NCBI GenBank assembly: GCA_043228905.1
Contig: JBHGNT010000001.1
Coordinates: forward strand, 14,818,001-14,882,000
Source: Azolla caroliniana
Lineage: Eukaryota > Plantae > Polypodiophyta
Length of the DNA stretch: 64,000 nucleotides
Direction of reading: 5' to 3'
In this document: one piece after another, positions 1-64,000 of the stretch
How the letters are laid out: each line of letters opens with the position of its first letter
Position numbering within the stretch: position 1 is the stretch's first letter
Position numbers and translations under genes: made by a program
Notes under the pieces: generated by a model
Seen by the model: the letters and a program-made list of their open reading frames with translations, nothing else
Database searches by the model: none
Told to the model about the DNA's origin: nothing

Positions 1-249
1 GAGCCTTCACGTACCACGCCCTTGAATACCGATAGTCGCAGATCTATCGAAGGTGTTCACCCAAAGGAACGGGTAACAGTGTAAGGTTCAAAACCTTTAC
101 TTGCACCTCATTGTATGCATTAGGCTTATTATATATATATGTGTAATGATCTCCTAAACACACATCACATGTGCACATTAACCATCACCCCTTCCATATA
201 TGTGCATATTGCACCTTCTCGATTTTCCTCATTCCACGTGATTTCACAC

Positions 250-835
250 AGTTGCCGAAAATGTTCACGACACCGAAAGGGTCGAGGCACACGGAATCGA
301 ATAGGTCGAGGAGCGTGAGCAAGGCATGAAGCTAGAAGCAAACAGAGCATAGATCTGGAAGAGCAGATGGAACCTCAAGTTGAGCTTGAGGGGGACTGTT
401 GAGATACAAGCTCAACATTGGCCAGATCGGTTGTGCAAGCCGAGAACTAGATCGGTTGGGATTGATCGGTAAGGCCGGACCAGGTGTGTAAACCGGTGCG
501 CAGACCGGTGTGCAACGAGAAGTCGTAGCGGTGCGTAAACCGCGAGGCCGTTGAAAAGATATTCTGCATAGGACTATATTTTGGGAGTTAGTGTAGAGCT
601 CACTTATGAGCATTGAAGTACGTGTCAGTACTTTTGTCAGTCTGTATGGCCTTGTCTAAAAGTGCTCACTGAGCACATCCTATGTACAGACTGAGTATTA
701 TTTTTGAATTGAGTTTTGTGTGCATTCTCTCTCTCTGTCTATCTCTCCCGCGTACTGTGTATATTCAAGCTCTCCATTAAACCTGCGTTTTCTGTGTTCG
801 GTTTTCTATTGCTTCCGCACACTATTCTTTTTACA
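250..835 (+). mobile_element. 3' end of a Copia-B-family LTR retrotransposon: PPT plus 3' LTR (397-835), inserted into the RNase H region of an inverted Gypsy fragment
   Basis: PPT GAGCTTGAGGGGGAC precedes TGTTGAG at 397 and the LTR ends TTTTACA at 835. It resembles the reverse complement of the LTR at 34408-34825. Gypsy RNase H sequence resumes at 836. Confidence 0.75.
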
Positions 836-2923
836 AGCTCCTTATCATGAGTTTCATAGTTGATTTCGGTGGCGTCAAACTTGCATGACTAGAAAGCCAC
901 AAGATGGAGCTTTTCATCCTTGCCTTGTTGTGACAAAATGTTACCCAACACGAAATCCGACGTGTCTGCTTTGATGATGAATGGATAGCATTGCATAAAG
1001 ACCATGTTCTCGAAGTCGTTTTAGTACTAACAATACATGAGAATCATGCTCTTCTTGGGTCTTCGAGTAAACCAGTAGATCATCCAGATAGATGATCAAA
1101 CAAACATCCAAGACATCTCGAAATATATCATTTGGCATGTGTTGGAAGACTGTTGGCGCATTAGTGAGGCCGAATGGCATGACCGTATACTCGAAGTGCC
1201 CATATTTGGTGCGAAACGTGGTCTTCCATTCATCTCCTGGTCGGATCCATACAAGGTTATATGATCCTCGTAAGTCGATCTTTGTGAAGAACCTTGCACC
1301 ATTGATCCGTTCTAAAAGACTTGAGATAAGGGGAAGTGCGTACCTTTTCCTGATGGTGACCTTATTCAAGCCATCGTAATCTACAACGAGACGAAGTGAT
1401 CCATCCTTTTTCTTGACGAAGAAAATGGGTGCGCTGGTTGGAGATTTCAAATGTTGAATGAAACCATTTGCCAAATTCTCCTCTATATAGGCTTGAAGGA
1501 CTTGTAGCTCGGTTGGTGACAAATTGTAGATCGGTCCCCATGGTGGCTCTTTTCTCGGTTGTAAATCGATGGGACAATCATATGGTCGATGGTGAAGAAG
1601 CGTATTGGCTTGTACTTTATCGAACACATCGGCATAATGACGATATTTCTCTAGAAGTTGAACGGTGGACTCTTCTTTAGTGGTGTTGGAGGGTTTTACT
1701 GATACTGCGAAGAGAAACATTTCTTCCTTGCGTCCTTCCTCACGCAACTGATTTAGCGAAATGGTTGCAATCTTATGAGTAGATCCTCGGGTTTGTCGAT
1801 ACCGGATTTCTCTTGTTCTCCAATCTATGTATGGGTTATGTTATTCGAACCATGGTAATACCAAAACAATGGGATTTTCTGGGATACTAATTATATTAAA
1901 GTATACTACACATACTAAATTATTTAGGACAATATTAACGGGCTCTGACTCTTCTATGTTATTTCCGGAAGCAATGGGACGACCATCAATGACTAATATA
2001 GAGGCTACTTAAGGAGTTTTCTTAGGGATATCTAATGAGCTTGGGCAAAATTCCTATCCATGAAGCAAGAATTAGCTCCAGAATCTAGGAGTGCTGAGAC
2101 ATGTACTGGAGAGATACTTTTAGTACTAACTGTTACTTGGGCTGCAAAGGTCAAGGGCTGTCCAACCAAACAATTCCTATTTTGGTTGGACTTACTTGTT
2201 TAACTCTTCTTCTACCTTACTAAGGACATCAAATTTGTTCGATAGATTTGGGATATTAGTACTATTACGACTATTAGATATTCCTACTGAAATACACTCA
2301 AGTTTAGTACAATTAAAACTAGCAACTATTTGGTTCACCTGTCTCCTTGGCCTATGGGGACATATCACTGCAATATGCCCTGGTCCACCACAATAAAGAC
2401 AGTCGATTTGTTAGGCATCGATGCTTTTCTTCTTCCGATAATGGTCTGCAATGACGTGTACTGTCAATTTCCATCGGAGTTGGAGTATTCACTAGAGATG
2501 CATTATATGACTCCCTTGGAAACGGTTTTGCTACCATTGAGGCGTAGGTGGTCTCTGATCTTGCCCTTGGCATCTAGAATTGATGTTCCGAACGTCGTTC
2601 GAAAAGATGGTTGTCGCATCTTACCGCGCGACTGATTGCTTCTGTCAAAGACTTTGGTTCTTTGGGGAAGGTCGAGAGTAGATCATTGACATCTTTACAT
2701 AGAACATAAAGAAATTGCTCCATAAGAGCTTGGTCATCCCAGGGGATATTGGAGGCGAGTAGGCGGAAATCTGCAGCATAGGCAGAGGCTTGACGATCAC
2801 CTTGATGTAATTGTCGGATTTTGTTGATTGTTGTCCTTATGTTGTCCGTATCTCCAAATTAGGCTTTAAGCTCACTTAAAAACTCTTCAAAATTGTTTAG
2901 TAAAGGAGATTCCTTTTCTAACA
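836..2923 (-). pseudogene. Inverted, decayed gag-protease-RT-RNase H fragment of a Tcn1/Tf1-like chromoviral Gypsy element
   Basis: ORF 941-1747 has Gypsy RT motifs ([31 protein letters not shown]). Protease LLDSGANSCF lies near 2060-2090, and RNase H DEKLHLVAF..INYETHDKE at 836-920. Colinear with 7690-10600 on the opposite strand. Confidence 0.9.
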
Positions 2924-3606
2924 TCGACAAAGGTTACACCATTTTATGCTTATACGGTCTCTCACCCCCGGTGGTGTATTTGAAACCCCAAAGTTACCCA
3001 CAAATCCTTGCGTAGAGGATCATTTGGAGTGGTTATGCAAGTTACAAGCGGATTTATCTACTCATCTACAACAAGCTCAACAAACACACAAGGTTTACGC
3101 GGATCCTCATCGGCTTCCATCTAGTTCTAACATTGGAGATCGGGTATGGCTACTACGACGACACATTAAGACTAGTCGCCCATGTGAAAAGTTGGATTAT
3201 GGGAGATTAGGTCCTTTCCGTATTATCAGAAAAATTAATGATGTCGCTTTTCGGCTCGATCTACCTCCACAACTTCAGATACATCCGGTGTTTCATAGTT
3301 CTCTCCTCAAACCCTATCAAGACAGCACCATCCTAGGTCGTATTAAACAACCTCCACCCCCGATCGAACTTGAAGATGGACCTGAGTACGAGGTTGCTGC
3401 CATCCTCGATTCCAATATTGTTCGCAACAAGCTCTACTATTGAGTCGATTGGCTAGGGTATAGTCCCAACGAGCATAGTTGGGAACCAATAGAGAATGTC
3501 ACCAATGCTCGTGCTATTCTTGAAGACTTCCATCGTCAATATCCAAACAAACCGGGTCCTCATTCCAAAATGACTCGTGACACTCATTGTTTTAAAAGGG
3601 GGATAG
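2922..3606 (+). pseudogene. Integrase C-terminus (GPF motif), chromodomain and PPT of the same Gypsy family
   Basis: ORF 2946-3443 reads LGPFRII..IHPVFHSSLLKPY..EYEVAAILDS (group I chromodomain). PPT AAAAGGGGGATAG at 3594-3606. Matches 11761-12424. Confidence 0.9.
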
Positions 3607-6600
3607 TGTCATGATATGGCAAGACTCGAACCCCTAACCTTATGTTACATGGGTCGAGCTCTTACCATTAGACTATGTATTGTAACATGACAGATATTAT
3701 TTTCATTTAACTTTTACTATAAAAATTTGATGTATATTCTAGATTTCTCTAGAACATTCTAGAAACTTCAAGAGTACTCCTAAAAACACTATAAAAGGAG
3801 GCACATAATATATATCTTTTGTTATCCATTGCCTAAAGATGGAAATGTAGGCAAATAGGGACACGTGATCTATGAGAGTAACCCACGCCTTTTGCGACTA
3901 TGCTTTTGGAATTGCAATGGATACCCATGGAATGCGGGATTTGGCATAGAGGAGTTCACCGATGACTCGGATATCACACTTCTTGTTGAAACATGGGAGC
4001 ATGATACTCAAAGGATTCAAGGTTTAGGAAACTATAATGTACACTCTTTGATATGGAAGAAAAATCCAAGACAAAGAAGAGGAGAAGGAGGGGTGGCATG
4101 TTTGATTAAGAAGGAAATAGAGAAATATGTGTCAATCATAAAAAATGATGAAAATAAATGCTACATATAGCTCAAAATAGAAACACCTAATGATTTGCCC
4201 ACTTTTGTAGTTGGATGTTACATTCCTCACCAAGATTCTAACTTTTATGCTTGTTTGGATAAAGATCAATCGTTTGCCAATCTAGAAGATGATATTGCTT
4301 ATTTCAAATCTAAAGGGGAAGTTATTGTCTTTGGTGACATGAATGCTCGTACAAGAAGTTTCCAACTTGATTCACAAGAATCTTTCATGCCACATATCTC
4401 AAGGATGCAAGAGGATAATGCAAATGTATAACCGCTCTTCTCGTGATGAAAAATATCCAGACCAATTTGGGAAATTACTCCTACAAATGTGCAATAGTAT
4501 CGGATTGCTTATTGCAAATGGTATTTCCTTATGGCCCAACACTAATAGTTTTACATGTACAAAATACAACGTAAATAGTGTGATTGACTATGTGCTACTT
4601 TCTGAAGGTATTTTGGATCGTATACATAAATTCTCACTTGGTGAATGGACACCGGAATCCGATCATAGGCCTTTATGTATTGATCTCAAATGTATGCATA
4701 GGTTTGATTGTGAGAAGGCTATTGAAGATAATAAACAACCGCACTTGAGCATGAACCTTAAGCGAGCACCCATGTATTCCAAGATGGTTGAGGATATGTT
4801 ACATTTAATGACAAAGATACAACATGGTGCTACACTAGAATGCAAATGGGAAGCTTTCAAGAAAGTCATTCTCTCATGTACAAACAAATGTTTTTTGACC
4901 AACCGCACATCTTGGAAATGCACCAAGAAACTTAGGAAAAAATGGTCTGATAAAGAATGTCGTGAAGCTCGAAAGTGCCTTATGGTTTTGGATGTAGTTA
5001 AGGATAAAGAGAATTACCAAAAGCATTTTCATGAGTATAAAAGGCTTATTCAAAGAAAGAGAAGAATATGGGAAGTTACTCAGCAATTTATCCAAACGCA
5101 AGAGAAAGCACATGCATGTGCTAAATTTTGGGGAAATCTAAAGGGAAAATGTGTTGAGAGTTATGGTGACTTAACTCTTCACGACTTGTCTATGCATTGT
5201 AAGAATTTATATGAGTTATCTCTTGCCGGAAAGATGATGTGTTATGGTTCTCTCTCACATATGCCTCCCTTCTTTACAATTGAAGATATATGCATAGGAC
5301 TTAAGAAATTGGCCACTCGAAAGGCAAGCGATCTTCAATGTATAAAGGTTGAAATCCTCAAATGGACGGGAAAGCAAGCACATATATGGATAAGCGATAT
5401 GTTTAATGATACATTGCAACATGGTATGCCGTACGATTGGACTACAAATTGGATCAAACCTTTACATAAAGGTGGAGATATAAATAATGTAAACAATTAT
5501 CAAACCATCATGGTTGGCTCATTAATGGCAAAACTATTTGGATGTATAATGGAATCAAAGATAAGTGCATGGGCTGAAAAAAGTGGTAAGAGAGCTTATG
5601 GACAAGCTGGCTTTCGGAAACACCATAGCACCATTGATTACCTTATCACCCTTCGAGTATTAATGGAGGAAAGTCGCCTTAGAGGTAAAGGTTTATATTG
5701 TTGCTTTGTAGACTTCAAGAAAGCTTTTGATATGGTACCTCGTGAGCATCTTTGGAGGCGAATCGAAGAACTTGAGGTGCCAAGTGAATATATGCTTCCA
5801 ATTTCCTGAATTTATAGGTTATATGTTGTGTGCGCATGAGAGATAAACTTTCAGAGTTTTTCAAAAGCACTATTGGTGTTAAGCAAGGATACCCACTCTC
5901 ACCAACACTATTTGGTCTATGCATTGATGAATTGGAAGAAATGGTTACCAAGTTTGCAAAGGAAGAATGTGTTGAAGAAATTGCCATTGGGAATGTTGTG
6001 ATTATGCTTTTGCTATATGCAGATGATGTAGTGCTTTTTGCAAATACTTTAGGAGATGCACAAAAGCTTATGAAGGCATTGGAAAAATTTTGCATGCATA
6101 CTAAATTAAGTATCAATAGCTCTAAAACAAAGATTATGCTTGTGAAGAGCCAAAAAAGAGATAAACCATGCATTATGTACAACGATGAGCCACTTGAATG
6201 TGTGGAAAGCTTCAAATATCTTGGCCTTGAAGTTCCTTCAAATCAAAGATGGAATGAATGTGCTACACGCCGCTAGAGGCGGGCAAGCGAGCATACTATG
6301 CATTTGAGAACACATGCAATCTTGGAGATATTAAGTCCCTCACATCGACTTCCTGGAATTGCGTGGGAAGCAAGCAAAAAGATTCAAAAGACACATAAAA
6401 GCTAAATTTTGTGTTCCAATTGGATGCAAGATATAGAAAAATGGTTTGGTGGATGGGATGCGAGAGACTTGCTTCATGATGCATCATTAGATTCCTCTGT
6501 AAATGAGGCATTTTTGCAATGCCAATGTATCATGACATGGGACAAATGTGGAGGCTCACGCTTCACACATTACACTACACATGTTGCACCTAACTACAAA

Positions 6601-7174
6601 ACCATATTCTTTGCGGAACGGGGAAATCGTACACATCGATACATGTTAGAGCCCATAGCGTTATCTTCCATTCGAACCATTGCTACCATGCGACTTAGCT
6701 CACATGCATTGCGATGTGAAACAGGGCGTTGGGGTACAAGTAATGAGAGTGGTTGGCTATGCACACTTTGCCCTAAACAAGTTCGCGAGTTTGAGTATCA
6801 CACTTTGATGCAATGCTCTACCTTTGATCATATTCGACCATGCTTTCCACATCTCTTCGATCGAGCCCAATCTTTGCATGAATTCCTCTCACAACCACAA
6901 TGTGCACTCTCGATTGCAACATTCATTGGTAAAGTTCTTGAACATCGAGAGTCAGTACTCACTTTCACACGTATTACGTGAAATGTAATATTTTTGGTCT
7001 CATTGGTCATATTTGACCTCCGAAGACGATAATATAATATATCTATCTATCTATCTATCTATCTATCTCTCTCTCTCTCATTCTTTCCTTCTCTCGAGAG
7101 TTCTACACCTTCCTTAGTACTAATCCTGATCTTTTAGTACTACTTCCTTCTCTGTCTTAGTACTATTCCTGACA
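3607..7174 (+). repeat. Gypsy LTR split by a LINE (parts 3607-3826 and ~7070-7174), with a ~72-bp deletion downstream of the TATA box
   Basis: Both parts align to LTR 12425-13033. GGCACA|TAATATATATC joins across the deleted segment. Confidence 0.88.
3827..7070 (+). mobile_element. Non-LTR retrotransposon (RTE-X-like LINE) with AP endonuclease, RT and C-terminal zinc finger; decayed, with (ATCT)n tail
   Basis: EN motifs WNCNG, LVETWE, GDMNAR, IDYVL, SDH. RT motifs QAGFR, FVDFKKAFD, GVKQGYPLSP, YADD. C-terminus RLSSHALRCETGR..CTLC..EYHTLMQC is typical of RTE-X. Microsatellite tail after the stop at 6981. Confidence 0.85.
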
Positions 7175-7176
7175 GT

Positions 7177-7193
7177 TTGAACCGATTTTGTTC
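7177..7193 (+). promoter_or_regulatory. Non-tRNA primer-binding site complementary to the element's own predicted transcript 5' end (candidate self-priming PBS)
   Basis: TTGAACCGATTTTGTTC starts 2 nt after the LTR end and does not begin TGG. Its reverse complement matches LTR 12636-12652 at 16/17 positions. Confidence 0.75.
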
Positions 7194-7269
7194 TCCTTCC
7201 TTCTCTTGCTTATCTTCTTACTTCTCGCTCCCTTCATACTAATCTCTTATTCCTGTTTTCTCTCATACT

Positions 7270-8378
7270 ATGGCTATTGTTAGTGCTCAAGAATATCAAT
7301 CTGTTTTCTCGGAGTTGCAATGCTTGAAAGAGAAGTTTCTTGCATTGGAACAAGAAAATCAACGACTCTAGGGGGAGCTTCAACAAATCTTCTTAGAGAA
7401 GCAGCAGACGCAACAACAACATGGGGACCTAGCATTACGCGTGCAACAGCTCGAAGCAACCATAGTAGCGATGCAACAACAAGGACCCAGTACGCAAGGG
7501 ATTCATAAAGAACCCAAGATCGGCCTTCCCATGAAATTCGATAAAACGCAATTGCAGTTTAGAGGATTCCTTAATTAGGTATGATTAGTCAATCAAATGC
7601 ATCCTCCCCAATATCCCACTGATGCATCACGAGTGGTTTTAGTAGGTACGTTGCTAAGTGGCTCAGCTTTGGCATGGTTCGCTACGTTGTTAGAAAAGGA
7701 ATCTCCTTTACTAAACAATTTTGAAGAGTTTTTAAGTGAGTTTAAAGCATGTTTTAGAGATATTGATAGCATAAGGATAGCAATCAACAAAATCCGATGA
7801 TTACTTCAAGGTGATCGTCTAGCCTCCGTATACGTTGCAGATTTCCGCCTCCTCGCCTCTGATATCCCCTGGGATGACCAAGCACTAATGGAGCAATTTC
7901 GTTATGGTCTATGTAACGATGTCAAGGATTTACTCTTGACCTTCCCTGAAGAACCAAAGTCATTGACAGAAGCAATCAGTCGCGCGGTGAGATGCGACAA
8001 CCGTCTTTTCAAACAACGTTCGGAACGTCAGATCCAGATGCCAAGGGCAAGATCAGAGCCCACCTATGCCACAGTGGTAGCAAAACCTTTTTCAAGGAAA
8101 TCGACACCACACGACGTCGCGGGCCATTATCGAAAGAGGAAAAGCAGCGACGCCGAGCAAATTGAGTATGTCTTTATTGTGGTGGATTGGGGCATATCGC
8201 ACTGAACTGTCCTTATAGGCCAAGAAGACAGGTAAACCAAATAGTCGCTAGTACTAATTGTTCTAAACTTGAGTCTATTTCAAGAGGAATATCTGATAGT
8301 CCTAATAGTACAAATAGCCAAAGTCTATCGAACAAATTTGATGTCCTTAGTCAGTTAGAACAAGAGTTAAACGACTAA
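7270..8378 (+). pseudogene. Gypsy gag (Retrotrans_gag plus CCHC knuckle), with stops and frameshifts
   Basis: ATG at 7270; motifs EPKIGLP, LLSGSALAWFA, LMEQFRYGL, CLYCGGLGHIALNC; TAA at 8376-8378. Confidence 0.85.
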
Positions 8379-8430
8379 GTCCAACCAAAATAGGAGTCAT
8401 TTGGTTGGACAGCCCTAGACCTGTGCAGCC

Positions 8431-8974
8431 TGTTAGTGGCTACATTCCCTCTTAGCAAGTTAGCAATGTGTTTGTTAGTCGGCCGGCAAGGGAAGTTCAG
8501 AATGGGAAACAAGGGGATAATTAATAATCGGGAGCTAATTATATATTTATATAGAATTATTATGATTTTGAGAAGCGAACGGACAGACACGGAATCGGTA
8601 TGCCGATCCGGATCCGAACCGGTTTAGGGTTGGCACCGGTTTGTACCTAAACCCGGAGACCTATAAAAAGGGTCAGCTAGATTGTAATCATTAGCGGATA
8701 ATTAATAGAGGGTTGTTGTTCTATATCTTAATCATTGTTAATTACCGTTCTGTGCTAAGTGTAATTTATCCTATGCGTGTATTGTGACTAATGATATTGC
8801 CGCTAGTAACCCATCAGAGGGACACTAATGATATTGCCGCCACTAATGATACGCGTGTATTGTGACTAATGTCGTTGGTCTTACTCTATGTCACTACAAC
8901 ACGCCTTTGGTGAAGTGTCTCAGAGGGACACCCTATGTTAGGCCATTGTCCGACCCTAGCGATAACAATGTTCT
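8431..8974. mobile_element. ~540-bp insertion at the gag-pol junction, probably a solo LTR or LTR remnant of another family
   Basis: Absent from the paralogous copy at 2120-2200. Starts TGTTAG, has TATAAAA near 8662 and TAACA at 8963-8967. Degenerate TSD CAGCC/TAGCT. Confidence 0.65.
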
Positions 8975-11900
8975 TAGCTCAAGTAACCATTAGTACTAAA
9001 AGTGCCCCTCTAATACATGTCTTAGCACTCCTAGATTCCAGAGCTAATTCTTGCTTCATGGACAGGAATTTTGCCCAAGCTCATCAAATATCCCTAAGAA
9101 AACTCCCATGTCCAGCCTCTGTAGTAGTCATTGATGGTCGTCTCATTGCTTCTGGAAATATCATAAAAGGGTCAGAGCCAGTTAAAATTGCCCTAGATAA
9201 CTTAGCATGTGTAGTATCATTTAGTATAATTAGTATCCCAGAACATCCCACTGTTTTGGGATTACCATGGTTCGAATTACATAACCCAGACATAGATTGG
9301 AGAACAAGAGAATTCCGGCATCGACAAACCCGAGGATCTACTCATAAGATTGCAACCATTTCACTACATCAGTTGTGTGAGGAAGGACGCAAGGAAGAAA
9401 TGTTTCTCTTCGCAGTATCAATAAAACCCTCCAACACCACTAAAGAGGAGTCCACCATTCAACTTCCAGAGAAGTATCATCATTATGCCGATGTGTTCGA
9501 TAAAGTACAAGCCAATACGCTTCTTCACCATCAATTGTCTGATTGCCCCATCGACTTACAACCGGGAAAAGAGCCACCATGGGGACCGATCTACAATTTG
9601 TCACCAACCGAGCTACAAGTCCTTCGAGCCTATATAGAGTAGAATTTGGCAAATGGTTTCATTCAACATTTGAAATCTCCAGCCAGCTCACCCATTTTCT
9701 TCGTCAAGAAAAAGGATGGATCACTACGTCTCGTCGTAGATTACTGTGGCTTGAATAAGGTCACCATCAGGAATAGGTATGCACTTCCCCTTATTTCAAG
9801 TCTTTTGGAACGGATCAATGGTGCAAGGTTCTTCACAAAGTTCGCCTTACGAGGAGCATATAACCTCATACGGATCCAACCAGGAGATGAATGGAAGATT
9901 GCGTTTCGTACCAGATATGGGCATGTCGAGTATACGGTCATGCCATTCGGTCTCACTAATGTGCCAGCAGTCTCCCAGCACATTGCAAATGATATATTCC
10001 GAGATCTCTTGGATGTTTGTTTGATCATTTATTTGGATACTCTACTAGTTTGTTCGAAGACTGAAGGAGAGCATAATTCCCATGTACTATTAGTATTAAA
10101 ACGACTTCGAGAACATGGTCTTTATACAAAGCTGGAAAAATGTAGTTTCGAGTGCAACCAGGTAGAATTTCTAGGCTATGTCATCTCCTCGAAAGCCATC
10201 TCCATGCTAAGGTTAAAACGGTGGTAGAGTGGCAGACTCCAAGTTCGGTGTGAGATGTGCAATGCTTTTTAGGCTTTGCCAATTTCTACCGCAAGTTTAT
10301 ATAGGATTACTCAAAGCTTGTTCTGCCTCTCACATAGCTTACCAGGACGGGACAATCGTTCGTTTGGTCTGAAGAAGCTAACATGGCTTTTGAGAGTCTT
10401 GAGAAGGAATTTACATCGGCTCCTATTCTAGATCATGTTGATTTGGAAAAACCATTCATCATTGAAGTAGATGCGTCGGATTTCGCCTTGGGTAGCATTA
10501 TGTGTCAACAAGGCGATGATGAAAAGCTACATCCTGTGGCTTTCCACTCACGCAAGTTTGACACCACCAAAATCAACTATAAAATTCATGATAAGGAGAT
10601 ATTAGCAATAGTGGACTCTTTTACACAATGCAGGCATTTTCTAGAGGGGTCTTCTCATCAAGTTACCGTATTCAGTGATCACAAAAACCTTGCCTACTTT
10701 CAGAATGCTCGTATGTTAAATCGGCGTCAAGCTCAGTGGACCCAATTCCTCACTCATTTCGACTTCAACATTACATATCGTCCAGGGAAGCAACAAGGGA
10801 AGACAGATGCATTATCACAGCGCTCGTATCTAGCACCGCGTCCCGGCGAGCCAACTTACGACAACCAAAAGCAAGTAATCTTGGGACCCGCATGACTGCA
10901 AGTGACGCAGGTCTTCGGTGTGCCCTTGGATTCCCACGTTATCGATACCATACGTGAGGACTTGAAGACAGATGCTTTCGCCCAAGCCATTGTAGGACAA
11001 ATTGATCCCTCTCGAGCATCTTGTTCACAGTCGCAACAACCAGGTACGGACTATCGACAATTCAAATGTCATGATAGATTACTATTCTTTAAGAAAATCT
11101 TGTATGTTTCTAATGATACTTGTCGCCTTCAAGTAGTCCAAAACTGTCGTGACACATATACAACTGGGCATTTTGGTAGTACTAAAACATTAGATTTAGT
11201 ACAACGATCATTCTAGTGGCCCCATATGCGACAATTTATCGAAGATTTTGTTCGGACTTGTGATACATATTGCAGAGCAAAAATGCCAAGGCATCATCCA
11301 TATGGTTTATTAGAACCACTACCAATTCCAAGTAACCCTTGGCAATCCATTGCTCTAGATTTCATGATAGATCTTCCGGTCTCTAAGGGATTCGATGTGA
11401 TCTTAACAGTAGTAGATTGATATATGAAGATGGCCCATTTCCTGTCATGTACTAAGGAAATCTCCAGTGAAGAAACTGCTGAAACTGTGATGCATGAACT
11501 ATGTCGGCATCATGGCCTTCCCAATAGTATTATCAATGACCGTGGACCCCAGTTCGTCTCTACGTTTTGGAAGCACCTCTTTAAAATTCTTAAGGTCACT
11601 GGTAACCTCTCCTCTGGCTACCACCCGCAAACAGATGGCCAAGCAAAACGAACAAATCAAACGCTGGAGCAGTATCTTTGGTGTTTTCTAAGATATCATC
11701 AAGATGACTTGGCAGATATTCTCCACTTCGCCGAATTTGCGTATAATAACTCTATCCACTCATCGACAAAGGTTACACCATTTTATGCTTATACGGGTTG
11801 TCACCCTCGGTTGTGTGTATTTGCAACTCCAAAGTTACCCACAAGTCCTTGCACAGTGGATCATTTGGAGCGGTTATGCAAGATACAAGCGGATTTATCT

Positions 11901-12410
11901 ATTCATCTAAAGCACGCTCAACAAACACACAAGGTTTACGCAGATCGTCGTCGACTGCCATCTAGTTTTAACTACGATGACACATCAAGACTACTCGCCC
12001 ATGCGACAAGTTGGATTATCGGCGATTAGGTCCTTTTCGTATTATCGGAAAAATTAATGATGTCGCTTTTCGTCTCGATCTACCTCCGCAACTTTAGATA
12101 CATCCGGTGTTTCATAGTTCTCTCCTCAAACCCTATCAAGAGAACATCATCCCAGGTCGTATTAAAAGACCTCCACCCCCGATCAAACTTGAAGATGGAC
12201 CTGAGTACGGGTTGCTGCCATCCTAGATTCCAAGATTGTTCACAACAAGCTCTACTATTTAGTCGATTGGCTAGGATATAGTCCCAACAAGCGTACTTGG
12301 GAACCGATAGAGAATGTGACCAGTGCTCGTGCTCTTCTTGAAGACTTCCATCGTTGATATCCAGACAAACCGGGTCCTCAATCCAAAACGACTTGCGACA
12401 CTCGTTGTTT
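8975..12410 (+). pseudogene. Gypsy pol (PR-RT-RH-IN-chromodomain), with many stops and frameshifts
   Basis: ORFs 8935-9642, 9646-10227, 10383-10895, 11226-11420 and 11424-12029 carry the motifs LDSRANSCF, MPFGLTN, DASDFALG, WQSIALDF and YHPQTDGQ. Confidence 0.92.
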
Positions 12411-12424
12411 TAAAAGGGGGATAG

Positions 12425-13033
12425 TGTCATGATTTGGCAAGACTCGAACCGATAACCTTATGTTACATGGGTCGAGCTCTTGCCATTAGACTATGTATTG
12501 TAATACAAGAAATATTATTTTCATTTAACTTTTACTATAGAAATTTGATGTATATTCCAAATTTCTCTAGAACATTCTAGAAACTTCAGGAGTACTCCGA
12601 AGAACACTATAAAAGGAGGCACAAGGCATTATTTCGAACCAAATCGGTTCAAGGCCAGTCTTAAGCCTCCTAACTACTATTGTATATTCTCTTAACATAA
12701 TATATATCTTTTGTTATCATCATTCTCTCTCTCTTTCTCTCTCTCTCTCACTCTCTCTCACTCTCTCACTCTTTCCTTCTCTCGAGAGTTCTACACCTTC
12801 CTTAGTACTAATCCTCATCTTTTAGTACTACTTCCTTCTCTGTCTTAGTATTGTTCCTAACAGTATTTCTCTGTCTTAGTACTCCTGACACACACTCTCT
12901 CTTACTTACTCTTTCCTTTTCTCGAGAGTTCTACACCTCCCTTAGTACTAATCCCCATCATTTAGTACTAATTCCTTCTCTGTATTAGTATTGTTCTTGA
13001 CAGTACTTCTCTGTCTTAGTACTGTTCCTGACA
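12425..13033 (+). repeat. Gypsy 3' LTR with TATA box (12608-12614) and duplicated U5 end
   Basis: TGTCA start after the PPT and TGACA end. U5 block repeated at ~12771-12890 and ~12911-13033. Confidence 0.88.
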
Positions 13034-13270
13034 CCTCGAACTGTCCTTGTACTCACCACCATTGTCGATCCGGACAGCCTTCAACTTTCTATCGGACTCT
13101 CCTGCAACTTTGGCCTGAAATTCCTTGAAGACTGACAGTACTTGGTTTTTCGACTTTAGCATGAAAGCCCACAACTTTCTGCTTTAATTTTCAATGAATG
13201 TCACAAAATACTGTCCACCACGATGTGATGGAGCATTCACGTAACATACATCCTTGTGGACTAATTCTAG
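13034..13270 (-). pseudogene. Copia integrase core fragment
   Basis: Minus-strand translation ELVHKDVCY..QYFVTFI..SRKLWAF..LKAVRIDNGGEY. Confidence 0.8.
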
Positions 13271-14190
13271 TAACTTGTTTGCATTCACAAGTGGAAGGAT
13301 CACGCATTCCACTTGTAGATTCCTTTTGTAATTATCCAAATATACCCTCTCTACAAAAATTGGATGCATTAGTATCACATGTTCAACATATGATTAGAAT
13401 TTGCAAAATTAATAAAACATGATAGGTCTCCGAGTTGAGAACATGTAAAATTCACTCAACTTTGGAATTGTTGATATGTTAATGCAATTATAATAAAGTT
13501 CAACAATGGCTCAATATCACACTTTTGTAAAACATGGCAAACACTCAAATGAAGACTTATATTTGCTTGATAAGTCTAGCAATTATTGTATCCATGTTAA
13601 TAGAATGAGTTATAATTAAGAGTTTGACCCATACTCGTATCTATATAATTGTTCTTAATGTAAGATAGTGAACCTTAGGATAATGTGATTGAAATAACAA
13701 AGTTATTAAAGATTTCAATACTTGTGTTTAAAGTTGATGCAATCTAATCCTTAGGTGATTCTCATGGGATCGAACTCCAATTGATAATGCTAGTTAAAGT
13801 ACAAGCATATGAAATATGTGGATATTGATGACAGGTGTTACTCCAAGGTTGTGCAACTAACGGAACTGTGTAGCATCGACCATTATCAACACACTACCCA
13901 AAGTAAGCAACAATGGAAGACAAACAAACTTAATAGTTTGATAATAATTGTGAACACATTGCCCATTCTAAGCAACAATAGAAGACAAAGAACCATAATA
14001 CATGGACAATTATATATTAGACATAGTTTGATAGTCTCGACAACTGATCTCAATTAACCACTTCGACGGTCTTGATGACAATTCACATCACCAACATCGA
14101 CAATCTTGAAAGTCTCCAAACTGACAATCATAATATGTTGAGGTTAACATTGACCTGGAATATTGCAATTATCAATAAGTGATGTTTCTT

Positions 14191-14347
14191 ATATGCTCAA
14201 AAGTAGGCTTAAGGTTAAGTAATTCATGTTTCTTCATATTAGAGACAACAATAGATGCACAAAATTAGGCTTAAGGTTAAGTAAATCATGTTTCTCTATA
14301 TTAGAGTCAACAATATATGCGCAAAATCATGCTTAAGATTAAGTAAG
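14191..14347. repeat. 62-bp tandem repeat, ~2.5 copies
   Basis: Unit A(T/G)ATGCnCAAAA..GCTTAAG(G/A)TTAAGTAA starts at 14191, 14253 and 14315. Confidence 0.8.
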
Positions 14348-15042
14348 GTTCACTTACACAATAATTGAATAACATTCATATAGCTTTAACTTTTCAAAGT
14401 CATAAGTCAACAAACCAAGTGTATAGGAATATAATTGAAACATATAGATTAATGTAAACAATGGACTACACTAATGGACGAACCGCTTCTCTTCAACCAT
14501 CGCTCATACCGCCTCCTCTATCGTTTGATTCTTCTGCTCCACCACACCGTTCTGCTCCAGTGTGTATCTGCAAGAGAATTCTCGTCGAATTCCTTCCTTC
14601 TGTAGATAATTTGAGAATTGGTCGAAAAAAGTACTCTTTCCCGCAATCGGACCTCAGGCACTTGATCTTCCTGCTAGTTTCCCGTTGGCAAGGCTCTTCA
14701 CCTTTAGGAAAAAGGAGAAGAAATCACTCTTCTTCGCGATCAAGCACGCCCAAGTGTGCTGAGTGTGGTCATCAATGAAGGTTACAAAGTAACGGCTTCC
14801 TCCCATGCTCACGTTCTGTGCCAGTCCCCACACATCCAAATGGATCAGATCGAGCCTGTTTCGGCTCCAATTTTGCTCGTTGGGGAATGGAAGTCGGTAT
14901 TGCTTCCCTAGTTGGCGGCCTTCACAGAATTGGCCGTTCTGGCCACTAAATTTCGGTATTCCGAAAACGATGTTCTTCGTCTGCATTTCTTGAAGCCATG
15001 GGAAGGTAACATGGTCGAACGCTTGTGCCATAGGTTGATATC

Positions 15043-15594
15043 GATTGGGAAACAGCTTCCTCCGAATGGGAAGAGAAGAACTGATTTGGTGAGTAACTCG
15101 GTCGAGGCCGATAGGTCAAGGCCGAAGTTGAAACCGAAACCGAAAACCGAAATCGTTTCGGAAGACTATAATTGTAAATAGTCTAAAATGCCTCTTAGGG
15201 GCTATACTTGTAACTAGCCAGAAAGTTGCTTTTGTTTATAAGCAACAAGGTCAAACTTTAGTAAACTCTAGTTGATCATTATTGTAAAGTTAGAATGAAG
15301 TAGTTGACTCTGTAACCGTGAGTGAGAGAGTGAGAGTGTAACTTTGTAGCGCCATTTGTCAGACTAAGGAGAACTCGAGGTCGTTGCCTCCAGGTTCTGT
15401 ATTTGTACTTCCTCTCTATTATAGTGATTTGTTTTCTCAGGGTTTGCGGACCCCCGTGGTTTTTCCCATTTCGGGTTCTCCACGTAAAATATCGGTGTCT
15501 CTGTGTCTTCAAGTTTTTCTATCTGTGTACTAGTTCTTGGTTCCTGCACATGAATACGAATGTGTAACCAGTTGTGGCCAATCGATTCCTAACA
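15043..15594 (+). repeat. Copia-A 5' LTR
   Basis: Aligns with 31616-31997 and is followed by PBS-Met. Confidence 0.88.
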
Positions 15595-16685
15595 AAGTGG
15601 TATCATAGCGATGGAAGACTCGTTTGACGACATGTTTAAGCTAACCGGCTCCAACTATTCATTGTGGAAATCGAAGATGAGAGACATGGTCGTTTGCAAA
15701 GACCTCTGGCTGTCGGTGCAGTTCGGAGATAAAAGACCAGACAAGATCGTGGGAAGTGTTGCATCTGAAGGCAACTGCATATATAAGGTGTTTTATAGAC
15801 ATGATTCTATACAACAACTTCAGCGAAGAAACTGAAGCAGATGTCCTATGGAAGAATATAGGTGTCATGTTCGAAAACAAGAACGCCTTGAACCTAGTCT
15901 CGGTATTTCGAAAAATCGTGAGGCTCCAGTATCAGGATGGCTCCAGTATGGCGGAGCATATCAATGCCTACCAAGGATTGATGAACCAAACCATCTCTCT
16001 AGAAGTACCCTCTGGCCGACGAGGTATTAACATTGTTGTTGTTGGGATCCCTTCTGGAAAGTTGGGAAACGCTGGTTTTCACGTTGGGCAACACAGGACC
16101 AGAAGGGAAACACATATCCCTAGAGCAGGTGAAGTCGAGCTTGCAAAACGAAGAAGCTCGCCGGAAGGACCGAGAGTCCAATATTGACCAGAAGGCCTTA
16201 GTCATGAAAGGTGACACGATTCAGGGAAGAAACCAAAATCAAAGTCCCCAAAACCGAGATAAGTGGGGGACCAAGTCGAGGTCGAGGGGGAGACCCACGT
16301 GCTTCTATTGTGGGAAGTCGGGCATTTCCAGAAAAACTGCCGACACTTTCGAAAGGAGAAAATGGGAGTTGATGGTGTAGAGCTGAAGAAAATCCGGGAC
16401 AGGAAGAACAGCTCAGCAATCACCACGAGTGAAGAGGAGTTGTAGCTCATGAGTGAGCAAAACGAAGTGAATCTCGCAGGTGAAGAATCGACATGGGTGG
16501 TCGATTCGGGTGTGTCATTTCACCTAACACCTAACCGAAAGTGCTTCTCATCCTACAGAGCATGAGACCTCAGATTTGTAAAGATGGGAAATGAAGGAGC
16601 ATGCCGAATTGTTAGCATTGGAGATGTGTGGCTGATGACATCGACCGGGTGCAAACTAGTGTTGCGAGATGTTCGACACATTTCG

Positions 16686-17435
16686 TGTCGGGGATCGACG
16701 CTCCGATTCACCTTCTTCTCCCGGCCACAACCGAGTAATTGCGAATCAAAGGAGCAGAAAATAGGAAACACAGAGAAAGACACGATGACACAGGGATTAG
16801 CGTGGAAAACCCTAAATGGGAAAAACCACGGGAGTCCTCAAACTCCAACTATCACTATGAACAGAGATGTACAATGGTGAAGCTACAAGGCAACAACCTT
16901 GAGTTCACTGTCTTCGCCACAGGCGGCGGTAATACACAGAGGCAACGACCTCTTCCTCTCTCTCTCTCTCTCTTTCTCTCTCGGCTGCTCTCACTTCGCT
17001 CCCTCTTAGTGGAAAACAGAAAATGAGCAACAACATTAAAACTGTTTGCCCTAAGTCATATTTATACACATATGACTTTCGGGCTATTTACAAATATAGC
17101 CTCAAAGGGCTCTTGGCAAAACATATTCACAAAATATGTCCCCGCATCCGGATCTCTCTCCGGGTACATTCGTCATCCGGCTCCGTTACCGGGGTCTTCA
17201 GTCATCCGGCTCCGTAGCCAGGGTCTTCATCATCCGTCTCCGTAACCGGAACCGGGCTTGCCGTCATCCGGATCTCTCTCCGGGTACATTCGTCATCCGT
17301 CTCCGTAACCGGAACCGGGCTTGCCGTCATCCGGATCTCTCTCCGGGTACATTCGTCATCCGGCTCCGTAACCGGAACCGGGCTTGCCGTCATTCATCTC
17401 CGGACATCCCATCCGGAGGGACCGAAATCCCAACA
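16686..17435 (-). repeat. Copia-C 3' LTR with 63-bp U3 tandem repeats
   Basis: TG...CA termini; direct repeat of 21549-22298. Confidence 0.95.
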
Positions 17436-17445
17436 AACTCCCCCT

Positions 17446-20400
17446 TCACTTCGGCATGGGATGTCTCTCCAGTCCGATCCTCTTCCGGCATGCTTCCAGC
17501 TTGTCGGGTGTGAGCACCTTGGTCAGCATATCCGACCCGTTCTGGTCCGTGTGGACCTTCGTCAGCACGAACTCCTTGTCTTCTATCCTTTCCCGGATCC
17601 AGTGATATCTTCGCTGGATGTGCTTCGTCCGGGAGTGATAGGCCGCGTTCTTCGCAAGGTGGATTGCACTCTGACTGTCGCAGTAGAGTCGGTACTCCTC
17701 CTGCCGGATACCGAGCTCTCTAATGAAGTCCTTCATCCATATTATTTCCTTGCCGGCTTCAACAGCCGCCATGTACTCCGCCTCCGTGGTTGACAGCGCA
17801 ACCGTCTTCTGCAGCCTCGACTGCCATGAAACAGCTCCCCCTGCATACGTCATCACATACCCTGATGTGGACCGGCTGGTATCTGTATCAGCCGACATAT
17901 CCGAGTCGGTGAAGCCGTCGAGTTCGGGCTTACCGGAGCCGAATCGGAGGCACACGTTTGCCGTACCCTTCAGGTATCGGAGTAACCACTTGACCGCATT
18001 CCAATGCTCTTTGCCAGGATTGCTCATGTACCGGCTCACCACTCCGACTGCGTATCCGATGTCCGGTCTCGTACACACCATGGCGTACATCAAGCTCCCG
18101 ACGGCTGAGGCATACGGCACTTTCATCATATCCTCCTTTTCAGCCTTTGTCTTGGGACTTTGCTTGCTGGACAACTTGCAGTTTGCCGGTAGGGTTGATC
18201 CGACCGGTCTTGCTTCCGACATGTTGAACCGGTGAAGCACCTTTGTCACGTACTTCTCCTGTGACAGCCACAACTGCTTCTTCTTCCGGTCCCGGATGAT
18301 GTGCATCCCTAGTATTTGCCTCGCCGGACCCAGGTCCTTCATTGAGAAGGTTCGGTGAAGCGCTTTCTTCAGCGTCCGTATCTTGACCTGGTCCCGTCCG
18401 ACGATCAACATGTCGTCCACGTACAGGAGGAGTATTAGAGAGTCTCCTCCTTCGAACTTCTTCACAAACACGCAGTGGTCGGACTGCGTTTTGAGGTACC
18501 CTTCGTCGGTCATGAAGGAGTCGAACTTCCGGTACCATTGCCGGGGAGCCTGCTTCAGTCCGTAAAGGCTCTTCTTCAACCGGCATACCAGGTGCTCCTT
18601 CCCTTTCTTCTCGAATCCTTCCGGTTGCTGCATGTAGATCTCTTCTTCGAGGTCACCGTGAAGGAATGCCGTCTTCACGTCCATCTGATCTACCTCGAGG
18701 TCCATGCTTGCCGCTATGCTCAGCACCGTCCAGATGGAGGTCATCTTTACTACTGGGGCAAATATCTCGTCGAAGTCGACGCCCTTCTTCTGCTGAAACC
18801 CCTTCACCACGATCCTGGCTTTGTATCTCGGGGGGTTTCCGGCATCTCCTGGTTTCAGCTTGAACACCCACTTGTTACGGAGTGCCCGTTTTCCTTTCGG
18901 CAACTCCACAAGTTCATATGTGTGGTTCTCATGCAGGGAATCCATCTCGTCCTGCATGGCACTCAACCACCTGCGGCTCTGGGTGTCATGCTTTGCTTCT
19001 TCAAAGCTCTCCGGCTCCCCCTCGTCGGTTAGCAGCACGTGCTCTGGTTCCGGAAATCTCCGGGGGGCCCTTCTCTCTCTTAGAGGATATCTCCGTTCCG
19101 GAGCTTCGGTAACCGGTTCTTCCGATTCTTCTTCATCCGAATCCATTTCGGGATCGGGGCCGGTTCCGGTATCATTTTCATCTTCTTCGGCCGGTTCTGT
19201 TTCTTCACCGTCTTCGGCCGGATCCTCGAGTGCTAACCGGTCCCTTGCCGGTCGGGACTGCCCCTCGTAGAGTTGATCCTCACCGGTCGACTTGGAGCTC
19301 TTCATCTTCTTCTCCGACTCCCAGTCGGCGAGTGTCTTGTCCTCCATGAAGATGATGTCTCGACTCCTGAATATCTTCTTGTCGACCGGGTCCCATACTC
19401 GGTAGCCGAACTCGTCGTCACCGTAACCGAGGAATATGCATGGCCGGGTCTTTGGATCTAGCTTTCCTCTCCGGTCCTTTGCCACATGCACGTATGCGAG
19501 ACACCCGAACACCTTCAGATGCCGGTAGGATACTTCCCTACCGGTCCACACTCTCTGCGGCGTGTCTCCGTCCAAAGGTACTGAGGGTGATCGGTTTATC
19601 ACATATGTCGCCGTCGACATTGCCTCAGCCCAAAATCCCTTGGGTAATTTCGCATGCGCCAGCATACTCCGGACCCTCTCCATTATGGTCCGGTTCATCC
19701 TCTCGGCCAGCCCGTTCAGTTCCGGCGTCTTCGGCACAGTAAACTCGAGCCGGATTCCCTTCGAGCGACAGTACTCCTGGAACTGCCCCCGGTATTCCCC
19801 TCCGTTATCCGCTCGTATCGCTTTCAGCTTCTTGCCGGATTCCCTTTCCACTCTCGCGTGGAGTTCTTTGAAGACGGACAATACTTGGTCCTTTGTCTTC
19901 AACGGTGCCGTCCACAACTTCCGGCTGTGATCATCAATGAATGTCACGAAGTACTGGGCTCTGCCATGTGACTTCGTTTCTACCTGACACACATCAGTGT
20001 GCACCAGCTCCAATGGTGCGCTACGTCTCGTCGGTGGCCTTGAGTGGAAGGAGGTCCGGTTTTGCTTACCGGCCAGGCAGTCGGTGCACTTCTCCAGGTG
20101 CACATGCTTCACTGGAATAAGGTTGTCTTCTGCAAGCCTCTTCATCCCCTTCTCACTCATGTGGCACAGTCTCTTGTGCCACAGCTCACCGGCAGCGTCG
20201 GCTGCCACGTTCAGCTCCTCCGGACATAGCCGGGCATTCATCAGGTATAGGGTGTTGACCTTCCGGGCCCGAGCCACTATCAGGCTCCCCTTGCTGAACT
20301 TCATGACACCGTTCCGGATGCTGCCCGTGTAGCCTTCATCGTCTAGCCTCCCGGCCGAGATCAGGTTCAATCGGACCTCCGGAACGTGTCGAACATCCTT

Positions 20401-21528
20401 CAGCAGCATCTTGCATCCGGTTGATGTCATCAGCCACACGTCTCCTATGCCGGCAATCCGGCATGTACCTTCATTTCCCATCCGGACACAGCCATGCTCA
20501 CCGGCTGTGTAGGATGAGAAGTATTTCTTCTCCGGGGTCAGGTGGAACGATGCTCCGGAATCGACCACCCAGGTCATCTCTTCACCGGCAAGGTTCAGCT
20601 CCCTCTCTTCGGTAATGAGCATTATCTCTTCTTCACTTGCCGCAAGTGCCGTCGTTCCTTTCCGGTCCTGCCCTCGCCGATCCGGACCTCTCCGGTCCGT
20701 GGCTCCCCGGTATGCACCGTTTCTCTCCGGTGACTTCTTCGAATCGGTGTCGTCGGCTCCGTTGTCCTTTCGGTAATGCCGACAATTCTTCCGGAAGTGC
20801 CCCGGCTTCCCACAGTGGAAGCACGTGGGCCTTCCTCTTGACTGCGACCGGGTCCCCGACTTCTCCCGTCTTTGCGGACTCCGGTTCCACTGTCTTCCCC
20901 GTTCCGATTCGGTAAGCAGCGCCTTCGAGTCGGAGGCCGGTTCTTTATCTCTCCGACGCGCTTCTTCGTTCAAAATACTTGTCTTTACCGTTTGTAGGGA
21001 CAAGTTGTCTTCCGTGCAGGAGGTGCTGAGAGTCACCACCAAGTTCTCCCAGCTGTCCGGCAATGTACACATCAGGATGATGGCTTGCATTGCATCCTCC
21101 AACGGGAACTTGATCGCCGCAAGCTGATTCACGAATCCCATGAACGTGCTTACGTGTTCCACCATACTCTCGCCGTCCCGGTACTTGAGATTCACTATCT
21201 TCCTCATCAGGGAGGTCCGGTTCAACGCATTCTTCCTCTCGTAGAGGCCCGACAGCTTCTTCCACATCTCATATGCGTTGGTGTCGTTCGCCACATGTTG
21301 TAGGACGCTTACATCGACATATTGTCGGATCGTCGCTACGGCTTTCCGGTTCAGGAGCTTCCACTCCGACTCAAGTACCCCCTTCGGTATTTCCGACCTG
21401 TCGATCGGTTCGTACAGGTCCCGAACAATCAGAAGATCCTCCATCTTGATCTTCCAGTCGGCGTAATTCTGTGCATTCAGCACCATCATCCCCGGCTGCC
21501 CGCTACCGCCGCCTTCCATTTTCTGCAA
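17446..21528 (-). CDS. Copia Gag-Pol polyprotein (Gag, CCHC, PR, GAG-pre-IN, IN, RT, RNase H), 1360 aa
   Basis: Motifs CFHCGKPGHFRKNC, WVVDSGASFH, LWHKRLCH, HTDVC..DNGGEY..NGLAERMNR, LYGLKQAPRQW, YVDD, YCDSQSAI..RTKHI. Confidence 0.97.
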   Translation of the reverse strand: MQKMEGGGSGQPGMMVLNAQNYADWKIKMEDLLIVRDLYEPIDRSEIPKGVLESEWKLLNRKAVATIRQYVDVSVLQHVANDTNAYEMWKKLSGLYERKNALNRTSLMRKIVNLKYRDGESMVEHVSTFMGFVNQLAAIKFPLEDAMQAIILMCTLPDSWENLVVTLSTSCTEDNLSLQTVKTSILNEEARRRDKEPASDSKALLTESERGRQWNRSPQRREKSGTRSQSRGRPTCFHCGKPGHFRKNCRHYRKDNGADDTDSKKSPERNGAYRGATDRRGPDRRGQDRKGTTALAASEEEIMLITEERELNLAGEEMTWVVDSGASFHLTPEKKYFSSYTAGEHGCVRMGNEGTCRIAGIGDVWLMTSTGCKMLLKDVRHVPEVRLNLISAGRLDDEGYTGSIRNGVMKFSKGSLIVARARKVNTLYLMNARLCPEELNVAADAAGELWHKRLCHMSEKGMKRLAEDNLIPVKHVHLEKCTDCLAGKQNRTSFHSRPPTRRSAPLELVHTDVCQVETKSHGRAQYFVTFIDDHSRKLWTAPLKTKDQVLSVFKELHARVERESGKKLKAIRADNGGEYRGQFQEYCRSKGIRLEFTVPKTPELNGLAERMNRTIMERVRSMLAHAKLPKGFWAEAMSTATYVINRSPSVPLDGDTPQRVWTGREVSYRHLKVFGCLAYVHVAKDRRGKLDPKTRPCIFLGYGDDEFGYRVWDPVDKKIFRSRDIIFMEDKTLADWESEKKMKSSKSTGEDQLYEGQSRPARDRLALEDPAEDGEETEPAEEDENDTGTGPDPEMDSDEEESEEPVTEAPERRYPLRERRAPRRFPEPEHVLLTDEGEPESFEEAKHDTQSRRWLSAMQDEMDSLHENHTYELVELPKGKRALRNKWVFKLKPGDAGNPPRYKARIVVKGFQQKKGVDFDEIFAPVVKMTSIWTVLSIAASMDLEVDQMDVKTAFLHGDLEEEIYMQQPEGFEKKGKEHLVCRLKKSLYGLKQAPRQWYRKFDSFMTDEGYLKTQSDHCVFVKKFEGGDSLILLLYVDDMLIVGRDQVKIRTLKKALHRTFSMKDLGPARQILGMHIIRDRKKKQLWLSQEKYVTKVLHRFNMSEARPVGSTLPANCKLSSKQSPKTKAEKEDMMKVPYASAVGSLMYAMVCTRPDIGYAVGVVSRYMSNPGKEHWNAVKWLLRYLKGTANVCLRFGSGKPELDGFTDSDMSADTDTSRSTSGYVMTYAGGAVSWQSRLQKTVALSTTEAEYMAAVEAGKEIIWMKDFIRELGIRQEEYRLYCDSQSAIHLAKNAAYHSRTKHIQRRYHWIRERIEDKEFVLTKVHTDQNGSDMLTKVLTPDKLEACRKRIGLERHPMPK

Positions 21529-21548
21529 CAGTCGCTCTGATACCAGTT

Positions 21549-22298
21549 TGTCGGGGATCGACGCTCCGATTCACCTTCTTCTCCCGGCCACAACCGAGTA
21601 ATTGCGAATCAAAGGAGCAGAAAATAGGAAACACAGAGAAAGACACGATGACACAGGGATTAGCGTGGAAAACCCTAAATGGGAAAAACCACGGGAGTCC
21701 TCAAACTCCAACTATCACTATGAACAGAGATGTACAATGGTGAAGCTACAAGGCAACAACCTTGAGTTCACTGTCTTCGCCACAGGCGGCGGTAATACAC
21801 AGAGGCAACGACCTCTTCCTCTCTCTCTCTCTCTCTTTCTCTCTCGGCTGCTCTCACTTCGCTCCCTCTTAGTGGAAAACAGAAAATGAGCAACAACATT
21901 AAAACTGTTTGCCCTAAGTCATATTTATACACATATGACTTTCGGGCTATTTACAAATATAGCCTCAAAGGGCTCTTGGCAAAACATATTCACAAAATAT
22001 GTCCCCGCATCCGGATCTCTCTCCGGGTACATTCGTCATCCGGCTCCGTTACCGGGGTCTTCAGTCATCCGGCTCCGTAGCCAGGGTCTTCATCATCCGT
22101 CTCCGTAACCGGAACCGGGCTTGCCGTCATCCGGATCTCTCTCCGGGTACATTCGTCATCCGTCTCCGTAACCGGAACCGGGCTTGCCGTCATCCGGATC
22201 TCTCTCCGGGTACATTCGTCATCCGGCTCCGTAACCGGAACCGGGCTTGCCGTCATTCATCTCCGGACATCCCATCCGGAGGGACCGAAATCCCAACA
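21549..22298 (-). repeat. Copia-C 5' LTR
   Basis: Followed on the minus strand by AAC-TGGTATCAGAGCG (tRNA-iMet PBS). Confidence 0.95.
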
Positions 22299-24652
22299 TT
22301 TCGGAAGTTCGATTGAACTTGATATCAGTCGGTCAGCTGGATGATGAAGGCTACACGGGTAGCATTCAGAACGACGTCATGAAGTTCTGCAAGGGAAGTC
22401 TAATTGTGGCTCGAGCCCGGAAAACCAACACATTGTAAATAATGAATGCTCAAATATGCCGAGGGGAAGCAAACGTGGCAACCGACACGGTCGGTGAACT
22501 GTGGCACATGAGTTTTTGCCATATGAGTCAGAAGGGGATGTGAAAGCTTGCCGAGGACAACCTCATTCCGGAGGTGAAGAACATGCAACTTGAGAAGTGC
22601 ATTGATTGCTTGGCCGGTAAATAGAATCAAACATCCTTTCGAATGAGGCCCCCGATCCAGAAGAAAATACCATTGGAACTCGTGCATACGGACTTATGGT
22701 ATGTGGATACAAAGTCACATGGTGGTTCATAGTATTTCGTGACCTTCATTGATGACTGTGGCTGGAAGTTGTGGGTTTCCATGCTGAAGACGAAGGACTA
22801 AATGGTATCCGTCTTCAAAGAGTTCCAAGTGATGGTCGAGAGAGAAACCGGCCGAAAACTGAAGGTAGTCCGATCAGACAATCGCAGAGAGTACCGTGGA
22901 CCGTTCCAGGAATACTGCTGAAATTAAGGAATCCGGATCGAGTATACTGTGTCAAAGATGCCAAAGCTTAATGGGTTGGCCGAGAGAATGAACCGAACCA
23001 TAATGGAAAGGATTCGAAGTATGCAAAAGACCAAAGGGGAAAACTAGACCCGAGATCTCAACCAGGTATATTTTTCGGGTACGGCAATGATGAATTTGGC
23101 TATCGGCTATGGGACTTAGCCGAGAAGAAAGCGATTAGGAGCCGCGACATTGTCTTCATGGAGGAAAATACAATAGTCAACTGGGATATTCAGAATAAGT
23201 CTCCAACTACCGAATCGAACCGAGTTGATGCTCGGCCAAATCGAGTAGAAGCCAATTCGATCGAAATCGAATCCGAGCTAGTCGGCCAATTTAATACTCG
23301 GCAAAATCGAGAACTGACTGAAGAACGAGGGGTAACAGCTAAACAAGGAACCGAATTCGACTCGGCTGAAGAAGTCGAAGAAGAACCGACCGTGCCGAAT
23401 GGTGGCCGAAAATACCCCCTAAGACAAAGGTAAAGAGAACCTTGTATGCCGACTAAGGAAGAGCTTGTACGGGTTGAAGCAAGCACCTCGGCAATGGTAC
23501 TCAAAATTCGAAGCCTTCATGACCGACAACTGGTACCACAAAACGCAGGCCGATCACTACGTATTTGTGAAGAAACTCGACGGAGGAGATTTCCTCATCC
23601 TCCTGTTGTACGTGGACGACATGCTGATTGTCGGACAGGACCATACAAAGATCTGAATGCTAAAGAAGACCTTGAACAGATTGTTCTCGATGAAGGATAT
23701 GGGTCCGGCAAAGAAAATCCTGGGGATGCATGTTGTTCGGCACCGAACAAAAAAATTGTTGTGGTTGTCACAAGAAAATACGTGACAAAGGTGCTCCAGA
23801 GATTCGGCATGGAAAGCGCAAACCGGTCGGCTCGACACTGTCGACGAACTGCAAGCTAACCAAAGAACAATGTCTGAAATTGAGAACCGAAAAGGCCAAG
23901 ATGTCAAAAGTCCCTTATGCCCTAGCAGTTGGAAGCCTGATGTACGCTATTGTTACGGGCATGACCATATAATATCCCGTGGTAAGAATTTACCGTAGTA
24001 TTCTATACACATGGATAAGTGTGAGGGTTAAACGAGAGTGTAAAGAAGGGGAGGATTACTTTTAATCCTCGGGATTGAGACAACCCATTAGGTCAAGTGT
24101 GAACTTGCCTGGGGGCCTTGGGTATCGCTATAAATAAGAGGCCTAGCTACCCTCATTTGATCATCTTTTGACTACATCGAGACTCTGCTCGTGTGGTGGG
24201 TCAACTCTTGTAGCGAGCGCGCCAGCACCAGGTACGACTCGACGCCACGGCGGTGGTATGGGACGCCGATCGAGGCTCGAGTCCGTCTCGATCCCTTCGC
24301 TCGGGGGTGGTCGGGTGGATCGGCACCCTTCTTTCTCTTTCTCCTTTCTATCTTTCATTTCTTTATCCTTATTTTAAGCTTACTTTAGTACCTAGATCTA
24401 TAATATTTGGTATCAGATTTTTGTACTAATGTTTCTTTGTTTTTCATTTGTCTTTTGATTGATGCTGATCGATCGTTGTGCGGTTGGCCTTGATCCAGAC
24501 AACGATCAACAAAGAACTTTGGTAACTCTTTCCATAATTTTTCTTTCTATTCTCTCTTCTCCCATCTAATCATGTGTTTAGTTTATATGTAATTTTTTTC
24601 ATTAAGTCAATGATGTTGTAGTGGTCTTTAATTGATTATCTAAAACGTTTAC

Positions 24653-24918
24653 ATATGTGCACGAGGTCAATACCTCGTTTGACATATTAATAATATGTGA
24701 TGAGTGTCGTATGCGTACGAGGTTAATACCTCAATTACGTATTACGTTCACGAACATATGTTACGTTTGCGTATGAGTTTAATACCTTGATTTGTTGTAA
24801 ACGATATGCGGTTGGTCTCGTATGCGTAAGAGGTCAATACCTCAATTGCGTATTACGATGATCTCTTATTTGTGGATGTTTCGTGTGCGTAGAGGTATAT
24901 ACCTCGATTACGTATCTC
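24653..24918 (+). repeat. Five-unit array of hairpin repeats (core GAGGT-N4-ACCTC) with non-repeated spacers in the Gypsy-2 leader
   Basis: Cores at 24663, 24719, 24775, 24830 and 24892 (spacing 56, 56, 55, 62). Confidence 0.8.
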
Positions 24919-26092
24919 GATCACATCATTTGTGGCTATTTAATATAACGATATGTTTAATATAGGCATGTGGTCACATATATACGTATTTGATCGTATA
25001 TATGTGAAAAGTAAACATATGTGTATATTTGTTATTACGTGATTATGTCGAAAGTTGTCATGGTCGGGAAAAGGATGTTGGTGGTCGTCCTCACATTTTT
25101 GTGAGAATGGCGTTGTCACCATCCCTTTTTCAACATTTTTTTATTGTTGATAACCCCGTTGACGACCTCGATTTCGTTACGTAAAGAAACGCCAATAGCC
25201 AAAATGATGTTGAGTACGTAGGGCTTGACCCACTTCAAGTGAGGTCGCTCCAATGACGCACGTATCCAACATCCCTCCCTCGTTACATGGATACGATGCC
25301 ACCATGAGCTCGTTCTTACGAGAGGCATTCGTAATGACGTGACCATGTGATGGCCCACGTGAGCCTACTACGAAACGAGGGCTCATTTGGCTTGACCATT
25401 AGGTTGCACTTTGGCGTATGCCATCGTAATTACGAGACTTGAGGTTAGGTAACGTACCAACATACTTTTTGGTAAATGAGGGCGAAATAAGGACCCTTGA
25501 CATATATGTTCTTTTAAAAAAACATATATGATCAATTGCCTCGCATATCTCTTATACGCATCAAACATTAAGCATTCGAGAAGAGCAACTTACTTGGTTG
25601 GCTCAAGTGTTTAATGTATTTGTTCTCGAGGTCTCGAGTTCAAATATGACCAAGACCATACAACATCCTTGATACATATGACTATAACAAATGTTTAGAC
25701 TTAAGGTCTAAGTGCACCTCGGGGTCCTCGTAATAGGACTTAAAGAGCCGAAACCACATATGTGGGCACCGAAACATAGTTTATTGTTAACATTTTTTTC
25801 GTGTATAAACTATTCATGACGCGAACATACATGGTTGAGCCTCGGGGAGCCACCATGAAAAAATCGATATAGAGATCAGGGAAAGACATTTATTTGTCAC
25901 CCCCATGGTTTTTAAAACACCTTTGTGTTACCATAGTAACCTGATCTTGAACCTCATCTCATACGTCTAGAGGGGTATTGACGTGAGATAATGATATCGA
26001 TTAATGCTCGCCCATGATATGTTTACATCACGACATGATGTTATGACTATATCTCTGACCTTATCCTATTTCTTTTCCAGAAATAATCTTTA

Positions 26093-29000
26093 ATGGCTCA
26101 AATTAACGACCCGATGTCATCCGCTCAAGCGGAAGGAACTCAAGGGAATCCTCCTGGACAAATGTCCACTGAGATGTATTTGGCACAAATAACCCAATAC
26201 CTTAGTTTCACCGCTCAACAGATGACCGAACTTTGGCAATCTCAGAGTGCTCTTGAGGCACGTGTCATTAGTCTACAACGTGAGACTAATAGACCTGATG
26301 AGCGACAAGGTGAACCATCATTTGTCGTTAAGCCATTTAAGGGAGACAAAAAGGAAAGAACCGAAGAAGCAATCTGCACATGGCTGGGACGATGGGAGTC
26401 TCATTTTGAGCTCTATCCCACGCCAGATAGTACGAAGATTGCATATGTCGGCCGAGAACTCGGGGGTAAGGTCGCTGCCTGGTGGCGTGGCCTCCGTACT
26501 ATGGGGAAATTGCCCGATACCTGGACAGATTTTGTCACGGTTTTTAAGGGCCAAGTTCTGCAACCTCCCTCTCGAACCGAGGCAGCACAAGCTTTAATGA
26601 ACCTCTCTAGTAGGAAATTTTCCTCGCTAGAAGACTATGTTCACCATGCTAGAACCCAAATACAAAAATCGGGTCTAGAAGGGGACAATTGGTTGATAGC
26701 TTGTTTTGTCAATGGCATCCCCAATTCGGACTATCACTGGATAGTGCACGATAAGGATCCAAAATCCTTCGAAGAGGCCGTTGAAATAGTTCTTCGCTAT
26801 CAACGCACTTCGAAGAAGGACCATAACAAACCCAACGAAGTGCCCGGGACTAAGCAGTCGCAATTTGTTGGGAAACGCAAGACACCCAACGAATTCCTGC
26901 ATCGCGATTGTAAGCGACAACATCCTTTTTGTGTATTCTGCAAAAAGAAGGGTCATACAAAAGATCAATGTCGAAAGCTCCAACGGAAAGAGCACGACAA
27001 CAAAGCTAAAGCTGCAGACCATAAAGGTCAGATTCCTAATGTCCTTCAGGTCTATACACACCATTTAAGTAATTGTCAATGTTCTTTCCCTCACTATGTA
27101 TTGGGTCCCAATGATTTACTATGTGCAAACGGGTATATCAATGGATCTCCCGTACAATTTTTATTTGATTCGGGAAGCTCACACAATTTTGTGAATGATC
27201 ATTTGGTTTAGATATGGGGAATCCAACCCACCGTAAGTGATCACACCTACACGGTGCACTTGGCTGATGGAAGAGTACAATACATCAACGGGGCGATTCA
27301 TTCATTAGGAATTTCTATTGATACTTATATAGAGGAAGTAGACTTCCATGTAATGAATCTTTGTACCACCGATGTAATACTGGGTTATCCCTGGTTTTAT
27401 AATAAAAACTCTTCTTTATTTATTGATTGGGTTCGTCATTCCATTTCTTTTGTACTGAACGATTGTACGCATTTTATTCAATGTGTAAAAAAACAATCCC
27501 TCTCGATTGTTTCCTCGTGTCCATCAATATCCAAGTTGTCTTGTTCTACGTTATTTTATTGTGTACTTGATCCGGACATTCACGTTTACAATATCGATAA
27601 TGTCCCGATTCAATTAACATATTTTGAACAACAACAACTTGATGAAATCTTAAATGATTTTCATGATGTTTTTCCAAGTGAACTACCTGATGGGTTACCT
27701 CCTAAACGTAATATAGACCATCGTATAGATATTGTACCTGGTGTTGCACCAATAAGTATACATCTGTATCGCTTAAGTCGATTCGAAGAAGATGAGGTAT
27801 CTAAGCAACTCAAGGACTATTTACGAATGGGTTATATACGTTATAGTAAATCTCCATGGTGTGCACCAGTTCTCTTGGTTAAAAAGAAAGAGGGCACATG
27901 GCGTATGTGTATTAATTACCGACGCTTGAATAAAGTGACGATCAAGAATTCGTATCCATTGCCCCGGGCTGACGATCTAATTGACCGTCTCCAGGGAGCT
28001 CGGTATTTTACGAAACTTGATCTCCGTACTGGCTACCATCAAATACGAATAAGTGAGGACGATGTTCCTAAAACGGCATTTCGTACGCACTATGGCCATT
28101 ACGAGTTTTTGGTTATGCCTTTTGGTTTGACCAATGCTCCGGCTACTTTTCAACAAGAAATGAATGACATTTTCCGAGAACAACTTGGAAAATTTGTCGT
28201 TATTTTCTTGGATGATATTTTAGTTTATAGTCGTACATTACAAGAACATGCTAGACATGTCCGCTTTGTTTTACAAACATTGCGTGACAAACAGTTTTAT
28301 GCGAAGATCTCAAAATGTGAGTTCTTCAAGAAATCAATTACTTATCTAGGACATCTCAGAACCGAACGAGGAGTTGAAATTGATCCTTCTCGCATTGAGA
28401 AAATCAAGCTTTGGCCCACTCTTCGGAATATTCGAGAAGTTCGATCATTCCTTGGTTTTGTGGGGTTTTTGCGAATGTCTCTTCGTAATTACTCCCAATT
28501 GACGACGTCGTTTACTGATCTTTTAAAAGGTCAAACACGTAAGTCTACAAAACCTATTGTGTGGAATGCTACACTAGACCTTGCCTTTAAGGAACTCAAG
28601 GACCTGGTTTGCAAGGCTCCTTCACTTCTTTTACCCGATCCTTCAAAACCTTTTGAGGTTGAAACCGATGCAAGCGATTATACTATAGGTGTTGTCTTGT
28701 ATCAAGATGGTAAACCAATAGCATTCGAGAGTAAGAAACTTGATTCTGCTCAATGTCGGTATACCGTTCAAGAAAAGGAATTATTTGCAGTTATACATGC
28801 GCTCAAAACATGGCGCCATTATCTTTATGGAAATCACTTTGTGGTAACTACGGACCACGAGTCCTTGAAATATTTTTGTGACCAACAAGACCTGAAAGGT
28901 CATAAGGCACGATGGGCTGATCTCATCCAGGACTTTGATTTTTCCATACGATATCGTAAAGGTTCCATGAACACTGTCGTTGATGCACTAAGTTGCATCC

Positions 29001-30526
29001 GTGAAGTTAACATGCTTAGCTTCACTGCAATATCATCAGATCTTTATGATCACCTTCGAGGAAAGTATCCTGATGACAGTTATTTCGCAAAATACTGGGC
29101 AAGAGTTGAGTCTGGAACAGACACCACCACATCCTCGAAGGAATACTTCCACATTGCTAACGATTTGCTCTACCGTAATGGGAAGGTTTGTGTTCCAGAT
29201 TTACCCGAGGTCAAAAAGAGGATTCTTTTTGAATGCCATGATGCACCCTCAGCAGGGCACCCTGGAATACATCGTACACTCGTTCTCATCTCCACTCAAT
29301 TTTATTGGCCTAAGATGCGTCCTGACATACATAGCTATGTGACTAAATGTCACCAGTGTCAGGTTAACAAAGCCGAGCGACTTAAAGCCGCAGGACTTTT
29401 ACATCCCTTGGACATTCCCAATAATAAGTGGGAAAGTATATCCATGGATTTTATTGTTAGCCTTCCTCGCACCCAAAAAGGTCATGATGCCATCTGGGTT
29501 GTCGTTGATCGACTAACTAAAATGGCCAGATTTATTGCTACTAAAACCACGGTAACAGCTCCTGAATTGGCTTACCAATTCGTTGACGAATTGTTTCGTT
29601 TTTATGCGTTACCGATGGATATCATGAGTGATCGAGATCCAAAGTTTACTACTGACTTCTGGACACAAGTCTTTAAGAAGTTAGAAACTACGTTGAGCAT
29701 GAGCTCCATGGATCATCCTCAATCCGATGGACAGACAGAACGAGTAAATCAAATTATTGAGGACATGCTTCGAGCATACGTTGGTGCAAAACCAACAAAA
29801 TGGGAACGTTATCTCCCAATTTTGGAGTTTGCTTATAACAGCTCCAAGCATACGTCGACGGGATATAGTCCTTTTATGTTGATGTATGGTTTTCAGCCAC
29901 GAGCCCCGATTGATGTTAATATACATCATGATGAGTTGCGAAGTGCGCAAAACTTTCTTCGGGATATGCAAGATATGTTGTATATTGCACGAGATAATAT
30001 AAAAACAGCTCAAGATAGAGCGCGTTTTTATGCCGATCATCATAGGCAACCTCGTGTATTCAACCTTGGACAGAAGGTATTTTTACGTGTACCTCACAAT
30101 TCTAAGATATTGTCTACGGGTAAGTGCGCTAAGTTAGCCCCACGGTTTTCTGGACCTTTTACAGTCCTCAAACGCATTGGATCATCAGCCTATCGTCTCG
30201 CTCTTCCCAATGGTGTCGGAATTCATCCAGTCTTTCATGTGAGTCGTCTAAAAGAACTTCTAGGTTCTGGCGACAATACAGTTACGACTGAAACTCTGGT
30301 TACTTCTGAAGAATTATCTTCTAAACCACATGTACCAGAAAGAATTCTCGATGTTAAAACCAAAAAATTACGTACTAAAGAAATCCGAGAATTCAAAATA
30401 AAATGGATGGATAAATCAATCAAAGATGCCACATGGGAACGCGAAAATACTCTTAGAACTAACTTCCCTAACTTTCCATTGCAAGAGTGCAATGTTTTAA
30501 AGAGGGGGAGTATGTTACGGGCATGA
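26093..30526 (+). pseudogene. Gypsy-2 single-frame Gag-Pol (Gag, CCHC, PR, RT, RH, IN, chromodomain) broken by one in-frame TAG at 27209-27211
   Basis: ORFs 26093-27211 and 27254-30526 share a frame. Motifs [60 protein letters not shown]. Confidence 0.93.
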
Positions 30527-31615
30527 CCATGTAATATCCCGTGGTAAGAATTTACCATAGTATTCTATACACGTGGATAAGTGTGAGGGTTAAACGAGAG
30601 TGTAAAGAAGGGGAGGATTACTTTTAATCCTCGGGATTGAGACAACCCATTAGGTCAAGTGTGAATTTGCCTGGGGGCCTTGGGTATCGCTATAAATAAG
30701 AGGCCTAGCTACCCTCATTTGATCATCTTTTGACTACATCGAGACTCTGCTCGTGTGGTGGGTCAACTCTTGTAGCGAGCGCGCCAGCACCAGGTACGAC
30801 TCGATGCCACGGCGGTGGTATGGGACGCCGATCGAGGCTCGAGTCCGTCTCGATCCCTTCGCTCGGGGGTGGTCGGGTGGATCGGCACCCTTCTTTCTCT
30901 TTCTCCTTTCTATCTTTCATTTCTTTATCCTTATCTTAAGCTTACTTTAGTACCTAGATCTATAATAGCTTTGGTATGTACTAGGCCGAACATAGGATAT
31001 GCAGTCGGCGTGGTTAGCCGATATATGAGCATCCCCAGAAGAGAGAATTGGGTTGCCATGAAGTGGATACTTCGGTACCTAAAAGGAACCTCGAACGTGT
31101 GTCTTCATTTCGGTTCAGGTAACCCCACGTTGGAAGGTTATACTGAATCGGACATGTCGGCTGATGTGGATACCAACCGATCCACGTCCCGGTATGGAAT
31201 GATTTATGCAAGCGGAGCTGTTTCGTGGTAGTCAAGGTTGTAGAATGTCATGGCGTTGTCGACCACGGAAGCCGAATATATGGCCGTAGCGGTAGCCAGC
31301 CAAGAAATCATATGGATGAAGGAGGAATTCCAACTCCAGTGAGCTGGGAATTCAACAGGAGGAATTCGAACTCCATTGCGAGAACTAGAGTGTCATCCAC
31401 CTTGCGAAAAATGCCGCCTACCACTCGAGGACCAAACACATCCAGAGAATGGCTCCGAGATCGAGTAGAAGAAAAGGAGTTTGATCTATTGAAGATCCAC
31501 ATGGACGAAAATGAATCAGATATGTTGACGAAGGTGTTGTCAGCCGAAAAGCTAAACGTGTGCCGATAGAGAGCCGGTTTGGTGAAGTACCCCATGCCGG
31601 AGTGAAGGGGGAGTT

Positions 31616-31997
31616 TGTTGGGAAACAGGTTCCTCCATATGGGAATAGAAGAACCGATTTGGTGAGTAACTGTAGTTGATCATTATTGTAATGTTAGAAT
31701 GAGGTAGTTGCCTCTGTGACGGTGAGTGAGAGAGTGAGAGTGTAACTTCATAGCCATCTCTCAGACGAAGGAGAACTCGAGGTCATTGGCTCTGAGTTCC
31801 GTATTTGTACTTTCTCTCTACTATAGTGATCTGTTTTCGCAGGCTTTAGGGACCCCCATGGTTTTTCCCATTTCGGGTATTCCACGTAAAATATCGGTGT
31901 CTCTGTATCTTCACATTTTGTTTGTCTGCATACTAGTTCTTGGTTTCTGCACACGAATATGAAAGTGTAACCTATTGTGGTCGGTTGATTCCTAACA
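31616..31997 (+). repeat. Copia-A 3' LTR, ~170 bp shorter than the 5' LTR
   Basis: TGTTGGG...CCTAACA. The deletion joins GAGTAACT to TAGTTGATC. Confidence 0.9.
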
Positions 31998-33882
31998 ATA
32001 TCTAACTTGACCTTTTTCCCTTTCGCAAACATGGCGGTTCCGACGTCATTCATTTTGAGGATAAACATCCTCCCTTCTCAGCTCCCCTACGCAATGACTT
32101 TGCCCTCTTCTTCAATCAATCACTCGAGGTGTGTGAACCGAACCCGCATGCCTTGGTAGACAATCTGTCTGACCGACACCGGGTTCTTTGTGATTGTCGG
32201 GATGTGCAGAACGTTCATCCACTTCCCTTTTTGTCCCATGTGGTTTAATGGAACTTTGTTGACATGTTCGATGGTATGTGAGGTGTTGTCACTGATTTCG
32301 ATGACCTCCGGTTTCTCCAAATACGAGAACCACTCCTCATGGCTATTCATGTGGTTCGATGCCCCGGAATCAACATACCATACCTCGTTCGGTTTTGAGG
32401 TGCTTGTCTTCATCAAATTAGCCTTGTGCTTCATCACAAAGGCTGGACCCAATCCATTTTCGGCTCCTCCTGAGCCCTCGGCGTAGTGCGATCTTTGACG
32501 CTTATTTGCATCTTCCCAGCTCAATCCCGATTTGTCTGAATCAGAGCGCTTCTTCTAGCACTCACTCTCTTGGTGGCCTTTCTTGCCATAATACTATCAC
32601 TATGTTTCGGCCTTTGCTTGCCAGTTTCCGGCCCCGCCTTGACCCCCCCTATTTTCGAAGGGACAAACTTGTTGTCGGCATTTCGATTATGCTTTGCTCC
32701 TGTCGGCCGCCTCCATTGCGTGCCGACCCGCATCTTCCACCACGACCACAGGGCCTATCTTCCTCCGTGTACAACATCTTGTTGTCAATGTGTGTACTTG
32801 TTGACACACCCATGTGGTTCTCTTCAACAAGAAGCATCGATTGCAACTCGCATAATGATGGCGTATTCTCTCTCGTGCATACAACCGTTCCGAATGATCC
32901 GAACTTAAACGCTAGCCCACCGAGACATAGCTGCACCATTTCGTCCTTCTCGATGGTCATGTTGATGAAGGTGAGGGAGTCGCAGATGTCCTTGATCCGG
33001 GCTAAATAATTGGCCAAACACAGATCTTTCTATCGAACATTGTTGAGATCTTGCTGGAGTTGTAGCTTTCGGATCGTTGTGCTTGCCACAAAAACCTTCT
33101 TCAGGTTCGTCCAAGCATCTTTGGGTGTCTTGGCATCCCGGATGTAGCTGAGTAGCTGATCACCAATGTTGGACGCGAAGTAGTACATTACTCTACTTGT
33201 CGCTTGCTCCCAGTCCTTGTGCGTTGTGTCTGGTGCTGCATCATTCGCTCCTTCAACATAACTCCAGTACTTGTTTCCAAGGAGGTACTAGGGCATCTTG
33301 TATGACCAAGATGGGTAGTGGCTTCTATCGAGCTTCTCCGTTGGAAGAGAAATTCCTGTACCTCTGCCCATTTCTCTTCTGTTTTTCAAAAATAAAGAAC
33401 TTGGCTCTGTGTTCGAATGTTCTTTTCGGCAGCAAAGGATGTTCTAACCCTCGCGCTCAGATACCATGTAGAAATTACCATGCAGAAGCTACACACAGAC
33501 CACGACTAGCTCATTCGGATAGCAACAGAAAGTAGAAACGTAGGTTTAATGGAAAGCTTGAGAACAATATGTGAGAGAGAGAGAGGGGGAGGGAAAGAGC
33601 CAGACAACAAAACTTAGTTTCAAAATAATACTCTGTTCTGTACATCGAATATGCTCATAGAACACTTTTATACAAGTCCTTAAAAGGATTGACACAAGTA
33701 CCGCTCGTGCTTGAATGCTCATAAAGAGCTCCTTCACTAACTCCCAAATATATTCCTTCGTGGAATATCATTCCAGCGGCCTTCCGGCTCCCGCTGATCT
33801 GGCCTCGCTGATCAATTTCCATCTAATCCGGCTCTCCGCTTCTTCAATTGATCCGGCCTAAGTTAAGCTTGCTCGCTGAACA

Positions 33883-35034
33883 CTCCTCTATGGTCACGTT
33901 GATGAAGGCGAGAGAGTTGCAAATCTCCTTGATTCGGGCTACTTAATCGGCCACAGACAGATCTTTCTGCTAGACATTGTTAAGCTCTTGCTTGAGTTGC
34001 AGCTTCCTAACCATTGTGCTAGCGACGAAAATCCTTTTAAGATTCGTCCATGCATCTTTTGGCGACTTGGCATCCCGGATGTAGCTCAATAGTTGATCTT
34101 TAACACTGAATGCGAAATAGTACATTACTGTACTTGCCACCTACTCCTAGGCTAGAAAGTCCCTGTGTGTCGCATCCGGTGCTGCTTCATTTGCTCTTTC
34201 GACGTAGGTCTAGTATCCATGCCCAAGCAAGTACTAGTGCATCTTGTAGGACCAATATTTGTAGTTGCTCCTATCGAGCTTTTCTGTCAGAAGTGAGCTT
34301 CCCATACCTCTGTCCATGTTCCTATTGTTTGGGAGAAAACTCTTTGTCTCTATGGTAAAATCGTTTGTTGGCAATAGAGGATGTTCAACCCTCGCATTCT
34401 CATACCATGTAAAAGAATACGTCTGGAAGCTTATGCGAAGCACAAAACACAATCGATTATCCGAAATGTAACAATTAGGTATACGTAGAGAATGGAGATA
34501 CACCGTGAGAAAGAGAGAGAGAGAGAGAGAGACTGAGTGAGCAAACACACAAAATTTCTATTATCAAAAGACTCAGTACATGCAATGTGCTTAGTGAGCA
34601 CTATATATATACAAGTCCTCAGATTACTGACAAAAGTACTGACAGGGACTTCAATGCTCATAAATGAGCTACTGATGTTGACTCCCAAAAATATTCCTTT
34701 GAGGAATATCGGTTCAAATGGCCTATCAGTTTCTCACCGATTTGGCCTAGGAGATTGGTATCCATCCGATCCAATTCTCGGCTTCCTCAACAGATTCGGC
34801 CCAAGTTGAGCTTGCTCGCTCAACACTCCAGTCGAGCTTTCTGTCGAAAATGAGCTTTCCATGCCTATGCCCATGTTTCTATATTTTCTTCTCTTGAAGA
34901 CTTGTCTCTATGATTGATCATGTGTCAGGCACAAAGGATTTTCAGCCGATTTGGGCCTAGCTGATTGATCTATGTCCAATCCAGCTTCCGGCTTATTCAG
35001 TCGATCAGTCCATGTTAAGCTTGTCCGCTCAACA
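33883..35034 (-). mobile_element. Two further head-to-tail truncated Copia-B units (gag fragment 33890-34330, PBS 34395-34407, LTR 34408-34825, short gag start, LTR fragment ~34944-35034)
   Basis: The gag N-terminus EKLDRSNY recurs three times. LTR starts (rc of GCTTG..CGCT(C/G)AACA) end at 33882, 34825 and 35034. Confidence 0.75.
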
Positions 35035-37519
35035 AGATTAGTCATCACTCGTAACAATGGCGTCTGACCCTATAAACACCAATCAATCCACGATTTTTCT
35101 CTTGTTTGTAAAGGTAAAGAACCCCACATCAATGCAATATTTTGTAGTTGTTGCCAAATTAACCCATAATTAGGTAGGATGCGTAATAATTGTCACACTT
35201 CGACAAACTCCAAAATTCTTTGAGATGTTATATCTCCCACCTCTTTGATCCCCAAATGAAACAAACGATTAAATTGAGAGTGCAACCTCTCCTTTCTTGG
35301 CCAACATAATAACCAAGAAGACACAAGTAACTCTTTTTGCAAAAATTTACAATGATCCGTATTAGGTGATGGTTTCCATACACATAAAAAGAGAGCTTCT
35401 TTCCATGAGATAACCAAGTGTTGAACACATGAAGAGCCCAGAATCTTAAGTGAAATACATCCATTTAGTAATTGCCACCATGAAGCATTAATCATTGTCC
35501 TCCCATGTGTTAAACCCTTGTTCTCAATGAAATATTGAACAATAGATATCCATGGTTGTGATTTTGAACACATTTCTTGTAATAATGAAAATCTACAAGC
35601 CATCATAGGCATAGATAAGTCCAATATTCCAGTTGCCCCCAATCCTTTAGGGGTTGCTAAATGATTCCACGCAACCCGTGTGATTCCCATCTTATCCCTC
35701 TTCTTCCACAACAAGTATCGAAGAGGTTGCAAAACAAAATGCAAAGCCTTCTTTGTCCATGGCAATAATGGCAAGTAATATAATATCATGGGTTCCATAA
35801 TACATTGTACAACCTTCAAGCGTATAGGAAATGGCCAAGTTTGTGACTTCCAATACATGAACTTACCCCTTAACTTACTGTACATACATTCAATCAATTG
35901 ACCATTTGTAAAATTCATTCCCAATGGATACCCGAATAATAAAAAAATGGAGCGCTTCTTCATCACGGATCCTTGTCATCCTAAACATTCCAAATCCCTT
36001 TCAGTACTTGATATGAGACTAGACTTCCTCCAATTAATATGTAATCCAGAAGCCAATGCAAATTGGTTCCATACAAGCATCCCCTTCTCAAGAGTCTCTT
36101 GTGAGGCTTGTAGAAACATGAAAGAATCATTTGCCAAAGCTTATGCTACTAGTTGCCCTCCATACAAAAGGTGTAAACCCACAATGTCACGATTTGTTGC
36201 AAGCCTTGATAACATCACTAACAAGGGATGAGTAACAATAGCAAAAAACAATGGGCTAAGTGGGCATCCTTGACAAATAGATCTTGTGAGGGCAATATCT
36301 GATGTAACTCCCCTATAAAGCATTACTTGAGACACGCATCTTGTCCTAATAAAAATATGAGGTAAGACATATGTAGTCCAAAGCCCATTTTATGCATTAA
36401 CCCAAAAGAAAAGGACCAATTAACATGATCATAAGCTTTCTCCAAATCTAATTGCACTATAATCAATTCTTGATGAGTTTTTCCTGCATAATCCATGACC
36501 ATTTCAACATTCAACATATTATGCAATATATTCCTACTTGCAATAAAACCATATTGGGCAAGACGTATCAACTATGGCAAATAATTTTGTAATCTATTTG
36601 CCAAGACCTTTGTACATATCTTATACAACCACCCCATAAAAGAAATAGGTCTCCTTTGATGAAATGACTCAAGAGATGCCACATTCGAAACTAATTTAAT
36701 TAGACTAACCTTTCAAGCTTAAGGCATACAACCAGAATCCCAAAAATGTTAAAACATCAAAGTTAAGGGCCCCTTTAAAAGGTTCGAATATTGCTTAAAG
36801 ACTTCGTTTGTCAAACCATTCCAACTAGGGCTCTTACCACTAGGAAGATGCCTTAAAACCGTGTCAACCTCATCCTCAATGAAAATCCACATCCGAGTCA
36901 TGACTAATAAAGTTGTGCACAATACATCCAACCACATCATAAAACTCATGTCGTGCTCTACTCACCTCATTTGCCATTAACAATGTGGGTCAATCAACTC
37001 TTTAAAGTAATGAATACATATGTCAATTATTGTAGCAGGATCCACTACAAATTCATCCCCTTGCTTCACATATACCACATTAGATCGAGCCTAAGTAGGA
37101 TGTAACGCTTGGAAAACCAAATGAGATTGACATTGATTATTTATGAGCCCATCCCTGAGTTATCGCATCTTAGCATAATGATAATGTGAAAGTGTTTTTA
37201 GAATTCAAGCCATTGAACACTAGAAGAATATAAGGTATGAAGCATTCACATTTGGAGAGCAAGAACACGAATTAAGATCTTCTGGAGAAGTCAAACTAAA
37301 AGCAAGAGACAAGGACAAAAATAAAAGGAGAAAAGGCGGGCCACCTAAAAACAGTTTGAAAAGAACGGTCACAGCTCTATCGTTTCAAACCCAAATATCA
37401 TGTTCAAATATGGATTGAAAGCTCGTGAAGAGAGCTATCTTTAGAATTTTATATCTCTAATTTGGAGCTTTGATGAGGGAGATATGATGATGAGAAGGTC
37501 ATTGTGTCATAGCTAAAAA

Positions 37520-40500
37520 TGTTGGGAAATCGGTCTCTCCAGATGGGATCCGATGATGAATAAAGAGGACCCGGTGAGAACCGAAAGAGAAGACATATAT
37601 GTAAATATGTTTTTTGAGTAGGCCTATTGAGGCTATATTTGTAAATAGCCCTAAGTTAATATAAGTATAAATATCACTTAGGGCAATCACTTTGTAAGGT
37701 TGTTGATTATTATTGTTGTAATTGTTGTACAGAAGAGAGCGTTAGAGAGGGAGAGAGAGATACAGAGCGATACTCTGTTGTAACCGCCGACTGGCGAAGA
37801 AACCGAGCTCGAGGTCATTGCCTACGAGTCTCTGATTGTACCCCTTCTCTTCATAGTGGTAGTTTGGAGTCTATGGGCTCTCGTGGTTTTTCCCTATTAG
37901 GGTTTTCCACATAAACATCTTGCGTTCACTCTTTAGTTCTCATTTCAGTGTTCTCCAATCTCATCGAAGTGTCCAAGACTCGGTTGTGGCTGAGCAATAT
38001 TCCGCGTTTTTCTCAACAAATTGGTATCAGAGTGAACAACACGGGAAATGGAAGAATCGTTCGGCAGCATGTTCAAGCTCACCGGCTCCAACTACTCAAT
38101 GTGGAGGTCGAAGATGAGGGATATGCTGATGGTCAAAGATCTTTGGTTGCTGGTTCAGTTCGGGGACAAGAGACCAGATAAGATCGACGCCACAATGTGG
38201 GAGGTGATGCACATGAAGACGATGGCATACATCCGGTGCTTCATCGATATGAGCCTGTACAACAACTTCAATGAAGAGAGCAATGCTCATGAACTCTGGG
38301 AGAAGATCGGCATCATGTTCCAGAACAAGAATGATGTTAATTGGGTTTCGGTATTCCGAAAGCTAGTGAGGATCCGGTATCAGGACGGCTCCAGTATGGC
38401 AGAGCACATGAATGCCTTCCATGGACTGATCCACCAAGCAACCTCGTTGGAAGTACCTCTCGCCGATGAGGTACTCGCATTGCTCCTACTCGGTTCCCTC
38501 CTGGATAGTTGGGAGACATTAGTTGTCACGTTGGGGAACGTCGGGCAGGAAGGAAAACAGTTGTCCCTAGCAAGGGTAAAATCAAGCTTGCTAGATGAAG
38601 AAGCTCACTGGAAGGACCGGGAGTCCGGAACCAATCCGAAGGCCTTGGTCACGGAAAATGACCACAACCGGGGAAGAGTTCGGTATCGGAGTTCCCAAAA
38701 CTGGGACAAATCGAGGACGAGGTCGAAGTCAAGGGGGAGGCCCACATGCTTCTATTGCGGGAAGCCGGGACACTTCCAGAATAACTACCGCCATTTTCGA
38801 AAGGAGAAAGAAACTTGCACTATCGATTCGAAGAAGAGTTCGGACCGAAACAGTTCGAACCAGAGAGGCCCGGATCGGAAAGGAACGTCGGCGATCGCGA
38901 CAAGTGAAGAAGAACTAATGCTCATTAACGAAGAGAATGAGTTAAACCTTGTCGGTGACGAGACAACATGGGTTGTCGATTCCGGAGCGTCGTTCCACCT
39001 GACACCGGACCGGAAATGCTTCTCATCCTACACAGTCGGTGATCATGGTTGTGTCCGAATGGGGAATGAAGGTACATGCCGAATTGTCGGCATAGGAGAT
39101 GTGTTGTTGACGATATCAACCGGATGCAAGTTGTTGTTGAAGGATGTCTAACATGTTCCGGAGGTTTGACTAAACCTAATATCAGCCGGTCGGCTAGATG
39201 ATGAAGGCTACATGGGTAGCATCCGGAACGGAGTTATGAAGTTCAGCAAGGGAAGCTTGATAGTGGCACGAGCCCAGAAGATCAACACATTGTACTTGAT
39301 GAATGCCCAGATATGCCAAGAAGAAGTCAACGTAGCATCTTACACTGCCGGTGAGCTGTGTCCCATGAGTGAGAAGGGGGTGAAGAGGCTAACCGAAGAC
39401 AACCTCATTCCGGTGAAGGACGTGCAACTTGAGAAGTGTACCGATTGCTTGGCCGGCAAGCAAAACTGAACCTCCTTCCTGTCAAGATCACCGATGAGAC
39501 GAAATGCACCACTGGAGCTGGTGCATACCGATGTGTGTCAAGTAGACATGAAGTCACATGCCGGATCGCAGTACTTCATGACATTCATAGATGACCACAG
39601 CCGGAAGCTGTGGCTCTCACCATTGAAGACGAAGGATCATGTGCTATCCATCTTAAAGGAGCTCCACGTGAGAACCGGAAGTTGAAGGTGGTTCAAGCAG
39701 ATAACGGAGGAGAATACCGGGGGCAGTTCAAGGAGTACTACCGGTCGAAGGGAATCCGGCTCGAGTTTATTGTGTTGAAGACGCGGGAACTAAACGGGCT
39801 GGCTAAAAGGATGAACCGTACCATAATGGAGAGAGTCCGGAGCATGCTAGCCCATGCAAAGTTACCCAAGACGTTTTGGGCTGAGGCACTGACGATGGTG
39901 ACCTATGTGATAAATAGATCACCCTCAGCACCCTTGGAAGGAGACTCACCTCAGAAAGTATGGACAGGTAAAGATGTATCTTACCGGCATCTGAAGGTGT
40001 TCGGGTGTCTCGCATATGTGCATGTTGCAAAGGACAAGAGAGCAAAGATGGATCTGAAGTCCAAGCCATGCATATTCCTTGGATACGGCGATGATGAGTT
40101 CAGTTACCAGGTGTGGAATCTGGTTGACAAGAAGGTATTCCGGAGTTGGGACATAGTCTTCATGGAAGACAGGACCATTGCTGACTAGGAGTCGGAGAAG
40201 GTGATGAACTTTGAATCATTCAATGAAAACCGGCTTGAGGACACAAGGACTTACCCGGTTGAAAACCGGATGCTAGCTGATAACCAGATGACACTCGATG
40301 AACCGGCTAGATATGGACAAGAAACTGAACCGACCGAAGAAGAAGAAGAAGAAGAAGAATACACCAGAACCAGACAAGATCCCAAATCGGATTCGGATTC
40401 GGAACAAACGAAGGAACCGGCAGTCAAAAACTAGGGACGAAGGTATCCTCTCCGAGAGAGAAGAGCCCCTCGGAGATTTCCGGATGCAAAGCATGTGTTG

Positions 40501-42676
40501 CTAACCGATGAGGGGGAGCCGGAAAGCTTCGAAGAAGCAAAGAGAGACACCCACGGCCGCAAGTGGTTGAGTGCCATGCAAGATGAGATGGATTCCTTGC
40601 ATGAGAACCACACATATGAATTGACGGAGTTGCCGAAAGGGAAGAGAGCACTCCGGAACAAGTGGGTGTACAAGTTGAAACCGGGAGATGCCGGAAATCC
40701 ACCCAGGTATAAGGCTCGAATCATGGTGAAGGGCTTCCAACAGAAGAAAGGAGTGGATTTCGATGAGATCTTTGCCCCGGTAGTAAAGATGACATCCATC
40801 CGGACGGTATTGGGCATAGCGGCAAGCATGGACCTCGAGGTAGAGCAACTGGACATCAAGACGACATTCCTACATGGCGACCTCGAAGAAGAGATCTACA
40901 TGCATCAACCGGAAGGATTTGAAAGGAAAGGGGAGGAGCACCTGGTGTGCCGATTGAAGAAGAGCCTATACAAACTGAAGCAAGCTCCCGACAATGGTAC
41001 CAGAAGTTCGAGTACTTCATGATCGACCAAGGGTACCACAAGACGCAGGCCGATCACTGCGTGTTTGTGAAGAAATTTGGTGGAGGAGATTTCCTGATAC
41101 TCCTCCTGTATGTGGATGATATGTTGATCATCGAACGAGACCAAGGCAAGTTTTGGATGCTGAAGAAGGCTCTGAACTGGACCTTCTCAATGAAAGACTT
41201 GGGGCTGGCAAGACAGATATTAGGAATGCACATCATGCGAGAAAGGTCAAAGAAGTTGTTGTGGTTGTCACAGGAGAAGTATGTGACAAAGGTGCTTCAA
41301 CGGTTCAACATGTCGGAGGCGAATGTGGTCGGATCGACAATTCCAGCAAACTGCAAGCTATTTGGAAAACAAAACCCAATGACAAAGGAAAAGAAGACAG
41401 ATATGATGAAGATACCATATGCCTCTGCCATCGGGAGCCTGATGTACGCAATGGTATGTACCTAGCCGGATATCGGATATGTAGTCGGAGTGGTGAGCCG
41501 TTTCATGAGCAATCTTGAAAGAGAACATTGGAACGCACTCAAGTGGATACTCCGGTATCTGAAAGGCTCCTCGAGTATATGCCTCCGGTTTGGCTCCGGA
41601 AAACCCCAACTCGATGGTTTCACGGATTCAGATATGTCGGCTGATGCAAATACTAGCCGGTCTACATCCAGATATGTCATGATTTATGCAGGGGGAGTTG
41701 TTTTGTGGCAGTCAAGGCTGCAGAAGACGGTTGCATTGTCAACCACGGAGGCGGAGTACATGGCAGTTGCAGAAGCTGGTAAGGAGATAATCTGGATAAA
41801 GGACTTCATCGGAGAGCTAGGAATCCAACAGGAGGAATACCGGCTCTACTGCGACAATCAAAGTGCCATCCACCTTGCAAAGAATGCAGCCTACCATTCC
41901 CGGACGAAACATATCCAGTGGAGGTACCACTGGATTCGGGAGAGAGTAGAAGATCAAGAGTTTATGTTGATGAAGATCCACACGGAGGAGAACGGGTCGG
42001 ATATGTTGACCAAGGTGTTGACGACTAACAAGTTGGACACGTGTTGAAAGCGGATCGGGCTGACAAGACATCCCATGCTGGAGTGAAGGGGGAGATTGTT
42101 GGGAAATCGGTCTCTCCGGATGGGATCCGATGATGAATAAAGAGGACCCGGTGAGAACCATAAGAGATCCGGAAACCGGAGGAGACCTGGTGAGAACCGG
42201 AAGAGAGCTAGTGAGAACTTGAAGAGAGTCGGTGAGAACCGAAAGAGAAGACATATCTGTAAATATGTTTTCTAAGTAAGCCTATTGAGGCTATATTTGT
42301 AAATAGCCCTAAGTTCATATAAGTATAAATATCACTTAAGGCAATCACTTTGTAAGGTTGTTGATTATTGTTGTTATAACTGTTGTACAAAAGAGAGCGT
42401 CAGAGAGGGAGAGAGAGATACAGAGCAATACTCTGTTGTAACCACTGCCTGGCGAAGAAACCGAGCTCGAGGTGGTTGCCAATGAGACTCTGATTGTACC
42501 CCTTCTCTTCATAGTGATAGTTCGAAGTCTGTGGGCTCCCATGGTTTTTCCCTATTAGGGTTTTCCACGTAAATATCTTGTGTTCACTCTTTAGTTCTCA
42601 TTTCTATGTTCTCCATTCTCATCGAAGTGTCCAAGACTCGGTTGTGTCTGAGCAATATTCCGCGTTTTTCTCGACA
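37520..42676 (+). mobile_element. Copia-D (Tork-like), full-length and decayed; pol closely related to Copia-C
   Basis: TSD AAAAA, with the empty site visible at 44939-44943. LTRs 37520-38018 and 42097-42676. PBS at 38022. Gag-pol remnants 38048-42086. Confidence 0.95.
38048..42086 (+). pseudogene. Copia-D gag-pol with stops and frameshifts
   Basis: ORFs 38048-39151, 39610-40188, 40495-41022, 40947-41465 and 41490-42047 carry canonical Copia motifs. Confidence 0.93.
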
Positions 42677-44496
42677 AAAAATAGGAGATGAAAAACTTCT
42701 TAAAAAAACGTGAAAAAGAGAGGAATGGGGAAGAATAAGAAGATTATAAGAAGTGAGAAGAAGGGGGTATGAGAGAAAGTGGAAAGAGGTGAGAAGAAGA
42801 ATAGGAGGTAAAGAAGGAGATGATGGAAGGATTTTTATGAGTTTGGGTGATAAGAAATCAAGTAGTCCTTCGGTTTTGTAGTTGTATTTGGAGTTTATCT
42901 AGTTTGTATTGTCTCAATAGTTGAATATTATACAATTATTGTCTCCTTCTCGTCTTTTCTCTATCTTTTCTCTATATCCCTATCATTTTGTCACTCCAAG
43001 GAGAGCCGATCTTTTCCGCATCTTGGGAAAATTTATTGTGTCGCAGTATTACGTGGATATGCCTTTTCAATTTGCCTTTGCAGGTGATGGCGTGCAGGAG
43101 CTTTTTTGGCATCCTTCGACCATCATGCGGTTTCAATTGGGAAGGTGAATGACATAGAGAAACTTCCATTGTTGGTGGCAACTTTCTACTCAAGAGCCCG
43201 AGAGTGGTATGAGTCACTACCTCCCAACCAACAAACCAACTACCAACTGCTCATTCAACAATTTCGTAGCAAGTACATCCGACATCATAATGCGATGGAG
43301 GTGCGAGAGGAACTATTCGTGTTGCATATGACAACATCGATGGAGTATTCTGAGTACGAGAGGGTGTTCAAAGAGCTTTGGTCAACATGGATCCGTCTAT
43401 GAGGAGGCGTAGAGGATGAGTGGTTCAAGATGGATCACTTCAAGGCAGGCTTGAATCCTTACTTTGGAATGGAGGCGAATTTGAAGGACCTAACCAATTT
43501 TCAAACTCTTCTACAGGTGTGTCAAATTTATGATAGAAAATTGAAAGTGATGCGGATGGGAGTCGATACAACAGTGGCGATAGCTGGTGCAAATGTGGTG
43601 CCGACTCTAAACGCTCCACATCTCTCCTCTATTGTACATGGAGGACAGGTTTTTCCGAACATATTTAATTCTACTATTACTAACCAAGCTAGTATACCAA
43701 TGATGCAAGATGTAGATGATCCAAGAACTGATGGAAGTTTCCCCAAGCAACTAAACCAATGACTTGACGAGCTAATGAATCAGTTCCATCAAATGCAAGC
43801 TAGTTTCAACACCAACCAAGTTTAAGAGGTGCCACAAGAAAAATAAATTCCGGTTTGTTATTCTTGTGGTGTTGAAGGTCATACTGCTACATGGTGTCCT
43901 TCGAGACAACAAGGAGGTTTAGGACGAGATATCTATCAAGTTCAAGGAGGTTCAAATTCCCCTAACAACCATGTAAATAACAATAATCAAGTTTCTTTTG
44001 ATGGAGGATTGTTGCCAATGGCTTAGGTTCCAACAATACCTCCCAATGTAGATCTTCTTGATTTTACATATGGTATAGACGATGATTGTGATGTTGTTCA
44101 AATCAAGAGAAATCAAGCAACCCATAAGGGCAAACAAGTGGAAGGGGACTCAAGTACCCCTCAAATAAAGAAAAAAGCTAAGGAGTCTAGGGAGTTTAAG
44201 ATGGAGAATCCTTCAAAAAGGCATTGTTCAAGGAGAAAGATCAATATGGAAGACATGCCCATGGGGAAAGGAGTGGAGCCTTTCGACTTCAAGCAAGAGT
44301 TGATTACTAATGGACCCTAGATCACTTGGCTGCAACTTCTTCAACTCTCTCCAAAAATACGGAAGGAATGGAGACGACTAGCGAGTATACGTCAAAGTAC
44401 CAAAACAATGCACTATATGGGGGTTTTTTCTGACATAATAATTTGCTATATTTTTAGTATTTATACTCCTTTTCTATAGCCTACCATAAGGCGGAG

Positions 44497-44558
44497 CTTC
44501 TTTTTTCTTTTTTCTTTTTTCTTTTTTCTTTTTTCTTTTTTCTTTTTTCTTTTTTCTT
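44497..44558. repeat. (CTTTTT/CTTTTTT)n pyrimidine microsatellite
   Basis: Read directly from the sequence. Confidence 0.85.
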
Positions 44559-47513
44559 TAGGCTCACCATAAATGGTTCACTCAACAAGCAAGGGGGAGG
44601 GCTAAATGTGAAAGTGTTTTTAGAATTCAAGCTAATGAACACTAGAAGAATATAAGGTATGAAGAATTCACATTTGGAGGGCAAGAACACAAATCAATAT
44701 CTTAAGGAGAAGTCAAACTAAAAGCAAGAGACACGGAGAATAGTAAAAGGAGAAAATGTGGGCCACCTAAAATCAGTTTGAAAAGAACAATCATAACTCT
44801 TTCGTTTGAAACCCAAATATTATGTTCAAAGATGAATTGGAAGCTCGTGAAGAGAGCTATCTTTAAAAAATTTATATCTCTAAATTTGGAGCTCTGATGA
44901 GGGAGATATGACGATGAGAAGGTCGTTGTGTCATAGCTAAAAATAGGAGATTAAAAACTTCTAAAAAAGCGTTAAAAAGAGAGGAAGGGGGAAGAATAAG
45001 AAGATTATAAGAAGTGAGAAGAAGGGGGATGAGAGAAAGTGAAAAGAGGTGAGAAGAAGAATAGGACGAAAAGAAGGAGATGATGGAAGGATTTTTATGA
45101 GTTTGGGTGATAGGAAATCTAGTTCTTCGGTTTTGTAGTTGTATTTGGAGTTTATCCAGTTTGTATTGTCTCAATAGTAGAATATTATAGAAATCTTGTC
45201 TCTTTCTCATCTCTTCTCTATCTTTTCTTTATATCTCTATCAGATAACTTTGGCATTACAACTGAGAAATAATATCATGCAATTGACTCTAGATATCCAA
45301 AATCTCCTCATCTAATAATGGTGCATGTATCAATAATGCATTATACCTAGAGAGAACTTGACATGATAATTGTCGAAGAAGACGTCGTCTTCATTGGGCA
45401 ATAGTTACCCCATACATATGACGAAATAATCTTAATGTTTCGTAAAGTGGTATCCTGTTCTTTAACTCCTTTAAGATTTACTTGTTGTGAAAAATTCACC
45501 AAAATTTGCTCCATGAGAGAATCAAAGTGAGGTTGAAGCAAAAGAGAAGAGTTCAAGCATAATGTGGGCTTTCCAAGTAAGGATCTATACATGTCAATTG
45601 CATGACTACAAACCTCTAAATAAATAGGAAAGTGATCTGAAGTTCCTACATCTTGTAGAATTGTCATACGAAGTGATGTCGATAAAAAAGAATCATCGTG
45701 CATCACATACATTCTTTTTAATTGACTCCATGTCTGTCTATGTTTAGCAGATTGGAAGGTAAAACCTAGATCATTCCCATGCAACCATGTCCAAACATCC
45801 AACTTCAACACCTCCATAGGTAATGAAACCCAAGCAACTTGCTCAGAATCATCCATGATTGAATGTTTAGACGTATATTGAGATGCATCAACACACATGT
45901 TAAAATCACCCATATGTGAGCCCCATAATTCAACATGTTCAGTGGCTTGGTTAGGGGAATAAATCCCAACCAACCACACAACTTGGCCAAGAAAAGTTAT
46001 TTCTATAACCAAAACCGACCATAAGGATCATTATGCACAACTTGAGGATAATATTTTATCCCACACAATTAATACCACACCTAAAAAATGATTACTAAGA
46101 TGTCCTACATAGAATTATAAATATCCACACAAATGAACTATAGATCTTGCTAACTCGTGACACTTATTCTGAACTGCACATAATATATCTCATTCTCCAC
46201 TTAACCAAGTTTCCCATAATATATGCTTAATATGAGGAGAGCATGCCCCTCTCACATTCCATGTTACCACTTTCATTCAATCAACAATGTTATGGGAGCA
46301 CTTACTCTTTTAGAGCAACCAATGTCATGAAACTCGTCAAAGCTTGTTCCAATGCTGCATATGGATTTTCATGCACCACATCCTTAGGGCCATCTATTGA
46401 AATCTTTTGTTTAGGTCCTCCCGCTTGACAAAAATCTTGAGAATTCACTGAATTTACAACTCGTCCCAATAAATCAAATTGAAGTTGAAGAGGTAATCCC
46501 TTATCCCTAAATTGTTGTTGCCAAGGAACTTTCCGAGGACCCTCCCGAGTTAGTGAATTACCTTCCCAAAAAGTCTCACAAGCAGTGGGCAGACTATTAG
46601 GTTGCATATTCATTAATTTCCCCTTCGACTTTCCCTTTACATGATGCTAATCTTTATCAACAACATCAATACCAGTCATATTCAATGGTTTTTCCCCCTT
46701 ATCTTTAAGCACTAAACTTTGATTGTCCATACCCATAGATTGAGTTCCCTTATTCTTAGGGCCCAAACCTTGAAGTGAGGCCTCTTTATCACCAACTCTA
46801 GAAGATGTTCCTTCATACATAACAACCACAATATCTGACACTCCAACATCTCTCTCAACTCCTTCCTTACCATTCTCTTCGTTAGGAACCTCCAAATTTG
46901 AAGGACAATGGCGATGGCATTCCGCCATAAAGTGACCCCATTCACCACATCCAAAACAATGACATGCAAATGTTTCCCACTTCAATTTAAAACAAAGTCT
47001 TTTCATACTAGGTGTGTTCATACGCACCCATCCTGACGTCTTATGACTTGTATCCCATAACACACAAAATCAGCACTTATTTGTAGCATTTGCATGTGGA
47101 GATACCAACACTTTACTCATTTAACTCATTAACTCTAGTAAATGTGGCCATAAAAACACATGTTTACAATCCATTGTTACCCAAACAGGGCAATCTTGTT
47201 TCAACAAAGCATGATAGTCCACTACGGGGACCATTGCATTACATGCACGAATCGTTTATTAAGTTTCCACGTCATACACATCCTCATCAATGCATTCTTT
47301 TGTTGCATTTTCATTTTCTTCCACAATATCAAACAACAAGGTATTGGCAATTCCCATAAATTATCCCAATTAGGATGATTCTTGTATTGCTTAGGCATAT
47401 GTCAATTTCTTCTCATTCATTTCCTCAATACCTTTAAATCTCTTAGAGCTTCCAAATTCTACGATTACACTCAATCATTACATTACACTTTATTGGATTG
47501 ATGGTGCCCATAT

Positions 47514-47516
<3 letters not shown>

Positions 47517-47555
<39 letters not shown>
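47517..47555. repeat. (TC)n microsatellite
   Basis: Read directly from the sequence. Confidence 0.9.
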
Positions 47556-47556
<1 letters not shown>

Positions 47557-48102
47557 GCAATATGTAAGTTTCTTTTCTTAAAGGTCCTAATACACTTGGA
47601 GATAAGCATTCTCTTTCTCACCTCATTTTGAGTGTGCTTTGTTATTTCTCTTTCTCGACCCACGATTAATTTTAAAAGGTGTAAAAACATGTCAGTTTGG
47701 AATTAGGGAAATGTACCAAGATATGCCTAATGTTGTTAGGGTTAGAAATTTAAAAAGCATGCTTGCTTATTGTTGGAGATTGATTACAACTTTGATACAC
47801 TTGTTCAAGCCCTTACACACCTCAAAACTACCTAACCAAGTGGGGTTAAGGAAGATTGGTTCATGGTGGCTTGCCTAATGAGCCACCCAAAGGCCGGGCC
47901 TCTCCATTAAGCAAGAGGGAGGCTTCGAAAAGGAGTGTACTGAGATCGATTGATTGTAAATCTAGTTTTAATGCTTGATTTATTCACAGCCAACAACACA
48001 ACCACATATGAGCTCTCATTCATTATAACAATAGTTACCCAATTCATGTATTACATATATAAAGATAGATATGCATATTCATTCAACTTGGAGTGTCATT
48101 TT

Positions 48103-49590
48103 CTAACGTGGAACAGGTGGGGGCAGGTGCCAGTTCATCGTGTCGGTACTGGCGTAGCTCGCATTTCTTGTGAGCGGCAACGTGTCGTGCTCCTCTGGTG
48201 GCATCGAACCCACCTCGGAATTCATCAGAACATCATTGCGCTTCCCCACGTCGGCGGTGTCGGGAACAAACACATGCTCTCGGACCGGCCCACGACTATG
48301 CGTGATAGCCGAGGCGGATGAAACTGGAGGTGGAGGCGGCAATCCCCCTTTCATCATTACGCCACCGCTTCCTCCTCCTACCATCGATGGATGCATCATA
48401 TGACGGCCGTCTCTTTTCCGCCTCCATATAAAGACAAGGAACAGAACACCCACCAAAATGGAAGCTCCTATCACACATGACGAAACGATGACTACAATCC
48501 TCGCATTGCCATAGAGCCAACTGCTGTGTGTAGTGCTCCCCCCGCCGCTTCTCTGTGTGCCGGTTCCGATGGATGAGAAAACCGAACTAGTATAAACGCC
48601 GGTATCACTAGTGGTGAAATTCCATTGGGAGATGCGGTAAACTCCCCCATTCCTGGCGGCGAATCCGATGTAAGGGTAGCCAGAGAAGACATCAGCGGAG
48701 AGGTTGTTGGCCGAGAATCTGACGAAACTGCCGCGAGGTAGGAGACCGGAGGCACCACCAGGGAAGCATGCGGGAACACTTCCCGCCACGATTTGTCGGC
48801 TGCTCGCATTGTACTCGACAAACAGTTGGTACACATTTTCAGCCGAGGAATCTGAATCCGAATCATCGGAGGAGGAGGAGGAGGAGGACTGCGAGGGGTT
48901 GTATTGAACCGACCTACAACTTATTTCTCCCGAGTATCTCGATTGGCCCCATGACGGAAGTAGAGGTTGGATGGAGCTATTCTTCACCCATTCAGAAACT
49001 TGGAAGCCCGAAGATCTGGCAGGGAATCCATTTCCAATATAGCCATCCACATAACCTTTACAAGCAGTGGCAAATTCTATGGAGACCCAGTCAATACCTT
49101 CCGAATCTTCCCATGAGTTATCCTGCACCATCGTGTTGGGAACCAAAACAAACGCTAGCGTCCCGTTGGTCGAGAACGAGTGATTCGACAATGTCGAGAA
49201 GGTGAAGGTCGTGAGGAAGGACGAAGCGAGCCCCATTTCGGGGTTGTAGATGGAAACCGGGGAGTCATAGAGAGCCCTGGCGATGCTAGTCGAGGTGGAC
49301 GCATCGAGCACGAGGGAGCCATTGGGTTCGAATGCCGACGTTGAATTTGTGGATGGTATCAAAAGATGTGATTTGTTGAAACCCGTGAAGCTTGACACAA
49401 GTCGGGGTGATTGGGCTGAGGCCACGGAGCCACTGCCCGCCAATACCAATACTATGAACACTATAATGATATTGAAGCCCAAGATGGTGATCTCCTGCTT
49501 GAAGTGATTCATCATCCTTCTATGACTACGAATACTAGTGCTAGAAGAGGAGCATGAAGAGGTGTTTTTGTTTGTGTGGCTTGTTCCCAT
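48103..49590 (-). CDS. L-type (legume) lectin-domain membrane protein (lectin receptor-like protein, no kinase domain), 495 aa, apparently intronless
   Basis: N-terminal hydrophobic segment (ILGFNIIIVFIVLVLAG). Lectin motifs ARALYDSPVSI..ASSFLTTFTF..GTLAFVLVP..VSIEFAT..VEYNASSRQI..YIGFAA..YRISQWNFT. TM helix followed by WRRKR, then a Gly/Pro-rich tail. GC-rich and stop-free within AT-rich flanks. Confidence 0.85.
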   Translation of the reverse strand: MGTSHTNKNTSSCSSSSTSIRSHRRMMNHFKQEITILGFNIIIVFIVLVLAGSGSVASAQSPRLVSSFTGFNKSHLLIPSTNSTSAFEPNGSLVLDASTSTSIARALYDSPVSIYNPEMGLASSFLTTFTFSTLSNHSFSTNGTLAFVLVPNTMVQDNSWEDSEGIDWVSIEFATACKGYVDGYIGNGFPARSSGFQVSEWVKNSSIQPLLPSWGQSRYSGEISCRSVQYNPSQSSSSSSSDDSDSDSSAENVYQLFVEYNASSRQIVAGSVPACFPGGASGLLPRGSFVRFSANNLSADVFSGYPYIGFAARNGGVYRISQWNFTTSDTGVYTSSVFSSIGTGTQRSGGGSTTHSSWLYGNARIVVIVSSCVIGASILVGVLFLVFIWRRKRDGRHMMHPSMVGGGSGGVMMKGGLPPPPPVSSASAITHSRGPVREHVFVPDTADVGKRNDVLMNSEVGSMPPEEHDTLPLTRNASYASTDTMNWHLPPPVPR

Positions 49591-50222
49591 TTTTTAATCC
49601 CTTAAATGTTTTTTTGTTCTCATCGAGTCTTCATCACTTCTTCTTTTTTTACCTCTTTGAATGTCTCCATGCCAGCCTTTGACAAAGTCTTCTTTCCTTT
49701 CCTTAGCATTTTCCTAGTTCACACACACATACACCCCTTTATTATTGTGTTCTCTATCTATGGATACACTACATTGCAATGTATGATGGTGAAAGTGGAT
49801 GAACTGGATGGTGCACTTAGTTCTTCACCATAAGCCTCGTACTCCGAAAAAATTGCCACACATTCGCAATTTGTTTTCTTAATGACACAATGTCCTTTCC
49901 TCTTTGTCTTACCTTGATGGGCCCGTACATATGAGGGGGGCCCTCGTTTGAAATTGTGGATAGAGAAAGAGTATGCTTTGTTGGGTGGAGTATAACACAG
50001 GGTATGTGAAGGTTTTCTTCCTGAATTCGTGTAGCTTCAATCATCGTAGCAATGAAAGTGTGATTGAAAACCTTTGCAATCTATCTTGACAATATTGACG
50101 ATCTTGTCTAATTCTTACGAAACAATGATTTGTAATCATTCTTAGCAATATTGCTTAGAAGTTGCCCAACAAGGACCTATATATCACTTACTAGTTTCGT
50201 CATCCTCTCCTTAAGGACTAAA

Positions 50223-50478
50223 ACTATTTGTTTATATTTAGTTTAGGAGATTCTTGAGTTGGCAAAAATTGTTTATTTTATATAGTTTTTGAAAAGACCT
50301 AATGAAGTTTTTCATAGACTCCAACATCAACTTCTAAATGAGACTATTCAACTATTCGTTTATTTTTAGTTTAGGAGATTCTTGAGTTGGAGAAAATTGT
50401 TTATTTTCTATGGTTTTTGAAAAGACCTAATGAAGTTTTTCATAGACGCTAACATCAACATCTAAATGAGACTATTCC
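50223..50478. repeat. 128-bp tandem duplication upstream of the lectin gene
   Basis: Units start at 50223 and 50351 (ACTATT..TTTAGTTTAGGAGATTCTTGAGTTGG..TCTAAATGAGACTATTC). Confidence 0.85.
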
Positions 50479-50916
50479 ATTCATCCATACCCACGTTACT
50501 GAATTTCATCATCAATAAATTGTGGGTAGGTAGGTCATGCATCATAGTAACCTCCTTCCCTAGTCCAAATAATACAAAAAAAGTCTCGAGTTTTCAGGGA
50601 TGTACTTTTTTTTATCTTCTTAGTCTTCATATGTCCTATCATTCCTCTTGTATGTTTGAATATGTGAATGTCTCACTTCATGTAATAGAAAGCCGGACAC
50701 GGTGATGTGCCATGATTTCATGATTTTTTTAGATTAGGAAAGATAAGGTAGGATGTATCAGCATCACTAATATTAACCTTGAAATTCAACACTCCCATGA
50801 AGACAATGGTGACCTGCTTGTTTTAATAGTCTTCGGATTCCAATAATTCCTTGGGAAAAAATGTTGGTCTACATTTGTCAAATGTAGGGCCCCTTGAACA
50901 TATTGCCAATTGGCGT

Positions 50917-51150
50917 ATCTCCATTGAAGAATTAGAATTTGAGTAAACATAACATGCATATACCAACTAATGTAATACACGTTTCCTTTTATTTAAGTAA
51001 TGTATGTTCTTTAACTTTGTCACTCATCATAGTGACACATCTCCAGTGAAGAATTAGCATTTGAGTAAACATACATGCATATACCAACTAATGTAATACA
51101 CGTTTCCTTTTTATGTAAGTAACCAACCGTATGTGCTTTCACTTTGTCAC
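50917..51150. repeat. ~122-bp tandem duplication
   Basis: ATCTCCA.TGAAGAATTAG.ATTTGAGTAAACATA..CATATACCAACTAATGTAATACACGTTTCC at 50917 and 51039. Confidence 0.85.
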
Positions 51151-54100
51151 AAACATTTTGTACTTGTAAGCTGGATAAATGTCCTTGAATGTTTTTGAAG
51201 TATTACGTATATTTATTTATTATGTGAGTGGAAGTCGCTTGCAACATTAACAATGCTCAATAAACATAAATACAGTTGATCAAACCATCAATGCAGTTTA
51301 AGTTAAACTTGCACGGTACATTATACTTTCTACATATAGCTTAACACTCACCATCACCACCCTACGCAACAACAAAAATGGTACAGGTTTCGTAATTAAA
51401 CATCATACCTAACTTTACTCATAAAAAAATGTCACATTTGTGCTACATGGTACTTCAAAATGTACATAACAAAACATTGCATGCGAAAATGCAATGGGAA
51501 AGTATTAACCTTATATGCTTATATAAAGTTCATTTACGAGAAGTTAACTTATAAAATTCTTATATGTAGAAATAAAGCTTGCACTTCGCAACGTAAGGTT
51601 GTGGGTTCCATCCAATGTGGGTCTTGATTATGTAAGTATTCAATCATGGCCTTCATTTTTGAAATCGTGGACAATATAGCATTCCCTGACAAAATATAGT
51701 TCTCCTACAAATAAAACTCTATATATCATCTTCCACAACCCACTGGTTTGGGAATAATATATTATAATTTGGATTAAGGCAATACTACGACACTCTTGCC
51801 TACATTATGTCAACTTGATAACCTTATGTAGAAAATGACTGACAATTTTAGATAATATTAGTAAATAATTCCATGGTGAGCATTGAAATTGCAAGCACCT
51901 TTAAAATCTTGCTGTAAATAATGACTGAAATGTTTAATATCTAAACATCATTGTGTTCTTCAAAGTCTACAAGATTGAAGAATAGGAGTATAAGCTAAGC
52001 AAAAGTATTAATATGTCACTTAGTAGAGAAATTTTAAATATATTTTCGAATCTTGAAACTTCCATTTTTGTGCACCACATTCATTTTCTAGCTAATGATG
52101 TCCATAGATATGTCATATGAATATGACCATCCTACCGATTGGTGCCTATCATCGTGACATGGATGTCATTTGATGGTTGATGCAGTTAATGTTGTTATAT
52201 TACATTCTAATAACTTGCCATGTGCATCAACGTTGTGAATGATTTTCCTCATTTGCATCACAAGTCACAAAATTTGGTTTTTAACATGATGTGAGCTTTT
52301 GCCAAAACAATCTTACATATCATGTTTTCATTCCATGTATTGTGGATAGAAACATTGATGTTAATGTTGCTATGCCATTTTTTAGGAGAACAATGTTAGT
52401 AATCAATATGCATAACCTCAACCAAAAATTTCAATGATGAGGGGTGGTATGACGGAGAAAATGCAAGAATCCATATAAAGAGAAATGTGGGGATCATAAA
52501 ATAGAAGGGAAGTGATAGTTGAGATTGCCCATCAACACTTCATCTAGATCAATGAAATGGCAAGTTGTATTGCTACTAAGAAGCCATGCTACATATACAA
52601 ACATGTTCATAGAGCAAATATATCATGTGAGATAAATTTCATAAAGTGGGACCTACTTCCATCTAAATTTTCCTTTTGGATCAGTAAAATACCTCCTATT
52701 CGTAGAAAATTCTTCAATTCATGTTAATCTAGGAGGGAAGGGGGGTTTGGGTGAAAAGACAAATCATGAAGCGCATGTAGGGGATGGGGTGGGGGTGGGG
52801 GTCTAAACTTTGTTTACTTCTCATAAAAGCAAAAGATGTTTTGGTTTTTCCATAAGGACAAAAAAAACTTGTTTTCATTTCAAATACTCAAAAAAACGGT
52901 TAGAAAAAAACTAGCAATAACAAAGAGCTCATTGGGTGAAGTTAACTGACAAAATAAATTACCTTTTCCTAACATAAGCAAACAACCAATCTCAAAAAGG
53001 ATTCTTGTAAGTGACCCCCGAAGTCTTTCATATGTTGAAGGATGAAATGTTGGCAAACTTGTTTTCATAAGTTACATTATAAGAAAAACCCACCTAAGAT
53101 TTTCGATACTTGAGTAAACCATAGTCCATGATCATCACGCTTGAGAAAGGATCTAAAATGAAAGCTTATGCTCCATGGATGTAGTGTGAACACAAGAATG
53201 GACCAAGATAAGTGCATTGGCACCAAAGGGTAGCACGATAATTCCACTAAAATGACATATGAGACGATTGGTGAAAATGTTGTGAAGGTTTGAAATATAT
53301 TTACAATTGTATGCCCATTCAATGAGAAACTTTATGGGCATCTTTTCATTGAGACTCTTTTACATTTTGATTTGACCAAGCTTGTAACTTTATAAAGGGT
53401 AGTCTCTAAATGGAATTTAAGAAGCATTATAATTATTCTACACACATGAATTGAGTGGATTTCAAAAGCCTAGTGTGTGAACCAAATGCAATCGGCATGT
53501 TTCGCTATAGCATTTCCATTGTCAAAAAAGAAATATTACCATTTTGATCAACATTTCAAACATGATGCAATCTATTCTCACATTGCCTCTCAATTTGTAC
53601 AGTAACATGACTTATGTGGAAAATTCAGTTGCGATACCCACTTCCTAACGAATGGGATACGTATCTGCATGTGAATGAATATATTATTAAGTGGCATGTG
53701 CGACGAGTCTTCCCCACGTGATCGCCCATATGTGCAACTCATGCACGACTATGATACCTTCATTGTCTATCAACCACGTTTCAAGTTTTTTCACATCAAT
53801 CTCTTAGGGCGTGCTTCCCATGAATATTTCCAATGTATCTCTCAACATTCTTATCGATGTTCCCAAGCACAAGAATTGCAAGAAATAGTGAAACATGTGG
53901 AAACAACTAATTGTTGAGTGGCATTTCACCCATATAATTGCACCCCTTGATCATCACCACAATGGTCTAGATCAAATTACCCAAACACATGTGGCCAACC
54001 TATTCCTCTCACATTTTATATGTCCGGCACTTTTCGTGCTAACAATCTTTCCTTCGTTAATGTTGACATTGACATTCTAACCACCTCTTCTGAGGTCTTC

Positions 54101-55266
54101 ATATGAATGAATACCTTCTGTCTCATTCACTCTCAATAATATTCGCATGATGGTCATGATTATTATCACCATTATGCTCATGACCAATGACTTTGTGCAT
54201 GACTATGAACATTACCTTGGCCCTTGACCTTAACCACTACTTAGACTCTTTTCACTAACTTGATTGTGTCATATGCATATCGCTAAGCATGTGTTAGACC
54301 ACCATAACGACTAAATGGGAAGTTCTCAAAACAATCTATCACCACCAAAATGAATCGATCGAGAGACAACTTCATACACAAGGATGCCATTGAGAAGCCA
54401 AATGAGTTGGATCAACAAAAGGGCAAATAGACACTCTCTAGAGCCGAAAGAAACCATAACTTTGCCGAGGTGGTGGTTCGAAACTAGAACCCTAAATAGC
54501 AATGCTTCATAGTATGGCTAAACCAAGTTTTTTAGTTGCATTTGATCTTAAGATTGCATTGTTGGCTCAAGTTTCCTCATGGAACTCTAGAGCACAAACT
54601 CTCACGTCCACTCGAATGAGAGGCATAAGGCTCATTTTCATCTTTTGCTTCCCTCCTATGTTTGGTGACAAAGGTTGTGATTTCCATCTGCTATGAAAGA
54701 AAATGGAAAGCTCAGCTGCAACAACCAAGGATGGTTGTACTAAGTTCTTACTTACAAAATATTTGACATAACACCAAATAGTCAAGTAAATGTATCCTAC
54801 ATCATGCATCAATATATAGGGATGTTACCTTCTACAATCTTGCAAGTTATGCACTACATGTAGAAAGTGAACTAAAAACAATGAGAGTAAAAGCTCCGGT
54901 TATGCGTGGAAATTTAACGTGAAACTATAGCGGCTGAAATCCATATCTATCTAAGAATTATATGATAAATAATTGTAAAACGACATGATCTTCAAGTAAA
55001 ACCATCCATATGTTTCTAGGAACTAAACAATATATGATTGAAAAAGCAGCATGGCATTCAAGTGCTAAAGCAGATTCCATATTTTTGTAAGGATTATGAA
55101 AGACATGATTCAAAAAAAGAACGAGCCATTAAAATAGTAAAACATAAGGATTTTATAATATATGATCCAAAAACATGGGATTCAAGACATCCAAATATTA
55201 TGAAACTATTTTTATGGTTTATGTTGGATGGGATTATGCAACACATGATTGATAAAAAGAACAAGT

Positions 55267-58200
55267 TGTTGGGGCTTGTCCACTCAAGTGGAGCCCACAA
55301 CATTGAGTTGGCTGAACGCCGAATAGGCTTAAGGCAAGTTATAAGAAAAGTTATAATTAGTTGTATTTATATTTATATATATATATATGCCTTTTTCTTT
55401 TCATATGTTTTTGGGTGTGTCTCTTTTGTGTGTGTGTGTGTGTGTGTGAACACAGATACAGACGTTGGACTACAAGAAGACAAAAAGAGAAAAAAAGAAG
55501 GAGAGAGAGCGTGACCTGATGTTCTGAGAGTGTAGAGAGCGAAAACACAAGAGAGAGAGAGAGAGAGAGAAACAGAAATCGAAAGAGCGAGCAAGAGGAA
55601 AAGTGAACTACTGTCACATATACAGAGACTTGTGAGGGGTTGTTCATGCTATCGAAGAACCACGATTGAACAACACCTGTCCTGTCTACTTGTTTCAAGT
55701 TTCTTCGTTTTATGTTTTTCTAGTTTCTGTTTTCTTTGGTTTTCTATCCACTCAGTTGGGTGAGGAATTATAATCTGGGTCATTGTTGTATCCACCCAAT
55801 CGGGTGAAGATTGTAGCCAAGGATGTTGCCTTGAGGCTAGGACATTTTTCTAGTCAAAACCTAGAGAGTTTGTACTCATTCGTACCCACTATTGTCTAGC
55901 CAAGGTTGTTGCCTTGAAGTAAATACATTCCTCTAGTGAGGTCGTATTTCATTGTACCCCAAATTATAGTGAAGTTGTTTGGAACCTACGGTTCCCGTGG
56001 TTTTTCCCTATTTTGGGTTTTCCACGTTAAAGATCTTGGTGTAATCTCATTTTCATCTTGTGGTTTCATCAAGTGTTAATTGTGTTTGAAGTTTAAATCA
56101 TCTCGATTCCGCTCTATATTCCCAACAAGTGGTATCAGAGCAGAAGTTCATACCTCCGTAAAGACTTGGAATATGGATGAATCATTAGGCGGGATGATTA
56201 AATTGACAGGATCCAACTACCCCATTTGGATGTCCAAAATGAGGGACATGTTGGTATGTAAGGACATGTGGTTGCCCGTACTACATGGTACGAGAAAACC
56301 TGAGAACATAGATACATTAACCTGGGATGACATGCATCTAAAGACATTTGCATACATCCGATGTTTTATAGACATGAGTATATATAACAATTTCTGTGAT
56401 GAAACCAAAGCACATGAGCTATGGAGAAAAATCAAGAGTATGTTTCAAACCAAAAATGCTTTGAATAGAGTCTCCGTGTTTAGGAAACTTGTAAGGCTTA
56501 GGTATCAAGATATACCTCTAGCAAATGAGGTGTTGACCTTGTTATTGTTAGGCTCTCTCCCAGATAGTTGGGAAACCCTTGTTGTGACGCTTGGGACTGC
56601 AACGCAACAAAAGGACCTAACATTGGACATACTTAAGTAGAATCTTCTACACGAAGAAGCACAACGAAAGGATCATGAGTCCAACTTTGACCATAAAGCC
56701 TTAGTCATAGAAAACAACTCCTCTAAAGGAAGAAACCATGCTAGGGGTCCACAAAATCACAGAAATAATTCTAAGGGGAGGTCTAAATCTAGAAATAGGA
56801 AAGACTCTAAGAAAGACTTCACGTGTCATTATTGTGGTGGTCTAAACCACTATGAAAGAGATTGTAGGAAGAAAAAGAGGGACCAACAAAGTGGAACTAC
56901 TGACAACAAGAAAAATGAGTCCACTACAACCGCATGTGATGGTGATATCATCATCGCGTGTGATGATGCTTGTGTTAGTTTAGCATCTCAAAAAACCAAT
57001 TGGATTATTGATTCGGGAGCCTCGTACCACATTACCCCATATCGGGAAATGTTCTCGTCATATGCCGGTGGTGACTTTGGTAAAGTCAAAATGGTGAATC
57101 ACGACGTGACTGAGGTTGTTGGCATAGGAAATATAATTCTGACCATGGACATGGGTTGCAAACTAGTATTAAAAGATGTTAGGCATGTACCCGACATTCG
57201 GCTGAATATTATTTCAATCGGTAAGCTTGATCATGAGGGTTACACAAATTCCTTTGGTGAAGGAAAATGGAAGCTCATCAAAGGCTCGCTAGTATTAGCA
57301 AAATGTCTAAAACAGAATTCCCTCTATGTACTTCATGATGTGGTGTCCGACGGAGAGGCAAATGTAGCCAACAAGGATGCCTCGATTGAGCTATAGCAAA
57401 AGAGACTTGGGCACATGAGTCAAAAGGGACTCGATGTTCTAGCAAGGAAGAACATCCTGTCGGACATAAAAGGTATGCACTTGGAAACTTGTGTTGATTG
57501 TTTGGCCGGCAAACAACACAGAGTTGCCTTTCAGCATCTGGCCCCCAAAAGAAATTTCAGCCATTGGAATTGGTGCACACGGACGTGTGCTATATGAAAG
57601 ATAGAACTCTTGGGGGAGCATTGTACTTTGCCACATTTATCGATGACTTCTCGAGGAAGTTGTGGTGCTTTGCATTAAAGACTAAAGATCAAGTGTTTGA
57701 AATCTTTGGGAACTTTCATGTAAGTGTGGAAATAGAAACTGGAAAAAAGTTGAAATGTATCTGTGCCGGCAATGAATATCAGGGACAATTTGAGGAATAT
57801 TGTCGTGAGCATGGTATTAGACTAGAGAGAAGTGTCTCGAAAACACTTCAACACAATGGTGTGGCTGAGAGGATGAATAGGACAATTTGTGAGTGGATAA
57901 GATGTATGTTATCCCACTCAAAATTGCCTAAATCCTTTTGGGGTGAAGCAATGAGGACTGCAATTGACCTCATAAACTTGTCTCCGTTAGCCCCCTTGGA
58001 TGACGATGTTCCCGAGAGGGTTTGGATAGGTAAAGATGTGTCATACAAACACTTGAGAGTGTTTGGTTTTAGGGCCTACGTTCACATCCCAAAAGATGAA
58101 AGATCCAAGCTTGATGACAAATGAAAACCATGCATATTCTTGGGATACGGCCATGAGGAATTCGGCTATAGACTTTATGACCCAGTAGCGAAGAAGGTCA

Positions 58201-60961
58201 TTAGAAGCAGGGATGTGGTATTCCTTGAGGATCAGACCTTACAAGTTCTGGAGGCGAATGAAATATCGTACCTCACCCCTGATTTTTATGTCACCGAACA
58301 CCCAATGCCTGCCCAGACACACAAGGTCATGGGGGTGATACCGAGGAGTATGATGATACGGCTGATGATGCATCCGATGATGATGATGGGCAAAATCATG
58401 ACCATCATACTCTAGGTGACATTTTAGTAGGTCCTCCGGAAGAGGAAGAGGTTAGAAGGTCTATGAGACAAAGAAGACCTTCTACTAGATACAACCCACA
58501 TGAATATGTGATGCTTTCAGATGGAGGAGAGCCAGAAAGCTTTAGAGAAGCTATGGCAAATGATCATAAGGAGGAATGGCTTGACAGAATGAATGATGAG
58601 ATGAAGTCTTTGCAAGACAATCACACTTATGATCTTGTAAAGCTGCCTAAGGGCAGGAGAGCGTTGAAAAACAAATGGGTTTACAGGCTATAGACTGAGG
58701 AACATTTCTCACAGCCAAGATACAAGGCAAGATTGGTTGCGAAGGGGTTCAACCAGAAAAAGGGAATTGATTTCGAGGAGATTTTCTCACCAGTGGTGAA
58801 GATGTCCTCGATCAGAGTTGTACTTGGGATCGTAGCTAGTCTCGATCTAGAAATCGCGCAACTCGATGTAAAAACTGTCTTCCTCCATGGTGATTTGGAA
58901 GAAGAGATTTACATGGATCAACCCGAAGGGTTTGGAGTCAAAATTAAGGAAAACCTGGTATACAAGTTAAAGAAGAGCGTGTACAGCCTAAAATAAGCTC
59001 CAAGACTTTGGTACAAAAAGTTTGACTCCTTTATGTTGAACCATGGGTATAATAGAACAAACACAGACCATTGTGTGTTTGTTAAGAAATTCCCAGATGG
59101 GGATTTTGTCATTTTGCTCTTGTATGTTGATGATATGTTGATCATTGGTCAAGATACCAACAAGATTGAGAAGCTGAAAAAGGAACTCAACAAATCTTTT
59201 GCCATGAAAGACTTGGAACTAGCCAAGCAAATCCTTGGGATGAAGATAACCAGGGACAGGGCAAGCAAAAGACTTTGGTTGTCTCAAGAAAAGTACATTG
59301 AGAAGGTACTTGAGAGATTGAACATGGCTAAGAGTAAGCTGGTCAACACTCCACTCGCGGGCCACTTTAAACTTAGCTCAACTCAATGCCCTACGAGTGA
59401 TGAAGAGCAAGAAGGAATGAAACAAATACCATATGCCTCTTCAATCGGTAGTTTAATGTATGTTATGGTATGCATGAGGCCGGACATTGCTCACGCAGTT
59501 GGTGTAGTGAGCCATTTTCTCTCGAACCCTGGAAAAGATCATTGGGAAGCAATGAAATGGATCCAGGGATATCTGAGGGGTACCTCAAGAGTCTGTCTAA
59601 AATTTGGTGAGAACCAAACTATATTAGATGGATATACAGATGTCGATATGGCTGATGATGTTGATTCCAGAAAGTCTACATCTGGTTACCTAATTATCTT
59701 TGCATGGGGAGCAGTCTCTTGGCAATCGAGATTGCAAAAATGTGTGGCATTATCCACAACAGAGGCCGAGTATATTGTTGCCACAGAAGCTAGTAAGGAA
59801 TTGTTATGGCTAAAGAAATTCCTACAAGAGTTGGGGCTTATCTAAGAACGATACATTTTGTATTGTGATAGCCAAAGTGCTATCCACTTAAGCAAGAATT
59901 CTTCCTTTCGCTCTAAGTCAAAGAACATTGATGGTAGATACCATTGGATTAGAGATGTGCTTGAAGAAAAGAAAATGCACATTGAGAAGATACATACCAA
60001 TGAGAATGGCTCCGACATGATGACTAAAAGTTTGTCAAGGGAGAAGCTTGAAGTTTGCAAACAAAAGGCAAACTTGGTTGTGCCCCCCACTTGAGATAGA
60101 GGGGGAGAATTGTTGGGGCTTGTCGACTCAAGTGGAGCCTACAACATTGAGTTGGTTGAACGCCGAATAGGCTTAAGGCAAGTTATAAGAAAAGTTATAA
60201 TTAGTTGTATGTATGTATGGATGCCTTTTTTTTTTTGTATTTTTTTGGGTGTCTCTTTTGTGTGTGTGTGTGTGTGTATGAACACAAATATAGACATTGG
60301 ACTACAAGAAGACAAAAAGAAAAAAAGAAAAAAAAGAGAGAGAGACAGCGTGACCTGATTTTCTGAGAGTGTAGAGAGCGAAAACACAAGAGAGAGAGAG
60401 AGAGAAACAAAAATTGAAAGAGCGAGCAAGAGGAAGAGTGAACTACTATCACAGATACAGAGACCTGCGAGGGGTTGTTCGTGCTATCGAAGAACCATGA
60501 TTGAACAACACCTGTCCTGTCTACTTGTTTCAAGTTTCAAGTTTTATGTTTTTCTAGTTTCTGTTTTCTTTGGTTTTCTATCCACCCAGTTGGGTGAGGA
60601 ATTATAATCTGGGTCATTGTTGTATCCACTCAATCGGGTGAAGATTATAACCAAGGTTGTTGCCTTAAGGCTAGGACATTTTTCTAATCAAAACCTAGAG
60701 AGTCCATACTCATTTGTACCCACTATTGTCTAGCCAAGGTTGTTGCCTTGAAGTAGATACATTCTTCTAGTGAGGTCATATTTCATTATACTCCAAATTA
60801 TAGTGAAGTTGTTTGGAACCAACGGTTCCCGTGATTTTTCCCTATTTTGGGTTTTCCATGTTAAAAATATTGGTGTACTCTCATTTTTGTCTTGTGGTTT
60901 CATCAAGTGTTAATTGTGTTTGAAGTTTAAATCATCCCGATTCCACTCCATATTCCCAACA
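55267..60961 (+). mobile_element. Copia-E (Tork/Tto1-like), full-length and decayed
   Basis: LTRs 55267-56127 and 60111-60961. TSD CAAGT/CAAGC. PBS TGGTATCAGAGC at 56130; PPT GAGATAGAGGGGGAG. Gag-pol remnants 56174-60094. Confidence 0.95.
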
Positions 60962-61899
60962 CAAGCAAGTAGTAAAGCATAAGGATTTTATAATATATGA
61001 TCTAAAATCATGGGATTCAAGAGCATCCAAATACTATGAAACCAATTTTAAGGTTTATGCAGGATGGGATCGAGGAAAAAACACAAGAATTAAAACATTC
61101 GTATCTAATGAAATTATGACATGCTTCCAAGGTTAAAGAACACGTGACTAGAATAAACAACATTGATTTTCAAAACAAGCATCTATATCCAAAGAAACCA
61201 TGACATGTTTCTAGGGATTATACAACATATGTACATCATGATTCAGAGAGCCAATTGGCAAGTATTGAATGATGGAATGGAAATCCATACATTAGTTTAA
61301 CCCAAACGTTTTAAATATACACATTCGAAGAAGATCTATAAGAGTCATTGAAGAATGTAGACCCAGCTATCTCCTTTCTTTCTATCATTTACAAATGAAT
61401 ACTTGTACATTACAACTCAAAGAAAATAGATAAAACATGGAATTTTGATGGAAGGGAACAGAGGAGCTATGTACTTGAGATGAGAAAAAACTTCAAAAAA
61501 CAAGACTCCAGAAAGAGAAAGAAGAGAGGGTAGAAATCGATATAGATGAAAAAATCTCTCTATAAGTGGCAGTGATGAAAAGGCAGATAACCTGCTACGC
61601 TAAAGAATATCAAACACGCATTACATTTATGCGAAATGTAAGATACTTTAGGTGTCCCCACAAATTCTATCTAATTAATATCACTGTTCATGGATTCCAC
61701 AATTCTTACATCATTAAATTCCATCAATTTTGATATATAAACATACTGATTCCAAGACTTGAGCAATGCATTTGTTAATATACTAAAATTGTCTTTTCTT
61801 CTAGTAATGCTTCATATGAATGATGGCAAGCCTAATGTTGTGATTGAAAGCACTCAAGAAATATTCGAAACTCATCTAGGGGTTTATCATATCTAGGTG

Positions 61900-62850
61900 G
61901 AGACAGTCACACATTATTTGCCTTCGAGATCTCTTGAAGAAGAAGAATTGATCTACAATGTCCATATTGTTCATAATTCCCAAAACCCCTTGCCCATTTT
62001 GAAAAAAACAACCAAGTATCCAGAAGTTCATTCCAAAATGAAGTCTTGGGAGACGACTAGAAAGGTGTTACCTTATCTGTTCCAAAACATGCTTACGGTT
62101 TGGCAATTCATGACCGATCGTAAGCATCTTGTTACACAATGTGTCTTTGTTGGAGATTATTCCAACTAGTAAAACCCCAAGAAAGCAATGGCAAAGGAAA
62201 TCAATTTCATGCATTTACACATATCTGCCAACATTGTTGCCCATATTTGGGTTTGCTTCTATAAGTCAATCAGCATTGTTGATTTTCTTGCTAGCATGTG
62301 AATCTGCAAATCTTGTATATTTAAATGTCACAATCACTTCATTGAGCTGACTTTACCTCGTGACAATAATATTAAACCATTACCTACCTGTTTTTCCTTC
62401 CAAATTTGCTATAGAATCCCTCCCATTATGTTCACGGTTGTCTTTTGGATCAATTGATTAATGGAAGATAGAACTGCATACATTCTAGGAGCATTGTTTG
62501 AACTATCCTTAATTTTACATTCAATGACCATGCTGTAATTTCCCAATAACGTGGATACTGTCTTATCTTATGCAATACCCATTCATCTTTCTGTTGTTTT
62601 CGTGTGATGCTCCAATGTAGTGGATAGCCTTGTGCCATAACAAGTTTTTCCATGCATGCATGTTGAGGGGCACTAACTTGGATTTTGTAAGCTTGAGCTT
62701 GAAACCCTAGTGGAACCCTGTATAATTGCAAAGCATCCATAATAATGTACATGCTGAGACATAAAAAAAGGGTATCATGAACAAAGGCATGAATCGAGAA
62801 ATGGTGTTTGTTCACCATTGGGCAGATTCTATAATGAACCTTGGAAAAGA
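61900..62850 (-). pseudogene. Highly decayed L1 LINE ORF2 3' fragment
   Basis: ORF 62450-62818 (GYPLHW..WVLHKIRQ..YWEITAWSLNVKLRIVQTML..FYLPLI) parallels the L1 segment at 35193-35966. Confidence 0.6.
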
Positions 62851-62977
62851 CCCAATTGAACCAGATTAGCCATGTGTAGACAGCAGAAAAAGCAGATGAG
62901 TCGCAATGGCCTTTATGAAGATCGCATATAGTGGACAGCCATGGATTACTGATTCAAAGAATAATGTCCTTGAATCT

Positions 62978-64000
62978 TGTTACAAATCGGTAGAGTAGAG
63001 AGCCAAGAGGGAATAGTTCGGTGAAGAAAAAAACTCTGTTTCAAAAGGGGGGGGGAAACAGAGAAAACGATGGCTGTATATTCTGCCACACTCCATGTCA
63101 CAGAGGGGTTTTACTCACACACACTATCTCTAGTAAAGGGGTAAAAATAAAGTAAAAAGTAAAAACCAGAGCACAGGCCATTTTGGCCTTTTCACACTAT
63201 GTACGTATAACAATCTCCCACGAAAAGGCCTAAACTAAGAGTGCAAACAATAGAAGGTTGAACTATACAAGGCCTATACCTCCCACCTGATGGACATGTT
63301 ACATAAGGCACTAGGTGATCCCCATCAAGTGACAACAATGCCCCAATGCATCTTGTGGTAAGGCCTTGGTCAATGCGTCTGCGGTATTTTCTCGAGACAC
63401 AACCTTCTCAAGGCTAATGCAACCATTAGCTAAGCATTCACGAATGAAATGGTATCGCACTCCAATGTGCTTGGTCTTTGCATGATATATTGGGTTCTTA
63501 ACCAAAGCAATGACACTCTGACTATCACAAAACAGTTTGGGTACATGTTGCGGTATATCCATGTCACTAGCTAATCGAGACAACCAAATTGCTTCAGTAC
63601 ATGCCTCACTGGCTGCAACATACTCAGCCTCTGTAGTTGACAATGTGACACATTATTGGAGACGGGATCTCCAAGCAATGGCACCTCCCATAATTTGAAA
63701 AATGTACCCTAAAGTAGATTTCCTACTATCAGCACATCCAGCATAATCTGAATCTATATATCCGATGATAGAGACATCACCTCTACCCAAGCATAGACAT
63801 TTATCTTTAGTGCCACTCAAATATCTCATTATCAACTTGAGTGCATCCCAATGTTTCTTACCAAGATTTGACATGAATCGACTTACTGCTCCCACCACAA
63901 ATGCAATGTCTAGTCTAGTAGCCACCATGGCGTACATGAGACTACCAATCCCAAATTGATAAGGAACCTTGGTCATGAATTCCTTGTCCTCATCAAATGT
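62978..64000 (-). mobile_element. Copia-F 3' end: RT end and RNase H (63311-64000), PPT and short 3' LTR (62978-63212)
   Basis: Motifs GSLMYAMVATR, DSDYAGC..RKST, STTEAEY, CDSQS..HAKTKHI..ADALTK. PPT GTGGGAGAT is followed by TGTTA...TAACA. Confidence 0.85.

What the first reader, a model, noticed from the sequence alone, without database searches (positions are those of the whole stretch)
7175..12652. Self-priming (tRNA-independent) signature in a plant chromoviral Gypsy
Seen: the site just after the LTR (7177-7193, TTGAACCGATTTTGTTC) is not a TGG.. tRNA PBS. It is complementary to LTR 12636-12652 (GAACCAAATCGGTTCAA; 16/17 nt, with a perfect 12-nt core AAATCGGTTCAA at 12641-12652). That core starts 33 nt after the first T of TATAAAA (12608), where a Pol II start site is expected. 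Established: S. pombe Tf1 primes reverse transcription by annealing the first 11 nt of its own mRNA to the PBS. Inference: this element primes itself. The primer also forms a local hairpin (GAACC-AAATC-GGTTC) that could compete with pairing, and the 5' LTR copy has lost exactly this segment.
Basis: partly seen in the sequence, partly recalled or inferred. Interest (0 to 1): 0.8.

Follow-up and report, generated by a model that had tools for sequence, protein, structure and literature searches.

The report
Self-priming chromovirus with tRNA-like LTR
This decayed jumping gene, probably from a fern, has no tRNA docking site and instead carries 12 letters that pair with the predicted start of its own RNA, a pairing its relatives keep with different letters, so the family very likely starts copying itself without a host tRNA, as already predicted for related moss elements; its end repeats also hide a backwards tRNA-like promoter motif of unknown use.

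Summary
The PBS (7177-7188, 2 nt after the LTR) exactly complements LTR 12641-12652, 33 nt after TATA. In 100 distinct copies pairing holds at positions 1-12 (90-100%) and collapses outside them, so the 16/17-nt extension and the competing hairpin are not conserved. Related families change primer and PBS together. The 5' LTR lost 74 nt and is split by a LINE; it did not lose 'exactly' the primer. Self-priming is very likely (0.9) but already predicted for plant Tcn1 chromoviruses (Neumann 2019, 83% of 1500 elements), and this scan noted it in other genomes. Three things are added here. (1) Integrated 5'-inverted copies often have an inverted R-U5 piece that starts right after primer base 12, as cleavage of the RNA at 12|13 predicts; a DNA-hairpin route is not excluded. 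(2) The host looks like a core leptosporangiate fern, where Tcn1 was reported absent. (3) U3 carries an antisense tRNA-like A-box/B-box module in all three families. The start site was not measured.

The parts
7177..7188 (+). 12-nt primer-binding site TTGAACCGATTT, not tRNA-type
   Evidence: 575 exact LTR-end+PBS junctions in G000
7175..7176 (+). GT spacer between LTR end and PBS; predicted to pair with the RC dinucleotide just after the primer
   Evidence: CGC in 46 and CAC in 43 of 100 copies after the primer
12641..12652 (+). predicted self-primer AAATCGGTTCAA, predicted first 12 nt of R (3' LTR copy)
12608..12614 (+). TATA box, 33 nt before the primer
   Evidence: 32-33 nt in families A, B, C and L223
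12425..13034 (+). 3' LTR (TGTCA...TGACA) with a tandem duplication of about 143 nt of U5 (12749-12891 / 12889-13034)
12412..12424 (+). polypurine tract
12435..12495 (-). antisense tRNA-like module in U3: A-box-like 12493-12483, B-box-like 12450-12440
   Evidence: (E 0.014 for this copy)
7271..12424 (+). degenerate gag-pol (gag, PR, RT, RNase H, IN, chromodomain) with stops and frameshifts
   Evidence: intact relatives
7032..7174 (+). U5 end of the 5' (shared) LTR, downstream of the LINE
3607..3828 (+). U3 part of the 5' (shared) LTR; 74-nt deletion that removes the primer; carries the same tRNA-like module (about 3617-3677, minus strand)
3829..7031 (+). LINE inserted in the LTR (approximate ends)
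   Evidence: (RVT_1)
2922..3606 (+). 3' end (IN, chromodomain, PPT) of an upstream copy of the same family that shares the LTR
   Evidence: 88% identity
838..2926 (-). inverted gag-pol fragments of the upstream copy

Best explanation
The element belongs to a high-copy chromodomain-bearing Ty3/gypsy lineage whose primer site pairs with 12 bases of its own LTR, and the family likely primes reverse transcription with those bases, Tf1-style, instead of a tRNA. Shown by sequence: the pairing, its 12-nt limit (11 nt in family B), its covariation, and its position 32-33 nt after TATA. Inferred: Pol II starts at the A of the primer; the RNA 5' end folds over the roughly 200-nt R-U5 loop onto the PBS, helped by a short second helix (RC with GT, GTC with GAC) across the LTR end; the RT's RNase H cuts between nt 12 and 13; RT extends the freed 3'-OH through GT and U5 and runs off at nt 13; the primer is later copied to regenerate the PBS, which would explain why both sides change together. 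The window copy is a dead remnant.
For: Covariation. PBS ending AATT goes with T at primer position 3 in 22 of 23 loci with a locatable primer (30 fetched of 72); reciprocally 10 of 11 loci with a PBS (30 fetched of 114). Family C changes positions 3, 7 and 8 on both sides: 20 of 21 loci with a primer pair 12/12 (25 fetched of 219). Position 5 is changed on both sides in 7 of 100 copies, position 2 in L215. Metagenome relative L223 (68% RT identity) has another primer, 10/11 paired, same GT spacer, 32 nt from TATA. Pooled 100 copies: 11.48 of 12 paired against 10.15 for shuffled partners (max 10.44 of 1000). Gag-anchored sample: 26 of 30 loci show this PBS and none of the 26 has TGG; other LTR elements in the window and two other gypsy lineages have TGGTATCAGAG. 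Folding gives 0.85-0.94 pairing in 33 of 33 copies picked for an exact primer. Fossils: 5'-inverted integrants read U3+primer, AC, inverted U5-R, then jump into the interior, with 5-bp TSDs (3 exact, 1 with a mismatch). The inverted piece starts within 4 nt of base 13 in 8 of 12 independent family-A events and within -2 to +8 in 9 of 26 family-C events, the rest deeper in R-U5. Known: Tf1 is cut between nt 11 and 12 (PMC7175516 passage); Tcn1 is predicted to self-prime.
Against: No start site or primer RNA was observed. Many loci were retrieved by PBS or primer patterns, which fixes one side, and kin share changes, so the number of independent compensatory events is small (about five within the genome). 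The fossil boundary at nt 13 is also the loop edge of a DNA hairpin that plus-strand strong-stop DNA could form, so it does not prove RNA cleavage. Four loci run through the primer (L041, L300, L314 and part of L311). Position 5 changes are at a CpG and could partly be independent decay. The second flanking helix of the Tf1 'pretzel', 3' of the PBS, is not evident.
Confidence: 0.9

Rival explanations
1. The pairing is used for priming, but the primer is not simply the capped first 12 nt: transcription starts further upstream or the primer comes from the 3' R copy or a second RNA and is freed by cleavage.
For: Start site unmeasured. The fold-back fossils show that strands carrying U3 plus primer can be extended on the PBS. 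Folding is just as good with 5 or 15 extra nt.
Against: Pairing begins at an A preceded by C, 32-33 nt after TATA, in three families and L223, even where the primer is 11 nt instead of 12. Pairing stops sharply at that base.
Confidence: 0.06
2. A tRNA fragment primes: the T-arm of some tRNAs contains ATCGGTTCAAA, complementary to 11 nt of the site.
For: tRNA-Thr(GGT) and one tRNA-Gln(TTG) share those 11 nt. The host tRNA set was only partly sampled (30 of 62 matches plus 12 pattern loci; part of the output was cut).
Against: The match is internal (T-arm), in tRNAs that look organellar. The PBS variants of families A', B, C and L223 would each need another tRNA, yet each tracks the element's own LTR.
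Confidence: 0.02
3. The inverted repeat serves RNA dimerisation or strand transfer and priming happens by another route.
For: The PBS of family C contains a palindrome; inverted repeats can be kept for structure (inference).
Against: No other primer site lies at the LTR end; position and geometry match Tf1 and Tj1.
Confidence: 0.02

Closest known systems
Plant Tcn1 chromoviruses (Neumann et al. 2019, PMC6317226, passages and supplement 5 read; Novikova et al. 2010, PMC2864245, passages and section 7 read)
   Same: Chromodomain with aromatic-cage residues, 5-bp TSD, about 5.7 kb, gag and pol in overlapping frames, no tRNA PBS, LTR segment complementary to 10 nt or more starting 0-5 nt after the 5' LTR (their criterion for self-priming; 83% of 1500).
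   Different: Reported only from mosses and Selaginella; a PCR survey of 26 ferns and horsetails found none, whereas this host looks like a fern. No tRNA-like U3 module, covariation or fossil intermediates are mentioned in the parts read. No named Tcn1 sequence was available for my tree.
Tf1/Tf2 (S. pombe), Tj1, Tosmo1-3: Tf1/sushi group (passages of PMC7175516, PMC4600332 and bioRxiv 10.1101/2022.12.06.519325; the Levin papers were not held)
   Same: PBS complementary to the predicted RNA 5' end; chromovirus; RT groups with chytrid, amphibian and fish elements.
   Different: 12-nt (or 11-nt) primer against 11 nt in Tf1; only the helix 5' of the PBS is predicted, not the full three-duplex pretzel; cleavage is shown for Tf1, inferred here.
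Helenus / Cassandra TRIMp3 (Kojima 2024, PMC10886601, parts 1-4 of 6 read)
   Same: tRNA-derived sequence inside LTRs with boxes A and B kept and tRNA structure lost.
   Different: Those are non-autonomous TRIMs primed by tRNA and thought to use the Pol III promoter for their own transcript. Here the element is autonomous with a Pol II TATA, is self-primed, and the module points backwards out of U3.

Membership tests
Ty3/gypsy chromovirus | Domain order gag, PR-RT-RH-IN with C-terminal chromodomain | tested here: met
   Pfam on intact relatives: RVT_1, RT_RNaseH, rve, SH3_Tf2-1, Chromo; window remnants
Ty3/gypsy chromovirus | TG...CA LTRs, PPT, 5-bp TSD | tested here: met
   7 of 15 fetched elements had two alignable LTRs; 6 with exact TSD and 1 with a mismatch. 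TSD not testable for the window copy (left end lost).
Tcn1 clade / Tf1-sushi group | RT phylogeny with fungal and vertebrate chromoviruses, apart from seed-plant clades | tested here: met
   grouped with chytrid, amphibian and fish rows (92/90, not starred); seed-plant and Closterium rows form a separate clade (100/99)
Tcn1 clade / Tf1-sushi group | Monophyly with named Tcn1 references (Cryptococcus Tcn1, Physcomitrella, SM-Tcn1) | tested here: inconclusive
   No named reference obtained: nearest proteins carry no organism; REXdb files too large
Tcn1 clade / Tf1-sushi group | Group I chromodomain with aromatic cage | tested here: met
   Y..W..Y in EYEV...VDWLGY of P0001; cage positions are recalled knowledge
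Tcn1 clade / Tf1-sushi group | gag and pol in overlapping frames (60% of Tcn1) | tested here: met
   L149: 398-aa and 1203-aa open frames overlap
Tf1-type self-priming | PBS complementary to an LTR segment, no tRNA PBS | tested here: met
Tf1-type self-priming | Primer lies at the RNA 5' end | not testable with these tools
   Only predicted from TATA spacing; no raw RNA reads were offered
Tf1-type self-priming | RNase H cleavage at the primer 3' end | tested here: inconclusive
   Fossil junctions cluster at nt 13 but a DNA-hairpin route gives the same boundary
Tf1-type self-priming | Three-duplex 'pretzel' structure | tested here: inconclusive
   Central duplex predicted; a short 5'-side helix in 4 of the 5 structures printed; none 3' of the PBS
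Helenus (TRIMp3) | Non-autonomous TRIM under about 1.3 kb with tRNA-type PBS | tested here: not met
   Autonomous 5.7-kb elements with self-complementary PBS
Helenus (TRIMp3) | tRNA-derived LTR sequence with conserved A and B boxes | tested here: met
   (antisense orientation here)

The most novel reading that the evidence does not exclude
A fern lineage of autonomous, self-priming chromoviruses carries a working antisense Pol III (TFIIIC) module at the outer end of U3, kept across three divergent families, that shields the LTR promoter in heterochromatin or makes a short antisense RNA over the PPT; and its 5'-inverted integrants are a genomic record of primer cleavage at nt 12|13, the first such evidence in a plant.
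Probability: 0.3. Interest if true: 0.7.

Novelty: new variant of a known kind. Interest (0 to 1): 0.45.

Why it matters
Self-priming has been shown by experiment in fission yeast Tf1; for plants it rested on a simple complementarity search. This family gives covariation and fossil intermediates, and it has very young copies (two with identical LTRs), so the start site and primer can be read from native tissue. If the host is a fern, the lineage extends a clade thought to have reached mosses and Selaginella from fungi. The antisense tRNA-like module in an autonomous element is a testable candidate for a Pol III or insulator function.

Tried and rejected
No RNA holder listed; the runs offered were contigs with a small share, which cannot show a start site, so none were laid. 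Rfam found no tRNA in the LTRs and ARAGORN none in the window: the U3 module is not a foldable tRNA and is seen only with a profile of host tRNAs. A genome-wide pattern for LTR fragments starting at nt 13 gave 1 match, a mutated normal LTR, so such ends are not common outside the fold-back class; the pattern was strict. The U3 module was not found in L223 or other distant metagenome relatives; L222 carries it but is family C itself. Most other metagenome relatives gave no clear self-primer with my simple search. The B-box is not a second primer site: family C changed its primer but kept the box. Rejected: hairpin competition, 16/17-nt duplex, exact loss of the primer. My first guess of a moss host (Physcomitrium RLG1) was dropped. 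Papers not held: PMC1563812, PMC1369541, PMC109269, PMC231564. Neumann supplements 1 and 3 (per-element PBS table and sequences) were too large to read and may list related elements. Literature searches for Tcn1 in ferns (passages), for tRNA-like or B-box motifs in chromovirus LTRs and for inverted self-primed products returned no description; the library lacks most subscription papers.
Full report
1. Observation. The site after the LTR end (TGACA, 7170-7174) is GT then TTGAACCGATTT (7177-7188), the exact reverse complement of 12641-12652 in the 3' LTR; over 17 nt the match is 16/17. TATAAAA starts at 12608, 33 nt upstream. The chance expectation is about 1.5e-4. There is no TGG at the site.

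2. Anatomy. The window holds a tandem of two decayed copies sharing one LTR: inverted gag-pol fragments (838-2926), IN-chromodomain-PPT (2922-3606), LTR U3 (3607-~3828), a LINE (~3829-7031), the rest of the LTR (to 7174), the PBS, a broken gag-pol, a PPT (12412-12424) and a 3' LTR (12425-13034) with a duplicated U5. The shared LTR lacks 74 nt that include the primer, with ACA microhomology at the ends. The two LTRs are 90-93% alike. This copy cannot make a primer-bearing RNA from its 5' LTR.

3. Family. G000 has 575 exact LTR-end+PBS junctions. Of 15 elements fetched whole, 7 have two alignable LTRs (96-100% identical), 5-bp TSDs and a PPT; six are about 5.7 kb and one is 4.85 kb. An intact copy encodes gag and an overlapping pol with RT, RNase H, IN, SH3 and Chromo. 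In an RT tree of 49 rows it groups with unnamed environmental sequences, then chytrid, amphibian and fish elements, apart from seed-plant elements. That is the Tf1/sushi-Tcn1 side; no named Tcn1 reference was available.

4. Covariation. In a gag-anchored sample 26 of 30 loci show this PBS type and none of these has TGG, while other LTR elements have tRNA-Met-type sites. A PBS variant at the partner of primer position 3 goes with the matching primer change in 22 of 23 loci with a primer (5 had none, 2 were fold-backs) and 10 of 11 in the reciprocal search (19 had no PBS). Family B pairs 11 nt; family C (219 junctions) differs at positions 3, 7 and 8 on both sides, with 20 of 21 perfectly paired. 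A distant relative, L223, has a different primer with the same layout. Pooling 100 distinct copies, positions 1-12 pair in 90-100% and the five upstream positions in 16-50%; shuffling partners lowers pairing from 11.48 to 10.15. The first paired base lies 32-33 nt after TATA in every family. Limits: retrieval fixed one side in many loci, and the independent events are few.

5. Structure. The primer-PBS helix dominates in 33 of 33 folded copies; adding the 5' arm of the proposed hairpin lowered it in only one. The hairpin is absent from families B and C. A short helix joins the bases after the primer to the GT spacer and LTR end, leaving nt 13 unpaired, in 4 of the 5 structures printed.

6. tRNA test. 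A mature tRNA 3' end is excluded by the lack of TGG. Among 53 distinct predicted tRNA sequences (a partial set; output partly cut) the best match seen is an 11-nt T-arm stretch of organelle-type tRNA-Thr and tRNA-Gln, which cannot explain the other PBS variants.

7. Fossil products. Twelve family-A junctions, two more, and 29 family-C junctions have the PBS continuing as inverted U3. Read the other way these are elements with U3+primer, AC, inverted U5-R, a jump into the interior and a normal 3' end; four of the eight examined at length show 5-bp TSDs. In family A (12 independent events; three loci share one) the inverted piece starts at nt 13 in 4, within 4 nt in 4 more, deeper in 3, and runs through the primer in 1. 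In family C two loci are 3'-LTR types that run through the primer and two share one event; of the remaining 26 events, 9 start within -2 to +8 and 17 deeper (three automatic offsets corrected by eye); one of these also holds a full palindrome. The boundary fits strong-stop cDNA ending at a cleaved RNA 5' end. A hairpin of plus-strand DNA has its loop edge at the same place, so this supports but does not prove cleavage.

8. U3 module. A profile of 22 host tRNA genes hits the minus strand of U3 in most LTR copies (102 hits at E up to 10, best 5e-5; window copy 0.014; reversed control 1 hit at 9.1). A-box and B-box patterns at tRNA spacing occur in 71 of 85 U3s from all families, against 0 in two controls, and are identity peaks between families. 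Rfam and ARAGORN do not call it a tRNA. It is absent from L223. Function is untested. An earlier unchecked note of this scan (e1-9852194) described a similar backwards relic in a probably fungal LTR and judged it a passenger.

9. Host. This is an inference from one locus.

10. Known work. Neumann 2019 predicted self-priming for 83% of 1500 Tcn1 elements from mosses and club-mosses. Novikova 2010 found no Tcn1-like clones in ferns. Tf1 mechanism. tRNA-derived LTRs are described for non-autonomous Helenus. The scan has noted self-priming in several other genomes.

11. Verdict. Self-priming is very likely (0.9) and, as a prediction for this clade, already in print. The added evidence, the probable fern host and the U3 module make it a new variant of a known kind; interest 0.45.

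Noticed in passing
window 12435-12495 and about 3617-3677, minus strand; U3 of families A, A', B, C: Antisense tRNA-like module: A-box and B-box pattern at tRNA spacing in 71 of 85 U3 copies, 0 of 85 in each of two controls; boxes are identity peaks between families.
   Followed up: partly
L031-L042, L090, L102, L300-L328: 5'-inverted (fold-back) integrants: 12 exact junctions in family A against 575 normal-pattern junctions, and 29 of 219 in family C, a notably high share.
   Followed up: yes
L117:1055-2515: Plastid-type locus with order trnS, psbZ, trnG, trnC, petN, ACG starts and a CAA before the psbZ stop; fits the core leptosporangiate fern order.
   Followed up: partly
window 12646-12656: Primer end plus the following bases resembles a B-box (recalled consensus) in families A and B but not C; may be chance.
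   Followed up: no
just 3' of the PBS in L001-L030: The few bases after the PBS are hypervariable between near-identical copies (runs of T, C, G, GG); they may record start-site heterogeneity or cap copying.
   Followed up: no
L049/L007 (window), L072, L077, L085, L094, L174: The same kind of LINE 3' end lies just upstream of U5 or PBS in several copies, which hints that this LINE inserts preferentially in these LTRs.
   Followed up: no
window 16686-22298 (minus), 23951-30977, 37572-42678, 55266-60961: Other LTR elements with canonical TGGTATCAGAG-type PBS; 16686-22298 has 750-nt LTRs that are 100% identical.
   Followed up: no
L103-L111, L120-L122, L140-L144: Tandem clusters of tRNA-Lys, tRNA-Ile and tRNA-Val genes and pseudogenes.
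   Followed up: no
L123-L131: Organelle-type cluster of tRNA-Leu, Gln and His repeated on several small contigs.
   Followed up: no
L225, L230, L233, L234, L243, L251: Metagenome chromoviruses with an 8-10-nt LTR complement near the LTR 3' end instead of a TGG PBS.
   Followed up: no
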